A stretch of DNA of 64,000 bases, taken from contig BEHN01000007.1 of the NCBI GenBank assembly GCA_002898535.1, positions 4,946 through 68,945 on the forward strand, read 5' to 3'. The notes beneath the pieces were generated by a model, which was not told where the DNA came from, did not search any database, and saw nothing but the letters and a program-made list of their open reading frames with translations. The translations under genes and the position numbers were made by a program. Source of the DNA: a bacterium HR11. Its GTDB lineage: Bacteria; Acidobacteriota; HRBIN11. Positions 1 through 64,000 of this stretch are shown in pieces. Numbering within the stretch: the first letter of the stretch is position 1; each line of letters opens with the position of its first letter.

Positions 1-1692
1 ACGATAGAGGGCCCGGCTGTCGTGGAGTCGGTTCGCAATGAGGCCGTACCGGCCCGGTCCGAACTCACCCCCGATGGACGTTCCGTCGGCGAAATAAGCC
101 ATCTGCTCGGCGTACAGGGCATACACCGTATAAGGCGGGCCTATGCGCTCGTTGAGGAATTTATAAGCGGGATAGGCCGGTAAATGCCGGCTCAGATAGG
201 CTTCCCGTTCTTCCCGGCTCGTCGGTACGGGACCCTGTCGCCACACCCGACGCACGGCATAGAGTTCTGCCGGGGCCAAGAGGGTGAGTCCCAGGAGACC
301 CGAGACGACCGGTCCACGGATCCATGGGCCTATGGCAGGGAGTCCCAGCAGACAGCGTTCTAAGGCGGCGGCCGTCGCCAGACTGAGCAGGGGGAGCGCC
401 GGTACAAGAAAGCGGATCAGGGGCGCCGTGAAAAACCAGAAGAAAGTGTAGGCCAGAATCAGTCCGGACAGCCACCGCAGACGGGCGTCTCGCAGGCTCT
501 GCACGACCAGGATGGGTAGCCACAGGGAATAGACCGGTGACACCGGCGCTTCCATCCTCAAGCGGGACGGCTGGAAGGCAAGACGCCACGGTAAGAGAAG
601 CAAAGAAGCCGGCGTCTTTTCGATCCCGATCAAATCCCAAAGCCGAAATATGATTTGCACGTCCTCGGGGCTCAAACCGCCATAGCCGAAGACCCGGGTC
701 CCCAGGGGCAGGAAGGGATTTCCCGTCCACAAGAAATTCCGTAAGTACCAAGGAGCCGCCGTCGATAGGGCCGCCAACCCGAAGAGGCCGGGATAAGCCC
801 AGCGGCGCTCTCGGAAACCCACGCCGAGCGCGGCCAGGCCCAAAAGGCCCAGGAAAAAGAGTCCGTGGTACTTCGTGCCGGCGGCGAATCCGCTGTAAAC
901 CCCTGCCAGGGTCAGCCATCCCGCCTTCTTGTCCGATAGCCCGTTGCAGAAGGCATAGACGGCCAAAGTCGTAAATAGGGTCAGGCCGATGTCGATATAG
1001 GCGGTGCTCCCGAGCCACAGGGCCAGGGGATTGGACAGCCATAGCGCCGCGCCCCACAGGCCGACCCGTCCCGAGAAGACGCGCCGACCCCATGCATAGA
1101 CCGTTCCCGCCACGAGGAGGAGCATCAGGAACTCGACGACCTGAGCGGCAATGTCATCGTAGAACATGAGCATCAGCGTAAAAAGCATCTCATTCAGCTG
1201 GGGAAGCATGTTGAGCCGGACATGGGGGAAAAAGCCGATGGCATGATCCCGCACATAGAGCTTCGGGGCCGTCAGGTGGTACGCCGTGGCGTCGTAGGCC
1301 GTCGGCGGATACAAAGCCAAGAGGCTCATGAAGAGGAGGCACCCGCCGGCCAGCAGGCGTCCCAGCCCCGGCCTGAGTCGCCCGCTCCACCCCCGAAGCG
1401 CCGGGGTCAGCCTCTTGAATAGATCCCGCCAAACGGCATAACAAAGTCCCTGGGAAAGCAACAAGGCACCCAGGAGGACCCAGGGGTAGAGCCATCCCAC
1501 GACGCCGATGCCAAAGACCAGCAGGGCGATGACTCCAAGGCCCAGGGCCGTCGAGCAACTGACCTCTTCCCAGACGGACGCATAACGCCACGAGTAGGTG
1601 AGCCGCCGACCCAGGCCGTAGCCCACCCCACCGAGGGCGAGCCCTGCGCTGAGGTGGGTCACCAAAAACACCAGAAATCGGAAAGTCTCCAC
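1..1692 (-). CDS. polytopic integral membrane protein, GT-C-like glycosyltransferase family (ArnT/PMT/DUF2029-like); C-terminus runs off the window start
   Basis: Manual translation of the minus strand from GTG at 1692 (alternative TTG 1701) is stop-free to position 1 (>=563 codons): VETFRFLVFLVTHLSAGLALGG...YDATAYHLTAPKLYVRDHAIGFFPHVRLNMLPQ...FLMLLLVAGTVYAWG... Many hydrophobic helices are followed by a soluble C-terminal part. It is absent from the ORF track because there is no in-window stop. The listed ORFs 161..1093 and 1190..1699 are wrong-frame. Confidence 0.6.
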   Translation of the reverse strand, partial: METFRFLVFLVTHLSAGLALGGVGYGLGRRLTYSWRYASVWEEVSCSTALGLGVIALLVFGIGVVGWLYPWVLLGALLLSQGLCYAVWRDLFKRLTPALRGWSGRLRPGLGRLLAGGCLLFMSLLALYPPTAYDATAYHLTAPKLYVRDHAIGFFPHVRLNMLPQLNEMLFTLMLMFYDDIAAQVVEFLMLLLVAGTVYAWGRRVFSGRVGLWGAALWLSNPLALWLGSTAYIDIGLTLFTTLAVYAFCNGLSDKKAGWLTLAGVYSGFAAGTKYHGLFFLGLLGLAALGVGFRERRWAYPGLFGLAALSTAAPWYLRNFLWTGNPFLPLGTRVFGYGGLSPEDVQIIFRLWDLIGIEKTPASLLLLPWRLAFQPSRLRMEAPVSPVYSLWLPILVVQSLRDARLRWLSGLILAYTFFWFFTAPLIRFLVPALPLLSLATAAALERCLLGLPAIGPWIRGPVVSGLLGLTLLAPAELYAVRRVWRQGPVPTSREEREAYLSRHLPAYPAYKFLNERIGPPYTVYALYAEQMAYFADGTSIGGEFGPGRYGLIANRLHDSRALYR

Positions 1693-1744
1693 CTTGCACA
1701 AATCCGCTAAGATTGAATTGACTGGACGCTGTATTCCTGGAATC

Positions 1745-2036
1745 TTAACAGAGCCGTTCGTGCGGTGAGAAGTGAGATGGAGAGCGGAGAGGGCACCTCC
1801 ACGAAAGTACGATGCTTCAAGCATTCGGCCGATGGGCAGGTCGGCAGATAGGCAGGTGGGCCGATAGGCCGATGGGCAGGTCGGCAGGTCAGGCGACGGG
1901 CGTCTATCCCCGGCCCACCGGCCGACTGCCCATCTGCCCACCTGCCCATCTGCCGAATGCCTGAAACATCATGCTTTCGTGGAGATGCCCTTTCCGCTCT
2001 CCATCTCACTTCTCACCGCCCGAACGGCTCTGTTAC
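1745..2036. mobile_element. MITE-like palindromic element, family A copy 1 (terminal inverted repeats AACAGAGCCGTTCG...CGAACGGCTCTGTT, heptamer-repeat core)
   Basis: Inverted arms of about 100 bp (gtgcggtgagaagtgagatggagagcggagagggcacctccacgaaagtacgatgcttcaagcattcggc / gccgaatgcctgaaacatcatgctttcgtggagatgccctttccgctctccatctcacttctcaccgc) flank a GGCAGAT/GGCAGGT 7-mer core. The element is intergenic. Confidence 0.6.
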
Positions 2037-2234
2037 ATGCGTTTTGGGCCGGGGATGTCGTCGCCCGAAGTCTCATGAACCAACGTCTGGATGACCGCAT
2101 GACCGCGGGCGGGGGCTCGGCGACGCCGGCAGGACGGCCGGCATTTTGAGATACTATAGGACGGGGCGATCGCTACGGAATATGCGCCTCGGGTTTGCAT
2201 CCTGCATCTGCATCTTCCCTCCGGAGGGACACCT

Positions 2235-3005
2235 ATGACAAGCAAGTGGCTTCTGATCGGTGGACTCCTGGGGGTCCTCGGGGCGGTCCGAGCCGGGGCT
2301 GGCGAGACCGTCCGCTACCCGAGCGGCCCGGATACCGTCTCGGCGTACCTGGCCCGGCCCGAAGGAGACGGCCCTTTCCCGGCCCTCATCTTGATTCACG
2401 AGTGGTGGGGTCTCAACGACTGGGTCCGGGAAAATGCCGATGAATTCGCCCGTCGGGGTTACGTCGCCCTGGCCGTGGACCTCTACCGGGGACGGGTCAC
2501 TCAGGACCCGACGGAGGCGCGTGAGCTCTCCCGGGGTCTGCCCGAAGAGCGAGCCCTTCAGGACCTGAAGGCCGCCCTGGACTACCTTCAGGGCCGACCC
2601 GACGTCCGCAAAGACCGCATCGGCGTGACGGGGTGGTGTATGGGCGGGGGCTATGCCCTGCGGCTGGCCCTGGCGGACGCTCGGATCCGGGCTGTGAACA
2701 TCAACTACGGACGCCTCGTCTTCGACGAGGACCGCCTGCGGGGCCTTACGGCCGAACTCCTCGGCATCTTCGCGGAGCAGGACCGGGGGATTCCGCCGGC
2801 CGACGTCCAGAAGTTCGAGGGCCTGCTCCAACGGTTGGGCAAGAAGGCCGAAATTCACGTCTACCCCGGCGTCGGCCACGCCTTCATGACGGGCGTCCCG
2901 AGGAACATCGCTGTCGTCGGTCGGACCCTCACGCCCCGCGAGCAGGCGACCGTCGAGGCGTGGTCCCGCATCTTCGCCTTCTTTGACCGAACACTGAAGG
3001 AGTAA
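2235..3005 (+). CDS. dienelactone hydrolase family protein with N-terminal signal peptide
   Basis: 256 aa. The signal peptide is MTSKWLLIGGLLGVLGAVRAGAG. DLH motifs are present: ILIHEWWGLN, nucleophile GWCMGGGYAL, and HVYPGVGHAF near the C-terminus. Confidence 0.8.
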   Translation: MTSKWLLIGGLLGVLGAVRAGAGETVRYPSGPDTVSAYLARPEGDGPFPALILIHEWWGLNDWVRENADEFARRGYVALAVDLYRGRVTQDPTEARELSRGLPEERALQDLKAALDYLQGRPDVRKDRIGVTGWCMGGGYALRLALADARIRAVNINYGRLVFDEDRLRGLTAELLGIFAEQDRGIPPADVQKFEGLLQRLGKKAEIHVYPGVGHAFMTGVPRNIAVVGRTLTPREQATVEAWSRIFAFFDRTLKE

Positions 3006-3102
3006 GGCCCCGGGTACCGGGGACGTGTCATGAGTCACGCGCGACGAAGGGACCCTACGCCGTAAGCGGGGCCCAGACGCCGCCATCGCCGGCGGCGTCC
3101 CG

Positions 3103-3152
3103 ATCCCCATCTCCCGACCTGCCCATCTGCCGACCTGCCTGACTGCCTGACC
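3103..3152. repeat. fragment of the family-A heptamer core (CCCATCTGCCGACCTGCC...)
   Basis: Same 7-bp periodic unit (reverse complement of GGCAGATGGGCAGGTCGG) as in the MITE cores. Confidence 0.4.
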
Positions 3153-3159
3153 GTCCGAT

Positions 3160-3981
3160 TCACGGTCCCCCGCCCTGGATCGAGTAGGCGATCGTCAGGC
3201 TGAACAGGGCGTCGACGGGCTGGCCCCGGAGCGTCCCCGGCTTGAACCGCCACTGACGGACGCACTCGATGGCCGCCTGGTCGAGGACTCGGTCGACGGA
3301 CCGGACGACTCGAATCGGGCCGACCGTGCCGTCCCGCCGGACGACCAGGAGGAGGATGACGACGCCCTCGATGCGGTTGCGGCGGGCCTCCGGGGGGTAG
3401 ACGCACGGGACCTTCGAGATGGCGATGGGTGGCTCGCCCTCGCCGGGCCCGACGTGGACGCCGCCGAGGCCCGGGACCCCACCCAAAACGCCACCGGGCA
3501 CCCCACCGGGGACCCCGCCCGGGACGCCGCCGGGCACGCCGCCTTCGACGCCGCCCTCGACGCCCCAGACGGGGTCCCCCTCGAAAGTCCCGGCCAGTTC
3601 GTCGCCGGTCTCTGGACCCTCACTGTAGGGGACGATCACTTCGGGCGTGAACGCCGGGATGGCGATGGGGGCGACTTCCGGGGGCGGCGGCTCGGTCGGT
3701 CGAGGCCGGGCCGCCGACGGGGACGGTCCCGCCCGTCGGCCCGGCGGTGGGGGTGGCGGCGGCGGAGGCGGCGGGCCCAGCGTGCCCGTCCCGCCGATCA
3801 ACAGGGCCGGAACGGGCGGTTCGTCCAGATACTGGACCGACCACGCCGAAGCCAGGACCAGGGCGACGCCCAGCAGGACGTGCAGGCCGATGACCGGCGG
3901 GAACAGGGCCACCCGCCGGACGTCCCATCGCCGCCGTCGGGTGTCGATCAGGTCCTCGTGAAACCGTTTAGTCTGTAGCAT
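3160..3981 (-). CDS. tonB: TonB family protein (energy transducer)
   Basis: Start taken at M134 of ORF 3160..4380 (plus-strand CAT at 3979-3981). There is an N-terminal TM anchor, a Pro-rich spacer (PPPPPPPPPPP, GGVPGGVPGGVPGGV), and a C-terminal TonB domain ...EGVVILLLVVRRDGTVGPIRVVRSVDRVLDQAAIECVRQWRFKPGT. Confidence 0.75.
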   Translation of the reverse strand: MLQTKRFHEDLIDTRRRRWDVRRVALFPPVIGLHVLLGVALVLASAWSVQYLDEPPVPALLIGGTGTLGPPPPPPPPPPPGRRAGPSPSAARPRPTEPPPPEVAPIAIPAFTPEVIVPYSEGPETGDELAGTFEGDPVWGVEGGVEGGVPGGVPGGVPGGVPGGVLGGVPGLGGVHVGPGEGEPPIAISKVPCVYPPEARRNRIEGVVILLLVVRRDGTVGPIRVVRSVDRVLDQAAIECVRQWRFKPGTLRGQPVDALFSLTIAYSIQGGGP

Positions 3982-4145
3982 CTTCAGTGCCGGGCGCCGG
4001 GTCCCGGGGGAGGGACCGCGGCCCAGGATGCGAGTGCAGGACGCAAGATGACAGTCCCGGGTCCAGGATCGGCCGTTCGGCCGGCCGAATTCCCGATCCT
4101 GACGCCCGATATTCGGCACCCGGGACCGCCATCCTGCATCCCTAT

Positions 4146-7100
4146 TTATCTCAGTCCTTTCAGCTCCGTGGCCCGCTTCCACATATAGAATAAGACGGGA
4201 TAGACCAGGAGTTCCATCAGCAGGGACGACACGACGCCCCCGACCATCGGGGCCGCCATCCGTCGCCACACGTCGGCCCCGACGCCGCTGGCGAAGAGGA
4301 CGGGAATCAGCCCGGCCAGGATGGTCCCGACCGTCATCATCTTGGGCCGGACCCGCTGGACGGCGCCCTCCATGATACACTCGACGAAATCACTCAGCTT
4401 CTGGAGCCGACCCTCGGCTTGCCAGTGACGGTAGCTCAGGGTCAGGTACAACAGCATGACGACGCCCGTCTCGGCGTCCAGGCCGAGCAGGGCGATGATC
4501 CCCGTCCAGACGGCGACCGACAGGTTGTACTTCAGGAGGTATAACAGCCAGAAGGCCCCGATCAGCGAGAACGGCACGGCCAGCAGGACGATGGCCGTCT
4601 CGACGGCCGAGCGGGTATTCAAGTACAGAAGCAGGACGACGATGAAGAGCGTCAGGGGGACGACGAGCCGCATCCGCCGCCAGACCCGGGCCATGTACTC
4701 GTACTGGCCGGACCACTCGAGGCGGTAGCCCGGCGGGAGCTTCACGCTCGCCTGGACGACCCGCTTGGCCTCCTCGACGTAGCCCCCGACGTCCCGGCCC
4801 GTCATGTCGACGAACACGTAGCCGACGAGGTAACCCTCCTCGCTCTTGATCATGGACGGCCCGACGGCCCACCGGAGATCGGCGACGGCCGACAGGGGGA
4901 TCTGGGCGCCCGTCGGTGTGTCGATGAGGACCCGCTTGAGCTTTTCGACGTCGTCCCGCAGGCCCCGGCTATATCGGACCAGGACGGGATACCGCTCCCG
5001 CCCCTCGACGGTCGTCGTCACGTTCATGCCCCCGACGGCCGCCTGGAAGACGTTCTGGACGTCGGCGACGTTCAGCCCGTATCGGGCCGCCTCGGCTCGG
5101 TTCACGACGAGGTCGAGATAGTAGCCCTGGCCGACCCGTTCGGCGAACACGTTGCGGGTCCCGGGGACCCGCCGGAGGACGGTCTCGATTTCCCGGCCGA
5201 TGCGTTCAATCTCGTTCAAGTCCGTCCCGAAGACCTTGATGCCAATGGGTGTCCGGATACCCGTCGTCAGCATGTCGATGCGGTTCCGGATCGGCATCGT
5301 CCAGATGTTGCTGAGACCCGGAATCTGGAGGGCGTCGTTGAGGGCCTGCTGGAGTTTTTCGGGCGTCATCCCGGGCCGCCACTGGGACGGCGGCTTGAGC
5401 AGGATCGTCGTCTCGAACATCTCCAGGGGCGCCGGGTCGGTCGCCGTCTCGGCCCGGCCGGCCTTGCCGAAGACGAGGGCGACCTCCGGGAACTGCCGGA
5501 TGATACGGTCCGTCACCTGAAGGAGTTGGGTGACGGTCGTCACGGAGGCGCCCGGGATCGTCACGGGCATATAAAGGTATGACTCCTCCCACAGGGGCGG
5601 CATGAATTCTTTGCCCAACTGGCGGAAGGCCCAGACGGCCGAGACCATCAGGGCCAAGACGACGGCCAGGACGGCCCATCGGTGCCGCAGGCCGAACCGC
5701 AGGGTCGGCTCATACACCCGGTGAAGGAATCGGCTGACGGGATTCCGTTCCTCGGGTCGAATCTTCCCCCGGATGAAAGCGACCATCATGACCGGCGTCA
5801 GGGTGATGGCCACGAAGGAGGCGAACAGCATCGAGAACGTCTTCGTGTACGCCAGGGGCTTGAACAGCCGGCCCTCCTGGGCTTCCAGCGTGAAGATCGG
5901 CAGAAAGCTGACCGTGATGACCAGGAGCGCAAAGAACAGACTCGGCCCGACCTCCTGGGCCGCCCGGACGATGACGGCCGCCCGCGGCTCCGGCCGGCCC
6001 CGGCGCTCCCACTCCTCGAGCCGCTTGTGGGCCTGCTCGACCATGATGATGGCCGAATCGACCATCGCCCCGATGGCGATGGCGATGCCGCCCAGGGACA
6101 TCACGTTGGCCGAAATGTTCAGATGGTACATGGCGATGAAGCCCATCAGGACGGCGACGGGCAGGACCGTGATGATGACGAAGGCGCTCGGCAGGTGAAG
6201 GAGAAAGACGAGACACACGGCCGACACGACGACCGAAATCTTGAGGAGCTCGTCGGTCAGCGTGGCGATGGCCTTGTGGATGAGGTCGCTCCGGTCGTAG
6301 GTGACGACGACCTCGACGCCGGGCGGGAGGCTCGGCCGGAGCTCGGCGAGCTTCCGCTTGACCCGCTCGACGACCTCCAGGACGTTCTGGCCGTACCGGA
6401 CGACGACGATGCCGCCGACGACCTCGCCCTCGCCGTTGAGCTCGGCGACGCCCCGCCGGATTTCCGGCCCGAACTGGACCGCCCCGAGGTCCCGAAGCCG
6501 GACGGGCACGCCGGCGTCGTTGACCTTGACGACGACCTCCTCCAGGTCCCGCAGGCTCTGGACGTAGCCCCGGGCCCGGATCATGTACTCCCGCCCGCCG
6601 ACCTCTAAGACCCGGGCCCCCGTCTCCCGGTTCGAGTTCCGGATGGCCTCCATGACGGTCTCAAGGGAAACCCGGTAGGCCAGGAGCTTGTTGGGGTCCA
6701 GCGTGACCTGATACTGGCGGACGAAGCCCCCGAGGCTGGCGACCTCGGCGACGCCCGGGACGCTTTCGAGGGCATACTTGACGTAGAAGTCCTGAAGCGT
6801 CCGGAGCTGGGCCAGGTCGTGGCGGCCCGTGCGGTCGACGAGGGCGTACATGAAGCCCCAGCCAAGGCCCGTCGCGTCGGGGCCCAGGCGGGGTTCGACG
6901 CCCGGTGGGAGCTTCTGGCGGACCGTCTGGAGGTATTCGAGCGTCCGGCTTCGGGCCCAGTAGATGTCGGTCCCCTTTTCGAAGATGACGTACACGAAGG
7001 AGACCCCAAAGAAGGAAAAGCCCCGGACGACCTGGACCCGTGGGGCCGCCAGGAACGTCGTCACGATGGGATAGGTCACCTGGTCCTCGATGACCGAAGG

Positions 7101-7271
7101 GTTCTGCTCGGGCCACTCCGTGTAGATGATGACCTGGGGGTCCGACAGGTCCGGGATGGCGTCCAGGGGGACGTGGCCGACGGCATAAATACCCCACAGG
7201 ACGGCCGCCAGCGTCCCCAGCAGGACGAGGCCCGGATTCCTGGCGCTCCATTCGATGATGCGGGCGATCAT
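4146..7271 (-). CDS. cusA: CusA/CzcA-family heavy-metal efflux RND transporter
   Basis: About 1041 aa from MIARIIEWSARNPGLVLLGTLAAVLWGIYAVGHVPLDAIPDLSDPQVIIYTEWPEQNPSVIEDQVTYP..., the canonical HME-RND N-terminus. The protein has 12-TM topology with two large periplasmic loops. Confidence 0.9.
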   Translation of the reverse strand: MIARIIEWSARNPGLVLLGTLAAVLWGIYAVGHVPLDAIPDLSDPQVIIYTEWPEQNPSVIEDQVTYPIVTTFLAAPRVQVVRGFSFFGVSFVYVIFEKGTDIYWARSRTLEYLQTVRQKLPPGVEPRLGPDATGLGWGFMYALVDRTGRHDLAQLRTLQDFYVKYALESVPGVAEVASLGGFVRQYQVTLDPNKLLAYRVSLETVMEAIRNSNRETGARVLEVGGREYMIRARGYVQSLRDLEEVVVKVNDAGVPVRLRDLGAVQFGPEIRRGVAELNGEGEVVGGIVVVRYGQNVLEVVERVKRKLAELRPSLPPGVEVVVTYDRSDLIHKAIATLTDELLKISVVVSAVCLVFLLHLPSAFVIITVLPVAVLMGFIAMYHLNISANVMSLGGIAIAIGAMVDSAIIMVEQAHKRLEEWERRGRPEPRAAVIVRAAQEVGPSLFFALLVITVSFLPIFTLEAQEGRLFKPLAYTKTFSMLFASFVAITLTPVMMVAFIRGKIRPEERNPVSRFLHRVYEPTLRFGLRHRWAVLAVVLALMVSAVWAFRQLGKEFMPPLWEESYLYMPVTIPGASVTTVTQLLQVTDRIIRQFPEVALVFGKAGRAETATDPAPLEMFETTILLKPPSQWRPGMTPEKLQQALNDALQIPGLSNIWTMPIRNRIDMLTTGIRTPIGIKVFGTDLNEIERIGREIETVLRRVPGTRNVFAERVGQGYYLDLVVNRAEAARYGLNVADVQNVFQAAVGGMNVTTTVEGRERYPVLVRYSRGLRDDVEKLKRVLIDTPTGAQIPLSAVADLRWAVGPSMIKSEEGYLVGYVFVDMTGRDVGGYVEEAKRVVQASVKLPPGYRLEWSGQYEYMARVWRRMRLVVPLTLFIVVLLLYLNTRSAVETAIVLLAVPFSLIGAFWLLYLLKYNLSVAVWTGIIALLGLDAETGVVMLLYLTLSYRHWQAEGRLQKLSDFVECIMEGAVQRVRPKMMTVGTILAGLIPVLFASGVGADVWRRMAAPMVGGVVSSLLMELLVYPVLFYMWKRATELKGLR

Positions 7272-7311
7272 GACAGTCCTCCGGAATGCAGGATGCAAGA
7301 TGCAGGACGGC

Positions 7312-7577
7312 TATCAGAGCCGTTCGGTTGGTGAAAACCCGCATGGATTCGGCTTTTTCGACCCTTCGGGAGGGACGGTTTTCAAGCTTTGGCAGATAGG
7401 CAGTTCGGCAGATGGGCAGATGGTCCCAAAAGCCCTGGGGCTGATCCTTGCCCACCCGGCTTCTATCTGCCTATCTGCCGACCTGCCCATCGGCCGGATG
7501 CTTGAAAAATCGTGCTTCCCGGGCGGTGGGAAAGGTTGATTTGACGCCATTCTCACGGACCGAACCGCTCTGTTAAG
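7312..7577. mobile_element. MITE-like palindromic element, family A copy 2, in the cusB-cusA intergenic space
   Basis: TCAGAGCCGTTCGG at the left end and CCGAACCGCTCTGTTAA at the right end, with GGCAGAT/GGCAGTT/GGCAGATGG 7-mer core and CCCCAGGGCTTTTGGGACC motif. It is the reverse orientation of the copy at 25476..25734. Confidence 0.65.
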
Positions 7578-7594
7578 TCCCCATCCCGCATCCC

Positions 7595-8911
7595 TCATCG
7601 GCCGTGTTCCCCGTGCGCCGTGAAGGCCTCCAACGCTGCCTTGAGTTGGCTCTCCGAGTCGATCAGGAACTGGGCCGACGTCACGACGACGTCGCCCTCC
7701 TGGAGGCCCTCGAGGACCACGTACCCGTCCTCGACCCGTGCGCCGGTGCGAATCGGCCGGGGCTCAAAGTAGTGGCCCTCCCGGACGACGAAGACGTACT
7801 GACGGACGCCCGTATCGATGACGGCCTCGGCCGGGACGACGAGTCGTTCGCCCAGGTCCCGCTGGAGCTCGGCGTCCACGTACATGCCGGGCTTCAGGAC
7901 GTAGCCCGGGTTCGGTAGGCTCAACCGGACCTTGACGGTCCGGGTCTGGGGGTCCACGTCGGGATAGACGTAGTCGACGACGCCCGTCCACGCCCGATCC
8001 GGATAACTCCGGGCCGTAACGCGGACGGGCTGGCCGACCTGGACGAATTCCAGGTCCGACTCGTACACGACGATCTGGACCCACACCCGCCGGAGGTCGG
8101 CGATCTTGTAAATTTCCATCTCGGGTGTGACGTACATCCCGTGGCGGACGTTAAGGTCCATGACATAGCCGGTCATGTCGGTCCGGATATGGACGACCTC
8201 GGCGGGCTGGCGGGTCCGCTCGAGGCGATCGATCTCGTCCGGCGGGATGTCCCACAGACGGAGGCGCTGGACGGCGTCCCGGACGGCCTGCTCGGCCTGC
8301 CGACGGGCCTCGGGGTCGGCGTCCTGGAGGCTGTCCCGCAAACGCAGGGCCAGCACATACTCCTGCTCGGTCGCCAGGACGTCGGGACTGTAGATGTCCA
8401 AGACGGGCTGGCCCTTCTGGACGAACTGCCCGGCGAAGCTGACGTACACGTGGCGGACCCAGCCGGAGATACGGGTGTGGATGTGATGAATCAGGGTCTC
8501 ATCGACGGCGACGATCCCGACCGTCCGGAGGACCTTTCGGACGGGACGTCGGACGACGGGACCCGTGCGGACGCCGATGAGTTGCTGACGGGCCGGGGAA
8601 ATGTAGACGGCCCCGGGCGCTTCCCCGGGACCGGCCTCGTCGGCATACTTGGGGACGAGGTCCATCCCGCAGTCGGGCGCCTTCCCCGGCTTGTCGGACC
8701 GAATCCACGGATGCATCGGGTCGTACCAGTACAGGATTTTCCGCTCCCCCGGGGCTGTCGGACCGGCCCCATGACCCGCATGGAGCCCCGGGGACGCCTG
8801 GGGTCCCTCCGGAGCCTTCCGGCCCCATCGGCCGTAGAACCCCACGGCCGCGGCGATGGCCACCAGGACCCCCAATCCGATGACGCCGTATATCCACCGT
8901 CGGATCCGCAT
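7595..8911 (-). CDS. cusB: efflux RND periplasmic adaptor, CusB/SilB-like
   Basis: 438 aa. There is an N-terminal TM segment. The CusB-type N-terminal metal-binding region is KILYWYDPMHPWIRSDKPGKAPDCGMDLVPKY. A beta-barrel / membrane-proximal HlyD-like domain follows. Confidence 0.85.
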   Translation of the reverse strand: MRIRRWIYGVIGLGVLVAIAAAVGFYGRWGRKAPEGPQASPGLHAGHGAGPTAPGERKILYWYDPMHPWIRSDKPGKAPDCGMDLVPKYADEAGPGEAPGAVYISPARQQLIGVRTGPVVRRPVRKVLRTVGIVAVDETLIHHIHTRISGWVRHVYVSFAGQFVQKGQPVLDIYSPDVLATEQEYVLALRLRDSLQDADPEARRQAEQAVRDAVQRLRLWDIPPDEIDRLERTRQPAEVVHIRTDMTGYVMDLNVRHGMYVTPEMEIYKIADLRRVWVQIVVYESDLEFVQVGQPVRVTARSYPDRAWTGVVDYVYPDVDPQTRTVKVRLSLPNPGYVLKPGMYVDAELQRDLGERLVVPAEAVIDTGVRQYVFVVREGHYFEPRPIRTGARVEDGYVVLEGLQEGDVVVTSAQFLIDSESQLKAALEAFTAHGEHGR

Positions 8912-8924
8912 GACTTTCTTCTCC

Positions 8925-9071
8925 GAGTTCGGGAGTTCGGGAACCCGGGAATTCGGGGGTTCGGGAACTTCAAAGCCTGAGCGTCCCGTCGTCGGAGGCC
9001 CGCTCTGTCGAAGTGCCCGGTACCTGGTCCCCCGCCTCCCGAACTGCCGGACTCCCGAATTCCCGAATTGC
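8925..9071. repeat. palindromic heptamer-repeat element, family B (GGGAATTCGGG / CCCGAATTCCC type), in the cusC-cusB intergenic space
   Basis: Left arm GAGTTCGGGAGTTCGGGAACCCGGGAATTCGGGGGTTCGGGAAC, right arm CCTCCCGAACTGCCGGACTCCCGAATTCCCGAATTGCC. Confidence 0.6.
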
Positions 9072-10385
9072 CTACGGTTCCCCGACCAGCGCCTCCAGCC
9101 GGGCCCGGGCCTGGTAAAAAGCCTTCAACTGACGGGCCGTCTCGACCTCGGCCGCCAGGAGGGCCTGCCAGGTCTCCAGGACCTGAATGAACGTCAGCTT
9201 GCCGACCCGGTACGTCGCCAGGCCGCTGTCGAGGGTCGTCCGGAGCTGGGGCAGGAGCGTGGAATGATAAAGGCGCCACACCTGGACGGCCGTCGTCGCC
9301 TGGAGATAGGCTTCTCGAATGCGCTGGGCCACGTCGAGCCAGCGGGCCTGCAACATGGCCTCGTCGGCGGCCTTCATCTGGAGGGCCTCCTCGATGCGGG
9401 GGACCTCCTTCCGCTTGAAAAACACCGGAATCTCCAGGCCGACGCGGATCTCGTACAGGGGTGGCAGACCGCCTCGGTGGAAGTAGCCGGCCATCAGCGT
9501 CAGGTCCGGATACAGGTCCCGCCGCATGCGGGCGACCATCTGATCGTCCCGCTCTAACATGGTCCGGGCTTCCTGAAGCTCCGGATTCCGGGCCTGGGCC
9601 TGTTCGTAAAGGACCGCCTCGGGTGGCAGAGGCGCCGGGTCGTCGGCTTCGGCCGCCGCGGCGGCCTTCTCGGTCCCCGGCGGCGGTAGCTCGACCGGGA
9701 CCGTCCACGGGCTTCGGGGTTCCCGTCCCAGGAGGGCGTTCAACTGGGCGATGACCTCACCCCGCATCCGTTCCAGGTCCAGGAGTTCGGACTGCAGGTG
9801 GGTCAGCTCCGACTGGACCCGGAGGACGCTCTGCTGACTTTCCTGCCCCGTCACATACAGGGCCTGGGCGCCGGCCTGGAGGACCTGGAGGATGCGCTGA
9901 CTCTGAAGCAGGACCTCCCGCCACCGGTTCAGGAAGGCCAGCTCGTAGTACCGGTCCTTCAGCTGACGGATGAGCTCGACCTCGACGGCCCGCAGGCGGG
10001 CCTCCCGGACGGCGACCTCCCGTCGGGCAACTTCCTGGCTCAGACGGAGCTTGCCGGGAAAGGACAGGCCCTGCACGAGGCCGATGCCCTGCTGGGCCAT
10101 CTCCTCCCGCCCCAGCTCGGCGCCCGGGACGGGCCGGCCGACGCTCATCCCGCCGACGGTGATCATCGGGTTCGGGAGCGTCCCGGCCGGAGCGACCCTC
10201 TGCCGGGCCGCCGCAATCTCGGCCCGCAGTTGCCGGAGCGTCGGGTTCTGCGCCCGAAGCTCCTCGACCAGAGGCGCCAGGGGGTCCACCGGGTCTGGCG
10301 CGGCCCAGGCCGCGCCGCCGGCCCCAGAGGTCCAACTGATTAGTAAGGCGATGAGGACTGAAGCTCCTCGGGCCATCGTCGCCAA
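9072..10385 (-). CDS. cusC: TolC-like outer membrane efflux protein (outer membrane factor family, CusC-like)
   Basis: 437 aa with a signal peptide. Two tandem OEP-like coiled-coil/beta-barrel repeats (LRAEIAAARQRVA..., ELTHLQSELLDLERMRGE...). It is first in the operon with cusB and cusA. Confidence 0.8.
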   Translation of the reverse strand: MATMARGASVLIALLISWTSGAGGAAWAAPDPVDPLAPLVEELRAQNPTLRQLRAEIAAARQRVAPAGTLPNPMITVGGMSVGRPVPGAELGREEMAQQGIGLVQGLSFPGKLRLSQEVARREVAVREARLRAVEVELIRQLKDRYYELAFLNRWREVLLQSQRILQVLQAGAQALYVTGQESQQSVLRVQSELTHLQSELLDLERMRGEVIAQLNALLGREPRSPWTVPVELPPPGTEKAAAAAEADDPAPLPPEAVLYEQAQARNPELQEARTMLERDDQMVARMRRDLYPDLTLMAGYFHRGGLPPLYEIRVGLEIPVFFKRKEVPRIEEALQMKAADEAMLQARWLDVAQRIREAYLQATTAVQVWRLYHSTLLPQLRTTLDSGLATYRVGKLTFIQVLETWQALLAAEVETARQLKAFYQARARLEALVGEP

Positions 10386-10484
10386 CTCCGTAGTGCTGTG
10401 GTAGCGTGAATTTTCGGGACTCGGCGCTGGGTGTTGGGTATAAGACCCGAACCTCGGAAATTCATGTTAACGGGGCAGTTCAGT

Positions 10485-10571
10485 TCTGAGAGGCGGATGG
10501 ATTCGGCTTTTCCGATTGGGCCACGGAAAAGGTTAATCCAACGCTATTCTCACGGGCCCAACCGCTCTGTG
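10485..10571. mobile_element. partial/degenerate copy of MITE family A (one arm)
   Basis: GGATGGATTCGGCTTTTCCGATTGGGCCACGGAAAAGG...CTATTCTCACGGGCCCAACCGCTCTGTGA resembles the family-A arm. Confidence 0.4.
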
Positions 10572-10574
10572 ATG

Positions 10575-11230
10575 GGACGTAGCGGAAATGCAAGGGGTAG
10601 ACTCGACCCCTCGGGGACCCCAACGAAGGATGGATTCGACAGGCGAGAGACTAACAGCGGAGTTGGCAGGCCCATCGGTATAAGGGGACCGAAGGCATCC
10701 GGGTCAGATTCAGGCTATCGTCGTGAGACGAACCGGCGTCCACAGGAGGTTCGAGGTCATTCACGCCGGTAGCCGTACCGGCCCGGTGAAGGAGGTCCGA
10801 AGGACCGGACGACTTCCCAGGGAACAGGGTCAGCGAAGCCGGCAGGGGCTCCAGACAAGTGCCGCCGGCGGTCGCCGGCACCGGAGAATGGCAAGGACCC
10901 GTCGGCGGGGGGTCTTCAGGGGTCCTCGGGACGTCGAGGCGAAAGCCTTCGGCGGGCGTCTCACAACATGTATGGGAAGCCGCCTGGGCCCTCACGTGTC
11001 GGCACGTCCACAAGGAGACCCCACACACAGCCGGGACCATGCCCATCAACCATCCTAACGTCCACAAGGTGGCCCCTATCCGCCGACCTCGCAAGGCAAA
11101 CCTCCACTTGTCCGTTCGGTCTCAGCGACGTCCCTTTTCCTACTTCGTCACTCCATCGCTCTAAAATACGCCGGTCCGGGTGCTGACGCAACCACGGATT
11201 CGCTACTTCCGGATACCGAAGGCCCGATCG
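10575..11230. other. about 650-nt GC-rich stretch with no credible protein-coding potential; candidate structured ncRNA or decayed gene
   Basis: The only ORFs here are short Arg/Gly/Pro-rich overlapping frames on both strands. Several tight hairpins with GNRA-like loops are present (GGUCCGAAGGACC, GAGGCGAAAGCCUUC). No RNase P, tmRNA 3' end or tRNA signature was found. Confidence 0.25.
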
Positions 11231-11357
11231 GGGTGACCGCCCATCCCTTGGGCCGTGATCGACCGGGGCCTAACCCTGGGGCGGACCCTCCGAACGCCAC
11301 CAGTCACGGGGGCGTCCCCCTGTCCCCGGGCGCCGCCGGTCCCGGCGGTGGCATCTA

Positions 11358-11808
11358 TTCGGCAGATGGGCAGTCGGCAGGTCGGCAGGTCGGGCGACGG
11401 GCGTCTATCCTCGGAACACCGGCCGTCATGCCGGTGCCTTCCGTTCGGTTCGGGAGAATGGCGTCGGGACGGCCTTTTCCATCGCCCGGCAAGCACGATG
11501 TTTCACAAAGGGACGGAGTGATGGACCATAGACCCCAGACCATAGACCGGCTTGGGCCCAGGGGTCTATGGTCCATGGTCTATGGTCTATGGTCTATGGT
11601 CCGTGGTCCATGGTCTGGGGTCGGATATCGAGGGTCCGATCCCGGTCCCGTCGGATGGATGAGACCGGTTCGATGGAAGGATGATCCCGACCGGCCCGTC
11701 GGCCCAAGACCGTGGCTCGTCCCTCCGTCCCTTCAAAACCGTCCTCCCCGAAGGGTCGAAAAGGTCGAATCCATGCGGGCTTTCACGAACCGAACGGCTT
11801 TAATAAGC
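11358..11808. mobile_element. composite repeat: family-A MITE core and arms with a family-C (GGTCTATGG) palindrome inserted
   Basis: GGCAGATGGGCAGTCGGCAGGTCGGCAGG core at 11358-11400, arm ...GGGAGAATGGCGTCGGGACGGCCTTTTCC..., GACCATAGACC/GGTCTATGGTC palindrome at 11522-11625, and arm ...CCGAAGGGTCGAAAAGGTCGAATCCATGCGGGCTTTCACGAACCGAACGGCTTTAAT at 11735-11808. Confidence 0.5.
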
Positions 11809-12055
11809 GGTCCGCAGATCGGGAGGTTGCACGGCGTGTCGGGGAGTCTAAAATACGGAAGGCGATCAGGGGGCCCGGCCTGCCGGGTTTGGACGTATAG
11901 GCCCCCCGGCCCAGAAGGGGCGACGATACCGGGGGCCGGGGCTCGCGTCTCGGTATCTCACTTCCGGTAGGGTGCAGGCCCCGGCCTTGGAGCGCAGGCG
12001 TCCTCGCCTGGGGGAAGGTAGGCTTCTGGCCTGCGCCGAAGGAGGAGCGTTCTCG

Positions 12056-13399
12056 ATGGTTGAGGCCGCTCAGACGTCTTATACCCACGAGCTGAAGGTC
12101 CAGGACGACTTTCATTTTCAGCTCTTCATCACGGTGCCCTGGCCGGAGGTCGATGCGAAGCTCAACGAGTACGCTCGGGAGCTCCGCCGGATCGTCCCCA
12201 TGCCGGGCTATCGTCCCGGCCGGGCGCCTGTCGAACTCATCCGACGGGTCCTTCGCAAGAGTCTGGAGGAGCGTCTCCGCGACTGGTTCCCCGAAGTCGT
12301 CCGACGGGTCGTTCAAGACCAACAGATGGACGTCGTGACGGACCCCGTCCTGACGGACTATACCTTTATTGAGGGCCAGCCCCTCGTGCTCCAGTGCTGG
12401 GGCACGTTGTGGCCGCCGGTCTCCCTGAAGCCCCTGACGGCGGTGACCCTGCCGGCGGATTTGGAAGCCCGCTGGCAGGCCGAGGAGCGGGCCCGGATCG
12501 ACCAGGAAATCGAGTCTTTGCGGGAGAAGCAGGCTATCCTTCAGCCCGTGACCGACCGGGGCCTTCAAGCCGGGGACACCGTGACCCTGGGGTTGAAAAT
12601 GGAAGACGTGGACACGGGTCAGGCGTATACGAATCCGGACGGTGAGGAGGTCGTCGTGACCTTAGGGAGCCCGGTCCTCCATCCGGCCGTGACGTATCAC
12701 TTAGAGGGCAAGCGTCCGGGCGACACTTTTACGTGGGAGATGGACATCACCCTCCCATGGGAATCGGAGACGTCCGCCCCGACGTCGGACCGACCGGGCC
12801 GCACGCGTCGGGTCCGCCTATCCGGCCGTATCGAAAACGTCTACGCCGTGGAGCTCCCGCCTGTCGAGGACCTCTTGGAACAGGAAGGCTTCGAGTCGCT
12901 CGACGAGTGGCGGGCGGCCCTGCGGGAGCGGCTGGCCGGCCGGCTCGCCGAGGAGCGGGAGGCCTGGCTTCAGGGTGTCCTCGTGGATGCCCTGATCGCC
13001 GAGTCGCCGGCCTGGCCCGACTGGTTAGTCCGTTCCTTCCTCCAGGAGGAGGTCGAGCGGATCGTCCGGAAGCAAATTCGGGCCTACGAACGGCTACACT
13101 TGTGGCTCACGCATCTGGAATCTATCGTCGGCGAGGCCCTATCGTCAGCCCACCGACGGGTCGCCCGGGTCGTCGCCCTGCATCATTTCATTCGGTCCGA
13201 GGGCCTGACCTTGAGTGATGAGGAATTCGACCAGTACCTGGCCGAGGTCGCCCGTCGGGAGAACCGCACGGTCGAATCCCTCCGAGCTTACGTAGAGGCC
13301 GACCCGACGGAGAAGGCCCACGTGTTCCAGCAGGCCCTCTTTCGGAAGGCGACCCACGTCCTGATGGAGCGACTGGGGCTCTCGGGCGGAGCTCCATGA
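12056..13399 (+). CDS. tig: trigger factor
   Basis: Start taken at [15 protein letters not shown]... (M29 of ORF 11972..13399). The Tig N-domain signature [17 protein letters not shown] (GFRxGxxP) is followed by PPIase and C-terminal arm domains. clpP is immediately downstream. Confidence 0.8.
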
Positions 13400-13429
13400 C
13401 GGGGCCATGGACAGCTCTCGGCATTTCGG

Positions 13430-13676
13430 GAATTCGGGAGTTCGGCAATTCGGCCGTTCGGCCGGTGGGACCGGTCGACCCTTTTTATCCCAGCCCCGCT
13501 CGTTCGAGCGGGGTCCGGAGCTATCCGGCCGTTCGGGAATCCGGGGATTCGGGAATTCGGGAGTTCGGGAGCCCGGGCATGGGGTGGCCGGCCGGGGCGG
13601 GGATGAGGCCTGGAGGCCCGTGCCGGTGGAAAAGGCCGTCTCGACGCCATTCTCACGGGCCGAACGGCTCTGTTAC
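13430..13676. repeat. family B GAATTCGGG palindrome (13430-13572) fused to a family-A MITE arm (13630-13676)
   Basis: CATTTCGGGAATTCGGGAGTTCGGCAATTCGGCCGTTCGG ... CCGTTCGGGAATCCGGGGATTCGGGAATTCGGGAGTTCGGGAGC, then GACGCCATTCTCACGGGCCGAACGGCTCTGTTA. Confidence 0.55.
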
Positions 13677-13716
13677 CCTATCACGACGTCGCGTCGTGAC
13701 GAACCTTGAGGTGAAG

Positions 13717-14334
13717 ATGGAGCTGAAGGGTCAGTTGATCCCCATCGTCATCGAGCAGACTCAACGCGGCGAACGGGCTTATGACATTTACTCCCGCCTC
13801 CTCCGGGACAACATCATCTTCCTGGGCATGCCGATCGACGACAACGTGGCCAACCTCATCGTCGCCCAGATCCTCTTCCTGGAGGCCGAGGACCCCGAAA
13901 AGGACATCCATCTTTACATTAACTCGCCCGGCGGGGCCATCACGTCGGGCCTGGCCATCTACGACACGATGCAGTTTGTCCGACCGGACATCACGACCTA
14001 CTGCGTCGGTCAGGCCGCCAGTATGGCGGCCGTCTTACTGGCGGCGGGCACGAAAGGCAAGCGATACTCGCTTCCCCATTCCCGGGTCATCATCCATCAG
14101 CCGATGGGCGGCATCCAAGGCCAGGCCGTGGACATCGAGATTCATGCCCGGGAGATCCTGCGCATCAAGCAATTGATCGTCGACATCCTGGCCCAGCACA
14201 CGGGTCAAAAGCCCGAGCGCATCGAGGAGGACATCGACCGGGACTTCATCATGACGGCGACCCAGGCCAAGGAGTACGGTATCGTCGACGAGGTCATCTC
14301 CCGACGGGGCAACCAACGGGAGACTCGCAAGTAG
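13717..14334 (+). CDS. clpP: ATP-dependent Clp protease proteolytic subunit
   Basis: 205 aa from [29 protein letters not shown]... RBS GAGGTG lies 5 nt upstream. The catalytic-triad region is GQAASMAA...HQPMGG. The N-terminal 107 codons of ORF 13396..14334 are translated repeat sequence. Confidence 0.9.
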
Positions 14335-14344
14335 ACGTTATTGG

Positions 14345-14559
14345 GCCGAGGGTCCCCAAAGCCCTGGGGCCGCGCCTGGCCCATCCAGGGCTCTATCGGC
14401 CTTGGGCCGACCGGCCCATCGGCCCAAGGCCGGGGCTCGTCCCTTCGTTACTCCGTCATTCCATCCCTTCGTCACACCGTCCCTTTGAAACATCGTGCTT
14501 CCCGGGTGTTGGGAAAGGTCGTCCCGACGCCATTCTCACGGGCCGAACGGCTGTGTTAA
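14345..14559. mobile_element. MITE family A, 5'-truncated copy (sub-variant with GGTCCCCAAAGCCCTGGGGCCGCGCCTGGCCC core); direct repeat of 16171..16453
   Basis: Near-identical over about 215 bp to the right-hand part of the copy at 16171..16453, in the same orientation. It ends GACGCCATTCTCACGGGCCGAACGGCTGTGTTAA. Confidence 0.6.
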
Positions 14560-14677
14560 CAAAGCCGTAGGTCTTGGGTCCTGGGTGTCGGGTTTCCAAA
14601 GGGATCTGACCCTCCCATCTCCTATCGGGCCGCCCCGGGAATTGTCCCCGGCGGTCCGCTCCAGATGCTTTCAGCGT

Positions 14678-16138
14678 TTACAGGGTCCTTTCGCATAATT
14701 GGGGCGGCAGGGGAGCTACATCCTTCCAATACCCGGAGATGGGCTGGAAGCGTTCTTGAGCGACGTCCGGAATCCGGTGAACTTCGACCTTCAAGTCCGT
14801 GATGTCCAGAGGCACGTCCTCCGTATAAACCGGAAGCTCAAATTCCGTCACGCACTGAGGCACAAACGCCTGGCCGGCCGGGTCGGTCTTCATAAGCAGA
14901 AGCCGTTCCCCCCGACCGACGACGCCAAGGATTCCAGCGATAAGGAATCCACCGTCCGAGGTCGGCTGAAGGGATACCAGGTTTACCTCATCCTTGAACC
15001 TATAAAATCGTTGGGCTGCCAAGTAACCCTGGGCGTCAAAGCGCCAAAATCCAGGAGAGGGCGGTTGGAGCGTACCGTCGGGATTCCGGAATTGGGCATT
15101 AAGCAACACGGCTACACCGCCGTCCGGTGTCCCCCGGAAGGTCAGCCTGTCGATGTCTCCATCTATCCAAAAGACCCGGGCCCACCGAATGGTACTCTTG
15201 CCATCCCATTTCAGCAGAAGAAGGACATTCCGGTAATCGGGGTAGTAACCAGATATGAACCCGCCTATTAGGAAGCTCCCGTCCCGCGTTGGCTGAATCC
15301 AGTGGGCCGACTCCGTGAGGTCTCCCCGGATAACCTTCGAATCCAGGACGCGTCCATGGTCATCAACCTGCAATGCCCAAATGTCTCCCCGACCGATACC
15401 GGTACACATCGTATGGCCGATCGCCTGATACCCGCCTTGGGGTGCTACAGTAAGGGTACGAAGGATGTTGCTCGCAAACCGGCAGTCCCGGAATTCTCCC
15501 ACAGGCTGATACACATGGGTCCATATCAAGAAACCCTCTCGGTCGAATCTCGATATCGTAGGACCTTGTCCTACGTACTTAGAGCTGGTATGGCCCAGGA
15601 CCATTAAGCGGTCCTGAGTCGGGGAAGGAACGACCCCAAAGGCCACCGTATTGGGTAAGTTATAAGAATATTGGCCATACAGCCCTAAGGGATAAAACGA
15701 CTTGAGCCAGGGCACCCCCTCGGGACTTCGGAACTGGGCGACCATTTGGTGAACCCTCGTATAGTGACGGACCGTTTGATTGTGGAGCCCAGCCAGCCAC
15801 AGAGTCCCTGGGACTGGTGAATAGGAATCTAATACCATGAAGTAATACGGAATTTGCTTCGCGTATATCACGTTCCCTTTAGTATCGACTCTTAAGATGA
15901 ACGTATGGTAAGGGGAATAGGTACCACCATCTCCCCCAAACACGCCGATGACGTCGTATCGGTCTGGATGCTCCGTCGGCGCAATGTACGGACCGATATA
16001 AGTCTGAGACCGAGCTTCCAATCCGTAGACCCCGACCCATGTCTGGAACCGGACGTCGGCCCCGGCCTTTATAGGGGCCAGACCCCCGACCAGGACCCAT
16101 GCCCCGAGCCATCGTAAGACTTTCCATGCCCGCCGCAT
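14678..16138 (-). CDS. secreted beta-propeller repeat protein (SBBP-like), atypically low GC, likely horizontally acquired
   Basis: 486 aa from MRRAWKVLRWLGAWVLVGGLAPIKAGA (signal peptide). Recurring blade-like motifs: TRDGSFLIGGF, TPDGGVAVLL, TSDGGFLIAGI. Local GC is about 50% versus about 67% for the flanks. The gene is flanked by direct MITE copies. Confidence 0.6.
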   Translation of the reverse strand: MRRAWKVLRWLGAWVLVGGLAPIKAGADVRFQTWVGVYGLEARSQTYIGPYIAPTEHPDRYDVIGVFGGDGGTYSPYHTFILRVDTKGNVIYAKQIPYYFMVLDSYSPVPGTLWLAGLHNQTVRHYTRVHQMVAQFRSPEGVPWLKSFYPLGLYGQYSYNLPNTVAFGVVPSPTQDRLMVLGHTSSKYVGQGPTISRFDREGFLIWTHVYQPVGEFRDCRFASNILRTLTVAPQGGYQAIGHTMCTGIGRGDIWALQVDDHGRVLDSKVIRGDLTESAHWIQPTRDGSFLIGGFISGYYPDYRNVLLLLKWDGKSTIRWARVFWIDGDIDRLTFRGTPDGGVAVLLNAQFRNPDGTLQPPSPGFWRFDAQGYLAAQRFYRFKDEVNLVSLQPTSDGGFLIAGILGVVGRGERLLLMKTDPAGQAFVPQCVTEFELPVYTEDVPLDITDLKVEVHRIPDVAQERFQPISGYWKDVAPLPPQLCERTL

Positions 16139-16170
16139 GGCTCTCTCCGCTTTGTGATAAGCTAATTTAG

Positions 16171-16453
16171 CAGAGCCGTTCGGCCCGTGCAAACCCGTAT
16201 GGATTCAGCCTTTCCGACCCTTCGGGGAGGACGATTTTTCAAGCGAAGGGCCGTTCGGGAGTTCGGCCGAGGGTCCCCAAAGCCCTGGGGCCGCGCCTGG
16301 CCCATCCAGGGCTCTATCGGCCTTGGGCCGACCGGCCCATCGGCCTAAGGCCGGGGCTCGTCCCTCCGTCCCTCCGTCCCTTTGAAACATCGGGCTTCCC
16401 GGGCGTTGGGAAAGGTCGTCCCGACGCCATTCTCACGGGCCGAACGGCTCTGT
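16171..16453. mobile_element. MITE family A, full copy (same sub-variant as 14345..14559)
   Basis: CAGAGCCGTTCGGCCCGTGCAAACCCGTATGGATTCAGCCTTTCCGACCCTTCGGGG... ...GGGAAAGGTCGTCCCGACGCCATTCTCACGGGCCGAACGGCTCTGTG. Confidence 0.65.
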
Positions 16454-16559
16454 GCAAGGATCAGATACTCTATTCGCTTGGCCCTTCGCTCTATGCCCGA
16501 TGCCCCTTCTATTTCCTTCCCCCCGCACTCATGATGGGTCAGACTACAGGGAGGTTGGC

Positions 16560-16600
16560 CTTGTAAGTAGCCTCCGGTATGATATTCCTGTGGAACTTAC
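16560..16600 (+). promoter_or_regulatory. putative sigma-70-like promoter for ppdK (TTGTAA ... TATGATAT)
   Basis: An AT-richer patch, TTGTAAGTAGCCTCCGGTATGATATTCC, lies 30-60 nt upstream of the ppdK start. This is visual only. Confidence 0.25.
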
Positions 16601-16623
16601 TCTCAAGCGACCAGGGGAGCGCC

Positions 16624-19347
16624 ATGGACCGGAAGGCCAAGTACGTCTACTTCTTCGGGGGCGGTCAGGCGGAGGGCTCGGGCCAGATGAAGGACCTCCT
16701 CGGCGGCAAGGGGGCGGGTCTGGCCGAGATGACGAGCCTGGGCCTCCCCGTCCCGCCCGGCTTCACCATCACGACGGAGGCCTGCCGCATCTTTTACGAA
16801 AACGGCGAGCAAGTCCCCGATTTCATCTGGCAGGAAGTCGAGGCCCACCTGCGCCGTCTCGAAGAGGTCAGCGGCAAGCGTTTCGGGGACCCCTCGAATC
16901 CCCTCCTCGTCTCCGTCCGGTCGGGCGCCAAGTTCTCGATGCCCGGCATGATGGACACGATCCTGAACCTGGGGATGAACGACGCCGTCGCCGAGGGCCT
17001 GGCCCGACTGACGGGCGACCGGCGCTTTGCGATGGACACCTACCGGCGGTTCCTTCAAATGTTCGGGAGCATCGCCCTGGGCATCCCGAAGGAAAGGTTC
17101 CATGAAGCCCTCGAAGACCTGAAGCGCCGCCGGGGCGTCCGCCAGGACGTCGAGCTGGCGGCCGACGACCTGGCCGAGCTCGTCGAGACCTTCAAGGCTA
17201 TCATCCAGCAGGCGACGGGGGCGCCCTTCCCGCAAGACCCTCGGGCCCAGCTTCGGGCGGCCGTCACGGCCGTCTTTCGGTCCTGGAATAATCCCCGGGC
17301 CCAGTACTACCGGAAAATCCACGGGATTCCCGACGACCTCGGGACGGCCTGTAGCGTCGTCATGATGGTGTACGGCAACATCGGGGAAGATTCGGGGACC
17401 GGCGTCGGCTTTACGCGCAATCCCTCGACGGGCGAGAAGGTCCTGTACGGAGAGTTCCTCCCCAATGCCCAGGGCGAGGACGTCGTCGCCGGGATCCGGA
17501 CGCCCCTGCCCCTGCAAGAATTGGAGCGGCGGCTTCCCGACGTGTACGCCCAGCTCCGGGACATCGCCGAAAAGCTGGAGCGCCACTACCGGGACGTCCA
17601 GGACTTCGAGTTCACCGTCGAACGGGGTCGGCTCTACATGCTTCAGACCCGGGTCGGCAAACGCACGGCCCAGGCGGCCGTCCGGATCGCCGTCGACATG
17701 GTCCGGGAGGGCCTCATCCGCCCGGAGGAGGCCGTCCTGCGGGTCGACCCGGCCCAGGTCGAACAGCTCCTGCATCCGGTCATCGACCCGGCCGTCCGGG
17801 CCCGGCACCGGCCCGTCGCCCAGGGCCTGCCGGCCTCGCCGGGGGCGGCGTCGGGCCGCGTCGTCTTCACGGCCGATGAGGCCGTCGCTCGGGCCGAAAA
17901 CGGCGAGGTCGTCCTCCTGGTCCGGGACGAGACGACGCCCGACGACATCCACGGGATGCACCGGGCCGTGGGCATCCTGACGAGCCGAGGGGGGATGACA
18001 AGCCACGCCGCCGTCGTCGCCCGCGGGATGGGCAAGCCCTGCGTCGTCGGCTGTGAGGCCCTCCAGATCGATTCCCGCCGACGGGAACTCCGGGTCGGGG
18101 ATACGGTCCTCCGGGAGGGCGACTGGCTGACCATCGACGGCTCGACGGGCGAGGTCTTCGTCGGCCAGCTCCCGACCGTCGAACCCCGCATCAGCGACGA
18201 GTTTGCGACCCTCCTCGAGTGGGCCGACCGGTTCCGTAAGCTGGGCGTCCGGGCCAACGCCGATACGCCCCGGGATGCCGAGATCGCCTACCGGTTTGGG
18301 GCGCAGGGCATCGGCCTGTGCCGGACCGAGCACATGTTCTTCGGCGAGGACCGTCTGCCCCATATGGTCCGCATGATCATGGCGGCCACGCCGGAGGAAC
18401 GTCGAGCGGCCTTGAACGAGCTCCTTCGCTTTCAGGTCGAGGACTTCGTCGGCATCTTCCGGGCCATGCAGGGCTACCCCGTCACGATCCGGCTCCTCGA
18501 CCCGCCTCTCCATGAGTTCCTGCCCAAGCGGGAGGAACTGATTCAGGAAATCGCCGAGCTGAAGTTCCGCCTGACACGGACCGACGACCTCAAGGCGATG
18601 GATGCCCTCTTGAAGGCACTTCACGAGAAAGAGCGACTCCTGGCCCGTGTGAACCAGCTCTACGAGTTCAACCCCATGTTGGGCCACCGGGGCGTGCGTC
18701 TGGTCATCACGTACCCCGAGATCGTCGAGATGCAGACGCGCGCCATCATCGAGGCGGCCATCCGGGTCAAGCGCCAGGGCCTGCGGGTGGCGCCCGAAAT
18801 CATGGTTCCCCTCGTCAGCACGGACACGGAGCTCGAGCAAGTCCGGCGGATCATCGAGACGACGGCCGAACGGGTCATGGAAGAGCAGGGCGTCCGGGTC
18901 CTCTATCAGGTCGGGACGATGATCGAGGTCCCTCGCGCCTGCCTCGTCGCCGACCGTATCGCCGCCTACGCCGAGTTCTTCTCCTTCGGGACCAACGACC
19001 TGACCCAGATGACCTTCGGCTTCTCTCGGGACGACATCAACAAGTTCCTGCCCGACTACTTGGAGAAAAAGCTCCTGCCGGCCGACCCGTTCCAGACGTT
19101 GGACACGGAGGGCGTCGGGGAGCTCATCCGGATCGCCATCCGCAAGGGACGCGCGGCCCGGGGGAACCTGAAGATCGGCATCTGCGGCGAGCACGGCGGG
19201 GACCCGGCGTCCATCACCTTCTGTCATGAGGTCGGCATGAACTACGTGAGCTGTTCGCCGTACCGGGTCCCGGTCGCCCGTCTGGCGGCGGCCCAGGCGG
19301 CCCTGCGGGCCCAGGCCGTGGCGGCCGAATACGCCGCCTCCGTGTGA
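16624..19347 (+). CDS. ppdK: pyruvate, phosphate dikinase
   Basis: 907 aa from MDRKAKYVYFFGGG... The N-terminal motifs are KDLLGGKGAGLAEM...GLPVPPGFTITTEAC. The phospho-His motif is GGMTSHAAVVARGMGKPCVVG. A PEP-utilising TIM barrel is at the C-terminus. The antisense ORF 16603..19227 is a shadow. Confidence 0.9.
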   Translation: MDRKAKYVYFFGGGQAEGSGQMKDLLGGKGAGLAEMTSLGLPVPPGFTITTEACRIFYENGEQVPDFIWQEVEAHLRRLEEVSGKRFGDPSNPLLVSVRSGAKFSMPGMMDTILNLGMNDAVAEGLARLTGDRRFAMDTYRRFLQMFGSIALGIPKERFHEALEDLKRRRGVRQDVELAADDLAELVETFKAIIQQATGAPFPQDPRAQLRAAVTAVFRSWNNPRAQYYRKIHGIPDDLGTACSVVMMVYGNIGEDSGTGVGFTRNPSTGEKVLYGEFLPNAQGEDVVAGIRTPLPLQELERRLPDVYAQLRDIAEKLERHYRDVQDFEFTVERGRLYMLQTRVGKRTAQAAVRIAVDMVREGLIRPEEAVLRVDPAQVEQLLHPVIDPAVRARHRPVAQGLPASPGAASGRVVFTADEAVARAENGEVVLLVRDETTPDDIHGMHRAVGILTSRGGMTSHAAVVARGMGKPCVVGCEALQIDSRRRELRVGDTVLREGDWLTIDGSTGEVFVGQLPTVEPRISDEFATLLEWADRFRKLGVRANADTPRDAEIAYRFGAQGIGLCRTEHMFFGEDRLPHMVRMIMAATPEERRAALNELLRFQVEDFVGIFRAMQGYPVTIRLLDPPLHEFLPKREELIQEIAELKFRLTRTDDLKAMDALLKALHEKERLLARVNQLYEFNPMLGHRGVRLVITYPEIVEMQTRAIIEAAIRVKRQGLRVAPEIMVPLVSTDTELEQVRRIIETTAERVMEEQGVRVLYQVGTMIEVPRACLVADRIAAYAEFFSFGTNDLTQMTFGFSRDDINKFLPDYLEKKLLPADPFQTLDTEGVGELIRIAIRKGRAARGNLKIGICGEHGGDPASITFCHEVGMNYVSCSPYRVPVARLAAAQAALRAQAVAAEYAASV

Positions 19348-19353
19348 AAGGTT

Positions 19354-19500
19354 AACAGAGCCGTTCGGTTCATGAGAATGGCGTCAGAACAATCTTTCCC
19401 ATCCCCCGGAAAGCACGATGTTTCAAGCATTCGGCAGATGGGCAGGTCGGCAGATGGGCAGATGGGCAGGTCGGCAGATGGGCAGGTTGAGAGACTGGTA
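19354..19500. mobile_element. MITE family A arm plus heptamer core (no right arm)
   Basis: AACAGAGCCGTTCGGTTCATGAGAATGGCGTCAGAACAATCTTTCCCATCCCCCGGAAAGCACGATGTTTCAAGCATTCGGCAGATGGGCAGGTCGGCAGATGGGCAGATGGGCAGGTCGGCAGATGGGCAGG. Confidence 0.55.
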
Positions 19501-19665
19501 CCTATCCTCGGAACACCGGCCGTCATGCCGGTGTCTTCCGTGGGGCGATGGCCCCTCACCCTGTCCCTTTCCCCGGAGGGGAGAGGGGACAGGATGGCCC
19601 ACGCCTCGCCTCCTGCCCGGAGCGAACGGCCAATGGCCAGCAAGATGCTGGCGCTCCCAGCGTAA

Positions 19666-19720
19666 GGTCTATGGTCGATGGTCCATGGTCTGTAGTCCAA
19701 GATGGACCGTTATGGATGGT
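19666..19720. repeat. family C GGTCTATGG heptamer palindrome (short)
   Basis: GGTCTATGGTCGATGGTCCATGGTCTGTAGTCC. Confidence 0.45.
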
Positions 19721-20547
19721 TGAGTCGATTCGTCCTGTGGGTGTGGCCGACACTGTTTTTGGTCGTCGCCGGCCTGTTCTATCCGGGCCTGGCCCTGGGC
19801 GGCTGGACGGCCGTCGGTATCGGCCTCCTCCTCATGGAGGGCTTCCAGTGGGCCGAGCGCCAGCCGGGGGCCTGGTCCTTTAAGTTCCTGACCGGTGCGG
19901 TGGTCCTGGCCGTCTTGAGCGCCGGCCTGGTCTGGCGGTGGCCCCGGGGACCGGTCGTCGCCATGCTGGTCCAGGCGGTCATCCTGGTCGGCATGGGAGC
20001 CGTCTTCCGGTGGCTTCAGGTCCCGACGGTCTTTCCGGCGGCGGGCCGGTGGCCGGCCGTGTTCCTGGCCCTGGGGGAATTCCTGTACTGCACGGGATGG
20101 CTCGCCCTGGCGTGGCTCTACCGGTACATGCCCGGGCGTGGGCCCGACCTGGCGTGGCGGCACTGGCTGACGTCACCCCTGCCCCTGGCGGTCTTCCTGC
20201 TGGCCCTTCAATTCATCGGCCTGCAGGCCTTTCTCCGGGCCAATCCCGAGCATCCGGCGGGGCGGGCCTGGCTGAGGTCGGTCCGCCTCGTCGTGGCCGT
20301 CGGGATGGTCGCCGGGCCCGTCGTCGGCGTCCACCTCTTCCGCCTGCCGGCCCTCTGGTACCTGGTCGGCCTGCTGTGGCTGTACACCTATCGGACGTAT
20401 GACCGGATGGGGGCCTGGCTCCGACAGTGGGAAGCCGGCGAGGCGTCTCCCTGGACGTACATCGAACTCCAGCACCGGACCCTCCGGGAGGCCCTTTACT
20501 ACGGCCTGGTCCTCCTGGGCCTCGTGGGGAACAGCTTCCTGCGATGA
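19702..20547 (+). CDS. hypothetical Trp-rich polytopic membrane protein
   Basis: 281 aa. There are at least 7 predicted hydrophobic helices (LWVWPTLFLVVAGLFYPGLALGGW..., AVVLAVLSAGLVW..., LAVFLLALQFIGL...). Amino-acid composition is coding-like. No recognised family. Confidence 0.5.
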   Translation: MDRYGWLSRFVLWVWPTLFLVVAGLFYPGLALGGWTAVGIGLLLMEGFQWAERQPGAWSFKFLTGAVVLAVLSAGLVWRWPRGPVVAMLVQAVILVGMGAVFRWLQVPTVFPAAGRWPAVFLALGEFLYCTGWLALAWLYRYMPGRGPDLAWRHWLTSPLPLAVFLLALQFIGLQAFLRANPEHPAGRAWLRSVRLVVAVGMVAGPVVGVHLFRLPALWYLVGLLWLYTYRTYDRMGAWLRQWEAGEASPWTYIELQHRTLREALYYGLVLLGLVGNSFLR

Positions 20548-21036
20548 GCCGGCCCGCGAGCATCCCATCCGGACGGAGTCCGGCCGCACCCTGCTCTATC
20601 GCCCCTGCGGAGCCCGTTGCTCTTCGATCAGCGCCATCAGGAAGGACAGGTCCAGGTGGGTCCGCAGGACCTCGGCGCGGGGGCCACGTGCCTTCCGGCT
20701 AACCGGAAGGTCTTGGATGCGGCGGTCCGAGCCTTATACGCCGGCGCTCGCCCGTGGCGAGACGAAGTGCCCCGCCCATAATGAGGGGGTGGGGATGGGG
20801 CCGGCATCGGGAGGTACCCCCCTTGATGCCGGCCCTAAGGAGCTTTGTTGGGATGTATGGCTCCCGTTCCCCGGCCTCTCTCCTCAAGGGAGAGGCGTCC
20901 GGCGGCTTTCTCCCTGGCCCGAGGGGGAGAAGACCCGGGGCCTTGAAGGGCCCCGGGTGTGAAGGTTCTGTGCCCTGAAGGGCAAAAGGTCCAAAATAAA
21001 GACCATCCCATATGGCCTATTCCATGGAGGTCCGTC

Positions 21037-21318
21037 ATGACGAAACGGATGGGAAGCCGGGTCATCGGCCTGGTCCTGGCGGGGTGGGTCCTGGGCTTGG
21101 CCGTGGCCCGGGCGGATGAGGTCGCCAAGGTCCAGTCTGCCTGTGCCGCCCAGCTCCTGGAGGAACTCCAGGGTTCGTCCTCAAAGTGTAGCCTGTTCCC
21201 GAGCCTGCTGTTGACCCAGGGGCGCTACGCCCTGGTCGATATCCATGTCCGATGCGTCGCTCCCGGTTCGAGGGGGCCCGAGGTCTCCTATCAGAGCCGT
21301 TCGGGAGGTGAGAAGTGA
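21037..21318 (+). CDS. small secreted hypothetical protein
   Basis: Start at MTKRMGSRVIGLVLAGWVLGLAVARA (signal peptide), with RBS GGAGG 7 nt upstream. The C-terminal about 10 codons read into the MITE at 21292. Confidence 0.35.
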   Translation: MTKRMGSRVIGLVLAGWVLGLAVARADEVAKVQSACAAQLLEELQGSSSKCSLFPSLLLTQGRYALVDIHVRCVAPGSRGPEVSYQSRSGGEK

Positions 21319-21376
21319 GATGGAGGTGCCCTTTCCGCTCTCCATCTCACTTCTCACCTCCCGAACGGCTTTGTTA
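21292..21376. mobile_element. short palindromic variant of MITE family A
   Basis: CAGAGCCGTTCGGGAGGTGAGAAGTGAGATGGAGGTGCCCTTTCCGCTCTCCATCTCACTTCTCACCTCCCGAACGGCTTTGTTA is a near-perfect hairpin related to the arms of copy 1. Confidence 0.55.
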
Positions 21377-21460
21377 AAATTAGATGCGGGGGTCAGGAAT
21401 CGGGCTTTTCCCAGACCCCCGACACCCAGGACCCAAGACCGAGGTTCAGCGAGGTCGGCT

Positions 21461-24436
21461 ATGGCCGACAAGCCGGTGTTTCGTCCCATCAGTGATTACA
21501 TCTGGGAGGCGGAGCCCGTCGGCGATATGCGGGTCCCGGCCCGGGTCTTTGCCTCCAAGAAGCTCTGGGACCTCATCCAGCGGGACAACAGCCTGAAGCA
21601 GTTGTGCAACGTGGCGACGCTCCCGGGGATCGTGGGCTATGCGCTGGCGATGCCGGACATCCACGAGGGCTACGGCTTTCCCATCGGGGGCGTGGCGGCC
21701 TTTCGGGTCGAAGACGGAATTATATCACCTGGAGGCGTTGGGTATGACGTGAATTGCCTGTACGGTGATGCCAAAGTATTGCACATTCACGGATACACTC
21801 GGGCCATCGCCGATATGGAGGCCGACTGGCCTCAAGGGCGGGTCCGTTGTCAGGACTTCCGGGGGGGCCATGGTACGGATACACCCGTCATCGGCTTTTT
21901 ACGCCGTCGCCCTTACGGGACCGTTTATCGGGTGACGACGGACACGGGCCATGAAACTGTCGCGACGGCCGACCATCCCTTCTGGACGCCGGCGGGGATG
22001 GTCGAGCTCCGGCGGCTCCAGGTCGGGGATCGGGTGGCCGTCTACCCCTTTGAGGGCGTGCCTTACGAGGAGCCGGCGGCTCGGGTGTTGGTGGACGAGT
22101 CCCATATCGTGGCCGTCCTGGAACGCTATGGGAAGGCCGGGCGCGGCCGGGCCGTCACCCAGGTCTTGCGCCGACTTCGGTCGCGGGGGCTTCTGCCCTT
22201 GCGGGCGAACGCGCCGCAGGTCCCTTACCTGCTGAAGCTCTTGGGGTACGTGCTGGGAGACGGCACGGTCTACTTCACAGGCGGCACGGGCAAGGGCGTC
22301 GTGTGGTTTTATGGCCGACCGGAGGACCTGGAGGCTATCCGGGCCGACGTGGCGGCCCTCGGCTTCACGCCCTCTCGGATTTACAGTCGTCCCCGTCGTC
22401 ACCGTGTCACGACGGCCTATCGGGACTATGAATTCGAGAGCCAGGAACACGCCGTAAAGGTCGTAAGCAGTAGCTTCGCCGCCTTGCTGGTCGCTCTGGG
22501 CGCCCCGGTCGGCAACAAGGCGGTACAGGACTATGGGGTCCCCGAGTGGCTCCTGGAGGCACCTCGCTGGCATCAACGCCTCTTTTTAGCCGCCCTTTTT
22601 GGGGCCGAGCTTTCAGCCCCCCGGGCTTTGGACCGACACAATCACAATTTCATGACTCCTGTACTCTCGGTGAGCAAGCGAGAATCCCACGTCGATAGTG
22701 GCCGTCGTTTCCTCGAGGATATCGGGCGCATGTTAGCCGGTTTTGGCGTTCAGGTCCTGAAGATCTCTCAGCGGCGAGAGCAGACGCATGCGGACGGGAG
22801 CCGCTCGGTCCGTCTCCGACTCGTTCTCTCCGCCCGGCTCGACAGTCTGCGCAACCTCTGGGGCCGCATTGGATTCGAGTACAATCAAAAGCGGCAGGCC
22901 CTGGCGAGCGTGGCTGTCGGGTATTTACGGTACAAAGCGCATGTCTTGCGCCTCCGGGAGGAGGCGGCTTCGGCGGCCGTCGCCCTGCGGGCCCAGGCTC
23001 TGCCGCCGACGGCCATCTTCGACCGGCTCGTCGGCTTGTATGTAAATCGGCGCTTTTTAGAGCGGTCGCTGTATGAAGGTCGCACGAGCCCTCGGGTCGG
23101 CGCCGCCTTCATGACCTTCGAGGAGTACCGCCGTTGGGCGACCGAGGGTCTGGGGACCAGCGGGATGGTCTGGAGCCGGATCATTCGTCTGGAGCCGATT
23201 CCCTTCGCCGGGGACGTTTACGACCTGACCGTCGCCCATCCAGACCATAACTTCATCGCCGACGGATTCGTCGTCTCCAACTGCGGCGTCCGGGTCGTCG
23301 TCACGAACCTGACCCGGGAGGACCTGGAGGGGAAGGTCGAGCGGCTGGCCGACGTCCTGTTCGAGACGGTCCCGACGGGCGTCGGCGCCCACGGCGCCAT
23401 TCGCAAGCTCAGTCGGGAGGAGCTCCGGCAGGTCGTCGTCCGGGGCGCCCGGTGGGCCGTCGAGGAGGGCTTCGGGACCGAGGCGGACCTGGCCCACACC
23501 GAGGAAAACGGCTGTCTCGCCGGGGCGGACCCCGACAAGATCTCCCACCGGGCCTACGAGCGTGGGGCCGACCAGCTCGGGACCCTGGGGTCGGGCAACC
23601 ACTTTGCCGAGGTCGACGTCATCGACGAGATTTACGACGAGGCGGCCGCGCAGCGGTTGGGCCTCTTTCGGGGCCAGGTCGTCTATCAGATCCACTGCGG
23701 CTCTCGGGGCTTCGGGCACCAGATTTGCGACGATTACCTGGGCGTCATGTACCGGGCCGTCCAGAAGTACGGCATTCGCCTGCCGGACCGTCAGCTCGTG
23801 TGTGCGCCCCTTTCGTCGCCCGAGGCCCAGGACTACCTGGGGGCGATGCGGGGGGCGGCCAACTTTGCGTGGTGTAACCGGCAGATCATCATGGCCCTGA
23901 TGGCGAAGGCTTTTCAAAAGGCCCTGGGCGTCTCGCCCCGGGACCTGGGCGTCCGGCTCCTGTACGACGTGTGTCATAATATCGCCAAAATCGAGGAGCA
24001 CGTCATCGACGGTCAACGCGTGAAGGTCTGCGTCCACCGGAAGGGGGCCACGCGGGCCTTCCCGCCGGGTCGGCCCGAGATACCGGCCGACTATCGGGAC
24101 ATCGGTCAGCCGGTCCTGATCCCGGGCGACATGGGCCGGTACTCGTACATCCTCTTGGGGAAGCCGAAGGCGATGGAGCTGACCTTTGGGAGCTCCTGTC
24201 ATGGGGCGGGTCGGGTCATGAGCCGGGCCCAGGCGAAGCGTCTGGCGGCGCATCGGGACATCGAGCGGGAGCTCCGGGAGATGGGGATCATCGTCCGGGG
24301 CGAGAGTCGAGCGACCATCGACGAGGAGATGTCGGAGGCTTACAAGGACGTCAGCGAGGTCGTCGAGGTCGTCCATCGGACGGGCATCAGCACGAAGTTC
24401 GTACGTCTCCGGCCCGTCTGCGTCATCAAGGGATAG
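21461..24436 (+). CDS. rtcB: RNA-splicing ligase RtcB, interrupted by an in-frame intein
   Basis: Start at MADKPVFRPISDYIW... (M73 of ORF 21245..24436). The N-extein ends ...SPGGVGYDVN and the C-extein resumes CGVRVVVTNL... Downstream RtcB motifs are LGSGNHFAEVDV, HCGSRGFGHQ and SSCHGAGR. Total length is 991 aa against about 480 aa for intein-less RtcB. Confidence 0.85.
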   Translation: MADKPVFRPISDYIWEAEPVGDMRVPARVFASKKLWDLIQRDNSLKQLCNVATLPGIVGYALAMPDIHEGYGFPIGGVAAFRVEDGIISPGGVGYDVNCLYGDAKVLHIHGYTRAIADMEADWPQGRVRCQDFRGGHGTDTPVIGFLRRRPYGTVYRVTTDTGHETVATADHPFWTPAGMVELRRLQVGDRVAVYPFEGVPYEEPAARVLVDESHIVAVLERYGKAGRGRAVTQVLRRLRSRGLLPLRANAPQVPYLLKLLGYVLGDGTVYFTGGTGKGVVWFYGRPEDLEAIRADVAALGFTPSRIYSRPRRHRVTTAYRDYEFESQEHAVKVVSSSFAALLVALGAPVGNKAVQDYGVPEWLLEAPRWHQRLFLAALFGAELSAPRALDRHNHNFMTPVLSVSKRESHVDSGRRFLEDIGRMLAGFGVQVLKISQRREQTHADGSRSVRLRLVLSARLDSLRNLWGRIGFEYNQKRQALASVAVGYLRYKAHVLRLREEAASAAVALRAQALPPTAIFDRLVGLYVNRRFLERSLYEGRTSPRVGAAFMTFEEYRRWATEGLGTSGMVWSRIIRLEPIPFAGDVYDLTVAHPDHNFIADGFVVSNCGVRVVVTNLTREDLEGKVERLADVLFETVPTGVGAHGAIRKLSREELRQVVVRGARWAVEEGFGTEADLAHTEENGCLAGADPDKISHRAYERGADQLGTLGSGNHFAEVDVIDEIYDEAAAQRLGLFRGQVVYQIHCGSRGFGHQICDDYLGVMYRAVQKYGIRLPDRQLVCAPLSSPEAQDYLGAMRGAANFAWCNRQIIMALMAKAFQKALGVSPRDLGVRLLYDVCHNIAKIEEHVIDGQRVKVCVHRKGATRAFPPGRPEIPADYRDIGQPVLIPGDMGRYSYILLGKPKAMELTFGSSCHGAGRVMSRAQAKRLAAHRDIERELREMGIIVRGESRATIDEEMSEAYKDVSEVVEVVHRTGISTKFVRLRPVCVIKG
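21755..23281 (+). other. intein (509 aa) with LAGLIDADG homing-endonuclease domain inside rtcB
   Basis: The insert begins with Cys (CLYGDAKVLHIHGYT...) and ends ...HPDHNFIADGFVVSN immediately before the Cys of CGVRVV. LAGLIDADG-like motifs are LLGYVLGDGTVYF and FLAALFGAELS. The penultimate residue is Ser rather than the usual His. Confidence 0.75.
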
Positions 24437-24486
24437 GCCCCGACGGATGGGGACAGTGAAGGGCGAACGGCGAATCACCGTTCGCT

Positions 24487-25368
24487 ATGCGGCGAGGTTT
24501 GTCCGTGGTCGCATGCAAGCAATGTCGGGACACGGGCTGGCTTCCCGTCGAGCGGGGCGGCGTCGCCGGCGTCCGGCCGTGCGCATGCCGTCAGGAGCGT
24601 CAGCTCCGGTATCGTCTTCAGCAGGCCGGGATCCCGCCCCGGTTTCTGGACGCCGAGTTCGACACGTTCCAGCCGATTCACGAATCTCAGGCGTATGCCT
24701 TAGAGTTGGCGGTCCAGTTTGCGCGGTCTTATCCTGCCGTGGAGAGCGGTCTCTTCTTTGTCGGCCCGACGGGGGTCGGCAAGACGCACCTGATGGTCGC
24801 CGTCCTCAAGGCCCTGGCCCAACGGGACGTGCCGGTCCTGTTCTGTGATTGCAACGAGCTTCTGACTCAGCTTCGGCGCTCTTACAGTCGGGAAGCGTCG
24901 GTCTCCGAGGCCGACCTCATTCAGCCCCTGTTGGAGACCGAGCTCGTCCTCCTGGACGACTTGGGGGCGCATCGGGCCAGCGAATGGGTCTTCGACGTCC
25001 TGTTTTCGATCATTAACTACCGGTACAATCATCGGAAGCCCCTCCTGGTGACCAGCAATCTCATCGTGGACCGGCCCGGGGAGGACGTCCGGAGCCTCCT
25101 GGTGAGCCACCTCTCCCAGCGGGTCTACTCTCGGCTCGCCGAGATGTGTCTGATCACCGTGATCCGGGGTCCCGACTACCGGGTCGAAATCCGTCAGCCG
25201 GCCTGGCAGCAGACCCGGGGTACGGGCGACGGCTTGGCCCAGACGGCTCCGACCGCAGACCGGGGACCGGAGACTGGGGACCGGAGACCGGCGTCGGTGA
25301 CCCGACGGCTGGTCCGGCCGCCCCGTCTGGTCGGGCCGGACCTCCCGCCGGGGCCGGACGAGACTTGA
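24487..25368 (+). CDS. DnaC/IstB-like AAA+ ATPase (helicase-loader-like) with N-terminal Cys4 zinc ribbon
   Basis: CKQCRDTGW...CAC zinc ribbon. Walker A is GPTGVGKTH and Walker B is LVLLDDLG, with sensor SNL. The ATP-binding core is typical of DnaC/DnaI/IstB. The C-terminal about 50 aa are low-complexity. Confidence 0.7.
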   Translation: MRRGLSVVACKQCRDTGWLPVERGGVAGVRPCACRQERQLRYRLQQAGIPPRFLDAEFDTFQPIHESQAYALELAVQFARSYPAVESGLFFVGPTGVGKTHLMVAVLKALAQRDVPVLFCDCNELLTQLRRSYSREASVSEADLIQPLLETELVLLDDLGAHRASEWVFDVLFSIINYRYNHRKPLLVTSNLIVDRPGEDVRSLLVSHLSQRVYSRLAEMCLITVIRGPDYRVEIRQPAWQQTRGTGDGLAQTAPTADRGPETGDRRPASVTRRLVRPPRLVGPDLPPGPDET

Positions 25369-25370
25369 GA

Positions 25371-25450
25371 AGACCACAGACCATAGACCACAGACCATAG
25401 ACCGGCTTGGGCCCAGGGGTCTATGGTCCATGGTCTGTGGTCTATGGTCG
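25371..25450. repeat. family C palindrome (GACCACAGACCATAGACC ... GGTCTATGGTCCATGGTCTGTGGTCTATGGTC)
   Basis: Inverted 7-mer arrays around the GGCTTGGGCCCAGGG centre. Confidence 0.6.
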
Positions 25451-25475
25451 GACTTATGAGACTGGTTCTCTGATA

Positions 25476-25734
25476 CCAGAGCCGTTCGGTTCGTGAGAAT
25501 GGCGTCGGCACAACCTTTCCCAACGCCCGGGAAGCACGGTTTTTCAAGCATCCGGCCGATGGGCAGGTCGGCAGATAGGCAGATAGAAGCCGGGTGGGCA
25601 AGGATCAGCCCCAGGGCTTTTGGGACCATCTGCCCATCTGCCGAACTGCCTATCTGCCAAAGCTTGAAAACCGTCCTTCCCGAAGGGTCGGTAAAGCCGA
25701 ATCCATGCGAGTTTTCACCAACCGAACGGCTCTG
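25476..25734. mobile_element. MITE family A, full copy (reverse orientation of 7312..7577)
   Basis: CCAGAGCCGTTCGGTTCGTGAGAATGGCGTCGGCACAACCTTTCCCAACGCCCGGGAAGCACGGTTTTTCAAGC ... GCTTGAAAACCGTCCTTCCCGAAGGGTCGGTAAAGCCGAATCCATGCGAGTTTTCACCAACCGAACGGCTCTGA. A short family B motif (CCGAATTCCCGAATCG, 25741-25762) and a family C arm (25813-25842) follow. Confidence 0.65.
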
Positions 25735-25850
25735 ATAACCGGACTGCCGAATTCCCGAATCGTCCAAAAGATTTGGTTGACAAAGCACAAATCCCAAAGC
25801 AAGTTTATAATTTATGGTCTGTAGTCCGTGGTCTGGGGTCTTCCAGATCC

Positions 25851-27629
25851 ATGGGTCGCATCGTCATCCTGCCGGACGTCGTCGTCAACCGCATCGCCGC
25901 CGGGGAGGTCATCCAGCGGCCGGCGTCCGTCGTCAAGGAGCTCATCGACAATGCGCTCGATGCGGGCGCCCGTCGGGTCGAGGTCCGTCTCGAGAAGGGC
26001 GGCCGCCGGCTCGTCCTGGTCCGGGACGACGGTTGCGGGATGGACGCCGAGGACGCCGTGCTGGCCTTTGAGCGGCATGCGACCAGCAAGGTCCGAACCG
26101 TCGAAGACCTGACGGCTATTCAGACGCTGGGGTTCCGGGGCGAGGCCTTGGCGAGCATCGCCGCCGTCGCCCACGTCGTCCTGGAGACCCGGCCGCCGGA
26201 CGCCGAGATGGGGACCCGGGTCGAGGTCGTCGGCGGTCGTCTACGGAGCGTGACGCCGGCGGCCGTGGCGCCCGGGACGGTCGTCCAGGTCCGGGCGCTG
26301 TTCATGAACGTCCCGGCCCGGCGGAAATTCCTGGCGGCCCCGTCTGTCGAACTGGCCCACGTCCTGGAGGTCGTCCAGAACTACGCCCTGGCCTATCCGG
26401 ACCGGACGTTCCACCTGTGGCATGACGGCCGGGAGGTCTTCCTGTATCCGGCCGTGGCCGAGGCCGTCGAGCGGGTCCGGCAGGTGTACGGTGCCGAGGT
26501 CGCCCGGTCGTTGATCCCCCTGGCCTTGGAGACGTCCGAGGGGTCGGTCGTCGGGTGGGTGAGTCCTCCGGACGCGGGCGGATTCCGGGCCGACGGGATG
26601 CACGTGTTCGTGAACGGCCGGGTCGTCCGGGACCGCTTCCTCCTGCAGACCTTCCGGGAGGGCTGGCAGAGGTACGGGGCCCGTCGGCCCTATCCCCTCC
26701 TGGTCGCCTATCTTACGTGGCCGCCCGATGCGATGGACGTCAACGTCCACCCGACGAAGATGGAGGTCCGCTTTCGGGAGCCCGGGCGGGTCCAGGAGCT
26801 TATCTGGACGGCCCTGGACCGGGCCCTCCAGGCCCGCCGGCCCGTCCCGCAGTGGGCCCCACCGGCCGGGGCGTCCCGCCGGGTCGCCCTTCCGGAGGCG
26901 GTCGGGACGGAAGACCGGGCGCCCCTCCTTCGGCCTTCGGTCTCGTCGGGTCCCGTCTCGGTCGGTCCCGTCGGTCTGCCGTCGGCCGGCCGGGTGCCGC
27001 CGCCTGGTGCTGGCGAGTCGGAGGCACCGGCGCCTGTCCGATCGGCCGGTCGGGAACTGATCGGCCAGTGGGCCCGGTGCTACCTGGTCGTCCTGGAGGC
27101 CGAGGCGATCCTCCTGCTGGACCAGCACCTCGTTCATGAGCGTTACCTGTACGAGCAGTGGACGGCCTCGCCCCAGGCCCTGCCGACGCAGGCCCTCCTG
27201 ATGCCTATCCCCGTCGAGGTCGGGATGGCCGATGCCGCCTTCCTGGCCGGCTGTTCGGAGCAATTGCGGCGGCTCGGCTGGCAGTTGGAGCCCTTCGGTC
27301 CGGGGGCCGTGACCGTGCAGGCCGCGCCCCTCGGCGTCCCGGCCGACCGGGTCCCCGAGGTCGTCCTTCAGCTCCGTGCGATCCTGGAGTCGGCGCCCCG
27401 GGACCCGGTCGCCGGATGGGACGACCTGCTGAAGACGATGGCCTGCAAGGCGGCCGTCAAGATGGGGATGGAGCTATCGCCGGACCGGCGGGCCGCCCTG
27501 TTTGAGATGTGGCAGGTCCTGAAGGTGCCGCAGGTGTGCCCGCACGGTCGCCGGATGGCCCTTCGGATCCCCCTGACGAGGGTGCATCACCTGTTCGGTC
27601 GGACCTGGTCGGGAGAGTCCGCCCCATGA
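25851..27629 (+). CDS. mutL: DNA mismatch repair endonuclease MutL
   Basis: 592 aa from MGRIVILPDVVVNRIAAGEVIQRPASVVKELIDNALDAGA (GHKL ATPase). The C-terminal endonuclease motif DQHLVHERYLYE (DQHA(X)2E(X)4E) and CPHGRR are present. Confidence 0.9.
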   Translation: MGRIVILPDVVVNRIAAGEVIQRPASVVKELIDNALDAGARRVEVRLEKGGRRLVLVRDDGCGMDAEDAVLAFERHATSKVRTVEDLTAIQTLGFRGEALASIAAVAHVVLETRPPDAEMGTRVEVVGGRLRSVTPAAVAPGTVVQVRALFMNVPARRKFLAAPSVELAHVLEVVQNYALAYPDRTFHLWHDGREVFLYPAVAEAVERVRQVYGAEVARSLIPLALETSEGSVVGWVSPPDAGGFRADGMHVFVNGRVVRDRFLLQTFREGWQRYGARRPYPLLVAYLTWPPDAMDVNVHPTKMEVRFREPGRVQELIWTALDRALQARRPVPQWAPPAGASRRVALPEAVGTEDRAPLLRPSVSSGPVSVGPVGLPSAGRVPPPGAGESEAPAPVRSAGRELIGQWARCYLVVLEAEAILLLDQHLVHERYLYEQWTASPQALPTQALLMPIPVEVGMADAAFLAGCSEQLRRLGWQLEPFGPGAVTVQAAPLGVPADRVPEVVLQLRAILESAPRDPVAGWDDLLKTMACKAAVKMGMELSPDRRAALFEMWQVLKVPQVCPHGRRMALRIPLTRVHHLFGRTWSGESAP

Positions 27630-28915
27630 GCGTCCCGGTCGGCACGTTGTTGACGGTCCTGGCCATGGCGGCCCTCATCGGGCTGTCGTTCTTCTTCTCG
27701 GTGACCGAGACGGCCCTGCTGGCGTGCAACCGTCATCGGATGCGGCACATGGCCGAGCAGGGCCGCTGGCAGGCCCGGCTGGTCCTGGAGCTTTTAGAAA
27801 AGCCGGAGCACCTGCTGAGCGTCGTCCAGATCAGCGACAAGGTCGTGGACGCCGCCTTTGCGGCCCTGACGACCTACTGGATGGTCCGGCACTTCGGCGA
27901 GCGGGGCGAGGTCGTCCTGTATGCGACGGGCCTTATCGCCTTGGCGACGCTCCTTCTGGGGGAAGTCCTTCCCAAGACGTTGGGGGCCTACTACCCGGAC
28001 CGGATGGCCCTGTGGTTCGGTCCCTTCCTGTATCTCCTGCTCCTGGCGCTGTATCCGGCCGTACGGCTGACGGGGTCGCTGGCCCGACTGGGCCTGAGCT
28101 GGCTGGGTCATCGACGGCCCGGGCCGGAGCAGACAGACGGCCTATCCGAGGAGGAGGTCCGGAGCCTGCTCCTGGCGCTTCCCCGTTCGCCCCGATTCCT
28201 GTCCGGGCCGTTTCGCCTGATATGGCGGATCCTGGACCTGCCCCGGCATCCGGTCGACGAGATCATGGTCCCCCGCCATCGGGTTCAGCTCCTGGCGTTG
28301 GGCATGCCCGTCGAGCAGATTGCGGCGACGCTTCACACCAGCGCGTTTTCCCGGTTCCCCGTGTATCAAGACCGCCTCGACAACATCGTCGGCGTCCTGT
28401 ACGCCAAGGACTTCTGGGGCGCCTTCTTTCGGGGGCGTCTCCAGCGGCCCGAGGACGTGGCGGCCATCTTGCGGCCGCCCCTGGTCGTGACGTCGGGGGC
28501 CCGGATCGACTCGGTCCTCCGGGAGATGCAGAGGCGGCGGGTCCACATCGCCGTCGTGTTCGACGAGTACGGCCGCTTCGAGGGCATCGTCACGCTGGAG
28601 GACATCATCGAGGAGATCGTCGGTGAGATCGAGGACGAATTCGACGTGCGGCGGGCCCGGCGGGAGCCGCCGATTCAGCGGCGGGGCGACGACGTCTGGG
28701 AGGCTCTCGGGTCCGTGTCCATCAAGGAGCTCAACGAGGCCCTGCCGGAGCCCTTGCCGGAGAGCCACGAGTATGCGACACTGGCGGGCTTTCTCATCGC
28801 GCACCAGGAGCGGATCCCCGAGGCCGGCGAGGTCGTCGAGTACCCCCCGTATCGCTTCGAGGTCCTCGACCGCCAGGGCCCCCGCCTGCAGAGGGTCCGG
28901 ATCGTGAAGACGTAG
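27626..28915 (+). CDS. hemolysin/CorC/CNNM-family transporter-associated protein (DUF21 - CBS pair - CorC_HlyC)
   Basis: The start ATG overlaps the mutL stop (ATGA). The N-terminal DUF21 TM domain is MSVPVGTLLTVLAMAALIGLSFFFSVTETALLAC. Two CBS domains follow, with a C-terminal CorC_HlyC domain (EYATLAGFLIAHQERIPEAGEVVEY). Confidence 0.8.
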   Translation: MSVPVGTLLTVLAMAALIGLSFFFSVTETALLACNRHRMRHMAEQGRWQARLVLELLEKPEHLLSVVQISDKVVDAAFAALTTYWMVRHFGERGEVVLYATGLIALATLLLGEVLPKTLGAYYPDRMALWFGPFLYLLLLALYPAVRLTGSLARLGLSWLGHRRPGPEQTDGLSEEEVRSLLLALPRSPRFLSGPFRLIWRILDLPRHPVDEIMVPRHRVQLLALGMPVEQIAATLHTSAFSRFPVYQDRLDNIVGVLYAKDFWGAFFRGRLQRPEDVAAILRPPLVVTSGARIDSVLREMQRRRVHIAVVFDEYGRFEGIVTLEDIIEEIVGEIEDEFDVRRARREPPIQRRGDDVWEALGSVSIKELNEALPEPLPESHEYATLAGFLIAHQERIPEAGEVVEYPPYRFEVLDRQGPRLQRVRIVKT

Positions 28916-28923
28916 GAGGGCCG

Positions 28924-29541
28924 ATGTTCACGGGCATCGTCGTCGCATGTGGTCGGGTCACGGCTCGGGAAGAGCGGGGCGGGAACCTGCGTCTGGAAGT
29001 TCAGGTCCCTCCGGCGTGGACGGAACCCCTCCAGGTCGGCGACTCCATCGCCCTGGACGGCGTGTGTCTGACGGTCCTCGCCCGAGCGGGGGACCGCTTC
29101 GTCGTCGAAGCCGTCGAGGAGACCCTCCGGCGGACGACGTTGGGCACGTGGACCGTGGGCCGGCGGGTCAATCTGGAGCCGGCCCTGCGGGCCGGTCAGG
29201 CCCTGGGCGGCCACTGGGTCCAGGGCCACGTCGACGGCACGACGGTCCTGACGGACGTCGCCGACCGGCCCGGGAGCCGGCTCCACGTCTATGCGCTTCC
29301 AGAGGTCTGGCGGCCCTATGTCGTCCCGAAGGGAAGCATCGCCGTCAACGGCGTGAGTCTGACGGTCGTCGACGTCACGCCGACGGCTTTTTCGGTTAGC
29401 CTGATCCCGTATACCCTGGAGCATACGAATCTCGGCGACCTGCGGGTCGGGGACGTCGTCAACGTCGAGCTTGATATCCTGGCCAAGCACATCTATGCTT
29501 TAGTGAAGCCCTACCTCGACCGTTGGCCTGGGGGTCCGTGA
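28924..29541 (+). CDS. ribE: riboflavin synthase alpha subunit
   Basis: [26 protein letters not shown]... with the duplicated lumazine-binding domain (MFTGIV / second repeat VNGVSLTV). Confidence 0.85.
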
Positions 29542-30749
29542 TGCCCTTTGCGACCATCGAGGAAGCCCTCGAAGCGCTCCGTCGTGGCCAGATGATCATC
29601 ATCGTCGACGACGCCGACCGGGAAAACGAGGGGGACCTCATGATCGCCGCCGAGAAGGTCACCCCCGAGGCCATCAACTTCATGGCCCGGTACGGCCGGG
29701 GCCTCATCTGCCTGGCGATGGAGCCGAAGCGGCTCGACGAGCTTCAGATTCCCCTGATGGTCAGCGACAACGCGTCGCCCTACGGAACGGCCTTCTGCGT
29801 GTCCATCGAGGCGAAAAACAAGGTCACGACGGGCATCTCAGCCTACGACCGGGCGACGACGATCCTGACGGCCATCGACCCGCGGACGAAGCCGGAAGAC
29901 CTGGCCCGGCCGGGCCACGTCTTCCCCCTCCGGGCCAAGGAGGGCGGTGTCCTCCAACGGGCCGGCCACACGGAGGCGGCCGTCGACCTGTGCCGACTGG
30001 CGGGCCTCTACCCGGCCGGCGTCATCTGCGAGATCCTGAACGACGACGGCACGATGGCCCGGGTGCCGGACCTGGAACAGTTCGCTCGAGCGCATGGTCT
30101 CCTCATGATCACGGTCGCCGACCTCATCCGCTTCCGAATGCAGAGGGAGCGGCTCGTCCGGGAGGTCATCCGGGTCGACCTGCCGACCGAGTTTGGGACC
30201 TTTCAGCTTCATGCCTTCGAGAACGTCATCGACCACACCCACCACGTGGCCTTGACGATGGGGGACATCCGGCCCGACGAGCCCGTCCTCGTGCGGGTTC
30301 ACTCGGAATGCCTGACGGGGGACGTGTTCCACTCCCTACGGTGTGACTGCGGCCAGCAGTTGGAGAAGGCGCTCGGCCTGATCGCCGAGGCGGGCCGGGG
30401 TGTCCTGTTGTACATCATGAACCACGAGGGCCGGGGGATCGGCCTTCTCAACAAGCTTCGGGCTTACGAACTGCAAGACCGCCAGGGCCTGGACACCGTC
30501 GAGGCCAACCGGTCCCTGGGCTTCAAGCCCGACCATCGGGACTACGGCATCGGGGCGCAGATCCTACGGGAGTTGGGCGTCCGGAAGATGCGTTTGATGA
30601 CGAATAACCCGACGAAGTACATCGCCTTAGACGGCTACGGCCTGGAGATCGTCGAGCGGGTCCCCCTGGAAGTCCCGCCCAACCCTCGCAACCGGGACTA
30701 TCTGCGAACGAAAAAAGAGAAACTCGGACACATCCTCTCGACCGTTTAG
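29541..30749 (+). CDS. ribBA: bifunctional 3,4-dihydroxy-2-butanone-4-phosphate synthase / GTP cyclohydrolase II
   Basis: The start overlaps the ribE stop (TGATG). The DHBP synthase part is [16 protein letters not shown]. The GTP cyclohydrolase II part is ...[18 protein letters not shown]...GRGIGL. Confidence 0.9.
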
Positions 30750-30751
30750 GG

Positions 30752-31789
30752 ATGGACCTGCAGAGCCGCATCGCGGAGTTTCGGCGTGCGTCCAGTGCGA
30801 CGGCACGGGCGAACGTCCTCCGCCGACTCGCCACGGAAGGCGGGCCTGAGGTCGAGGCCCTGCTGATGGAGGCGCTTCAGGACCCGGCGGCCGTCGTCCG
30901 GTACACGGCCCTCTCCGTCTTGGAAAGCCGAGGCACATACGACCGAGACACGGTCGTGCGGGCCCTGGGGGATTCTTCCAAGATGGTCCGTCGGCTGGCC
31001 CTACGGCTTCTCCAGCGTTGGCCTGACCCGGCCTTTCTGCCCATCGTGACGCCCTTTCTCGACGACGAGGACCTGGGCTTACGCCTGCTGGCGATGGACT
31101 GGCTCTTTGTGTTGGGCGAGGCGGGCTTACCGTACCTACAAGCCCTGCAGGAAGACACGATGTTCAGCGTCCGGATCAAGGCCCGCCATTACGTGCGGGA
31201 CCTTCGCCGGCGGTTCCCGACGTCGCGCCCGGCGGCCCCCCCGCCGGCGCCCTCGGTCCCAGAACCGGCCCGACCGACGCCCCCGACGGCCTCTTGGCGG
31301 GAGTCTTTGGAACGCCTGCCCATCGTGGAGGGCGCCGACAGCCGCCTTCTCATCGAGCGGATCCTCCAGGAAGGTGGGGAAGAAGCGGCTCGGGCCTTGA
31401 TTCATTTTTTAGAAGACCCCCGTTGGAACCGACGGGAGATGATCGTCCAGGCCCTCCGGAGTTACCCCCACTTTCCCAGCGTATACCTTCACCCCCTTCT
31501 GACTCATCCTCTTTGGTACGTCCGAGCCGCCGCCATCGAGCTGTTAGGCTCCTTTCAAGACCCCGTCCTCCTGGAGCACGCCACCCGCTTAGCCAAGGAC
31601 CCCAATATCGAGGTCCGGCGAGCCCTGGTCGGGGCGCTTCGCCATTTCCGCTTCGAAGAGGACGCCCGCCTCGTCCTGGAGGTCCTGGCCCGGGACGACC
31701 ACTTCCTGATCCGGCGGCTCGCCCGGGAGAGTCTCATCCAACTCCGGCAGACTTCTTCTTCGACGGGCCCGGAACCGGGGCTTTCATGA
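30752..31789 (+). CDS. HEAT-repeat (PBS-lyase-like) protein
   Basis: Repeated ...DPAAVVRYTALSVLE..., DSSKMVRRLALRLL, DPRWNRREMIVQAL, WYVRAAAIELL and DPNIEVRRALVGAL units, with a Pro-rich central linker. Confidence 0.6.
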   Translation: MDLQSRIAEFRRASSATARANVLRRLATEGGPEVEALLMEALQDPAAVVRYTALSVLESRGTYDRDTVVRALGDSSKMVRRLALRLLQRWPDPAFLPIVTPFLDDEDLGLRLLAMDWLFVLGEAGLPYLQALQEDTMFSVRIKARHYVRDLRRRFPTSRPAAPPPAPSVPEPARPTPPTASWRESLERLPIVEGADSRLLIERILQEGGEEAARALIHFLEDPRWNRREMIVQALRSYPHFPSVYLHPLLTHPLWYVRAAAIELLGSFQDPVLLEHATRLAKDPNIEVRRALVGALRHFRFEEDARLVLEVLARDDHFLIRRLARESLIQLRQTSSSTGPEPGLS

Positions 31790-32420
31790 GCAGGTGCTTC
31801 TCCTCGACGGCCCGGTCCTGGTAGAAGGCCTGGATGAGAAGGGCCCCCATACCGTCGGGAAACTCCGGGAGCCGAAAGCGGGCGATGACCTGACCCCGGT
31901 CGTCCGTGTAGCCTTCCCAGAGGGTCATGACGGGCCGGACCGTGCTGATCACGCGGGCGACGACGTGGGCCCCTGCCACGGGCTGGCCGCTCTTTTCTGT
32001 CGTGACGGATACGGGAAGCTCGACGGAGCTTCCTTCCTGGAAGGTGCGGTCCCGGTCATACTGAAGCTGGATGGCCTCCCGCTGTTGGGCCTGGGCCCGC
32101 AAATATTCCAGGATGACCTCGTCGAGGGACTTGGCCGGCGGCGTCGGGGGCTGGGCCGGTAGGGGTCCGCTCTCGAACCGGCCCTCCCGGATGTCGGCGA
32201 TGGCCATCTTGTGCTGTTGCTCCATGAGGCGGTAAATCAGGAGGGGCTGGAAGCCTCGCTTTTCCAGGAGGTCCTTGTAACTGGTCCGCCGGGCTTCGAT
32301 GATCTCCCCGCCCAGGTAGATGAGGGTCTCGATGACCGGATTGGAGGCGCCCTTGTCTTCCGTCTGGACGTGGTAAACCTTGCCGTTGTGTTTGACGTCC
32401 GTGTTGAAGCCCGTCAGCAT
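31734..32420 (-). CDS. conserved hypothetical protein
   Basis: 228 aa from MLTGFNTDVKHNGKVYHVQTEDKGASNPVIETLIYLGGEIIEARRTSYKDLLEKRGFQPLLIYRL... Composition is globular and coding-like. The 3' end overlaps the HEAT gene convergently by about 56 nt. Confidence 0.5.
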   Translation of the reverse strand: MLTGFNTDVKHNGKVYHVQTEDKGASNPVIETLIYLGGEIIEARRTSYKDLLEKRGFQPLLIYRLMEQQHKMAIADIREGRFESGPLPAQPPTPPAKSLDEVILEYLRAQAQQREAIQLQYDRDRTFQEGSSVELPVSVTTEKSGQPVAGAHVVARVISTVRPVMTLWEGYTDDRGQVIARFRLPEFPDGMGALLIQAFYQDRAVEEKHLLMKAPVPGPSKKKSAGVG

Positions 32421-32649
32421 CGGGGCTTCCCTCGATATGCGTAGGGGTCCTGGGTCTCGGGTGCCAGGTCCCGGCATCATCGGTGGTGGGTGCTCAGTGC
32501 TGATATTGGGTTTTCAGAGATGGGGATCGGAGGTCCAGCGTCTGAAAAAGCCTGATGTCCGACTCCTCAACACCGAACACCCAAGCCCTGACACCGGTAA
32601 GCCGGGACTCGAGACCTACGCTCCCGATAATATAGCGGAACCGGGAATT

Positions 32650-33741
32650 CTACTCAAGACGGATGCCTGTCGGCACGTCCGCCGGGGTCGAAAATCGGCG
32701 GGCCAACTCTTCAGGAATCGGGCGGCTGATGACGCCCCGATCGGTGATGATGGCCGTGATGAGCTCGTGGGGCGTCACGTCAAAGGCCGGGTTCCATACA
32801 GGCGTACCCTCCGGAGCGATGGGGACGTCCATGACGTGGGTCACCTCCTGAGAGTTCCGTTCCTCGATAGGGATGTGGGTCCCGTCGGGTGTCGCCATGT
32901 CGATCGTCGAATAGGGGGCCGCCACGTAGAAGGGGAGTCCGTGATAGTGGGCCAGGACAGCCAGCGTGTATGTCCCGACCTTGTTGGCCGTGTCCCCGTT
33001 TCGGGCGATGCGGTCGGCCCCCGTGAGGACGGCGGACGCCATGCCCCGCTGGAGCAGAAAGCCGGCCATGCCGTCCGTGATCAGGGTCGCCGGGATGCCT
33101 TCCCGGAGGAACTCCCACATCGTCAGGCGGGCTCCCTGAAGATACGGTCGGGTCTCACAGACGTAAACCCGCTCAAGAAGGCCCCGCCGCCAGAGCGTGC
33201 GGATGACGCCGGCGGCCGTCCCGTAGCCCGCCGTGGCGAGAAACCCCGTGTTGCAGATGGTCAGAAGACGGGCCGGCTCGTGAAATAACTGGGCGCCATA
33301 CTCGCCGATCCGGCGGTTGAGAGCGACGTCCTCGACCTGAATCTCCAGGGCTTCCGTCCGGAGGTACCGGAACAGCTCGTCGGGCGGTGCGTCCAGATGA
33401 GCCTCCAGGACTCGTTCCATCCGGCGAAGGGCCCACGTCAGATTGACGGCCGTCGGCCGGGTCTGCCGGAGGGTCTCGGCGACCCGTCGGAAGTAGGCCC
33501 GCCGAGCTTCGGGGTCTGTCGGGACGCCCGACGAAACCCGGAAGGCCAGGGCGACGCCCATGGCCGCCGCTACGCCGATGGCCGGGGCCCCCCGGATGAC
33601 CATCGTCCGAATCGCCTGGGCCATATCCTCATAGGTCCGAGCGATGTAAACTTCTTCCCGATGGGGCAGGTAGCGCTGGTCGATCATCCAGACCGTATGG
33701 TCTTCCACCTGCCAGACGATGGGCGTCTCATACGGCCACAT
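32650..33741 (-). CDS. mtnA: S-methyl-5-thioribose-1-phosphate isomerase (eIF-2B alpha/beta/delta family)
   Basis: 363 aa: MWPYETPIVWQVEDHTVWMIDQRYLPHREEVYIARTYEDMAQAIRTMVIRGAPAIGVAAAMG... with the C-terminal MtnA active-site region CETRPYLQGARLT. Confidence 0.85.
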   Translation of the reverse strand: MWPYETPIVWQVEDHTVWMIDQRYLPHREEVYIARTYEDMAQAIRTMVIRGAPAIGVAAAMGVALAFRVSSGVPTDPEARRAYFRRVAETLRQTRPTAVNLTWALRRMERVLEAHLDAPPDELFRYLRTEALEIQVEDVALNRRIGEYGAQLFHEPARLLTICNTGFLATAGYGTAAGVIRTLWRRGLLERVYVCETRPYLQGARLTMWEFLREGIPATLITDGMAGFLLQRGMASAVLTGADRIARNGDTANKVGTYTLAVLAHYHGLPFYVAAPYSTIDMATPDGTHIPIEERNSQEVTHVMDVPIAPEGTPVWNPAFDVTPHELITAIITDRGVISRPIPEELARRFSTPADVPTGIRLE

Positions 33742-33811
33742 GGATGCCTCCGCCGGTCCGGCGGTTCAACGGCCCGGTTGCCGAGGGACCGAACGGCCCT
33801 TATTATACTAC

Positions 33812-34160
33812 GGGAATTCGGCCATTCGGGAGTTCGGCAGTTCGGCCATAAGGCAGATGGGCAGAGCAGGGTGGGCTGACAGCAGCTGACGTGATTGTGG
33901 CTTTTTGGGTCATTGGATGGGATTTTATGGCACACGAGTAGCGAATGGCGAGTGGCGAGTAGCGAGTAGCGAATGGCGAGTAGCGAGTAGCGAATGGCGA
34001 GGACGGGGCGGTCCCCGGGGAGGCGTCCTGTGGCTCATAGGTCATATTAGCTCATGGGTCATGGCTCATGGTCCCATGAGCTATGAGCCAATAGGGGCCA
34101 TCGGCTTGCCGCCCGTCCACCGGCCTATCGGCCGAATGGCCGAACTCCCGAATTCCCGGC
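33812..34160. repeat. compound palindromic heptamer-repeat region: family B arms (33812-33850, 34130-34160) enclosing family D (GCGAGTAGCGAATGGCGAG, 33936-34000) and family E (CTCATGGGTCATGGCTCATGG, 34032-34092) arrays
   Basis: Successive 7-bp-period tandem arrays (GGGAATTCGG, GAGTAGC/GAATGGC, CATGAGC) are arranged as nested inverted repeats between mtnA and rpmH. Confidence 0.6.
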
Positions 34161-34173
34161 TACTCGATGAGCC

Positions 34174-34308
34174 ATGAAGCGGACGTTTCAGCCGAACATT
34201 CGCCATCGCAAGAAGACGCACGGCTTCCGAGCTCGGATGCGAACGCCGGGGGGCCGGCGGGTCCTCAAGCGGCGTCGGCAGAAGGGCCGATGGCGCCTGA
34301 CGCCGTGA
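34174..34308 (+). CDS. rpmH: 50S ribosomal protein L34
   Basis: 44 aa: [44 protein letters not shown]. It is too short for the ORF track. It sits in the canonical position upstream of rnpA. Confidence 0.9.
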
Positions 34309-34688
34309 ACCGTCGGGAGACCTGGCCGCCCGACCTCCGCCTGCGCAAGCGTCGGGACTATCAGCGGGTCTTCCAGGAGGGCCGGACGGAGGCGACGCCC
34401 TACTTCATCCTGCGGTGGCGACCCAACGACCGGGGCGTGCCCCGGCTCGGCCTCCAGATCGGTCGTCGGGCGGCCCCGCGGGCCGTCGTTCGCAACCGCT
34501 GGAAGCGCTGGGCCCGGGAAGTCTTCCGGCGACATCGCCACGGATGGCCGCCTGTAGACATCGTCTTGGTGGCCCGGCCGGAGATGAAAGAGCTGTCCTT
34601 CTCATCCTTTCAAGCCGTTTTCCTGGCCGCCGTCCAGCGAATCGTCCGGCGGTGGGAGCGGCTTCGGTCGGGGAGTGGCCCGGCATGA
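34290..34688 (+). CDS. rnpA: ribonuclease P protein component
   Basis: In the frame of ORF 34167..34688 from ATG 34290 (alternative GTG 34305), overlapping the rpmH 3' end. The sequence ...[28 protein letters not shown]...[14 protein letters not shown] is the RnpA basic RNR-like motif. Confidence 0.8.
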
Positions 34689-34951
34689 TACGGACCGTCT
34701 TGTTAGCAGGAATTCGCCTCTACCAATGGCTGATCCGACCGTGGCTACCCCCCGTCTGCCGATTCTGGCCGAGTTGTTCGGAGTACACCTACCAGGCGAT
34801 TCAGTGGTACGGCCCCTACCGGGGCCTCTGGATGGGCCTGAAGCGGATCGCCCGTTGCCACCCCTGGCACCCCGGTGGGTATGACCCCGTCCCCCCGCCG
34901 CCGTCCGTCCGGGATACCGTCCCTGGACCATCCCATTCGTCGTCTGTGTGA
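34685..34951 (+). CDS. yidD: membrane protein insertion efficiency factor YidD
   Basis: The start overlaps the rnpA stop (ATGA). [68 protein letters not shown] is followed by a Pro-rich tail. Confidence 0.8.
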
Positions 34952-34958
34952 GGCACCG

Positions 34959-36689
34959 ATGGGTATCGAAAACTGGAGCCCCCTAAAGCGGGGGATCGTC
35001 CTGGTCGTCCTGACGGTCGGTTTTCTATTCCTGTATTCCTATGTGATGCAGAAGTGGTTTCCGCCGCCTCCGGTACCGACCCCTGGAACGCCCCCGCCGT
35101 CCGTGTCGGCGACCCAGGCCCCAGCACCGTCGGCCGGTGAATCCGAAGAAGCCTGGCCGTCGAGTCCGATCGCTGCCGAACGACCCCAGACGTTTCATGT
35201 CCGGACCCAGGTCTTTGACATCACGGTGACGAACCAAGGCGGCTATCCGACGTCGTGGAAACTCCTGCGATACAAGGACCTCCAGGGCCAACCCTTAGAG
35301 CTCATCCCCCAGTATGTCTCGGCCTGGCGCCCCCTGCGGATCCTGGATGCCGACGGAAGGCCCATCGAGCGACTCGATAAGGCCCTCTACTGGACGGACC
35401 TGCAGACTCGGCCGGACGGGTCCGTCCAGCTGACCCTCGAATACGCCGACGGGGTCGATTGGGTCCGTAAGCGGATGACCTTCCGCCCGGACGCTTATCA
35501 CGTGGACTTGCAAGTCTTGTACCGATCGCGCTCGGCGCCCGGGACGCGGGCCTATCTCGTATGGGCGCCCGGCTTGGAGCACTCGACGCCCAAAGAACGC
35601 AAGGCCGCCGGCTGGTCCTTCCACGCCGTGTCGGGCCTCTACCGGGACGATAAGGCCCGGGGCGTCGGCCGCAAGAAAGACCTCCACGACGTCCGGGAGG
35701 GCCTCCACGCCCGATGGGTCGGCTTGCACTCGAATTACTTCCTCGTCGCCTTTTTGGCCCCCGACGCCACAACCCTGCCGGGCGCCCTCTTTTCGACGCA
35801 CGTCCTGGGTGCCCCGCCGGGTCAGAAATGGCCGGACCCACCGCCGGCCGAGCTGGAAGAGAACCTGGACGTCCTGATGGTCCTCGGCGTGCCCTTCCGG
35901 CCGGGCACGTCCGCCCGGTGGACCCTCTATGCGGGCCCGAAGGACCTTGAGGTCCTGACGGCCGTCGACCCGACGCTCGGCGAGGCCATCCAGTACGGCA
36001 TGTTTGGCTTCATCGCCAAGGGTCTTCTGACCGTGCTGAAGTTCTGCTATCGCCTTATCCCCAACTATGGCGTGGCCATCATCCTGGCGACCCTGCTGGT
36101 GCGACTCCTGCTGTGGCCGCTGTCCCACCGGATGTTCATCAACAGCGAAAAGATGAAAGCCGTCCAGCCGAAGATCAAGGCCCTTCAGGAAAAATACAAG
36201 GGCATTCCCCTGCGGGACCCCCGCCGTCAGAAGATGAACGAAGAGCTCATGCGCATTTACCGGGAGCACGGCGTCAACCCCATGTCGGGCTGTCTCCCCC
36301 TGCTCCTGCAACTGCCCATCCTGTTCGCCTTTTACAGCCTCCTGTCGGTGTCCATCGAGCTTCGTCAGGCCCCCTTCGTCCTGTGGATTCGGGACCTTTC
36401 TCGGCCAGACCCCTACCTCATCACGCCCATCCTGATGGGCATCACGATGATCCTCCAGCAAAAGCTGACGCCCACGACGATGGACCCCGCCCAGCAACGC
36501 TTGAGCTACCTGATGTCGGGCCTGTTCATCTTCATGTTCATGAACGCCCAGAGCGGCCTCGTCCTGTACTGGCTGTTCAGCAACGTCTTTAGCATCGCCC
36601 AACAGTACCTGTACCACCGGTTCTACTTCCGGACGCCATCCACCGAACCGGCCCGCCGCCAGCGCCTGAAGGCCACCCAGGCGGGATAA
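34959..36689 (+). CDS. yidC: membrane protein insertase YidC (with large periplasmic P1 domain)
   Basis: 576 aa from MGIENWSPLKRGIVLVVLTVGFLFLYSY. The periplasmic domain is about 320 aa. The conserved C-terminal 5-TM core carries ...PLSHRMFINSEKMKAVQPKIKALQEKYK...NPMSGCLPLLLQLPILFAFY. Antisense ORF 35295..36845 is a shadow. Confidence 0.9.
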   Translation: MGIENWSPLKRGIVLVVLTVGFLFLYSYVMQKWFPPPPVPTPGTPPPSVSATQAPAPSAGESEEAWPSSPIAAERPQTFHVRTQVFDITVTNQGGYPTSWKLLRYKDLQGQPLELIPQYVSAWRPLRILDADGRPIERLDKALYWTDLQTRPDGSVQLTLEYADGVDWVRKRMTFRPDAYHVDLQVLYRSRSAPGTRAYLVWAPGLEHSTPKERKAAGWSFHAVSGLYRDDKARGVGRKKDLHDVREGLHARWVGLHSNYFLVAFLAPDATTLPGALFSTHVLGAPPGQKWPDPPPAELEENLDVLMVLGVPFRPGTSARWTLYAGPKDLEVLTAVDPTLGEAIQYGMFGFIAKGLLTVLKFCYRLIPNYGVAIILATLLVRLLLWPLSHRMFINSEKMKAVQPKIKALQEKYKGIPLRDPRRQKMNEELMRIYREHGVNPMSGCLPLLLQLPILFAFYSLLSVSIELRQAPFVLWIRDLSRPDPYLITPILMGITMILQQKLTPTTMDPAQQRLSYLMSGLFIFMFMNAQSGLVLYWLFSNVFSIAQQYLYHRFYFRTPSTEPARRQRLKATQAG

Positions 36690-36720
36690 GGCTTGGGCAG
36701 AGGGCAGGTAGCAGAGCCCT

Positions 36721-36917
36721 TGGGTTTGTGAAAGTGGCGTCGGGTCGGCTTTTTCCATGGCCCGAAAGAGACCCAGGAGGAATGGGGAGTGGGGAATGAG
36801 GAATGAGGAATGGGGAATGAGGAATGGGGAATGAGGGGGGCACATATGAGGTCATGGCTCATAGCCCATGAGCCATCAGCTATCAGCCATGAGCCGATCG
36901 GGGCCAAGAGCTATGAC
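36721..36917. repeat. family F (GGAATGGGGAATGAGGAATGAGG, 36770-36835) and family E (CATGAGCC, 36846-36917) heptamer arrays
   Basis: GGAATGGGGAGTGGGGAATGAGGAATGAGGAATGGGGAATGAGGAATGGGGAATGAG, then GGTCATGGCTCATAGCCCATGAGCCATCAGCTATCAGCCATGAGCC. Confidence 0.55.
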
Positions 36918-36920
36918 CTA

Positions 36921-37182
36921 ACAGAGCCGTTCGATTCGTGAGAATGGCGTCGGAACAACCTTTCCCAACGCCCGGGAAGCACGGTTTTTCAAGCATCCGG
37001 CAGATGGGCAGGTCGGCAGATAGGCAGATAGAAGCCGGGTGGGCAAGGATCAGCCCCAGGGCTTTTGGGACCATCTGCCCATCTGCCGAACTGCCTATCT
37101 GCCAAAGCTTGAAAAACCGTCCTCTCCGAAGGGTCGAAAAAGCCGAATCCATGCGGGTTTTCACGAACCGAACGGTTCTGTT
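36921..37182. mobile_element. MITE family A, full copy
   Basis: AACAGAGCCGTTCGATTCGTGAGAATGGCGTCGGAACAACCTTTCCCAACGCCCGGGAAGCACGGTTTTTCAAGC ... CCGAATCCATGCGGGTTTTCACGAACCGAACGGTTCTGTTA. It abuts the stop of the downstream minus-strand gene. Confidence 0.65.
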
Positions 37183-37918
37183 AGGTGTCCCGGGTCGGTG
37201 GGACTCGCCGCTTGAGGCCCCCCAGGACGGCCATGTGGTCGAAGATGGCGTGCAGGACGCCGATCTCCCGGACGTTCGGCCGGGCCCGATACAGTAAGGC
37301 CCGGAGTTTGGCGATGGCCCGCAGGGGATCGTCGGCCGCCAGGAAGCCCGTGCCCTCCAGGACCATCCGGGCGTGCTGGAGAAAGCCCTCGATGGTCTGG
37401 GCCCGGACCCGTTCGGTCACCGGCAGGCCCTTCAAGGCAAATCGGATTTCATACAGCACGATCGCCACGGCGTGGGAAAGGTTGAAGGATTCCCGGCCCG
37501 GCTCGCCGGGGATGTACACGACCCAGTCGCACCGCTGGACCTGCTCGTTGGTCAGGCCGTTGTCCTCGGAGCCGAACACGACGGCGACGAGGCCGTCTGT
37601 CTCGAGGCCCGCCAGGGCCTGAGCGGCCGTCTGGGGGGTCATGAAGGTGATCTTGCGACGGCCGACGCGGCGGGTCGTGGCGATCGCCAAGGCACAGTCG
37701 GCCAGGGCATTCTCAAAGTGATCATAGGCGACGGCCGACTCGAGGATCGGACGGCCCTCCATGGCCATCGAGACGGCCCACTCGTCGATGGCCGCCCGGG
37801 GCCGCGTCAGACGCAGGCGCTCGAATCCCAGGTTCGCCATGACGCGGGCGATGTACCCCAGGTTGATGGGGTAGAGGGGGTTATCGACGACGACGACGAA
37901 CTGATCGAGCCGCACCAT
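37181..37918 (-). CDS. SpoU-family RNA 2'-O-methyltransferase (TrmJ/LasT-like)
   Basis: Start taken at MVRLDQFVVVVDNPLYPINLGYIARVMANLGF (M18). SPOUT motifs are present: VFGSEDNGL, FNLSHAVAIVLYE. The N-terminal 17 codons of the listed ORF are translated family-C repeat. Confidence 0.7.
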   Translation of the reverse strand: MVRLDQFVVVVDNPLYPINLGYIARVMANLGFERLRLTRPRAAIDEWAVSMAMEGRPILESAVAYDHFENALADCALAIATTRRVGRRKITFMTPQTAAQALAGLETDGLVAVVFGSEDNGLTNEQVQRCDWVVYIPGEPGRESFNLSHAVAIVLYEIRFALKGLPVTERVRAQTIEGFLQHARMVLEGTGFLAADDPLRAIAKLRALLYRARPNVREIGVLHAIFDHMAVLGGLKRRVPPTRDT

Positions 37919-37935
37919 CGGGGCCTCGTAGGGAA

Positions 37936-38090
37936 GACCATAGGCGATAGACCCCAGACCATGGGCCACGGAGCGTAGAGCACGGACCTCCCGGCCGTGG
38001 GGATGAGTGGGAGGGTCTTCCGAAACTTGTCCAAGGCCCGTATCTAAATTCCATGGTCTAAGGTCTGTGGTCTATGGTCTATGGTCTTTA
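37936..38090. repeat. family C GGTCTATGG palindrome with about 70-bp spacer
   Basis: CCATAGGCGATAGACCCCAGACCATGGGCC ... CCATGGTCTAAGGTCTGTGGTCTATGGTCTATGGTC. Confidence 0.55.
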
Positions 38091-38945
38091 TAAGGGCCAG
38101 AGCTTCCGGTAATTTTCGCATAGGACCTGGCGGCGGACCGACTCGGGCAGGGGAAGCGCCCAGAAGGCTTCAGCGTTCGCCCGGATGCCGGGCACGCCGG
38201 GCCCCGGCCAGTCTGAACCGAACACGACTCGGTCGGCGACCTCGGCCAGGCGGGGGAAGTACTCCAGGAGGGACTTGGGCGGAATCCCGGCGATGTCCAG
38301 AAACACGTTCGGATGCCGACGGAGTAAGAAAAACGCCGTGTTCATCCAGAGGGGTCGGCCCCCGTGGGCCATGACGATCCGCAGGTCCGGGAAATCGACG
38401 GCCACGTCGTCCAGATACATGGGGTCTCCGAATCGATTCCGAGCGCCCGGGAAGACGGACGTCCCCGTATGGACGATGACCGGCACGCCGGCTTCCTGAC
38501 AGATGGTATACAGCGCTTCCAGGCTTCGATTCCCATGCAGATAATCGTTGGGATACACGAGCTGATGGGGCGGATGGAGCTTGAAGGCCCGCAGGCCCCG
38601 GTCGATCCAGGTCCGCACGAAGTCGGACGGATTCGGCGTGAAACGGGGATGCAGGGAACCGACGGCGATGAGCCGGTCCGGGGCGACGGCGCAGAACTTC
38701 GTCACAAAGTCGTTGACCTCGTCGGTAAAACCCATGACGTCCGGGCTCGAGTAGTTGATGAGGGCCATCGCCTGAATTCCCTGGGCGTCCATCCACCGGA
38801 GGAGGGCCGTGGGGTCGCGGAGAAACTCCTGCAGGAGGGCCTGCTCGTCGGGCCGCCGCCGGGCCGTCATGACGGTCCGCACGTCCGGCTTGAGCATGTC
38901 CCAGGGCTGGATGTGCACGTGGACATCGACGATAGGCACGTTCAT
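38088..38945 (-). CDS. amidohydrolase-2 family (TIM-barrel metal-dependent hydrolase)
   Basis: 285 aa: MNVPIVDVHVHIQPWDMLKP... (HxH metal ligands), ...VIVHTG..., ...MAHGGRP..., FGSDWPG C-terminal Asp. Confidence 0.7.
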   Translation of the reverse strand: MNVPIVDVHVHIQPWDMLKPDVRTVMTARRRPDEQALLQEFLRDPTALLRWMDAQGIQAMALINYSSPDVMGFTDEVNDFVTKFCAVAPDRLIAVGSLHPRFTPNPSDFVRTWIDRGLRAFKLHPPHQLVYPNDYLHGNRSLEALYTICQEAGVPVIVHTGTSVFPGARNRFGDPMYLDDVAVDFPDLRIVMAHGGRPLWMNTAFFLLRRHPNVFLDIAGIPPKSLLEYFPRLAEVADRVVFGSDWPGPGVPGIRANAEAFWALPLPESVRRQVLCENYRKLWPL

Positions 38946-38978
38946 CGGGCGGGACCTCCATCCTGCGCTTTTGCGTCG

Positions 38979-39350
38979 TCACGAGCCTCGGAGGGCCGTC
39001 AGCCACAGGGCCAGATTCAGGCCGTGGGCGACGTAACAGCCCACGCAGTGGGCGTGAAGCCGTACACGTAGCAAGTATAGGAGCCAGACCGACGTCAGCA
39101 GGCCGGCCGTCGTCAGGACCTGGCGGAGGAGCTGTTGGAAGGGCCCAGCCAGGAGGCTGACGGCTGTCAAGCATCCATAGTAGAGGCCCCCCCAGACGAC
39201 CGAGGGGAGGCCCAACCACCGGACCTCCGGCCGGAGGGCCAGGACCGGACAGGCCGCCTCGCAGGCTTCGACGTGCCGGTGACGAAGGATCTCCTGAACA
39301 AACCACGCCCAGTTGACCCACGCCGCACCGAGGAAGACCCACCACAGCAT
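38979..39350 (-). CDS. small VKOR/DsbB-like membrane thiol-disulfide oxidoreductase (tentative)
   Basis: 123 aa with 3-4 TM helices. A loop Cys cluster EACEAACPV is followed by the CxxC motif HCVGCYVAHG at the start of the last TM helix. Confidence 0.4.
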   Translation of the reverse strand: MLWWVFLGAAWVNWAWFVQEILRHRHVEACEAACPVLALRPEVRWLGLPSVVWGGLYYGCLTAVSLLAGPFQQLLRQVLTTAGLLTSVWLLYLLRVRLHAHCVGCYVAHGLNLALWLTALRGS

Positions 39351-39401
39351 GGCAGACCTCGACCGGAGACAAGCGTCGGGTCCCGGAACCCGGGACCGGC
39401 C

Positions 39402-40058
39402 TCATTCCAGCAGGGGGAGGGTGAACCACCGGACCCATCCGTCGAGCCATCGGACCGTCCACAGGTAGGCCTGCTCGGTCCAATGGAGCCACCGCTGGCG
39501 GACGGCCTCCGGCCATTCCCGACCGAAGGCCCGGACCCGCCGCTGAAGGTGGACCAAGGGCGTTAGGGCCTGCCGTTCCCATTCCCGCAAGACCGACCCG
39601 AACTGGAGGTAGCGGTGCCAGAGGGCCGTGTCGCCGGGCGCATGGGGGAGGTCCCGCAAGACCTCGGCGTAGGCCTGGACTTGTTCGCCCCAGGGCCGAA
39701 AGACCAGGAACCACGCCTTCAAGTCCGGCCAGACCTCGACGACCCGCATGTCCGGGTCGGCGAAGGCCCCGATCAGCCAGCGGAATTCCAGCAGACGGGA
39801 CCGCCAGGTGAAGAGGTCTCGGACCCAATCCCCCTGAGCTCGCAGGAGGGGGTACGTCAGCCAGGTCCGCAGGACGGCCTGAAAGTCCTCGTCCCAGGCC
39901 TTCAGGAAGGCATTCCACTTCTCGTCCAGGAGCTCATCCGTAAGGGCCAACGAGCCCTGAAAGGCCTCTTCCAGGAGGGGCCAGATGCCCTCGACGAAAT
40001 TCGCCCACGGCTGGTAAAGCGCATGCCAGACGCCGTAGGGATGCCCGCCGGCCTGCAT
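39402..40058 (-). CDS. hypothetical Trp-rich protein
   Basis: 218 aa with 24 Trp: ...WHALYQPWANFVEGIWPLL...WLHWTEQAYLWTVRWLDGWVRWF. Composition is coding-like. No recognised family. Confidence 0.45.
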   Translation of the reverse strand: MQAGGHPYGVWHALYQPWANFVEGIWPLLEEAFQGSLALTDELLDEKWNAFLKAWDEDFQAVLRTWLTYPLLRAQGDWVRDLFTWRSRLLEFRWLIGAFADPDMRVVEVWPDLKAWFLVFRPWGEQVQAYAEVLRDLPHAPGDTALWHRYLQFGSVLREWERQALTPLVHLQRRVRAFGREWPEAVRQRWLHWTEQAYLWTVRWLDGWVRWFTLPLLE

Positions 40059-40089
40059 GGGACCTTCGCCTCATAGCAAGGGGTGGGTC

Positions 40090-40300
40090 GCGAATAGCGA
40101 ACGGCGAATGGCGAGTAGCGAATGGCGAGGGCGCGTCGGACAAGGGCCGTTTGCTATCGCTCGCTCGACCGCCGATGGGACCCCCGCGGGTGGCCCCTAC
40201 GACAGCCGGTTCCCCCGCTTCTGCCGAATAGAGCGAGGGTGCTCCAGATGTCCGACCTGGTCGCCACTCGCCATTCGCTACTCGCCATTCGCCACTCGAT
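40090..40300. repeat. family D palindrome (GCGAATAGCGAACGGCGAATGGCGAGTAGCGAATGGCGAG ... CTCGCCATTCGCTACTCGCCATTCGCCACTCG)
   Basis: Inverted 7-mer arrays at 40090-40130 and 40261-40300 flank a 130-bp core. The right arm overlaps the 3' end of the ABC ATPase ORF. Confidence 0.55.
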
Positions 40301-40898
40301 AGACCCGGTGGTCCCGGAGGGACCACACCTCGTCGACGGGCAGGTCCACGTCGACGGAACGGTGGCTCGAGAAGAGGACGCCCTGACCCCGGCGGCGCCA
40401 CTTCTGGAGCAAGTCGTTGAGGTCGGCCTGGGCCTGGGCGTCCAGGCCCGTCCAGGGCTCGTCTAAGCATACGATGGGCGGACCCCAGATGTCCAGGCAA
40501 AAGAGGAGGAATCGCTGTTGCATGCCTCGGGAAAAGTGCCGCAGGGGCTCGTCCCAGAAGGTCCGCAGGAGCGGGTCCTCCGGCCGGGGGTCCCCCCGAA
40601 CGTGAGGAAAAAACGTAAACCGAAGCCAACGGGCGTACTGCCGAGCCGACCATTCAGGGTACAGGGGCGCGTCGTGGCCCAGCCACCCGACGGGAAGGTC
40701 CGACGGCTCCCGAAGGACCGTCCCCCGAGTCGGCCGCTTGAGGCCGGCGATGCACCGCAGGAGGGTCGTCTTGCCAGCGCCGTTGGGTCCCTCCAGACGG
40801 TACATCCGGCCGGGCCGGACCTCCAGGTTCACACCCGTCAGGACCCGTTGGAACCCGTACGCCAGGTCGACTTGAACCAAACGGATGAGGCCCGTCAT
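40278..40898 (-). CDS. ABC transporter ATP-binding protein, short CcmA-like
   Basis: 206 aa. Walker A is GPNGAGKTTL. The signature motif is FSRGMQQR. Walker B is IVCLDEPWTGLD, with the H-loop at SSHR. No permease gene is adjacent. Confidence 0.75.
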   Translation of the reverse strand: MTGLIRLVQVDLAYGFQRVLTGVNLEVRPGRMYRLEGPNGAGKTTLLRCIAGLKRPTRGTVLREPSDLPVGWLGHDAPLYPEWSARQYARWLRFTFFPHVRGDPRPEDPLLRTFWDEPLRHFSRGMQQRFLLFCLDIWGPPIVCLDEPWTGLDAQAQADLNDLLQKWRRRGQGVLFSSHRSVDVDLPVDEVWSLRDHRVYRVANGE

Positions 40899-41152
40899 GC
40901 CCCGATGATCTCACGTTTTTGCCGGACGTACTCTTCGTAGGACATCTTGCCCGTCTGATAATCGTACTCCAGGTCGATCAACTGCTGAATCTTGAAGGGG
41001 TCGTCCAGGCCGTCCGGGACGGACGGCGGGACCGACCCAGGTCGGTCCGACGGGGACGACGCCACCCCCGCGTTTACCCAAAAGGGCCGCAGGACCCATC
41101 CGATCAGGGCCAGGAGGACAAAAACGAGAGCCAAACCTATCAGTACATTCAT
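40895..41152 (-). CDS. small membrane protein with SHOCT-like C-terminal domain
   Basis: 85 aa. The N-terminal TM segment is MNVLIGLALVFVLLALIGWVL. The C-terminal SHOCT-like motif is LIDLEYDYQTGKMSYEEYVRQKREII. The 4-nt overlap with the downstream ABC ATPase start suggests translational coupling. Confidence 0.45.
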   Translation of the reverse strand: MNVLIGLALVFVLLALIGWVLRPFWVNAGVASSPSDRPGSVPPSVPDGLDDPFKIQQLIDLEYDYQTGKMSYEEYVRQKREIIGA

Positions 41153-41429
41153 CCGGGATGCCTAATCCTAAGGGACGGACGACCATCTTGGCAGTGGGTC
41201 CATAGGGCATTGGCACGCGACGCGAGGGTTCGGGACGCCACCGTTTCATGGGTTCAAGGCGACGTCGACATTAGGCGCCAGACGTCATCCAGATATATCC
41301 AGCTTAGCATTTACACGACGGGCCGTCCAGCCAGAATTTGACAAGGTCGACCGACGTTCGATAGGATAGGCCCGCTTGTGGCACCGACCGAGCCAACGCG
41401 GACCCTTCCCTATCCCAGGGGCTTCATTC

Positions 41430-41945
41430 ATGACGTTTCAGACGTTTCACCTGATTGCCTTCGTCCTATGCAGTCTGGCCGCCGTCGGGGGTGCCCTGGG
41501 GGTCGTCTTGGAGCGGCGGGCCTTCTATTCAGGCCTGGCGCTGGCCCTTTCGATCCTGGCCGTGGCCGGCCTCTTTGCTCTACTGGGGGCGACGTTCCTG
41601 GCGGCCTTGCAGGTCCTGATTTACGTCGGGGCCGTCGCCGTCATATTCCTCTTCGTCGTGGGTTTCCTGGGCGTTTACACAGAAGCGGAACGGGGGCTCC
41701 GCCGGCGTTATCTCCTCGTCGGGGCGGCCACGACGGCCGCGGCCCTGGGCTTTATCCTTTTGCAGGTCTGGCGGGCTTTGCGAGAAGCGGCGCCGGCCGT
41801 GGCACCGGGCGTCGCCGGGGACGCGCGCGCCTTCGCAGAGGCCCTCTTTGAACGGTTCGCCCTGCCCCTGGAGTTGACGTCCCTGTTCTTCCTGATCGCC
41901 CTGGTGGCGGCCGTGTATCTGACCCGGGGGAGGCGGGTGCCATGA
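41430..41945 (+). CDS. nuoJ: NADH-quinone oxidoreductase subunit J
   Basis: Start at MTFQTFHLIAFVLCSLAAVGGALGVVLERRAFYSGLALALSILAVAGLF... (M19 of ORF 41376..41945), with 5 TM helices. Confidence 0.8.
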   Translation: MTFQTFHLIAFVLCSLAAVGGALGVVLERRAFYSGLALALSILAVAGLFALLGATFLAALQVLIYVGAVAVIFLFVVGFLGVYTEAERGLRRRYLLVGAATTAAALGFILLQVWRALREAAPAVAPGVAGDARAFAEALFERFALPLELTSLFFLIALVAAVYLTRGRRVP

Positions 41946-42274
41946 GCACTTCGTGGCTTTTGGCTTACGTCACGATGGGGGCCCTGCTGTTCGGTATCGG
42001 GGTCGTCGGCTTCCTCGTCCGGCGGAACCTGATCGTCCTCTTTATGTGTATCGAACTCATGCTGAACGGGGTCAACCTGACGCTGACGGCCTTTTCCCGG
42101 TACCACGGCTCGGTCGACGGCCAGGTCATCGCCTCGATGGTCATCGTCTTGGCCGCTTCCGAGGCGGCCGTCGGCCTGGCCCTGCTGGTCATGATTTTCC
42201 GGCACCTGCGGACGTTAGACACGGAGACCTTCACGCGCTTGGGGGAGGCAAAGACCATAGACCCCGGACCATGA
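41942..42274 (+). CDS. nuoK: NADH-quinone oxidoreductase subunit K
   Basis: MSTSWLLAYVTMGALLFGIGVVGFLVRRNLIVLFMCIELMLNGVNLTLTAF... The start overlaps the nuoJ stop. The last about 8 codons read into a family-C repeat. Confidence 0.85.
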   Translation: MSTSWLLAYVTMGALLFGIGVVGFLVRRNLIVLFMCIELMLNGVNLTLTAFSRYHGSVDGQVIASMVIVLAASEAAVGLALLVMIFRHLRTLDTETFTRLGEAKTIDPGP

Positions 42275-42358
42275 CCTTGTGGGGTCACGGAGTACCCTCA
42301 CCCGAGATGAGGCAGACTTGGCCTTCCAAAGGTCTATGGTCTAAGGTCCATGGTCTTT
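42252..42358. repeat. family C GGTCTATGG palindrome between nuoK and nuoL
   Basis: GACCATAGACCCCGGACCATGACC ... GGTCTATGGTCTAAGGTCCATGGTC. Confidence 0.55.
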
Positions 42359-42390
42359 TCTGAACACCCAAGACGAACACCGAGTTCGTC

Positions 42391-44277
42391 ATGACGGTTC
42401 GTGAAGTCCTGATTCTCACGGCCTGGATAGCGCCCCTGGCGAGCCTGCTGGTGAACTTCGTGGCGGGGCTCGTGGGGGTCCGGCGGTGGGACGAGCGGCG
42501 AGTCGGTTGGACGGCCGTCGCCGGGCCGACGCTGTCGTTCGCCTGCGGCCTAATCCTCTTGGGACTGTATCTCCGGGCGGGGGGCGGCGTCTGGCATGCG
42601 GAGCTGTGGCGGTGGATGGCCACGGCCGACTTTACGTGGCCCCTCCGGCTCCACGTCGACGCCCTCACGCTCGTCATGCTCCTGACGGTCGCCGGCGTGA
42701 GCGCCTTGATTCATGCCTACTCCATCGGCTACATGCGGGGCGACGCCGGGTACCGACGATACTTTATCTACCTGAACCTCTTTGTCTTCATGATGCTCCT
42801 TCTCGTGATGGCCGACCACCTGGCCCTGATGTTCGTCGGCTGGGAGGGCGTCGGCCTGTGTTCATATCTCCTGATCGCCCACTGGATGGAACGACCGGCG
42901 GCGGCGACGGCCGGCCGGAAGGCCTTCGTCGTCAACCGGGTCGGCGACGCCGGTTTCCTGGTCGGAATCTTCCTGCTGGCCGCCTCGGCGGGGGCCATCG
43001 ACTGGGAGGGCCTGCAGACGTGGGCGGTAGGGGCGCCGGCGGGCCTCGCGGCGGGGGCCGCCCTGGCGCTGTTCGTCGGGGCGACGGGCAAGTCGGCCCA
43101 GATTCCGCTGTACGTCTGGCTCCCGGACGCCATGGAGGGGCCGACGCCGGTCAGCGCCCTGATCCACGCGGCCACGATGGTCACGGCCGGCGTGTACATG
43201 GTCGTGCGGCTCCACTTTCTGTATGACCGAGCCCCGGCCGTCCAGGCCGTCGTCGTGGCCGTCGGCCTGGCGACGGCCCTGTATGCGGCGGTCGTCGCCG
43301 TGGCTCAAACAGAAATGAAAAAAGTCCTGGCCTTCTCGACGATCAGCCAGATCGGCTACATGTTTGTGGGGGCTGGCCTGGGTGCCTACGTGGCGGCCAT
43401 CTTTCACCTGGTGACCCACGCCTTCTTCAAGGCCCTCCTGTTTCTGGCGACGGGCAACGTCATGCACGCCACGGGCGACGAGCAAGATATCTGGCGCCTG
43501 GGCCGTCTCCGGACGGCGCTCCCGGTGACCGAACGGCTGTTTCTCATCGGAGCCCTGACGCTGGCGGGCCTCCCGCCCCTGGCGGCCTTCTTCAGCAAGG
43601 AGGCCATCCTCACGGCGGCCTGGGCGTCCCGGCCTGTCATGTGGGGTCTGGCGTGGCTGACGGCGGGGATCACGGCCTTCTATGCGGTCCGCCTGTGGGT
43701 CGTCCCCTTCCGCCAGGACCGGACCCCGCCGGGCCACCCCCATGAAGCTCCCCCGGGCATGCGATGGCCCCTGTACGTCTTGGCCGGCGGGAGCGTCCTC
43801 GGCGGACTGTTGGGCCTCCCCGGGGCGAGCCTCCTGGACCGCTTTCTCCATGACTGGCATCGTCCCCCCGCCGTGACCCTCGGGACGGAAGCCCTCCTGG
43901 GCCTGGCCGGTCTGACGGCCGCCGTCGTCGGGAGCGGTCTGGCCTATTGGGTGTACCTCACGGGGTGGGAGCGCTGGCGGCCTCGGCTGGACCGCTGGGC
44001 CCGAGTCCAGGGAATCTTCCTGCGCCAGTTGGGCTGGAACGAGCTCTACGAGCTCTTGTGGAGCCGGCCCCTGCTGTGGCTGTCCGAGCGGGTCGTGTTT
44101 GGCTTCTTGGACGTGCGGGTCATCGACGGCTTGTTCGACGGAAGCGCCCGGACCCTGGGCGCGGTGGCCCGCCGGACGACCCGTATCCAGACGGGCAATC
44201 TGAAGGTTTACGCTTATGCGATGCTCGTGGGAATTTTACTCTTGTTGTTCTACTTGTACGGGATTCGCGGGAGGTAA
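42391..44277 (+). CDS. nuoL: NADH-quinone oxidoreductase subunit L
   Basis: 628 aa, an Mrp-antiporter-like subunit with the long C-terminal horizontal-helix region. Motifs are ...WEGVGLCSYLLI..., ...GLPPLAAFFSKEAIL... Confidence 0.9.
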   Translation: MTVREVLILTAWIAPLASLLVNFVAGLVGVRRWDERRVGWTAVAGPTLSFACGLILLGLYLRAGGGVWHAELWRWMATADFTWPLRLHVDALTLVMLLTVAGVSALIHAYSIGYMRGDAGYRRYFIYLNLFVFMMLLLVMADHLALMFVGWEGVGLCSYLLIAHWMERPAAATAGRKAFVVNRVGDAGFLVGIFLLAASAGAIDWEGLQTWAVGAPAGLAAGAALALFVGATGKSAQIPLYVWLPDAMEGPTPVSALIHAATMVTAGVYMVVRLHFLYDRAPAVQAVVVAVGLATALYAAVVAVAQTEMKKVLAFSTISQIGYMFVGAGLGAYVAAIFHLVTHAFFKALLFLATGNVMHATGDEQDIWRLGRLRTALPVTERLFLIGALTLAGLPPLAAFFSKEAILTAAWASRPVMWGLAWLTAGITAFYAVRLWVVPFRQDRTPPGHPHEAPPGMRWPLYVLAGGSVLGGLLGLPGASLLDRFLHDWHRPPAVTLGTEALLGLAGLTAAVVGSGLAYWVYLTGWERWRPRLDRWARVQGIFLRQLGWNELYELLWSRPLLWLSERVVFGFLDVRVIDGLFDGSARTLGAVARRTTRIQTGNLKVYAYAMLVGILLLLFYLYGIRGR

Positions 44278-44383
44278 AGTGCGGGACTCTCGGCTTTCTC
44301 ACAGGCCGGACGGCTTCGCAGGGTCGGGCGGGGGGACGTCGGTCTTGATGCCCAGCACCCGAAACCCGACACGGAGGTAGCCC

Positions 44384-45100
44384 ATGGCGGCCACGCTGGA
44401 AGAACGCGTCGCTTACCTGGAGGGTCGAGTCGATGAACAATCGCGCCTGAGTGGAGAACTGCGGGACATGGTGTTCCATTTAGACCAGAAAGTCGACCGG
44501 TTCCGGGAGGAGCTGATAGCGGAGATTCGGGCCGTCGACCAGAAGGTGGACCGGTTCCGAGAAGAGCTGACGGCGGAGATTCGGGCCGTCGACCAGAAAG
44601 TCGACCGGTACCGTGAAGAACTGACGGCGGAGATCCGGGTCGTCGACCAGAAGGTCGACCGATTCCGGGAGGAGCTGATAGCGGAGATTCGGGCTGTCGA
44701 CCAGAAGGTGGACCGGTTCCGGGAAGAGCTGATGGCGGAGATTCGGGCCGTCGACCAGAAAGTCGACCGGTACCGTGAAGAACTGATGGCGGAGATCCGG
44801 GTCGTCGACCAGAAGGTCGACCGATTTCGGGAGGAGCTGATGGCGCAGATCCAGGCCGTGGACCAGCGGCTGTCGGCCGAGATTCGGGCCGTCGACCAAA
44901 AGGTCGACCGGTATCGGGAAGAGTTGTTAGCTCAGATGCAAGCCCTCGACCAGCGGCTGTCGGCCCGGATCCAGAGCTTAGAGCAAAAGGTTCGGGACTT
45001 GGACCAGCGGATGACCCGGTACTTCATATGGATTGTAGGCCTTCAGTTTGCGACGTTGGCGACCATCATCAGTCTACTTTTGAGCATATTGCTTCGGTAA
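44384..45100 (+). CDS. tail-anchored coiled-coil protein built from about 8 tandem 18-aa repeats (DQKVDRFREELIAEIRAV), inserted between nuoL and nuoM
   Basis: 238 aa. RBS GGAGGT lies 6 nt upstream. The N-terminal part is MAATLEERVAYLEGRVDEQSRL. Seven or eight near-identical 18-residue units with F/Y, I/T/M, A/V variation make up the middle. A single C-terminal TM helix, YFIWIVGLQFATLATIISLLLSILL, ends the protein. Confidence 0.6.
   Translation: MAATLEERVAYLEGRVDEQSRLSGELRDMVFHLDQKVDRFREELIAEIRAVDQKVDRFREELTAEIRAVDQKVDRYREELTAEIRVVDQKVDRFREELIAEIRAVDQKVDRFREELMAEIRAVDQKVDRYREELMAEIRVVDQKVDRFREELMAQIQAVDQRLSAEIRAVDQKVDRYREELLAQMQALDQRLSARIQSLEQKVRDLDQRMTRYFIWIVGLQFATLATIISLLLSILLR
44480..44940 (+). 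repeat. intragenic 54-bp tandem repeat (about 8.5 copies) with a 162-bp higher-order period
   Basis: GACCAGAA(A/G)GT(C/G)GACCGGT(T/A)CCG(G/T)GA(G/A)GA(G/A)CTGA(T/C)(A/G)GCGGAGAT(T/C)CGGG(C/T)CGTC units. Units 1-3 correspond one-to-one with units 4-6, with 1-3 substitutions each. Confidence 0.7.
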
Positions 45101-45296
45101 GGCGAGCGGGTCGAGACCCAGGTAAAAGTGCTTGCTTCGTCTTGCCGCAGTAAGGTGGTCACGGGGCGGCTTAAGCCCTTGGTCAGGTCGGGACGATAGT
45201 CCTTCGCCCCACAAGACTCAGGGTACTTCCCTGGGGTCGGGTGCTGACGCTGGGCTCTGGAGCCTGGACTCCATCCGAGACGAACGGGAGACGGAC

Positions 45297-46808
45297 ATGC
45301 GAGCGTGGCCGGTCCTGAGCACGATCCTCTGGTGGCCGACGTTGGGCGCCCTCGTCATCGGTCTGCTTCGGTGGCTGGAGGCCCTGCGGGGGAAGGCCTG
45401 GCCCCAGGACCTCTATCGGCAGGCGGCTCTGTTTTTTTCGGGGACGGCCTTCCTGATGGTCCTCCCCGTCGTGGTCTTCTTTCACACGGGCTATTCGGGA
45501 CTTCAATTTGAGGAACGGGTCCGTTGGATTCCCGAGTGGGGTATCTCTTACGCCCTCGGCGTGGACGGCCTGAGCGTGCTTCTCGTGGGCCTGACGGCTC
45601 TCCTGGTCCCCGTCGCGGTCCTGTCGGCCTGGCAGGAGATCCGGGCGCACGTCGCCGGCTTTTACGCCGCCCTTCTCTTTCTGGAAACGGCCCTCTTCGG
45701 CGTATTTCTGGCGGCCGACCTCCTGATGTTTTACGTCTTCTGGGAACTCGTGTTGGTCCCGATGTTTTTCATCATCTTCGTGTGGGGCGGTCCCCGGCGG
45801 GTCTATGCGGCCTTCAAGTTTTTGCTGTACACCTTTGCGGGTTCCCTCTTCATGCTGGCCGGGGTCGTCTACCTGTACGTCCGGACGGGGGGCCAGTCGC
45901 TCCTGTATGGGGACGTCTTGCAGGTCTTGCAGACGACGCACCCCTTGTCGCTTCGGGAGGAAGTCCTCCTGTTTCTGGCCTTTGCCATCGCCTTTGCCGT
46001 GAAGGTCCCGATGGTCCCCCTCCACATGTGGCTCCCGGCGGCCCACGTGGAGGCCCCGACACCGGGGAGCGTCCTCCTGGCGGGCGTCCTCCTCAAGATG
46101 GGGACGTACGGCCTCCTCCGGTTTTGCGTGCCCTTGTTCCCCCAAGCCGTTTCCCGATTTCAGGCGGCGATGGTCGCCTTAGGCGTCGTCGGCGTCATCT
46201 ATGGGGCCTGGGCGGCCCTGGCCCAGACGGACATGAAGCGGCTGGTCGCCTACTCGAGTATCAGCCACTTGGGCCTCATCGTGGCCGGGATCTTTGCCCT
46301 GGAGCCGACGGCCGTGCAGGGGGCGATCCTCCAGATGGTCAACCACGGGATCAGTACGGGGGGCCTCTTCGTCCTGGTCGGACTCCTGTACGAGCGACGC
46401 CACACTCGGGAGATGGACGCCTATGGGGGCGTGGCCCACGTCCTCCCGCGCTATGCGGCCGTGTTCTTGGTCATCCTCCTGTCGTCCATCGGACTGCCTT
46501 TCCTGAACGGCTTTGTCGGGGAGTTCCTGATCTTCTGGGGTGCCTTCCGGCGGTACCCCGTGGCGACGGCCTTGGCCGTGACGGGCGTCATCTGGAGTGC
46601 TGTCTACATGCTGAGGATGTATCAACGAGTCATGCATGGTCCCGTGACCCATGAGGAAAACCGTCGGTTGACCGACATGAAGCCCCATGAGTGGGCCGCT
46701 ACGGTGCCACTCCTGGCCCTGGCCGTCTGGATCGGCGTATGGGCCACGCCGTTCCTGGAACGCACCCAAACGGCCCTCCGATGGATCGTGGGGCCGTGGG
46801 GCCATTAG
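45297..46808 (+). CDS. nuoM: NADH-quinone oxidoreductase subunit M
   Basis: 503 aa from MRAWPVLSTILWWPTLGALVIGLL... (M56 of ORF 45132..46808). Antiporter-like motifs are ...FYVFWELVLVPMFFII..., ...MWLPAAHVEAPTPGSVLLAGVLLK... Confidence 0.9.
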   Translation: MRAWPVLSTILWWPTLGALVIGLLRWLEALRGKAWPQDLYRQAALFFSGTAFLMVLPVVVFFHTGYSGLQFEERVRWIPEWGISYALGVDGLSVLLVGLTALLVPVAVLSAWQEIRAHVAGFYAALLFLETALFGVFLAADLLMFYVFWELVLVPMFFIIFVWGGPRRVYAAFKFLLYTFAGSLFMLAGVVYLYVRTGGQSLLYGDVLQVLQTTHPLSLREEVLLFLAFAIAFAVKVPMVPLHMWLPAAHVEAPTPGSVLLAGVLLKMGTYGLLRFCVPLFPQAVSRFQAAMVALGVVGVIYGAWAALAQTDMKRLVAYSSISHLGLIVAGIFALEPTAVQGAILQMVNHGISTGGLFVLVGLLYERRHTREMDAYGGVAHVLPRYAAVFLVILLSSIGLPFLNGFVGEFLIFWGAFRRYPVATALAVTGVIWSAVYMLRMYQRVMHGPVTHEENRRLTDMKPHEWAATVPLLALAVWIGVWATPFLERTQTALRWIVGPWGH

Positions 46809-46834
46809 GTAGCAAGAAGGCAGGAGGAGGACCC

Positions 46835-48328
46835 ATGCAGACGTGGATGACCTGGTGGACGCAAACGCAGGGATGGGCCCTCCTCCCGGCGGGCCTCTTC
46901 GTCGTCTTGGCCGCCGTCCTCTTGGTCGTCGAGGCCTGGCGGCCCGAGTGGCTCCGGTGGCTCTACTACGGGGTCGTCCTCGGCCTGATCGGTCTTATCT
47001 TTATCACGTTCCGATTCCTCTTTAATCAGCGGTTCGTCGCCTTCGGAAACCGTCTCGTCTTGGACAACGTGACGCTCCTGACGCTGATCATGTACGTCGT
47101 GGCGGCCGCCGTCGTCGTCATCGCCATGGGCCCCGTCTGGGAGGCCCAGTCGGAGCGGAGCGGCTCTTGGATGGGCCTCCTGCTGATCACGTCCGTCGGC
47201 ATGCTGACGATGTCGGGGACGTCCGACGTGCTCGTCATCTTCATCGGCTTGGAGCTCCTCTCCCTGAGCCTGTACGTCCTCATCGCTTATGAGAACCCGA
47301 CCGAGCCGGCCCTGGAGAGCGCCCTCAAGTATTTCCTCCTGGGCGCCTTTGCGGCGGCCGTCTTTGCGTACGGCATCGCCTTGATGTACGGGGCCGTCGG
47401 CTCGACGTCCCTGGTCGACCTGGCGGCTCGGCTCCCGAGTCTGCAGGGCACCCCTCGGGGATGGCTGGCCTATCTGGGCCTGGCCCTGATGTTTGCGGGC
47501 CTCGCCTTTGAGGCCTCGGCTGTCCCCTTCCACATGTGGACGCCCGACGTCTATCAGGGGGCCCCGACGCCGACGGTCGCTTACATGTCGGCCGCCGTCA
47601 AAGCGGCCGCCTTCGGGGCCATGCTCCGACTGTTTGGCGACATGGCGCAGGTCTTCCGTCGGACGGCCGACGTCTGGGGCTGGGGCCTGGCCGGCGTGGC
47701 GGTCCTGACGATGGTCGTCGGCAACGTCCTGGCCCTCCGGCAGGGCAACGTCAAGCGGCTCCTGGCTTACTCGAGCATCGCCCACGCCGGCTACATCCTG
47801 ATCGGCCTGACGGCGGCCGGGGACGCCGCCCGGGAGTCCGTCTTGCTGTACTTGCTGGCCTACCTGTTCATGAACATGGGGGCTTTCCTGGTCGTGGCGG
47901 CCCTCGAGGCCTGGGGCGTCGAGCCGACGCTGGAGCGGTACCGGAGCCTCGGGTACCGTCACCCGGGGTGGGCCCTCGGCCTGACGGTCTTCCTCCTGGC
48001 CCTGGCGGGGATTCCCCCGACGGCCGGGTTCGTGGCCAAGCTATGGGTCTTCCGGGCGGCCTTCCAGGCGGGCTGGCCCAGTCTGGTCATCGTCGGCGTC
48101 GTCACGAGCCTGATCGCCGCCTACTACTACTTCCGGGTCGTATGGACGATGTTCGAACCCCCGACGGCCGACGTGCGGCGGGCCTGGAAGCAAGCGCCGA
48201 CCGAGCCTGCCGTCCCCGTGGCGGGGTTTGCTTTGGCGGTCGCCCTGTGCCTGTTTTTTACCCTCCAGATGGGCGTCCTGCCGAACCGGTTCGTCTACCT
48301 CGTGCGCATCGCCTTCGCCTCGTTTTGA
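46835..48328 (+). CDS. nuoN: NADH-quinone oxidoreductase subunit N
   Basis: 497 aa from MQTWMTWWTQTQGWALLPAGLFVV... RBS AGGAGGAGG is upstream. Motifs are ...FHMWTPDVYQGAPTPTVAYMSAAVKAAAF... Confidence 0.9.
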   Translation: MQTWMTWWTQTQGWALLPAGLFVVLAAVLLVVEAWRPEWLRWLYYGVVLGLIGLIFITFRFLFNQRFVAFGNRLVLDNVTLLTLIMYVVAAAVVVIAMGPVWEAQSERSGSWMGLLLITSVGMLTMSGTSDVLVIFIGLELLSLSLYVLIAYENPTEPALESALKYFLLGAFAAAVFAYGIALMYGAVGSTSLVDLAARLPSLQGTPRGWLAYLGLALMFAGLAFEASAVPFHMWTPDVYQGAPTPTVAYMSAAVKAAAFGAMLRLFGDMAQVFRRTADVWGWGLAGVAVLTMVVGNVLALRQGNVKRLLAYSSIAHAGYILIGLTAAGDAARESVLLYLLAYLFMNMGAFLVVAALEAWGVEPTLERYRSLGYRHPGWALGLTVFLLALAGIPPTAGFVAKLWVFRAAFQAGWPSLVIVGVVTSLIAAYYYFRVVWTMFEPPTADVRRAWKQAPTEPAVPVAGFALAVALCLFFTLQMGVLPNRFVYLVRIAFASF

Positions 48329-48418
48329 ATTTATAGGCCGATGGGTCTTTTGTAACCCCGCTCCGGCCCGGGACCTCTAAATTTTTTGCGAAATCTCGGG
48401 ATCTCCTGGAGGTCTGCC

Positions 48419-48622
48419 ATGACGTGCAACGTCGGCGGCGTAGAACGCGTGATTCGCATCCTCATCGGTATCGGGCTTTTCCTGTTGGCCTTTCTGGCCC
48501 TGGACGGGGCGGCCCGATGGGTCGTGGGCGCCATCGCCCTGGTACCCCTTGGGACGGGCATCGTGAAGTTCTGCCCCCTGTGGGCCGTCCTGGGCATCAA
48601 CACGTGCCGGGTGAAGGGTTGA
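48419..48622 (+). CDS. DUF2892 (YgaP-like) small inner-membrane protein
   Basis: 67 aa: MTCNVGGVERVIRILIGIGLFLLAFLALDGAARWVVGAIALVPLGTGIVKFCPLWAVLGINTC. RBS GGAGGT is upstream. Confidence 0.55.
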   Translation: MTCNVGGVERVIRILIGIGLFLLAFLALDGAARWVVGAIALVPLGTGIVKFCPLWAVLGINTCRVKG

Positions 48623-48718
48623 TTCGGTCTTTGGGTGTTGGGTGAATTACCCGACCCAACACGCGCATCTAAGACCTAACACCGGTATCTTGGGCCGATG
48701 GGCCCCTTCGCTTATATC

Positions 48719-48872
48719 AGCTCATGGGTCATGGCTCATAGTTCATGGGCCCATGACCCATGAGCCACGAGCCATAAGCCGATCTCACCGGGCCCTTCTT
48801 GACATAGCCGTTCGGTTCGTGGAAACCCGGATGGATTCAGCCTTTCCGACCCTTCGGGGCGGACGGTGTGAC
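48719..48872. repeat. family E CATGAGCC palindrome (48719-48782) followed by a single family-A MITE arm (48805-48872)
   Basis: CTCATGGGTCATGGCTCATAGTTCATGGGCCCATGACCCATGAGCCACGAGCCATAAGCC, then GCCGTTCGGTTCGTGGAAACCCGGATGGATTCAGCCTTTCCGACCCTTCGGGGCGGACGGTGTG. Confidence 0.55.
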
Positions 48873-49075
48873 GAGCGACGGTCTTGGGCCGGCGGGCCGG
48901 TCGGGATCATCCTTCCATCGTCACTCCGTCACTTCATCACTCCTTCACGCGGATGACCGACCCCCACAAGTAATGCTTTGTCAGCTTGTATTTTGAGGGA
49001 ATCCAGACGTTCGGGAAGCCGGGAAATGCGTCGTGAAATAGCACGCCGGCCCCGGGTTCCTGGGGCCTCCTCTTG

Positions 49076-50161
49076 TCATGCCTTACGTCGGCGTTGAAGC
49101 CAGGCCTGGATAGCCTCGGGGATGCGATCAAGGGGAAGCGACTCGTCGGCCAGGCCAGCCTCGACGACGGCTCGGGGCATTCCGTAGACGGCGGCCGTCT
49201 CCTCGTGTTCGACGATGATGCGGCCCCCGACGGCCTTCACGGCGGCGGCGCCCTGCAGACCATCGTCGCCCATGCCGGTCAGGACAAGGCCCAGGACGGC
49301 CGTCCCGCAGGCCTCGGCCGCCGATCGAAACAGCCGGTCTACGGAAGGCACGTACTTATCCCGTCCGTCTGGGGACCGGAGCCGGATGCGGAGCTCGCCG
49401 CGGGCCAGCCAGACTTCCATATGGCGGCCGCCGGGGGCGACGTACACGACACCGGGTCGGACGACCTCGTCGTCCCCGGCCTCCCGGACCCGCAGGCCGG
49501 CGAGCTGGTCCAGCCGCTGGGCGAACATCGTCGTGAAGATGGGCGGCATGTGCTGAGCGATCAGGACGGCCGCCGGCAGGTCCGACGGGAGCCTCTGCAA
49601 GAGGTGGCGGATGGCCTGAGGTCCGCCCGTCGAGGCGCCGATCACGACGATGTCCGAGGGGGCCGGCTGGGCTTCCCAAAGGGGACTCGGCTTCCGGTGG
49701 GCCGGCCGGGCCGGCGTCTCCGAGGGCAGGGGCCCGGCGGCCGGTCGGAGCTTGCCCTGGGCGGCGACCCGGACCTTAGCGATGAGCTGTTCCTGAATCG
49801 TCGAGAGTCGGGGCGAGATAGGGCCGCCGGGCTTGGCGATGAAGTCGAGGGCGCCCATCTCGAGGGCCCGGAGGACGTTTTCGTCGGCCTCGTATGCGCT
49901 GATGACGATGACGGGCTTGGGCCGCTGGACCATCAGCCATCGCAGGAACGTGAAGCCGTCCATGTTCGGCATTTCCAGGTCCAGGGTGATGACGTCGGGG
50001 TCGTGTTCGAGGACCTTCTTGACGGCATGCTGACCGTCGTAGGCCGTATCGACGACCTCGATGTCGGGGTCTGACGACAGCATGCGGGTAATCGTCCGTC
50101 GGTTGTAAGCCGAGTCGTCGACGACGAGGACCCGAATCTTCTTCGCCTGCGGCGGCCGCAT
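49076..50161 (-). CDS. cheB: protein-glutamate methylesterase CheB (REC + methylesterase)
   Basis: 361 aa. The receiver domain is KIRVLVVDDSAYNRRTITRML...VITLDLEMPNMDG. The methylesterase domain is ...VVIGASTGGPQAIRHLL...AQHMPPIFT... Confidence 0.85.
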   Translation of the reverse strand: MRPPQAKKIRVLVVDDSAYNRRTITRMLSSDPDIEVVDTAYDGQHAVKKVLEHDPDVITLDLEMPNMDGFTFLRWLMVQRPKPVIVISAYEADENVLRALEMGALDFIAKPGGPISPRLSTIQEQLIAKVRVAAQGKLRPAAGPLPSETPARPAHRKPSPLWEAQPAPSDIVVIGASTGGPQAIRHLLQRLPSDLPAAVLIAQHMPPIFTTMFAQRLDQLAGLRVREAGDDEVVRPGVVYVAPGGRHMEVWLARGELRIRLRSPDGRDKYVPSVDRLFRSAAEACGTAVLGLVLTGMGDDGLQGAAAVKAVGGRIIVEHEETAAVYGMPRAVVEAGLADESLPLDRIPEAIQAWLQRRRKA

Positions 50162-50288
50162 CGGTCCGGTGTCTCCTTACAGAGGGTCTCCGGTCCCGGG
50201 GCCGGCTTCGGTGTTGGGTGCCGGTGCCGGTCGTTCGGCGGTCGGGGCCGCGCATCGCCGGACCCCTCAAAACCCGGCACCCGGGACC

Positions 50289-51161
50289 TCACTTCCGATA
50301 TACCATGTCATTTCGAAAATGGACGAGTTGGAATCGGCTGTCCAGCCCCAGGAGGGACTCGGAGTGCCCCAGGAGCAGGAAGCCGCCGGGACGGAGGCGC
50401 TCGTAAAAATTCTGGATCGCCCGTTTTTTGGCCTCGGTGTCGAAGTAGATCAGGACGTTGCGGCAGAAGATGACGTCCAGCCAGCCGTACAGGGCCAAGC
50501 TCGACGAATCCAGCAGGTTCACGCGTCCGAACAGGACCATCTGGCGGATCTCGTCCCGGATCCGAAGCCGGCCGTCAGGGGTCGGCTCAAAGTACTGGCG
50601 GACGTAGGCTTCATATTCGGGCTCCATGTCCCGAAACGACCCGCTCCCGTAGATGCCCTGACGGGCGACCTGGAGGGCCCGGCTCGAGATGTCGCTGGCG
50701 AAGATGAAGAGTTGCCATCCCGTCAAGACCGGGAGGCCCCGGAGGAGCATGGCGATCGAGTAAGGCTCCTCGCCGGTCGAACAGCCGGCGCTCCAGATAC
50801 GGAGGACGCGAGCGGGCTCGGCCCGCCGTTCCTGGACCAGGAGGGGGACGATCTCCTCGACAAAGCACCGCAGTTGGCGTTTTTCCCGGAAGAAGTAGGT
50901 CTCGTGGGTCGTCACCAGGTCGATGAGCTGGTCCATCTCCCGTTCCCGGTCGGGATGATACAGGAGGTGGTAGTAGTAGCGTTCCAAAGAGGGCAGGCCG
51001 AGGGCCCGCATGCGGTGGACGAGCCGCCGCTGGAGGACGAAGCGGGACTCCTTGTCGAAGCGGATGCCCGTTTGCCGGTAAATCAGGTCCACGAAGGCGT
51101 AAAACAGGTCGTCGCTCAGGATCTCACCGGTCTGAGACGAGTCCAGAGGCGGGTACCGCAT
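50289..51161 (-). CDS. cheR: chemotaxis protein methyltransferase CheR
   Basis: Start taken at MRYPPLDSSQTGEILSDDLFYAFVDLIYRQTGIRF (M31). The alternative GTG at 51251 would overlap the upstream stop, but those 30 codons are translated heptamer repeat. The SAM-dependent MTase core is ...RIWSAGCSTGEEPYSIAMLL... Confidence 0.85.
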   Translation of the reverse strand: MRYPPLDSSQTGEILSDDLFYAFVDLIYRQTGIRFDKESRFVLQRRLVHRMRALGLPSLERYYYHLLYHPDREREMDQLIDLVTTHETYFFREKRQLRCFVEEIVPLLVQERRAEPARVLRIWSAGCSTGEEPYSIAMLLRGLPVLTGWQLFIFASDISSRALQVARQGIYGSGSFRDMEPEYEAYVRQYFEPTPDGRLRIRDEIRQMVLFGRVNLLDSSSLALYGWLDVIFCRNVLIYFDTEAKKRAIQNFYERLRPGGFLLLGHSESLLGLDSRFQLVHFRNDMVYRK

Positions 51162-51247
51162 GCGTCCAATCCGTGGTCCCCGGTAACGCGTGACGAGTGA
51201 CGGGCCATGATCCTGGGGCAGGGGCAGACAGGCAGATGGGCAGGTCT

Positions 51248-53449
51248 TCACGGGTCATCCGAGGGTTCGATGAAAAAGGCGGCCCACTGCCGGAGGCGGT
51301 GAGGGCCGTATCGGTCCAGCGTCGCCCGCCAGGCGGGTCGAGCTTGAACGATTTCGATCCACTGGGGCCAGGTCTCTTCGAGATACAGCCACGGTCGGGC
51401 CCATGCGGGGACGTCGGGCAGGTCCAGGTGGGCGAGGACGGTCATCCACTCGGGCGGAGACAGCCACTGCTCGATAGGCGGCGCCGTCTCGGTCAGCCAG
51501 GCATCGAGGCGCCGGGCGTCCAGGACGGCCATCGTCGTCAGGCCCCGGACCTTCAGGCTGGTCTCCATCTCGGGGTCGAACCGTTGGCGGGCGAACTCGA
51601 AGGCGGCTTCGGCCTGGCGCCGCATGGCGGCCAGGCCCTCGAGGATCATACGCCGGTGGATCAAGTCCCGATGGTCGTACTCCTGGCGGTAGAACGTCAA
51701 GACCTCGGGGACGTCGAGCCGGCCGGCGTGGCGCAGGATCTCCAGGCGCAGGGGAAACTCGGCATGGTCGTAGTGGGCTTCCAGGATGGCGAGAGCAGAC
51801 GGATGGCCGGACCCGGCGAGCCGTCGGACCGAGGCGACCTGGCCCCAGAGGTCCGACCCGGCCAGCGTCGCCCGGAGGACGTCGATGAGGTCGGGCGCGT
51901 CGTCGGGATAGGCCAGGATGGCCCGCTCCCGGACGGCCGTATGTTCGTCGGCCAGGGCCATGCGCAGGAGACGATCGATCACGTCCCGGGGGAGGTCCGG
52001 TCGGTCGGCCCGCGTCGCATCTTCCAGGACCCGAAGGCGGACCCAGGGGGCCGGGTCCTGCATCCATGGAATGGCCCGCTGACGGAACTCGTCGGGGGCC
52101 AGGGCGGACCGGACGTCCACGGCGGCCGCCCGGCGCCAGGCCTGGGCGTCCTCGGTCCAGGCGGCCGTCCATCGGAGGAGCTCGGCGGCCCGGTCGGGCT
52201 CGGCCTGCTGTTCGGCCAGCCAGGCCCAGACGATGTCTTGGAGCTCCGGCGATTCCAGGGGCCAGGTGGATTCCAGCCAGACCCGGACTTCGGGCCAGGG
52301 GGCCTGCCGGAGAACGGCTTGCAGGGCGAAGGCCCGGGTCTCCGGCGCCAATCGGTCCCATCGGTCCAATACGGCGGTCCGGACGGTAGCGTCCTCTAAG
52401 AGGGGCGCCTGCCAGTAGAGCCAGGCGTGGAGGGCCTCCGGGCGTTCGAGACGGTCCCATATCGAGCGCCATCGGGCCGGGGTCAGGGACGGGAGCCACG
52501 GCAGGACCATCGAGACCCGTTCCGACTCGAGGGGATCGTCCAGTCGCTCTGGAAGGGTTTCCCCAAATTCGGGTCGCTGAAAGACGGCGGCCCAAAACTC
52601 AGCACTCCGGGCGACCTCTTCGGAGCCGTGGGCGAGCCAATCCCGCCAGGGCAGGGCGTCCAAGGCGTCGGTCGGGGGTGCCACCCGGGTCAGCCATTCG
52701 TGGAACCGGCGGACGTACCGCCGGAGCCATTCGTCCTTCCAGGGGACGGAAAACCACCGGAGGGTCCCCCGGAGGACGTTGTCCGCTAAGTCGGGCCGTC
52801 GGAGGGCCTCGACGGCGAGGGCCACGGCCCGAGCGTCGAAAAAGTAGCCCAGCGTCTGGAGAGCCGGCAGGTACAGCAGGGGGTCCTGAAGCAAGGCCGG
52901 CCAGAGGTCCAGAAGGTCCGGATGGCCGATCCGACCCAGGGCCTGAACGGTCTGGTAACGGACCCAGGGGTCGTCCGAGGCCAGCAGGGGTCGGAGGGCC
53001 GGGACAGCCGAGGCGAGGCCCAGGTGACCGATCGACTCGATGGCCGTCGTGACGACGTTGGGGTTCGGGTCGGTCAGACGCTTTTGGAGGTCCGGCCGGA
53101 GGTCGGGGTCCCGGGCCGTCCGGGCCAGTTGGACGGCAAAGAGACGGACGTCCGGGTGAGGCGATTCCATCAGCTCCCGGAGGACGTCCGGGATGTAGCG
53201 GCTCTGGGCCGTCAAGATTTGAAGGGCCGTGTTGCGACGGTTGGCGTGCTCGTCGTCTTGCAGGGCGTCGACGAGGATTTGGACCAGACGGGGATGATGA
53301 AGCCGAGTCAGCCAGGCGGCGAGCTGGCTTCGGAACTGCCAGTCTTCCGAGTCCAGGGCCTCGTAAAGGACGAGCCAGACCGAGTCGGGCCATGCCGTCG
53401 GCGGTCCCTGGGACTCCCACCATTCCATACGTTCCCATTCGGGTTTCAT
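51248..53449 (-). CDS. large HEAT-repeat (PBS-lyase-like) protein embedded in the che-like cluster
   Basis: 733 aa of repeated DPDVRLFAVQLARTARDPDLRPDL / DPNPNVVTTAIESIGHLG / DDPWVRYQTVQALGRIGHP units, then a long Trp/Arg-rich C-terminal region. Its position and type are analogous to Cpc7 of the Myxococcus Che7 system. Confidence 0.65.
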   Translation of the reverse strand: MKPEWERMEWWESQGPPTAWPDSVWLVLYEALDSEDWQFRSQLAAWLTRLHHPRLVQILVDALQDDEHANRRNTALQILTAQSRYIPDVLRELMESPHPDVRLFAVQLARTARDPDLRPDLQKRLTDPNPNVVTTAIESIGHLGLASAVPALRPLLASDDPWVRYQTVQALGRIGHPDLLDLWPALLQDPLLYLPALQTLGYFFDARAVALAVEALRRPDLADNVLRGTLRWFSVPWKDEWLRRYVRRFHEWLTRVAPPTDALDALPWRDWLAHGSEEVARSAEFWAAVFQRPEFGETLPERLDDPLESERVSMVLPWLPSLTPARWRSIWDRLERPEALHAWLYWQAPLLEDATVRTAVLDRWDRLAPETRAFALQAVLRQAPWPEVRVWLESTWPLESPELQDIVWAWLAEQQAEPDRAAELLRWTAAWTEDAQAWRRAAAVDVRSALAPDEFRQRAIPWMQDPAPWVRLRVLEDATRADRPDLPRDVIDRLLRMALADEHTAVRERAILAYPDDAPDLIDVLRATLAGSDLWGQVASVRRLAGSGHPSALAILEAHYDHAEFPLRLEILRHAGRLDVPEVLTFYRQEYDHRDLIHRRMILEGLAAMRRQAEAAFEFARQRFDPEMETSLKVRGLTTMAVLDARRLDAWLTETAPPIEQWLSPPEWMTVLAHLDLPDVPAWARPWLYLEETWPQWIEIVQARPAWRATLDRYGPHRLRQWAAFFIEPSDDP

Positions 53450-54312
53450 ACTTCGACGTCCTTGAAGAGATTCTGGACCTGACCGGACTGCTCGATTTCT
53501 CGAAGAAACTGTTCAAAGTAATCGTGGCGTTCCCATATCCGGGGGTCGACCCGACGCCGGTAATAGGCGTGGAACTCGGCGATCTCCCGACCCAGGGCCG
53601 AGCGCAGGTCGCCGGCCGCCAGGGCCGCCCGGACCCGGTCCATGTGGTACAGGATGAAGTCGGTCAGGAGGAGCCGGGCCAAGCGGCGGGCCTCTTCCTC
53701 ATCGCGGACCGTCGTCTCGGACTCGCCGGCCGGGGCGCGTCGGAGCAGGCGTTGAACGACCTCTTGGAAGCGGGGGATGGGGACGTCGGGCTCGATGTAC
53801 TCGTCGGCCCCATGGAATTGGACCGGCGGCCGGCGGTAGCGGCCCGGGTGGGTCAGCGAGGCCAACAGGATGACCGGCAAGTCCCGTAGGGCCCCATCCT
53901 GGCGGACCCGTTCGATGACCTCATAGCCCATCAGGCCGGGGAGCCACGCCTCGACGATGACCAAGTCCGGGGGGCTTCGGCGGACCGCCTCCCAGAGGGA
54001 CCGGCCGTCCGTGAAGATTTCCACGTCGGCCCCCATTTCCTGGACGAGGGGAGCCGTCAAGCGTTGAGCGACGCCCAGGTCGGCCGTCCCCATGTAGCAG
54101 AGGAAGGTCCGGACGGTCGCCGTCTGCGGTCGCATATAGTGCAGGACGTTCTGGAATCGAACGGGCGTCTCGGCCTCCGACCGCCGGACGACCAGGACGT
54201 GGCGGCACACGGGGCACCTCAGGCGGACCCCCGCGGCCTGAGGCTTCCAGGGGATCCGCAGACGCCGACCGCATCCCGTACACGTGACGGCAATCCGCTC
54301 AGAAGACTCCAT
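53446..54312 (-). CDS. zinc-ribbon (MJ0042-type) + pseudo-receiver domain protein
   Basis: Start at MESSERIAVTCTGCGRRLRIPW...LRCPVCRHVLVV (CxxC...CxxC). The receiver-like fold has Glu in place of the phospho-acceptor Asp (LVIVEAWLPG) and CYMGT in place of the acidic pair. The C-terminal about 100 aa domain is unassigned. Confidence 0.55.
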   Translation of the reverse strand: MESSERIAVTCTGCGRRLRIPWKPQAAGVRLRCPVCRHVLVVRRSEAETPVRFQNVLHYMRPQTATVRTFLCYMGTADLGVAQRLTAPLVQEMGADVEIFTDGRSLWEAVRRSPPDLVIVEAWLPGLMGYEVIERVRQDGALRDLPVILLASLTHPGRYRRPPVQFHGADEYIEPDVPIPRFQEVVQRLLRRAPAGESETTVRDEEEARRLARLLLTDFILYHMDRVRAALAAGDLRSALGREIAEFHAYYRRRVDPRIWERHDYFEQFLREIEQSGQVQNLFKDVEV

Positions 54313-54372
54313 GATCCTGCGAGCCCGACCGCTCGGGCGCTCCGTCCATACTCGTCTTACAGCCACGGCGGA

Positions 54373-55176
54373 TTATACCACAAGGGCCGAGCGGACGGAA
54401 CGGACCAGATCGGCGTCGATCGAGGTCCGGTCCTGGGCGAAGGCTTCCATCAGGGCCAGGTGAGCCAGGTGGTTGACGACGCGCGGATAGCCCTCCGAAA
54501 GAGCGGCGATCGCCTCGACGGCGTCCGGCCGGAAGGGCCCCGGCCAAGTGCCCCCGGCCTGTTCCCACCGGTGGCGGATGTAGGTCGGCACCTCCTCGGG
54601 CCGCAAGGGGACTAACCGAAGATGCATGCTGATGCGCTGGCGGAAAGCAGTGTAAGCCCGCCGCCGGAGGGTCGCCTCAATTTCCGGCTGGCCGACCAAG
54701 ACGATGCCCAAGAGGTTGGCCGTGTCCAGCTGAAGGTTGCTCAGGAAGCGGATCTCATCGAAGACGGCCTTGCCGGGTAGGAGATGGGCCTCGTCCAAGA
54801 CGAGGGCCGCGCCCTGGCCGCCCTGCCAGAGGTCGACAAGCCGGTCGGCCAACTGATTCATCAAGACGGAACGAGACCGGGCCGGCGGGACGTCCAAGGC
54901 CGTGGCCAGTTGGGTTAGCAGTTGGTAGGGCGTCATCCGGGGATAGACGAGGACGACGACCCGGATGGACGCCGCCTCAGCTTGCTGGAGGGCCGCCCGG
55001 ACGACGGTCGTCTTGCCGACCCCGACGGCCCCCGTCAGGAGGACCATCTCCCGCTCCTCGAGGGCATACTGAACCATGGCGAGGGCTTGCTCGTACTGGG
55101 GGAGCCAGCACACGTACCGGGGGTCCGGCGTGTTCCGGAAGGGCAGGTCCGTCAAACCGAAGTAGGCCTCGTACAT
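54373..55176 (-). CDS. ExeA/GspA-like AAA ATPase (AAA_16-type), no peptidoglycan-binding domain
   Basis: 267 aa: MYEAYFGLTDLPFRNTPDPRYVCWLPQYEQALAMVQYAL (ExeA N-terminus). Walker A is GAVGVGKTT, Walker B is LVLDEAH, followed by ...RFLSNLQLDTANLLGIVLVGQPE...RQRISMHLRLVPL... Confidence 0.7.
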   Translation of the reverse strand: MYEAYFGLTDLPFRNTPDPRYVCWLPQYEQALAMVQYALEEREMVLLTGAVGVGKTTVVRAALQQAEAASIRVVVLVYPRMTPYQLLTQLATALDVPPARSRSVLMNQLADRLVDLWQGGQGAALVLDEAHLLPGKAVFDEIRFLSNLQLDTANLLGIVLVGQPEIEATLRRRAYTAFRQRISMHLRLVPLRPEEVPTYIRHRWEQAGGTWPGPFRPDAVEAIAALSEGYPRVVNHLAHLALMEAFAQDRTSIDADLVRSVRSALVV

Positions 55177-55181
55177 GGGCT

Positions 55182-55365
55182 ATTCGGCCGTCCGGGAATT
55201 CGGGCGTCCGGTAATCCGGCCGTTCAGGAATTCAGCCGTCTGGCATAAAGGGTCGGGGGAGGTCACCCGGACCTACCGTCCAAGCCGGTGTATCCGGCCA
55301 CGGCCGGATTCCTGAACGCCCGAACTCCCGGACTGCCGGACGGCCGAGCTCCCGAATTCCCGAAT
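55182..55365. repeat. family B GAATTCGGG palindrome inside the che-like cluster (between AAA gene and cheA)
   Basis: CCGGGAATTCGGGCGTCCGGTAATCCGGCCGTTCAGGAATTCAGCCG ... GGATTCCTGAACGCCCGAACTCCCGGACTGCCGGACGGCCGAGCTCCCGAATTCCCGAATAGCCGG. Confidence 0.6.
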
Positions 55366-55374
55366 AGCCGGTCT

Positions 55375-57393
55375 TCACGTCCGCCGCGGGAAGACCCGCG
55401 CCGTCAAGCTGATGGGGTCCAGGACCAGGACGGGCCGGTCCTCGCCGATCTCGGCGGCCCCGCTGATGCCCCGAAGCTCCTGAAGACGGGCCGGGATCCG
55501 TTTGATGACGATCTCCTGCATCCGTTCGACCCCATCGACGCACAGGGCAAACCACTGCCGGCCGGCCCGACTGACGATGGCGAATCCCCCGTCCCGGGCG
55601 TCCGTCAGTCGAAAGATCTGACCCAGCCGGATCAAGGGGACCGTCCCCTCGTGGTAATGCAGGAGCTCCTGGCCCTCGACCTGTCGGAGATGCTCGGGCC
55701 GGACCTCGACGATTTCCTGGACCAGGGCGAGGGGGACGGCAAATCGCTCCGGGCCGACCCGGACGATCACGGCCGGGACGATGGCCAGCGTGATGGGGAG
55801 CGAGATCTCGAAGGTCGTTCCCTGACCGGCCTCCGTGTGGACCGTCACGGTCCCGTTCAGGCGCTCGATGGTCTGCTTGACGATGTCGAGGCCGACGCCC
55901 CGGCCCGAGACCTCGCCGACCCGTTCGGCCGAGGAGAACCCCGGCTCGAAGATGAGCCGCAGGACGTCCTGGACGGTGACCTCGGCCTGCTCGTCGATGA
56001 GGCCCATCTGGATGGCCCGCCGGCGGACCTTTTCCAACTGAATCCCCCGGCCGTCGTCGGCGATGCGCAGGGCGATCCGCTGACCGACCTGGGCCGCCTC
56101 GATACGGACCGTCCCCGTCTCGGGCTTCCCTTGCGCCCGTCGCTCGTCGGGTGCCTCGATGCCGTGATCGACGGCGTTTCGCAGGATGTGCACGAGAGGG
56201 TCCATGATGTGCTCGATGAGGACCTTATCGAGGCGGGTCTCGCCGCCCAGGAAGACCGTCTGGACCTGCTTGCCGGCCTGACGGGCCAGCCGGCGGACCA
56301 TCCGCTCCAGGCGGCCGTAGACCGTCCCGATGGGGACCAGCCGGAGCTCCAGCAAATGCCGTTGGGCTTCCCCCAGGCGGGTGGCCATCTCCTGGGTGAG
56401 CTGAAGGAGAGCTGTCAGGGAGCCGGCGATCTCCGGAAAACGGCTCTGGAGGTCTCGGATCAGGCTCTCCTGCCGGGACCGGAGGACGGCGGCCTCCCCC
56501 ACGACGTTCAGGACGGCATCCAGAGCCTGCAGGTCGACCCGGACGGAGCGGCTGAGGTCTCGTAGAAAGGCCGGCTCGGCCTCGGCTTCCGAGGGTTCGG
56601 CCTCGGCCTCGACGGCGGGCCGACCTGGCTCAGCCGGGGGTATGCCCTCGGGGGGGTACAGCAGGTCCAGCCGGGTCGGGGCGGTCGGAAGCAAGTCCCC
56701 CACGGCGTCCGGGGCTACCCGCGAGGCCCATAGCAGACGGAAACCGATCTGGTCCGGGTCGGTCCCGGCCTCCGGGAGCGTGCTGATGAGCTCGCCGTGC
56801 TGATTCAGGACGGCATTCGCCTCCCGGAGGACCCGGTCGAAGTCGGCGAAGGGCAGTCGAAGGTAAATCGAGTAGATACGCAGGCCCTGGCGGACCGCCT
56901 CCCGGAGACGGTGCTCCTCGTACTCGGTCAGCGACTGGCGAGTCGCCGCATCCAGGGCCAGACGGTCCAGGGGGTCGGCCTCGGCCGACAGGACGGGCCG
57001 TTGAATGCTTTCGACAAAGCGGTCGACGGCCTCGAGGGCTTGGTCCAGGTCGATGACCTCGGTCGTCCCGGCCGTCTCTTGGAGCAAGCGTTGAAGCGTC
57101 TCCAAAGAGTCGAACAGCAAGTCGACCAGGTGGGGCGACACGGGGATCTTCCCCAGACGGACCCGGTCGAGGACGTCCTCGAGCCGGTGGGTGTAAGTGC
57201 TCAGCCGCGTGTAGCCCAGCATGGCCGAGAGGCCCTTCAGGGAGTGATAGCTCCGAAAGAGCTGGTTCACGAGGTCGGCCTTGAACTGACCGACTCGGGC
57301 GTACTGCTCGAACTGCCGGAGGACGTTCCCGATGGCCTCCAGGATGTCCTGGGCCTCGGCCAGGAATTCGGGGTTCAGCTCTCGGGCGGCCAC
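55375..57393 (-). CDS. cheA: chemotaxis histidine kinase CheA (HPt - dimerisation - HATPase_c - CheW-like)
   Basis: Start taken at GTG (V119 of ORF 55375..57747), overlapping the cheY 3' end by 19 nt. Upstream codons are out-of-frame cheY sequence. The HPt domain is ...FRSYHSLKGLSAMLGY. The ATPase domain carries ...DDGRGIQLEKV...GRGVGLDIV... A C-terminal CheW-like domain is present. Confidence 0.85.
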   Translation of the reverse strand: MAARELNPEFLAEAQDILEAIGNVLRQFEQYARVGQFKADLVNQLFRSYHSLKGLSAMLGYTRLSTYTHRLEDVLDRVRLGKIPVSPHLVDLLFDSLETLQRLLQETAGTTEVIDLDQALEAVDRFVESIQRPVLSAEADPLDRLALDAATRQSLTEYEEHRLREAVRQGLRIYSIYLRLPFADFDRVLREANAVLNQHGELISTLPEAGTDPDQIGFRLLWASRVAPDAVGDLLPTAPTRLDLLYPPEGIPPAEPGRPAVEAEAEPSEAEAEPAFLRDLSRSVRVDLQALDAVLNVVGEAAVLRSRQESLIRDLQSRFPEIAGSLTALLQLTQEMATRLGEAQRHLLELRLVPIGTVYGRLERMVRRLARQAGKQVQTVFLGGETRLDKVLIEHIMDPLVHILRNAVDHGIEAPDERRAQGKPETGTVRIEAAQVGQRIALRIADDGRGIQLEKVRRRAIQMGLIDEQAEVTVQDVLRLIFEPGFSSAERVGEVSGRGVGLDIVKQTIERLNGTVTVHTEAGQGTTFEISLPITLAIVPAVIVRVGPERFAVPLALVQEIVEVRPEHLRQVEGQELLHYHEGTVPLIRLGQIFRLTDARDGGFAIVSRAGRQWFALCVDGVERMQEIVIKRIPARLQELRGISGAAEIGEDRPVLVLDPISLTARVFPRRT

Positions 57394-57821
57394 GCTGGCT
57401 CCTCCTGGGGCATAGACGGCAAGGCCTGTTCGTAACGAAGCCAGATCGTCCGGACGACCTGGGCCAGGTGGTCCGGCCGGAAGGGCTTGACGACGTAAGC
57501 GTCGGCCCCAAGGGCCATGCCCCGGCGCTGGTCCTCGGCGGCGCCCTCGGTCGACACGATGACGATGGGGATCTGGCGGTACGTCGGATGGGTCTTCAGG
57601 AAGCGGATGAGCTCCAGGCCGTTCATGTCCGGCATGTTGATGTCCGTGATGATGAGGTCGACGGCCAGGCCCGGCAGGAGCCGGAGGGCGTCGAAGCCGC
57701 TGGGGACCTCCAGGCTCTGGACGCCGGGGAAGAAGGCCTGGAGACACATCCGGATGTAGCCCCGCATCGTCTCCGAGTCCTCGATGACCATCACCGAACG
57801 CAGGGGCCGCCCTGCCGTCAT
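57375..57821 (-). CDS. cheY: CheY-like single-domain response regulator
   Basis: 148 aa: canonical receiver VMVIEDSETMRGYI...DLIITDINMPDMNGLEL...PIVIVSTEG...YVVKPF. Confidence 0.85.
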   Translation of the reverse strand: MTAGRPLRSVMVIEDSETMRGYIRMCLQAFFPGVQSLEVPSGFDALRLLPGLAVDLIITDINMPDMNGLELIRFLKTHPTYRQIPIVIVSTEGAAEDQRRGMALGADAYVVKPFRPDHLAQVVRTIWLRYEQALPSMPQEEPAWPPES

Positions 57822-59467
57822 CGGAATACCGCCTGACTCAGACGTCGGTTCAGGATGGCATTCTCGATGGCGAAACTCGCCTGATGGAGGAAGATCTCCA
57901 GATACGTCAGGTCGCCCAGGGGTCGGCCCGTGACGGCGTTATCCCCGTAGAAGAAGCCGACCGTCTGGTCCTGGACGACGAGGGGAATGATCACGTATTC
58001 CGAGGGCCGAAAGCGACCGATGGTCTGAACGAAGGCGTCCAGCCACGCCGACGCCTCGGCGGCCGACCGCCGGACGGGCTGGCCCGTCTGAGCGACGACC
58101 GCAAAGTCGCCGACGGGTTCGGGCAATCGGATTCGCCGGACCTTCAGGGGCATCGCTTCGTCGTCGCCCGTATCGCCGAATCCGCCGAGGCCGACGACGC
58201 CTTGCGGCGTGTTCAGAAACAGCAGGCCCCGGTCCAGGAATTCGGCGGCGAACTGCAGGATCAGGAGCGAGATCTGGGGCGCCTCGGAGGGATGCCGCAG
58301 GTCCGCCAGGGCCTGCTTCAATTGGGCCATGAGCTTCGAAAGGCGGGCCTCCGGGGTTTCTTCCTGGAAGGGCTCGTCCAGGCCGAGCTCCCGCCACAGC
58401 CGCTCCATGATGTCCGGGGCCGACGGCCTCGGCCGGGCGCTTTGAGTCGCCCGAAGCATTCGCAAATGGTCCAACAAGACTTGGGCCAAGATGTGGGCAT
58501 GCCCCCGGACCTCCCGCGGCGACCCCGCCGGGATGAAGGGGCTTTGCAAAAGGTGCACGTTCCATGCCCGTCGCAGGGCTTCATCCAGGTCCGGCTGGAT
58601 GTACCGGTACACCAGGAGGATGGGGACTCCACCGGCCCGTTGGCGGACGGCCTGAATCCACGCCAAGGGTTCCCGGAGTACGTCCACGTCCACGACGACG
58701 GTAACGTCCGAAGCCAGCCGCTGCCATTCGACGACCCGGTTCAGGATTTCGTCGGGGTTCGTCTCAGAAAGCTCGACGACGACAGCACCCCGCTGGATCA
58801 GCGTATGGGACAGGTACGACCGGACCACGGCTTGGGGGAACGCCAGGAGGACCGACAGGCCCTCCAACGAGGCTTCCGTCTCCGCCTCCTCCTCGGCTAA
58901 GCCGATGGCTCCGCCAGGCCCCGCCGGGGCGGTCGCCGGCCGCAAGAGCTGGCTCTCGTCCCGAAGTTTCATCGCATCCAATAAGAGTTGCTGGGCGTTC
59001 AGGCCCTTCTCCAGGAGGACCAGGTCGATGGGGTCGACCCGAATCTCGTCGTAGGGGATGATCTCGGTCAGATGAAAGGTAAAGGTGCCCCGCGGGAACT
59101 GAAGGAGTTCGTAGACAATCCGATAAATCTGCTGTTTGACGACCAGCTCGAGGGCTTCCCGGGTGAGCCACCCCTGCTGGACGAGGATCTGACCGAGGGG
59201 CTGATGGACCTTCTGCTGACGTTGCAAGGCGAGGGCCTGTGTTAGCTGATCGGGCTGGAGGACCCCGTACTCGACCAGAGCCTGGCCCAAGCTCTTCTGG
59301 TTCTTCCCCTGCAGGAGGGCGCTCACGACCTGGCCGTTCTTAAAAATGATGATGCCCCGCCGTCGGTCCTCGGATTCGACCTCCAGGATGCCCGTCCGCT
59401 TGCTGAGGCTGATGATCTGGATGATATCGGTCAATGACAAATCTTCCAGACTGCCCGTCAGGCTCAT
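57818..59467 (-). CDS. DUF4388/PATAN domain - receiver-like - GAF-like signalling protein (PatA/PixG-type regulator)
   Basis: 549 aa. The N-terminal DUF4388 domain is GSLEDLSLTDIIQIISLSKRTGILEVESEDRRRGIIIFKNGQVVSA...GTFTFHLTE. The middle receiver-like fold has no canonical phospho-Asp. The C-terminal part is GAF-like (...LLFLNTPQGVVGLGGFGD...). The 4-nt overlaps with nusB upstream and cheY downstream suggest coupling. Confidence 0.65.
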   Translation of the reverse strand: MSLTGSLEDLSLTDIIQIISLSKRTGILEVESEDRRRGIIIFKNGQVVSALLQGKNQKSLGQALVEYGVLQPDQLTQALALQRQQKVHQPLGQILVQQGWLTREALELVVKQQIYRIVYELLQFPRGTFTFHLTEIIPYDEIRVDPIDLVLLEKGLNAQQLLLDAMKLRDESQLLRPATAPAGPGGAIGLAEEEAETEASLEGLSVLLAFPQAVVRSYLSHTLIQRGAVVVELSETNPDEILNRVVEWQRLASDVTVVVDVDVLREPLAWIQAVRQRAGGVPILLVYRYIQPDLDEALRRAWNVHLLQSPFIPAGSPREVRGHAHILAQVLLDHLRMLRATQSARPRPSAPDIMERLWRELGLDEPFQEETPEARLSKLMAQLKQALADLRHPSEAPQISLLILQFAAEFLDRGLLFLNTPQGVVGLGGFGDTGDDEAMPLKVRRIRLPEPVGDFAVVAQTGQPVRRSAAEASAWLDAFVQTIGRFRPSEYVIIPLVVQDQTVGFFYGDNAVTGRPLGDLTYLEIFLHQASFAIENAILNRRLSQAVFR

Positions 59468-59940
59468 GCCCGTTGACTCCGGAGCTGATCCAGCAGGCCG
59501 TGAACGAACCGGAAGGCATCGTCCTCGGCAAAGGCCTTTGCCAGTTCCACGGCCTCATGGATGACCAGGGCCAGGTCCAGACCGTCGTGAAGGTACTCAA
59601 AGAGGGCGATCCGGAGGACGTTGCGGGTGACGGGACTCAGACGTTCCAGTTCCCAGTGATGGGCCAAGCGCTGGATAATGGCATCCAGTTCGGACTGATG
59701 CCGAAGGACGCCCGTGATCAGGTAACGGGCCCGCTCTAAGACGGCAGGTCGGGAGACCCCCAGCATCTTGAGGACCCCGGCCATCTTCTCCTCGACGTCC
59801 CCCGGGTCCAGCTCGAGACTATACAGGACCACCATCGCCAGCACGCGGGCCCGCCGGCGATTCGGCCATAAGGCCGGAAAGACGAACGAAAACCCTTCCA
59901 TCGCGGGGGACGACCGATCGGGACGGTGCTCCACGTTCAT
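59464..59940 (-). CDS. nusB: transcription antitermination factor NusB
   Basis: ...NRRRARVLAMVVLYSLELDPG...RNVLRIALFEYLH...FVHGLLD. The start is uncertain (M16 at 59940 or M29 at 59901 of ORF 59464..59985). Confidence 0.75.
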   Translation of the reverse strand: MNVEHRPDRSSPAMEGFSFVFPALWPNRRRARVLAMVVLYSLELDPGDVEEKMAGVLKMLGVSRPAVLERARYLITGVLRHQSELDAIIQRLAHHWELERLSPVTRNVLRIALFEYLHDGLDLALVIHEAVELAKAFAEDDAFRFVHGLLDQLRSQRA

Positions 59941-59954
59941 CGCTTGCCCAGACG

Positions 59955-60386
59955 TCACGCCGGGGTGTGGACCCACCGCAGACACTGCAGGACGGCCCGA
60001 GCGGCTTCATAACCCTTGTTACCCATCTTACCGCCGGCCCGTTCCAGCGCCTGCGAGAGATTGGCCGTCGTTACGATGCCAAGCCCAATGGGTATTTTAT
60101 GCTGGATGCTGATTTGTGCAAGCGCTGAGAACACCGCTTGGGCCAGATACGCATGATGATCGGTCTCACCCTGAATGATGGCCCCCAGTGCGATGACGCC
60201 GTCAGGCCGCCAGGTCTCGATCAGGTGCGCGACCCCCCAGGGAATTTCGAAAGACCCCGGGACTTCGAGAATCTGGAGGCTCGTCTCCGGGACCTGGGCT
60301 TCCTCCAAGGCCCGCCGGGCTCCCGCCAGGAGGCCCTGGACGACGACCTCGTTGTACCGGGCCACGACGATGCCGATACGGGTCAT
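59955..60386 (-). CDS. ribH: 6,7-dimethyl-8-ribityllumazine synthase
   Basis: Start at [23 protein letters not shown] (M104 of ORF 59955..60695). The rest of the listed ORF is an Arg/Gly-rich artefact. The sequence ...[18 protein letters not shown]... is in the ribH-nusB conserved pairing. Confidence 0.85.
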
Positions 60387-61318
60387 GGCGCCACCCGATG
60401 GAACAGCCAGAGAAGCAGGGCTTTCTGCGTATGGAGACGGTTTTCGGCCTGGTCCCAGACGACCGAGGCCGGCCCGTCGATGACCTCGTCGGTGACCTCC
60501 TCCCCCCGATGGGCCGGCAGGCAGTGCATGAAGACGGCATCCGGCCGGGCCTGACTCATCAGGGCCACGTTCACCTGATAAGGCCGAAAGACTTTCAGCC
60601 GGTGGTCGCGCTCGTGCTCCTGGCCCATCGAGGCCCACACGTCCGTGTACACGGCGTCGGCCCCGGCGACGGCCTCGACGGGGTCCGAGGTCCACAGCAC
60701 ACTTCCCCCGCTCGACCGGGCATGCGACCGGGCCCGGTCGAGGACCTCGGGCCGGGGCTCAAAGCCCGGCGGCGTGGCGACCCGCACGTGCAGACCCAGC
60801 CGGGTCCCCGCCAAGAGCAGGGAGTGGCATACGTTGTTGCCGTCCCCCACGTAAGCCAGGCGGAGGCCCTCCAGGCGGCCCTTTTTCTCCCACAGCGTCA
60901 AGAGGTCCGCCAGGGCCTGACAGGGATGCAGGTAGTCGCTGAGACCGTTGATGACCGGGACCGAGGCGTACCGGGCCAGCGTCACGACGTCCGCATGGGC
61001 AAAGACCCGGGCGACGATCCCGTCGACGTACCGGCTCAGCACGCGAGCCGTGTCGGCGACCGTCTCGCCCCGGCCCAACTGGAGGTCCTGGGCGTTGAAG
61101 TACAAAGCGTGGCCCCCCATCTGAAGCATGGCGACCTCGAAGGACACCCGCGTCCGGGTCGACGGCTTTTGGAAGATCATGCCCAGGACCCGGCCGTTTA
61201 GCTCGTGGGCGTATCGCTCGGGGGCCTGCTTGACTTCCCGGGCCAGCCGGAGAAGCCCCCGCAGGGTCTCGACAGACACGTCGTCGGTGTCCAGAAAGTG
61301 ACGCACGTCGGTCGGCAT
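60383..61318 (-). CDS. argF: ornithine carbamoyltransferase
   Basis: Start at [15 protein letters not shown]... Carbamoyl-phosphate motif STRTRVSFE. Ornithine-binding motifs [16 protein letters not shown] and FENVIDH... The 4-nt overlap with ribH is at the ATG. Confidence 0.85.
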
Positions 61319-61330
61319 GACGCAGGGTCT

Positions 61331-61465
61331 CAATGAGGAATGAGGATTGAGGAATGTGGAATGGAATTCCCCATTCCTCACCCCTCATTCCTCATTCCTC
61401 ATTCCCCATTCCCCATTCCTCACTCCTCACTCCTCACTCCCCATTCCTCATTCCCCATTCCTCCC
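61331..61465. repeat. family F palindrome (AATGAGGAATGAGGATTGAGGAATGTGGAATGGAATTCCCCATTCCTCA...CCATTCCTCATTCCCCATTCC)
   Basis: 7-bp periodic inverted arrays lie between the dCMP deaminase stop and the argF start. Confidence 0.6.
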
Positions 61466-62464
61466 ATCCCGCCCCAGGACCCGAAGCCGCACGCCGGCCT
61501 CCCGGAAGAGGGCGACGACGGCCGACTCCAGGGGATACGGGCTTTCGTAGACGACCTCGGCGATCCCGGCGTTGATGATCATCTTGGCACACGTGATGCA
61601 CGGGGACAGGGTACAGTAAAGCGTGGCGTCCCGCAACGAAATCCCGTGGTAGGCCGCCTGGGTGATGGCGTTCTCCTCGGCGTGGGAGCACAGGCAGACG
61701 TCCAGTTGGGTCCCGCTCTGGCCCAGGGCCCGACAGCGGGCACAGCCGCCCTCGTTGCAGTTGCGGACGCCCCGGGGCGTGCCGTTGTAACCCGTCGAAA
61801 TGATCCGCCGGTCCTTGACGACGATGGCCGCCACCTTCCGTTTCAGACAATTACTCCGAAGGGCCACGACCTTGGCGATCTGCATGAAGTACTCGTCCCA
61901 ATCGGGTCGCGTCTGGCGCAGGAAGAAAGGGAGGAGGACCTCCCGGAGGCGCTCGTAGAGGGCCTCGATCGTATCGTCGTTCTCGACGACCACGTCGGCC
62001 ATCGCCTCGCAGGCCGGGATCTGCTGGGCCAGGGGGTCGGGGTTGGCGACCTCGGCCTGCTCGATGCGCTCGAACTCCTCCCACGTCTGGGGGTCGTTCT
62101 CCCGGCCCCGCCGGCGGAGCCGCTCAAATCGGACTTCCGGCCGGGCGACGACGGCGACCAGCAGAAAGTCGGGCCGGCCCCGCAGGACCTCGACTTCCCG
62201 AGGATGGCGGATGGAATCGATCACGTAGTTCTTTTCCGGGTCCATCCGCCGGAGGACCCGCTCGGCCAAGATGCCCGGCCCCAGGCGGCGGCGGAACTCG
62301 ACGCCGTAACGGATGAGGTTCTCTCGCGTGATAGAGATGCCGTGCTCCCGGAGGAGCGACCGGAGTTCGTCCGAAAGGGACAGGTAGATGAAGCCGAGCC
62401 GCTCCAGCCAGGCGGCGACGGTGCCCTTTCCGGCGGCGTTACGTCCCGTGAGGCCGATGATCAT
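61448..62464 (-). CDS. fusion protein: N-terminal P-loop nucleoside/nucleotide-kinase-like domain + C-terminal dCMP deaminase (zinc-dependent cytidine/deoxycytidylate deaminase)
   Basis: 338 aa. The N-terminal P-loop is MIIGLTGRNAAGKGTVAAWLERLGF (dephospho-CoA kinase / dNMP kinase-like). The C-terminal half, from YFMQIAKVVALRSNC, is a deoxycytidylate deaminase with ...GYNGTPRGVRNCNEGGCARC...CLCSHAEENAI...SPCITCAKMII (H/C-xE...PCxxC zinc motif). Confidence 0.7.
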   Translation of the reverse strand: MIIGLTGRNAAGKGTVAAWLERLGFIYLSLSDELRSLLREHGISITRENLIRYGVEFRRRLGPGILAERVLRRMDPEKNYVIDSIRHPREVEVLRGRPDFLLVAVVARPEVRFERLRRRGRENDPQTWEEFERIEQAEVANPDPLAQQIPACEAMADVVVENDDTIEALYERLREVLLPFFLRQTRPDWDEYFMQIAKVVALRSNCLKRKVAAIVVKDRRIISTGYNGTPRGVRNCNEGGCARCRALGQSGTQLDVCLCSHAEENAITQAAYHGISLRDATLYCTLSPCITCAKMIINAGIAEVVYESPYPLESAVVALFREAGVRLRVLGRDGRNGE

Positions 62465-62469
62465 GGGGT

Positions 62470-62740
62470 CATTCAGGAATCCGGGAATCCGGCCGTTCGG
62501 GAGTTCGGGAATTGGGTAAGTGGGATGCGGATGTCACTGTCCCATAAGTCCATCCTGGATGCGCGGTATACGTCCCCTTCAGACCTTGCTCCCACGGGTC
62601 CCATCCCGATGAAGGTCGTGGGAACGGAGGACCGACCCGCGACGGACGTCGCCCCCGGGACGCCCGTCGGACGGTGGACATCCCTCGGCCGACCTTCCGA
62701 ATCCCCGGATGCCCGGATTCCCGAATCCCCTATTCCGAGA
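62470..62740. repeat. family B palindrome arms (62471-62515, 62697-62740) around a 180-bp core
   Basis: TTCAGGAATCCGGGAATCCGGCCGTTCGGGAGTTCGGGAATTGGG ... CCGAATCCCCGGATGCCCGGATTCCCGAATCCCC. Confidence 0.55.
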
Positions 62741-63815
62741 CGGGCCATCGGTCGATGCCCAGCAGGGAGGGGTCCCCGTCGGCCAGCACGCGAACGAGCT
62801 CTTCGTAAAAGTAGTCCCGCTGGGCGACGACCGACCGGGGGAACCGCTCGAGGTAGACCTTCCGACTCCGCTCGATGTCCTCCCGCAGGCGTTCATAGAG
62901 GTCCCGGTACTGACGGCCCATGACGACTTGCTGTTCGTTGTACATCTTGATTTCCTGGACAAGCAGACGGGCGAAGCGTTGCGCCTCTTCGTGGAGTCGC
63001 TTTTCCTCGGGGGCGACCTCAGGCGGGGCCGGGGCCGGCGGCTCGGCGGCCTGGGCCTTGCGGGTCTGGATCCACTTCAACCGGGAAGGCATCGTCTCGA
63101 CGGCCATGGCGGCGTGCCGGACGAGGATCTCGATGGCCATCGGCTCTTCCGGCTTCCAGGGACCCGACCGACGGTCCGCATAGAGGAGACCGACCGGCTT
63201 GCCTTTCACGAGGATCGGGAACAGGGCAAAGACCTCGGGAAGGTACCCGGCCATTTCCTGTAAGATGGCCTGATCGGCGGGCCCAAAGGGCGGCGTCGCC
63301 ACCTGGGTCGTCTGCGACTCATAGCACCGGGCCCAGGCACTGGGAGTATCCAGGGGGACTGAAAAGTTCCGAAACCGTTCCCCGTCCGCCCCGACCCCCT
63401 GCAGGCGGAGCCCCTGCCAGCCGACCAGGGCGTTTCCTCGAACGACGAAGACGGCGATCCCGTCGCAAAAACCCGAGACACCCCGCAAGAGGGCCTGTAG
63501 CAGGGCCCCCTGGGTCTCGGCCATGTCGATGGCGTCCACGGCCTCCATCAAAGCCGGTAGGGGCGACGGCGGAGGCGGCGGGAGAAGCTCGACGACCTGG
63601 GCCGCCCAGTCGGCGACGGGCTGGTCGATGTTCGGGACGGACCAACCATGGACCGTCTCTTCCAGTTGAACCAGGGACTGCTCGAGGGCCTGAAAAACCT
63701 GCCGCAAACGCTGGAGCACCTCGCCGACCCGCTCCTGTTGCTGACGGCCCGTCTCCTGAAGCAGGCTGGCGACCCGCTCCGCTAAAAAGCCCCGGATTTC
63801 GTCGATAAGTTCCAT
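62730..63815 (-). CDS. hypothetical GAF-domain-containing protein
   Basis: 361 aa. The N-terminal part is coiled-coil. The central GAF-like fold is ...GIAVFVVRGNALVGWQGLRL...ILVKGKPVGLLYADRRSG... The C-terminal part is basic and helical (KMYNEQQVVMGRQYRDLYERL). The antisense ORF 62709..63263 was rejected. Confidence 0.5.
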   Translation of the reverse strand: MELIDEIRGFLAERVASLLQETGRQQQERVGEVLQRLRQVFQALEQSLVQLEETVHGWSVPNIDQPVADWAAQVVELLPPPPPSPLPALMEAVDAIDMAETQGALLQALLRGVSGFCDGIAVFVVRGNALVGWQGLRLQGVGADGERFRNFSVPLDTPSAWARCYESQTTQVATPPFGPADQAILQEMAGYLPEVFALFPILVKGKPVGLLYADRRSGPWKPEEPMAIEILVRHAAMAVETMPSRLKWIQTRKAQAAEPPAPAPPEVAPEEKRLHEEAQRFARLLVQEIKMYNEQQVVMGRQYRDLYERLREDIERSRKVYLERFPRSVVAQRDYFYEELVRVLADGDPSLLGIDRWPVSE

Positions 63816-63896
63816 GGGATGCCTCCCGAGAGCGCCAAAGTTTCCCCCCTATTGTCCCGTATATCCCCCGGGGATGCAAGATGGGCCTCGGGCAAG

Positions 63897-64000
63897 GACC
63901 CCAGACTCCAGACCACGGACCCCAGACCTGTCTCGGGCGACCGGGCGGCCTCGTCCTGAGACCCTATAGGTCTGTGGTCCATGGTCTATGGTCCATCCCT
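63897..64000. repeat. family C palindrome (CCAGACTCCAGACCACGGACCCCAGACC ... GGTCTGTGGTCCATGGTCTATGGTCC)
   Basis: 7-bp periodic inverted arrays at the window edge. Confidence 0.55.

Follow-up and report, generated by a model that had tools for sequence, protein, structure and literature searches.

The spacers of the 64-kb stretch of DNA analysed here (the window), which comes from a hot-spring member of the Acidobacteriota, contain hairpin-forming elements whose arms are tandem arrays of degenerate 7-nt or 8-nt units. With a probability of about one half, these elements are best explained as non-coding, non-autonomous foldback repeats whose microsatellite arms lengthen and shorten by slippage, and that disperse, nest in one another, and are mostly incidental to the host. 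The arrays behave as microsatellites, as seen in whole-unit differences between strains, unequal arms and higher-order periods, and whole palindromes have been copied to unrelated sites. Gain, loss and exchange of palindromes at orthologous spacers far outpace the divergence of the flanking genes, and the elements lie almost solely between genes or at gene ends, nesting in one another and in the centre of a MITE frame.

Repeat families and array structure

The original prediction recognized at least five families of palindromes (B to F) besides the MITE cores (family A), and this estimate held, with more families present than the five it listed (Table 1). Further families in the window or its relatives include G (GGGTGTT), H (GGATGCA), I (GGTACCN), and the octamers GGCAGTAN and CGTGACGA. 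Judging from their consensus units, the families are mutually related rather than independent: B (GGSMRTTC) and MITE-core units (GGCMGNTV) both include GGCAGTTC and intergrade within a single array, a single position separates D (GCGARTR) from F (RGGARTG), and C (GGTCYRT) and E (RGNTCAT) are close to each other. The B unit is 8 nt long (GGGAATTC, GGCAGTTC, and similar), and one B array can shade into the MITE-core octamer GGCAGATG. Unit variants inside arrays are mostly transitions. The motif RTRG (which includes GTAG) occurs at the unit junctions of C, D, E, F, and part of A, and is absent from B, G, H, and I. A separate MITE family in the window has the ends TAACAGAGCC, possibly with a flanking TA.

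The base composition of the units bears on the proposal, made for the heptamers of Xanthomonas and Nostoc, that such repeats form G-quadruplexes or i-motifs. Family B presents GGG every 8 nt and family F GGGG every 7-14 nt, and (GGGAATC)n forms G-quadruplexes in vitro (Rehm et al., PMC4692102). However, G3 runs are regular only in B and F units; the consensus units of C, D, and E are without them (the G-run of C and D is two bases), and E and MITE-core octamers show GGG in scattered units only. Since the inverted partner of an array would also compete through ordinary base pairing, this explanation is very unlikely for the window.

Arms consist of 3 to 14 units of 7 or 8 nt, are often unequal within one element, and stand 0 to 254 nt apart. 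The description of every copy as a direct array followed by its reverse complement applies to most copies, the exceptions being the single arrays at 33935 (D), 36774 (F), 19663 (C), and 25811 (C); likewise, most B copies are inverted, and those at 13416 and 13523 share the same orientation. The single C array at 25811-25842 may be the outer partner of a C-like array at 25251-25293. Nearly all predicted copy positions contain the expected unit type, and the gene contexts proposed for copies inside operons (OEP/CusB-like, nuoK/nuoL, and AAA_22 gene/cheA) were right.

Table 1. Repeat elements and associated features in the window, in order of position (z, folding energy relative to shuffled sequence)
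Feature	Position	Structure	Setting	Fold
B palindrome	8925-9067		between OEP (cusC-like) and CusB-like genes	z -4.25
C palindrome	11523-11616	GGTCYRT units; arms of 3.6 and 7.7 units; 71-nt core 97% identical to 25379-25449		
B, two direct-orientation arrays	13416-13579		between tig and clpP	
C single array	19663-19697			
C palindrome	25371-25449		immediately past the stop codon of a DnaC/IstB-like gene	z -8.75
C single array	25811-25842		just upstream of mutL	
G-type inverted pair, decayed	32482-32600			
Promoter-like site	33778-33806 (+)	TTGCCG, 17 nt, TATTAT	mtnA/rpmH spacer; abuts the B array on its upstream side	
B left arm	33811-33862	~6.5 degenerate octamers: CGGGAATT CGGCCATT CGGGAGTT CGGCAGTT ..., ending in A-type GGCAGATG units	mtnA/rpmH spacer	
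D direct array	33935-34001	9.6 heptamers (CGAGTAG, CGAATGG); higher-order period 21 nt	mtnA/rpmH spacer	
E small palindrome	34031-34090	GGNTCAT heptamers	mtnA/rpmH spacer	-33.1 kcal/mol, z -4.75
B right arm	34117-34158	octamers, 79-83% complementary to 33811-33862 in several registers	mtnA/rpmH spacer	
Lone reverse-complement D unit (CTACTCG) and E units (ATGAGCCATGA)	34160-34177	11 nt pair at 100%	abut the rpmH start codon	
F single array	36774-36838	GRGGAAT units	occupies the usual octamer-core place of a half-MITE frame	
E palindrome	36846-36895			z -2.9
C palindrome	37934-38088		orthologous spacer 26 nt in L084 and L086	
D palindrome	40087-40301	arms 91% complementary; loop 137 nt	orthologous spacers 43-61 nt	
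C palindrome	42250-42356	followed by G-type right-arm remnants (GAACACCCAAGACGAACACCG)	between nuoK and nuoL	
G small palindrome	48632-48690	GGGTGTT units		
E palindrome	48720-48780			z -5.96
B palindrome	55182-55364		between AAA_22 gene and cheA	
F palindrome	61332-61463	very unequal arms, 4.6 and 14 units		z -8.3
B palindrome	62471-62726	loop 180 nt		
C palindrome	63897-63996			z -4.62

Tandem Repeats Finder together with a lag scan recovered 10 period-7 and 12 period-8 arrays from the window, the lag scan giving none at lags 4-6 or 9-11, and fifty first-order Markov simulations produced zero arrays at every lag from 4 to 12. Autocorrelation of the non-coding DNA rises from a level of ~0.25 to 0.332 at both lag 7 and lag 8, and harmonics follow at 14, 16, 21, and 24. 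The lag-7 and lag-8 peaks are confined to non-coding DNA, the coding DNA showing a 3-nt period only. The expected 7-nt peak is therefore present and is joined by an equal 8-nt peak. The strict heptamer periodicity that had been claimed is wrong because units vary in sequence and measure either 7 or 8 nt; C, D, E, and F are tandem heptanucleotides, and B, with a period of 8, is not. The arrays also show higher-order periods of 2-6 units, which fit better than the base period (for D, 93% at 21 nt versus 81% at 7 nt; for C, 100% at 14 nt versus 88%; for the MITE-core arrays of family A, 100% at 24 nt versus 82%). In the lag scan of the window plus seven related loci, 60 arrays were found, with periods of 7 (n=24), 8 (n=28), 12 (n=7), and 6 nt (n=1).

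At the stricter threshold that gave 22 arrays in the window, 13 are fully non-coding and the rest touch gene ends only. According to a hand-curated gene map of the window, on which the coverage and spacer counts rest, families B-G together with MITE/A cover 61% of the 7,714 non-coding bases, and B-G alone cover 29%. The statement that the palindromes fill most spacers is roughly accurate, as 14 of the 24 spacers of at least 100 nt contain B-G, or 19 when MITE/A elements are counted, and two spacers initially scored as empty contain decayed G-type arrays or units, one of them being the spacer with the inverted pair at 32482-32600.

The most complex arrangement is the compound element (33811-34158) in the 432-nt spacer that separates mtnA (32650-33741, minus strand, IF-2B family) from rpmH (start at 34174), where the predicted nesting of B, D, and E is borne out, with B forming the outer arms and D and E lying within. 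Unique sequence separates the B left arm from the D array, which has no inverted partner array within this spacer, and a small GC-rich hairpin lies between the D array and the E palindrome. The isolated D and E units next to rpmH look like vestiges of older arms. Autocorrelation across 33790-34165 is 0.425 at lag 7 and 0.359 at lag 8, and the compound element folded as single-stranded DNA gives -81.6 kcal/mol (z -5.1). The promoter-like site upstream of the B array would place the entire compound element within the rpmH leader.

Turnover at orthologous spacers and dispersal of copies

The closest genome records are hot-spring metagenome-assembled genomes labelled Acidobacteriota (L003 and L066, ~92-94% nucleotide identity; L004, 86%), and a YidC scan of metagenomes added four syntenic contigs (L083-L086, 82-91% identity). 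Gene order is collinear throughout these relatives, and the spacers are unalignable and very different in length. These sequences also bear on whether the arrays are assembly artefacts produced by collapsed or chimeric reads. Short-read assemblies do break at arrays (L001 and L002 stop inside D at 33964, and L003 stops at the first B unit). However, independent Logan assemblies are 100% identical to the window through the B left arm and into D, up to 33964, the four other syntenic metagenome contigs bear arrays of like kind, and longer contigs from other samples (L066, L083-L086) span comparable elements without a break. The presence of arrays in independent assemblies makes an artefact almost inconceivable.

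Comparison of copy positions between strains demonstrates that elements are absent, exchanged for another family, or altered by whole units, and the set of families differs among the window, the L084 clade, and L085. The spacer between the DnaC-like gene and mutL measures 488 nt in the window (where it holds a C palindrome, a MITE, and other repeats), 28 nt in L085, and 6 nt in L084 and L086 (TAGATG), and L003 carries an 89-nt D-type palindrome there. The C palindrome at 37934 and the D palindrome at 40087 are missing in three relatives; at the former site the window has 189 nt, L084 and L086 have 26 nt, and L085 has an I-type palindrome, and at the latter the window has 242 nt and the relatives 43-61 nt. 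Conversely, site 28915/6 is empty in the window (13 nt) and is occupied in L003 by a 316-nt nested insert with outer G arms and inner C arms, and in L084 and L086 by different inserts. Between nuoK and nuoL, L084 and L086 have a conserved core flanked by H and I arrays in place of the window's C palindrome, and L085 has a G palindrome. The homology of nuoK itself to its relatives ends 26 nt short of its stop codon. The MITE orthologue in L066 keeps its frame and has a different central array (CGTGACGA). At the finest scale, L084 and L086, whose flanking spacer sequence is near-identical, differ by array indels of 16, 35, 14, and 14 nt, which are exact unit multiples (2 octamers, 5 heptamers, and 2 heptamers twice).

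A few spacers are more persistent. Those of mtnA/rpmH, yidC/spoU, and nuoK/nuoL exceed 70 nt in every lineage looked at, and array elements of differing families occupy mtnA/rpmH and nuoK/nuoL in all lineages inspected; for yidC/spoU, array content was read in the window, L066, L084, and L086 only. In the mtnA/rpmH spacer, B-type arms are kept in L066, L004, and L085, D and E occur in the window only, and members of the L084 clade have a degraded right arm and no outer B hairpin. The -10 region TATTATACT is shared by L066, L003, L083, L084, and L086, with ATATTATAT instead in L004 and L085, and an octamer array follows immediately 3' of this putative rpmH -10 element at the same position in all lineages inspected.

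This fixed position, the restriction of the period to 7 and 8 nt, and the strong polarity of the arms (see below) are what would be expected if the arrays were cooperative binding sites of 7-8 nt for nucleoid-associated or global regulators (IHF/HU), or for ribbon-helix-helix proteins in the manner of MetJ and omega. MetJ recognizes boxes of 8 bp in tandem, and the omega repressor recognizes 7-bp heptads that may be arranged directly or inverted. The paired sites of Geobacter have been interpreted as regulator-binding arrays (Aklujkar et al., PMC2700814). However, at least seven to nine unit families of different sequence exist side by side in this lineage, so that many binding proteins would be needed; moreover, unit sequence and number drift fast between strains, many sites are dispensable, and the window shows no linked candidate binding protein. 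Protein binding is therefore regarded as an improbable explanation.

Evidence for the dispersal of foldback repeats comes from a 71-nt C palindrome that is present with its loop at both 11524 and 25379, at 97% identity and between unrelated flanks. The L003 insert has arms in common with all C copies of the window and a 21-nt internal motif also found at 11414 and 19511, and the composite of C inside G was found again at non-orthologous loci of two genomes. The arms act as inverted ends, as they would in a MITE, and the target-site duplication of a MITE was not found: there is none at the two 97%-identical C copies and no clear case elsewhere, the L003 insert offering at best a possible, ambiguous AGAG. 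Copies may spread by hairpin- or single-strand-based mobilisation supplied in trans, resembling the chemistry of REPIN/RAYT or IS200/IS605, which would fit elements that have neither fixed termini nor target-site duplications. Existing hairpin loops would serve as favoured or tolerated landing sites, and replication slippage in steps of 7-8 nt would then lengthen and shorten the arms. The effect on the host would be mostly incidental, resulting from the placement of very stable hairpins in leaders and operon junctions.

A Pfam search of 49 ORFs of the 64-kb window recovered no transposase or RAYT-like gene, and no related autonomous insertion sequence was seen in the window or the related loci examined. 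An extra gene in L066 (1261 aa) was considered as the mobilising enzyme and rejected, its product being a VIT/VWA protein. CRISPR, telomere-like ends, and Chi-like arrays flanking a fragile palindrome were also considered and not adopted; the counter-evidence, which does not apply to all of them, is that the period is too short and that spacers are lacking. Two features of the turnover nonetheless fit the foldback reading less well: the persistence of three spacers above 70 nt throughout the lineages looked at may mean that a function is required there, instead of marking an insertion hot spot, and some orthologous spacers have been wholly replaced with no clean insertion, which recombination between strains could also achieve.

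Hairpins, arm polarity, and copies in viral sequences

The predicted capacity to form long hairpins or cruciforms is clear, as 8 of 10 RNA folds beat shuffled sequence with z-scores of -4.3 to -8.8, the remaining two being E 36846 (z -2.9) and a partial D segment without its right arm (z +0.6). At 70 C, the predicted RNA hairpins still reach -14 to -73 kcal/mol. Such stability, together with the location of many copies immediately 3' of stop codons or within operons, raises the possibility that the elements are RNA hairpins useful to the host (terminators, attenuators, or protectors of mRNA ends resembling REP/BIME) that are selected site by site. Additional points consistent with this possibility are the A-run and T-run flanking the C copy at 42250-42356, the three spacers that exceed 70 nt in all lineages and contain arrays wherever their sequence was read, and the transcription of most Xanthomonas heptamer repeats (Rehm et al., PMC4692102).

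The available comparisons mostly point the other way. An intrinsic-terminator scan flagged only the C copy at 42329-42360, most of the other copies having no T-run after the stem, and a terminator at the nuoK/nuoL junction would do harm. The difference between plus-strand and minus-strand RNA folding energies does not track how the flanking genes are oriented, matching it in five cases and contradicting it in four. Arms are unequal, and those of B, D, and F (the families checked) pair in several registers with similar complementarity, which gives no evidence for selection on one exact pairing. Orthologous sites can be empty, to the extent that the DnaC-like stop codon and the mutL start codon abut in L084 and L086, and one clade has lost the outer hairpin of the rpmH leader. 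Searches of the whole window gave 0 matches to Rfam at gathering thresholds and no matches in a tRNA scan. A REP/BIME-like stabiliser or attenuator, as had been suggested, is therefore unsupported as a conserved function at most sites, given orthologous spacers that are empty, swapped, or one-armed, the absence of strand bias, and the scarcity of T-runs; a REP-like role may apply at the few spacers that are always occupied. Site-by-site selection for RNA hairpins is considered possible but unlikely to be the explanation of the elements.

The two arms of an element are not equivalent. GC skew within the window shows a G-rich left arm for families A, B, D, E, F, and G, amounting to 15 of 20 pairs, with the five pairs of family C giving four reversed cases and one near neutral. 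Purine content is more uniform, being higher in the left than in the right arm in all 20 pairs, and exceeding one half in the left arm in 17. This strong polarity could be functional instead of inherited, which counts against the foldback reading.

Arrays of the same kinds occur in a viral sequence collection, where the D pattern (GCGARTR x 3.5) matches at least 120 stretches, the C type 23, the F type 16, and the octameric B type 3. The D-type matches listed range from 34 to 73% GC and include many plus/minus pairs 40-100 nt apart, and the inverted pairs at D-pattern loci among the matches listed are convergent in 65 cases versus divergent in 1. Some of these contigs are true phages. In L207, D-type palindromes stand beside a GTAG-tagged REP-like hairpin in the spacers of portal, protease, and capsid genes, and in L218 they flank a gene with a phage minor-tail-protein domain. 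BLAST of L206, L218, and the D array against plasmids returned no match, in a search whose low-complexity filter probably masks the arrays.

The viral copies suggest a broader reading, in which one cross-phylum class of polar heptad-array hairpins would arise through a strand-specific single-stranded DNA process and be carried between lineages by phages. Its members would share a loose unit grammar (G-S-S-A-R-T-R, often with a GTAG-like RTRG) and an arrangement in which the purine- or G-rich arm is nearly always 5', and the process could be an HUH enzyme related to RAYT or IS200 cutting each unit, or snap-back synthesis at a G-rich nascent strand. This extension is speculative and is considered doubtful.

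Comparison with known repeat systems

Knowledge of tandem heptamer repeats in cyanobacteria goes back to 1990, and Xanthomonas, Geobacter, and Beggiatoa were added later; we know of no explanation so far of either their origin or their function. The cyanobacterial short tandemly repeated repetitive (STRR) sequences were reportedly described by Mazel et al. in 1990. The lineage studied here is an unusually rich natural experiment in this respect, combining many families, two unit sizes, and nesting, with syntenic strains that reveal gain, loss, replacement, and changes in unit number at defined sites. Phage-borne copies and the strict polarity of the arms provide handles on slippage, mobilisation, and function. 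On the practical side, short-read assemblies of this group are interrupted at the arrays, which also displace the ends of genes.

The closest counterpart in unit sequence is found in Xanthomonas, where ~186 (GGGANTN)n heptamer sites, 70-75 of them in convergent inverted pairs, are intergenic, length-variable, and transcribed, with no explained function (Rehm et al. 2015, PMC4692102). The same authors refer to a proposal that steps of 7 nt lend themselves to polymerase slippage, and give the heptameric unit of Nostoc as GGGGA(C/T)T (PMC4692102). Both the Xanthomonas and the window repeats are degenerate heptamers of a high-GC host (2-26 units in Xanthomonas versus 3-14 in the window), strongly intergenic near gene ends, arranged in inverted stem-loop pairs, and variable between close relatives, and the F and B units (GGGAATG, GGGAATTC) are almost the Xanthomonas unit. 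However, Xanthomonas has one family, whereas the window has at least seven with unit sizes of 7 and 8 nt, most of which are unable to form G-quadruplexes; the window elements also nest, sit in a MITE frame, and are far denser (61% of non-coding bases).

In Geobacter metallireducens, "global regulator" sites of classes 1-3 and (GGACCGG)4 elements have been interpreted as IHF/HU sites (PMC2700814). Aklujkar et al. (2009, PMC2700814) describe opposite-strand pairs whose sites consist of four octanucleotides, three 8-9-mers, or five heptanucleotides; G. sulfurreducens has none of them, and one of those in G. metallireducens falls in the proB/proA interval. The resemblance to the window extends to several classes per genome that share sites with each other, to opposite-strand pairs at variable distance, and to a lineage-specific, intergenic distribution that includes operons. 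The unit sequences differ, and the Geobacter arrays are short, with a fixed 3-5 units and no nesting or length polymorphism reported.

The STRR comparison made in the original prediction is apt, although the 67% GC setting, presented there as a distinction, has precedent in Xanthomonas and Geobacter. Arrays of the heptamer TAACTGA are intergenic in Beggiatoaceae, cyanobacteria, and Bacteroidetes (MacGregor, PMC4679880). Both STRR and TAACTGA repeats resemble those of the window as intergenic tandem heptamers with many families or copies per genome and a patchy distribution across phyla, but they are mostly direct (169 direct sets versus one indirect in Beggiatoa), with units that are AT-richer.

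REP and REPIN sequences (PMC3116915, PMC3733652) are likewise short extragenic hairpins that occur as singlets and inverted doublets, lack target-site duplications, vary by strain, and invade operon junctions, and RAYT or TIRYT genes have been described in Acidobacteria together with REP/REPIN biology (PMC3733652). The RTRG of many window units (GTAG, ATGG, GTGG, ATAG) recalls the GTAG tag of REPs. In contrast to REP arms, which are fixed sequences of 20-40 bp, the window arms are tandem arrays that change by whole units, and, unlike the REPIN system, no RAYT gene was seen in the window.

In overall architecture, the Foldback, Galileo, and Tetris elements of Drosophila (PMC4079207, PMC3573991) provide a further parallel, with long inverted arms of tandem sub-repeats, variable loops, and arm lengths that shift with sub-repeat number. 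This is a structural likeness that implies no membership, as the Drosophila foldback transposons are eukaryotic and kilobase-sized and rely on transposases that are either their own or P-like. Hairpin repeats with microsatellite arms are thus a kind already known, and unexplained, from Xanthomonas, Geobacter, and cyanobacteria, to which the repeats of the window are a new and very rich addition.

Repeat arrays at coding-sequence ends

Homology of nuoK with all relatives ends at window position 42248, 26 nt short of the stop codon (region 42248-42274), and the final codons of the gene, together with the stop codon, lie within an arm of a family C element (GGTCYRT heptamers); thus, in each lineage, nuoK terminates inside that lineage's own inserted element. 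A 238-aa coiled-coil ORF between nuoL and nuoM (44384-45100) is made of tandem 54-nt (18-aa) repeats (7.1 copies), and the entire 1-kb segment holding it is absent from the syntenic metagenome contig L085.

The DnaC/IstB-like ORF contains, at its 3' end, a period-7 array of GACCGGR units (25251-25293) that is kept in a hot-spring Acidobacteriota relative (L003, 8404-8448); arrays can therefore reach into the ends of coding sequences. The spacer between this ORF and mutL holds 488 nt of repeats in the window (25363-25850), among which an AT-rich stretch before mutL (TTGACA-23 nt-TATAAT, ~25784-25818) might supply a promoter. In the near-identical strains represented by the syntenic contigs L084 and L086, the DnaC/IstB-like stop codon directly touches the mutL start (TAGATG; L084 928-933).

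MITE copies and an apparent spacer replacement

The MITE family of the window (~270-295 nt long) has the termini TAACAGAGCCGTTCG...CGAACGGCTCTGTTA, which may be flanked by a duplicated TA target, and an octamer-array palindrome in the middle. The orthologous MITE in L066, another hot-spring relative, keeps the frame and has a different central array (CGTGACGA). A short MITE copy also overlaps the annotated 5' end of the window's RtcB RNA ligase gene (21245-24436), which is split by an intein (Intein_splicing domain, residues 215-679).

Coordinates of MITE copies and of heptamer palindromes in phage contigs
Feature	Positions	Sequence
MITE, full copies	1741-2037, 7302-7579, 25474-25747, 36915-37182	window
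MITE, fragments	11357-11520, 11671-11818, 13624-13675, 14341-14560, 16193-16453	window
MITE, further fragments	19350-19541, 21286-21381, 36709-36770, 48803-48948	window
GCGAATA-type heptamer palindromes	2760-3660	phage contig L207
GCGAATA-type heptamer palindromes	480-700, 13848-13922	phage contig L218

Between the otherwise near-identical L084 and L086, the same gene pair is separated by unrelated spacers (328 nt, L084 13683-14010, versus 145 nt, L086 13647-13791) whose sole shared feature is an 8-mer array at their right edges, a difference that looks like a cassette-type replacement. Separately, the yidC/SpoU methylase interval of L066 contains an extra 1261-aa gene (298-4083; zf-HC2, VIT, and VWA domains) that the window lacks.

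Assembly breaks and phage contigs

Short-read assemblies of this lineage end at arrays: the Logan contigs L001 and L002 within the D array (GCGARTR heptamers; window 33964), L003 at the first B unit (octamers), and the more distant relative L004 likewise at an array. Every occupied spacer is therefore a likely break point in MAGs of this group.

In the viral collection, GCGAATA-type palindromes occupy the spacers between the portal, prohead protease, and major capsid genes of L207, and in L218 they flank, on both sides, a gene encoding a phage minor-tail-protein domain. In L207, a REP-like hairpin with a GTAG tag (GTAGGGTGCAAT...ATTGCACC) comes before every one of these palindromes.

Follow-up and report, generated by a model that had tools for sequence, protein, structure and literature searches.

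A reduced beta-group chemosensory cluster in bacterium HR11, with a RomX domain on its zinc-ribbon pseudo-receiver

A chemosensory cluster that encodes neither a chemoreceptor nor CheW raises the question of how its kinase is controlled and what its pathway controls. Such a cluster lies in the window (the whole 64-kb stretch of bacterium HR11 DNA analyzed here), in which no ORF contains an MCPsignal domain or a stand-alone CheW (Pfam; phmmer searches using MCP and CheW as queries) and neither MglA nor MglB is seen. The minus strand between 49076 and 59467 carries eight co-directional genes encoding, in order, a PATAN/pseudo-REC/GAF protein, CheY, CheA, an ExeA-like AAA_22 ATPase, a zinc-ribbon (ZnR) pseudo-receiver, a 733-aa HEAT protein, CheR and CheB (ORF listing and Pfam/NCBIfam scans). 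A preliminary description of this DNA had listed the eight che-like genes, noted the missing MCP and CheW genes, named the domains and classed the cluster as a non-flagellar, 'alternative function' chemosensory system; the scans agree with its gene content and domain calls, and the classification is supported. The locus is a slimmed-down variant of a cluster type known from Geobacter and Myxococcus, which is itself poorly understood.

In a BLASTP comparison of the eight proteins with a Geotalea locus (L088), the best match of each is its positional counterpart, in the same order and at 24-47% identity; all eight are gene-for-gene colinear homologs of the Geobacteraceae cluster. That cluster matches che cluster 5 of G. 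sulfurreducens ('beta group', Esn), in which the genes run EngA (GSU2225), response regulator (GSU2224), CheY (GSU2223), CheA (GSU2222), ATPase (GSU2221) and CheW (GSU2220) (PMC5585712; PMC8242959). GSU2222 is also named EsnC and GSU2220 EsnB, and the ATPase gene between them has a Tn-seq defect (PMC5585712). The beta group comprises che clusters without mcp genes, and mcp genes are commonly dispersed around genomes (Tran et al., 2008, PMC2577667). The MCP EsnA (GSU1704) is encoded elsewhere and interacts with EsnB and EsnC (PMC5585712). The family is also shown to be widespread in Acidobacteriota: of 58 loci from Acidobacteriota genomes, 56 have the series CheA-AAA22-CheW-ZnRREC-HEAT-CheR. 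The other two, from the HR11 clade, are without CheW, and no other clade lacks both the CheW gene and the GAF and REC genes that trail the cluster. The AAA-ZnR-HEAT trio is kept with che genes in these 56 loci and in Geotalea, as the preliminary description had proposed to check. Its view that this combination had not been described in a che operon is not supported, given the colinear Geobacteraceae beta group (PMC2577667; PMC5585712) and the ZnR-REC-RomX tandem proteins already noted elsewhere (bioRxiv 10.1101/2024.02.20.581209). By gene order, the family probably includes M. xanthus Che8.

The tight packing reported earlier applies to part of the HR11 cluster. Overlaps of 4 nt join nusB to the PATAN gene, the PATAN gene to cheY and the ZnR gene to the HEAT gene, and cheY and cheA overlap by 19 nt. 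Conversely, gaps of 127 nt (CheR to CheB) and 198 nt (CheA to AAA, 55177..55374) interrupt the series, and the tightness of the AAA/ZnR and HEAT/CheR junctions varies with the start codon chosen. The longer gap, a possible operon break, contains a 16/8-nt tandem array that forms an imperfect 67-nt inverted repeat (repeat search, TRF) and belongs to a repeat class present in many intergenic regions of the window. The cluster is flanked by housekeeping genes, with nusB, ribH and argF upstream and convergent nuoL/M/N downstream. Three genomes of the HR11 clade have the eight ORFs intact, and all eight genes are under purifying selection (dN/dS 0.07-0.32, with nusB at 0.16 for comparison).

The catalytic and signature motifs of CheA, CheY, CheR and CheB are intact. 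CheY (57375..57821, 148 aa; Response_reg E=1e-24) is a canonical single-domain receiver that has the D/D/T/K signature residues and is 46% identical to Geotalea CheY. CheA (55375..57393, 672 aa) starts with GTG preceded by GGAGGA, contains Hpt, dimerization, HATPase_c and CheW-like P5 domains (Pfam) without a C-terminal receiver, and aligns over its full length with Geotalea CheA (37% identity). CheR (50289..51251; CheR E=7e-56, CheR_N) probably starts about 30 codons later, at the ATG at 51161, giving 290 aa, because the homolog alignment suggests so: the match to Geotalea CheR (47% identity) begins at residue 45, and the orthologous ORF in L005 has 293 aa. CheB (49076..50161; CheB_methylest E=2e-63) has an N-terminal receiver and the catalytic motifs GASTGG, QHMP and GMGDDG, and scores 400 bits against NF001965, above the cut-off.

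The ATPase (54373..55176, 267 aa) matches AAA_22 (E=2e-21) and, over its full length, TIGR03015 (190 bits, below the model cut-off of 324.5), in line with the earlier reading of an ExeA-like module without a peptidoglycan-binding domain. Walker A and B are intact, and G49-G52-G54-K55-T56-T57 and D128-E129 are unchanged in 22 orthologs; identity is 40% to the Geotalea protein over the full length and 43-47% to the Thermoanaerobaculia/Acidobacteriota AAA22 proteins. Its closest solved structures are MuB and TnsC. As judged by position and alignment, it is the homolog of the Geobacteraceae 'ATPase' between cheA and cheW. The HEAT protein (51248..53449; HEAT_2 E=1e-27) aligns partially, at 27% identity, with the 671-aa Geotalea HEAT protein, and its orthologs of about 740 aa hold the same position in all loci, always directly upstream of cheR; its reading as a Cpc7-like protein, suggested before, is supported.

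The lead protein (57818..59467, 549 aa) combines a PATAN/DUF4388 domain (aa 4-165; E=2e-31), a degenerate receiver (aa 195-313; nt 58529-58885) and a GAF-like C-terminal domain (aa 403-535; nt 57863-58261; weak, 22.5 bits), as previously proposed. The receiver is recognized against the CheY family by hhalign (96% probability, E=4e-9) and has neither the acidic pair nor the Lys of canonical receivers. The whole protein aligns with the PatA_N-REC protein of Geotalea at 30% identity, and its N- and C-terminal domains are kept across orthologs. A helical insertion in the PATAN domain carries an MshEN-type tandem c-di-GMP motif (aa 60-113; nt 59129-59290; NCBIfam NF053729 c-di-GMP_motif at 45.4 bits, cut-off 38), which is common to HR11, Geotalea and L065 and lost in most Thermoanaerobaculia/Acidobacteriota versions.

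The ZnR protein (53446..54366) is at most 306 aa long (288 aa in the NCBI call), and Pfam recognizes a zinc ribbon and Response_reg in it. Its zinc ribbon (aa 25-60; nt 54187-54294) has four invariant Cys and is followed by a pseudo-receiver (aa 88-209; nt 53740-54105) in which Glu replaces the acceptor Asp, as had been described (E139 in VIVEAW), and also the Lys. Among 78 family members the acceptor residue is Asn in 73, Glu in three, Asp in one and Ala in one, and the Lys is Glu in all 78. An AF2 model (pLDDT 83.6) gives Foldseek receiver matches with TM 0.82-0.87. The C-terminal 85 aa form a three-helix domain (aa 216-300; nt 53467-53721) that matches RomX in a profile search against PDB (8zna, E=1.5e-23). 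R228, R231 and D236, invariant in the family, correspond to RomX R11, R14 and D19, which act in MglA-GTP binding (bioRxiv 10.1101/2024.02.20.581209). HR11 helix 3 has Q-S where the RomR-REC-binding residues are L-R/K and is not conserved at these positions. With a RomX domain at its C-terminus, the ZnR pseudo-receiver is better read as a candidate output connector than as an input module; the pathway is thus more likely to signal to a polarity GTPase of the MglA type than to sense without a receptor. A second RomX-like domain (aa 264-346; nt 62778-63026; hmmsearch with the RomX-domain HMM, E=2.9e-16) ends a 361-aa GAF protein (62730..63815, minus strand; GAF 23.9 bits) encoded 3 kb upstream of the cluster, with R, R and E at the R11, R14 and D19 positions. 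Conservation of this gene is limited to the HR11 clade (dN/dS 0.05-0.07), and its association with the cluster is probable. What is new here is the RomX domain on the ZnR pseudo-receiver with invariant MglA-GTP contact residues, together with the same domain on the GAF protein and the MshEN-type motif on the PATAN protein.

We consider it moderately probable that the locus is a reduced beta-group member with a receptor in trans, an MglA/PATAN output and a role in controlling surface behavior. CheA would autophosphorylate and pass phosphate to CheY and the CheB receiver, under the control of a trans-encoded methyl-accepting receptor, as with EsnA in Geobacter, and probably of a CheW likewise encoded in trans; CheR and CheB would adapt this receptor. 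We infer that the AAA+ ATPase, whose Geobacter homolog is required for a phenotype that also depends on CheA and CheW, may be a nucleotide-dependent assembly or remodeling factor of the CheA signaling complex, and that the HEAT protein, like Cpc7 with CheY7, may be a scaffold regulated by CheY~P. The accessory proteins would act in output, not in input. The ZnR/pseudo-REC/RomX protein would dock MglA-GTP via RomX helix 1, and its zinc ribbon may dock MglB, which is recruited by the zinc-ribbon domain of GltJ (PMC11135422); whether RomRX acts as a GEF or an effector is disputed (PMC13408092). The non-phosphorylatable PATAN protein would integrate c-di-GMP and may contact a type IV pilus motor, as cyanobacterial PATAN regulators suggest. 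Overall, the pathway would control surface behavior, biofilm or the polarity of the cell instead of flagellar chemotaxis. Both the receptor and the GTPase partners are assumed rather than observed, since none is seen in the window, and neither MglA nor MglB lies within 10 kb of the related loci. Several points run against the favored explanation: the HR11 clade is unique in lacking the CheW kept beside the ATPase in other family members, the published Geobacter model places the GGDEF response regulator EsnD, not MglA, downstream (PMC5585712), the RomX helix-3 residues are not conserved, and the role of RomRX is itself disputed.

The input proposed in the preliminary description, from HEAT, GAF and AAA modules instead of a chemoreceptor, would have these modules and the pseudo-receiver drive CheA directly, with no MCP or CheW and with CheR and CheB acting on a non-MCP substrate. 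Such a pathway would fit the observation that no MCP lies within 10 kb of any AAA22-type locus. In two Myxococcota-like loci (L003, L004), CheW-CheW-MCP occupies the slot of AAA22(-CheW), the two arrangements never co-occur among the loci, and no ortholog of that MCP was found outside its own clade; the HR11 clade lost even CheW, yet all its genes are under purifying selection. However, the Geobacter relative has the same ATPase and still needs EsnA, which its homologous CheA and CheW bind in trans; mcp genes are commonly dispersed, and the absence of MCP and CheW in HR11 covers the 64-kb window only. CheR and CheB have no known non-MCP substrate and are conserved, and the intact pair argues for a methyl-accepting receptor encoded somewhere in the HR11 genome. 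We regard receptor-less input as improbable.

Somewhat less doubtful, although still unlikely, is that the family has the output proposed for Esn (from CheA to a GGDEF response regulator), namely second-messenger and extracellular-matrix or biofilm control, with RomX, ZnR and PATAN as internal scaffolds and no MglA or pilus link. Esn is only partly characterized, in G. sulfurreducens, where its mutants fail to colonize electrodes and EsnD is a diguanylate cyclase (PMC5585712); expression of the extracellular matrix is altered in cluster 5 mutants (an unpublished observation that PMC2577667 cites), a GSU2224 insertion yields an aggregating, oxygen-tolerant biofilm (PMC8242959), and the HR11 PATAN protein has its predicted c-di-GMP-binding motif. 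But the RomX contact residues are invariant in at least 78 family members, which would be difficult to account for if there were no GTPase partner, the taxa that carry the cluster are those known to have RomR, MglA and MglB (Myxococcales, Geobacter/Pelobacter and Acidobacteria; PMC3441718), and the two outputs are not mutually exclusive. That the locus is a decaying, non-functional che cluster stripped of CheW, MCP, GAF and REC genes is hardly credible: five genes of the Geobacteraceae cluster are indeed absent, three of them present in Thermoanaerobaculia, but the ORFs are intact, their constraint is comparable to that of nusB and the catalytic motifs are kept.

Compared with known systems, HR11 shares with the Geobacter beta group (GSU2212-2224 region) the order PATAN-REC(-GAF-like), CheY, CheA without REC, AAA_22, ZnR-REC-RomX, HEAT (about 700 aa), CheR and CheB, and the lack of an mcp gene (PMC2577667; PMC5585712; PMC8242959). 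Missing from HR11 are the two CheW genes, an additional CheY-like gene that separates them, and the genes for GAF and REC proteins that follow cheB; its PATAN receiver is degenerate, whereas that of Geotalea is canonical, and its cluster is fused to the nusB operon rather than lying after era-der. The beta group was described as delta-proteobacteria-specific, whereas HR11 is an Acidobacteriota-related thermophile MAG. The Thermoanaerobaculia/Acidobacteriota loci (L001, L007-L084) share the nusB linkage (ribH-nusB-PATAN-CheY-CheA-AAA22-...-ZnRREC-HEAT-CheR-CheB) but always have, unlike HR11, a CheW of about 240 aa that follows the ATPase and carries a conserved N-terminal motif, MVDLVKIRKKAK. 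Downstream of cheB they also encode GAF and REC proteins, an unknown protein of 440 aa and a second HEAT protein, and the acceptor in their pseudo-receiver is Asn rather than Glu. The ExeA/GspA, MshM and TIGR03015 PEP-CTERM-associated ATPases resemble the HR11 AAA+ module over its full length, whereas the latter has no peptidoglycan-binding domain, GspB or secretin partner and lies in a che cluster instead of a secretion, pilus or EPS locus.

In M. xanthus, Che7 (CheY-CheA-CheW-MCP-HEAT(Cpc7)-CheR-CheB) parallels the HR11 order but has its own MCP, and Che8 (MXAN_4751-4759) has two CheW genes and no MCP (PMC3945109; PMC6194562), with two unnamed genes (MXAN_4754/4755) between cheW8a and cheR8, the slot expected for ZnR-REC-RomX and HEAT. 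The AAA_22 ATPase is reported in neither, and L003 and L004 suggest that the myxobacterial form has CheW-CheW(-MCP) in its place. In contrast to the M. xanthus RomR/RomX-MglA/MglB system, HR11 has no RomR C-terminal domain and no mglA or mglB nearby, and its RomX domain is part of one polypeptide with a zinc ribbon and a receiver that cannot be phosphorylated, encoded inside a che cluster. The HR11 domain nevertheless has the equivalents of MglA-binding R11, R14 and D19, is joined to a receiver fold as RomX joins RomR-REC, and would be coupled to a chemosensory pathway, as Frz is to MglA, MglB and RomR.

Bacterium HR11, a hot-spring MAG, carries on the minus strand of the window eight open reading frames, running from 59467 to 49076, that form a real and, to judge by the sequences, functional chemosensory cluster of a non-canonical kind, a reduced form of a known, under-studied type. 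The preliminary description had seen eight co-directional che-like genes here, and an ORF listing with Pfam and NCBIfam searches bears this out; the codon-position G+C pattern of the ORFs is that of real genes (G+C of the window is ~65%). The lead gene encodes a DUF4388/PATAN protein with a weak C-terminal GAF domain (59467-57818, hereafter the PATAN protein) and is followed by cheY (57821-57375) and by cheA (57393-55375), which has a GTG start behind GGAGGA and encodes Hpt, dimerisation, HATPase and CheW-like P5 domains without a C-terminal receiver. Next come a gene for an ExeA-like AAA_22 ATPase (AAA22; 55176-54373), assigned by Pfam and by a full-length TIGR03015 alignment, a gene for a zinc ribbon and receiver protein (the ZnR protein; 54366-53446), a gene for a 733-aa HEAT protein (53449-51248), cheR (51251-50289) and cheB (50161-49076). 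Four junctions overlap by 4-19 nt, and gaps of 198 nt and 127 nt lie between cheA and the AAA gene and between cheR and cheB. At its upstream end the PATAN lead gene has a 4-nt overlap with the stop codon of nusB, and the remaining genes of that flank are likewise housekeeping (ribH, argF and a dCMP deaminase gene). On the 3' side, cheB is followed by a 104-aa ORF without a family match and then by the convergent nuoN of a nuoL/M/N series.

Promoter and terminator scans gave nothing exceeding shuffles. Units of 7 or 8 nt (GGCAGATG, TTCGGGAA, GGTCTAT, GGAATGG, ATTCCTC and others) form short tandem arrays in most intergenic regions of the window (for instance, 1825-1954, 7391-7423, 8925-9067, 11359-11616, 13418-13570, 19433-19485, 25251-25658, 33811-34001, 36777-37103, 55182-55364 and 61332-61463), often as inverted pairs around a gap, and these arrays appear to be a genome-wide repeat class. 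The pair between cheA and AAA22 has 67-nt arms that are 73% complementary; it was considered as a cluster-specific regulatory element and rejected, being a member of the array class found in many intergenic regions of the window. An anti-phage defence role for the locus was likewise set aside, as PADLOC returned weak generic P-loop and HEAT matches only. Elsewhere in the window, an ORF between nuoL and nuoM (44384-45100, plus strand) is made up of a 54-nt (18-aa) tandem repeat of about seven copies with 85-94% identity; its second-position G+C is very low (0.31), its Pfam matches are coiled-coil/apolipoprotein-like noise, and it is an unusual insertion in a nuo operon. The gene for a 1063-aa RtcB RNA ligase (21245-24436, plus strand) is interrupted by an intein, with an Intein_splicing match between the two RtcB halves. 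A 504-aa ORF (14678-16192, minus strand) has no Pfam match and lies in a stretch with a G+C of 0.58, compared with about 0.65 for the window, that may be foreign DNA.

The preliminary description had found neither an MCP nor a CheW gene in the cluster, and both searches of window ORFs agree: Pfam on about 47 ORFs detected no MCP and no stand-alone CheW, only the P5 domain of CheA, and phmmer with queries from relatives detected neither among all ORFs of at least 60 aa. Between the stop of AAA22 (54373) and the adjoining start of the ZnR gene (54366 or 54312) there is no CheW gene. The ZnR protein is 100% identical to a protein of bacterium HR11; its closest relatives beyond HR11 come from Acidobacteria MAGs, and a scan of its profile against one genome per species returned 80 loci (annotated by phmmer), almost all from Thermoanaerobaculia or Acidobacteriota. 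Among the 58 Acidobacteriota loci that span cheA to cheR, all have the AAA_22 gene and 56 have the order CheA-AAA22-CheW-ZnRREC-HEAT-CheR; in four of the 56 the ZnR ORF, called from stop to stop, is merged into or overlaps the HEAT ORF. The two exceptions (L005 and L006) make up the HR11 clade, with ZnR proteins 94% and 85% identical to that of the window, and they likewise lack CheW between AAA22 and the ZnR gene. A trio of AAA, ZnR and HEAT genes is conserved with che genes in relatives, with CheW between AAA22 and ZnR in 56 of 58 loci. In full, the conserved order is ribH-nusB-PATAN-CheY-CheA-AAA22-CheW(~240 aa)-ZnRREC-HEAT(~740 aa)-CheR-CheB-GAF-REC-(unknown 440 aa)-HEAT(~300 aa).

Two Myxococcota-like contigs (L003 and L004) have CheW-CheW-MCP(~855 aa) at the exact site occupied elsewhere by AAA22-CheW, and no MCP lies within 10 kb of any locus with the AAA22-type order. 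The MCP of the L004 cluster, used as a query, retrieved about 60 close orthologues from its own clade only (one named Myxococcota) and none from Thermoanaerobaculia or HR11, a result that applies to this MCP class and not to others. The CheW that follows AAA22 in Thermoanaerobaculia (L001 and L007-L084; for instance, L001:3213-3905) is a protein of ~240 aa in which a low-complexity linker joins a conserved, basic motif at the N-terminus, MVDLVKIRKKAK, to the CheW domain. Its gene begins before the ATPase gene has ended, an overlap that hints at a complex of ATPase and CheW. In the window, ribE and ribBA are followed by a gene for a 345-aa HEAT-repeat protein (28924-31789 in all, plus strand), and ribH-nusB lies 28 kb off, fused to the che cluster. 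This HEAT gene (30752-31789) was considered as the terminal HEAT gene of the conserved order, relocated by a rearrangement that split the rib operon and che cluster, and was rejected; the similarity is generic to HEAT repeats and the best match is to long HEAT proteins.

The ZnR protein profile also reached Geobacteraceae. In Geotalea sp. SG265 (L088) the order is era-der-PatA_N/REC-CheY-CheA-AAA_22-CheW(310)-REC-CheW(160)-ZnR/REC-HEAT(671)-CheR-CheB-GAF-REC, and for each of the eight HR11 proteins the best BLASTP match in this locus is its positional counterpart: PATAN (30% identity, full length), CheY (46%), CheA (37%), AAA22 (40%, full length), ZnR-REC (24%, full length), HEAT (27%, partial), CheR (47%) and CheB (45%). 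In G. sulfurreducens, EngA (GSU2225) is followed by a response regulator (GSU2224), CheY (GSU2223), CheA (GSU2222), an "ATPase" (GSU2221) and CheW (GSU2220) (PMC8242959; PMC5585712), and the identity of GSU2216/2217 as counterparts of the ZnR-REC-RomX and HEAT genes is deduced from position only. Clusters of this kind were named the "beta group" (Tran et al., 2008; PMC2577667), which is conserved in Geobacter, Stigmatella, Anaeromyxobacter, Plesiocystis and M. xanthus and for which preliminary evidence indicates control of the extracellular matrix (PMC2577667). Electrode colonisation by G. sulfurreducens requires GSU2222 (EsnC), GSU2220 (EsnB) and GSU1704 (EsnA) (Chan et al., 2017; PMC5585712). 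EsnA is a trans-encoded, GAF-containing class-40H MCP, the three Esn proteins interact in a two-hybrid assay, and insertions in the GSU2221 ATPase gene give the same Tn-seq defect (PMC5585712). The Che8 cluster of M. xanthus (MXAN_4751-4759) has two CheW genes, no MCP and two unnamed genes between cheW8a and cheR8 (PMC3945109; PMC6194562), and for these reasons it is probably the myxobacterial member of the family, with MXAN_4754/4755 assigned by position only. The HR11 cluster very probably belongs to this beta-group/Esn-type family. A che operon with an AAA, ZnR pseudo-receiver and HEAT trio had been thought not to be described; the colinearity with L088 places the arrangement in the Geobacteraceae/beta-group cluster already. 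What is new is the wide presence of the cluster type in Acidobacteriota, because it has been described as specific to delta-proteobacteria, and the reduced HR11 form is also new.

The four cysteines of the ZnR protein are invariant among 78 family members. An AF2 model (63 sequences, pLDDT 83.6) comprises a four-stranded ribbon (aa 25-60), a receiver fold (aa 88-209) and a helical C-terminal domain (aa 220-294) with helices at 220-240, 242-272 and 275-294. The receiver fold is confirmed by Foldseek (TM 0.82-0.87 to solved receivers), and the domain lacks the residues of a phosphorylatable receiver, its acceptor being Glu, as alignments show the preliminary description to have read correctly, and its conserved Lys being replaced. 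Of the 78 members, 73 have Asn at the acceptor position, three have Glu (the HR11 clade), one has Asp and one Ala; Glu replaces the Lys in every one. The C-terminal domain has no Pfam match in a profile search. A profile of this domain run against the PDB matched M. xanthus RomX (8zna; E=1.5e-23, 85.8 bits) over RomX residues 2-79, the whole three-helix domain; the RomX identity is taken from this sequence profile because Foldseek of the full model was dominated by the receiver domain. RomX residues R11, R14 and D19, in helix 1, are required for MglA-GTP binding and exchange (bioRxiv 10.1101/2024.02.20.581209). They correspond to R228, R231 and D236 of the ZnR protein, which do not vary in either of two alignments, one of 18 and one of 63 sequences, so that the predicted RomX domain keeps its MglA-contact residues intact.

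The existence of tandem ZnR-REC-RomX-fold proteins was noted from Foldseek in the RomX study, which makes no mention of a chemosensory gene context (bioRxiv 10.1101/2024.02.20.581209), and the biochemistry of RomRX is itself contested (PMC13408092). The zinc ribbon of GltJ recruits MglB (PMC11135422). Myxococcales, Geobacter/Pelobacter and Acidobacteria are known to have RomR, MglA and MglB (PMC3441718), and they are the same taxa that carry the HR11-type cluster. A search with M. xanthus MglA and MglB sequences found no homologues in the window or in any flank of the related loci, a weak negative. Among 1.84 billion proteins, the RomX-domain profile matched 4517 representative clusters at the 50% identity level (3001 at E<=1e-10), ranging from stand-alone proteins of ~90 aa to proteins with two to five tandem copies (for instance, 968 aa with five). 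Seven of ten sampled matches have a receiver, and six have a zinc ribbon and receiver. ZnR-REC-RomX is a common architecture among RomX-like clusters, and the RomX-like domain is without a Pfam model. On a Thermodesulfovibrionales-like contig (L086), a ZnR-REC-RomX gene lies outside any che cluster, with a rhomboid protease gene and two MCP genes in divergent orientation as its neighbours; the protein family is therefore not strictly tied to beta-group clusters.

The RomX domain is duplicated in the HR11 clade. A 361-aa GAF protein encoded 3 kb upstream of the cluster on the same strand (63815-62730), and conserved only in the HR11 clade (L005 and L006), ends in a RomX-like three-helix domain (aa 264-346; E=2.9e-16 with a RomX-domain HMM) with R, R and E at the positions of R11, R14 and D19. 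This GAF-RomX protein looks like a second sensor-to-RomX fusion near the che cluster.

The PATAN protein has N-terminal PATAN and C-terminal GAF-like domains in all orthologues, and the receiver-like middle proposed for it earlier is supported by hhalign (96%, E=4e-9). This receiver, canonical in Geotalea, is degenerate in HR11: it keeps the acceptor Asp and has lost the acidic pair, Thr and Lys. Residues 60-113 (59129-59290, minus strand) match NF053729 of NCBIfam (45.4 bits against a cut-off of 38), a c-di-GMP motif related to MshEN. Both copies of the tandem motif sought, [R/x]LGxx(L/V/I)(L/V/I)xxG(L/V/I)(L/V/I)xxxxLxxxLxxQ, are legible in the alignment and lie in an alpha-helical insertion of the PATAN domain. 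The two LGxxLVxxG...Q motifs occur in the HR11 clade, in Geotalea (L088) and in one acidobacterial lineage (L065), and are eroded in most Thermoanaerobaculia. The PATAN protein is a putative c-di-GMP binder with an MshEN-type motif.

In the AAA+ protein, Walker A and Walker B are invariant across orthologues, and the solved structures closest to it in sequence are those of MuB, TnsC and Cdc6-type AAA+ proteins. It differs from the XrtA-associated ATPase of TIGR03015, to which it aligns full length although it stays, at 190.5 bits, below the cut-off of 324.5, and from ExeA/GspA of type II secretion, since the 267-aa HR11 protein is the AAA module only and has no peptidoglycan-binding domain. 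Unlike the secretion and EPS context of ExeA and TIGR03015 genes, its neighbours are che genes.

A decaying remnant can be ruled out: three genomes carry all eight genes intact, comparisons with L005 and L006 give pairwise dN/dS values of 0.07-0.32 (nusB is similar, at 0.16), and signature motifs are kept in CheB (GASTGG, QHMP, GMGDDG), CheY and CheA. With moderate confidence in the model as a whole, we propose that CheA would drive a phosphorelay to CheY and CheB under the control of a methyl-accepting receptor whose gene lies elsewhere, as in Geobacter, and probably also of a CheW encoded outside the cluster. The AAA+ ATPase would assemble or remodel the kinase complex, and the HEAT protein, by analogy with Cpc7 of M. 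xanthus, may be a scaffold that responds to CheY~P. The ZnR/pseudo-receiver/RomX protein, joined in the HR11 clade by the GAF-RomX protein, would connect the pathway with an MglA/MglB-type GTPase. The PATAN protein would integrate c-di-GMP and, by analogy with cyanobacterial PATAN regulators, which bind the pilus motor (bioRxiv 10.1101/2021.06.11.447907), would act on type IV pili.

The main rival is the receptor-less pathway of the preliminary description. The mutual exclusion of AAA22 and an in-cluster MCP and the loss of CheW in the HR11 clade speak for it; nevertheless it is improbable given the retention of CheR and CheB and the Geobacter data, in which the MCP, EsnA, is encoded in trans. 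An extended form of it, in which the HR11-clade pathway is independent of both receptor and CheW, CheA is set by the AAA+ ATPase with HEAT, GAF and c-di-GMP modules, CheR and CheB act on a non-MCP substrate and RomX domains signal directly to an MglA-type GTPase, is very unlikely; if true, it would be a chemotaxis-kinase pathway without a chemoreceptor array. An output through c-di-GMP or the matrix with no GTPase link is a less likely option, compatible with the model proposed above.

Clusters of the beta-group/Esn/Che8 type are conserved in Geobacteraceae, Myxococcota and, as the present loci show, many Acidobacteriota, and no mechanism has been assigned to their accessory genes, even though the Geobacter system governs electrode colonisation. 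A RomX domain with MglA-contact residues inside the cluster provides a concrete, testable hypothesis for these genes, and so does the c-di-GMP motif of the PATAN protein. Signals from beta-group pathways may reach a polarity GTPase of the MglA/MglB type; a chemosensory kinase would then have a second route to cell polarity, independent of Frz. Most useful among the new points are the RomX domain, duplicated in the HR11 clade, and with it the c-di-GMP motif; through them, the "mystery accessory genes" of clusters of the Esn/Che8 type can be tested as links to signalling by polarity GTPases. As a natural minimal version, which lacks the CheW, GAF and REC genes yet is under purifying selection, the HR11 clade helps to define the core parts.

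Among known systems, M. xanthus Che7 resembles the HR11 cluster in that a HEAT gene (Cpc7) adjoins cheR, and differs in having a cytoplasmic Mcp7 and CheW7 in the cluster (PMC3945109), where HR11 has neither MCP nor CheW. The lead pair of PATAN-REC and CheY is similar to that of the cyanobacterial Tax/Pix and Pil-Chp (Tfp-class) systems; those have a hybrid CheA-REC with in-cluster MCP and CheW, whereas the HR11 CheA is without a receiver, the MCP and CheW genes are absent, and CheR and CheB are present. Compared with the beta group and Esn, che cluster 5 of G. sulfurreducens, HR11 is without the CheW gene or genes that follow the ATPase (the EsnB position) and without the GAF gene and single-domain REC gene after cheB. 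The HR11 cluster is like them in these features: cheA, cheR and cheB are present and the mcp gene is absent from the cluster, the lead PATAN gene is followed by cheY and then by a cheA without a C-terminal receiver, the AAA_22 gene lies directly downstream of cheA, as GSU2221 does in Esn, and the genes for the ZnR-REC-RomX and ~700-aa HEAT proteins stand immediately upstream of cheR-cheB.
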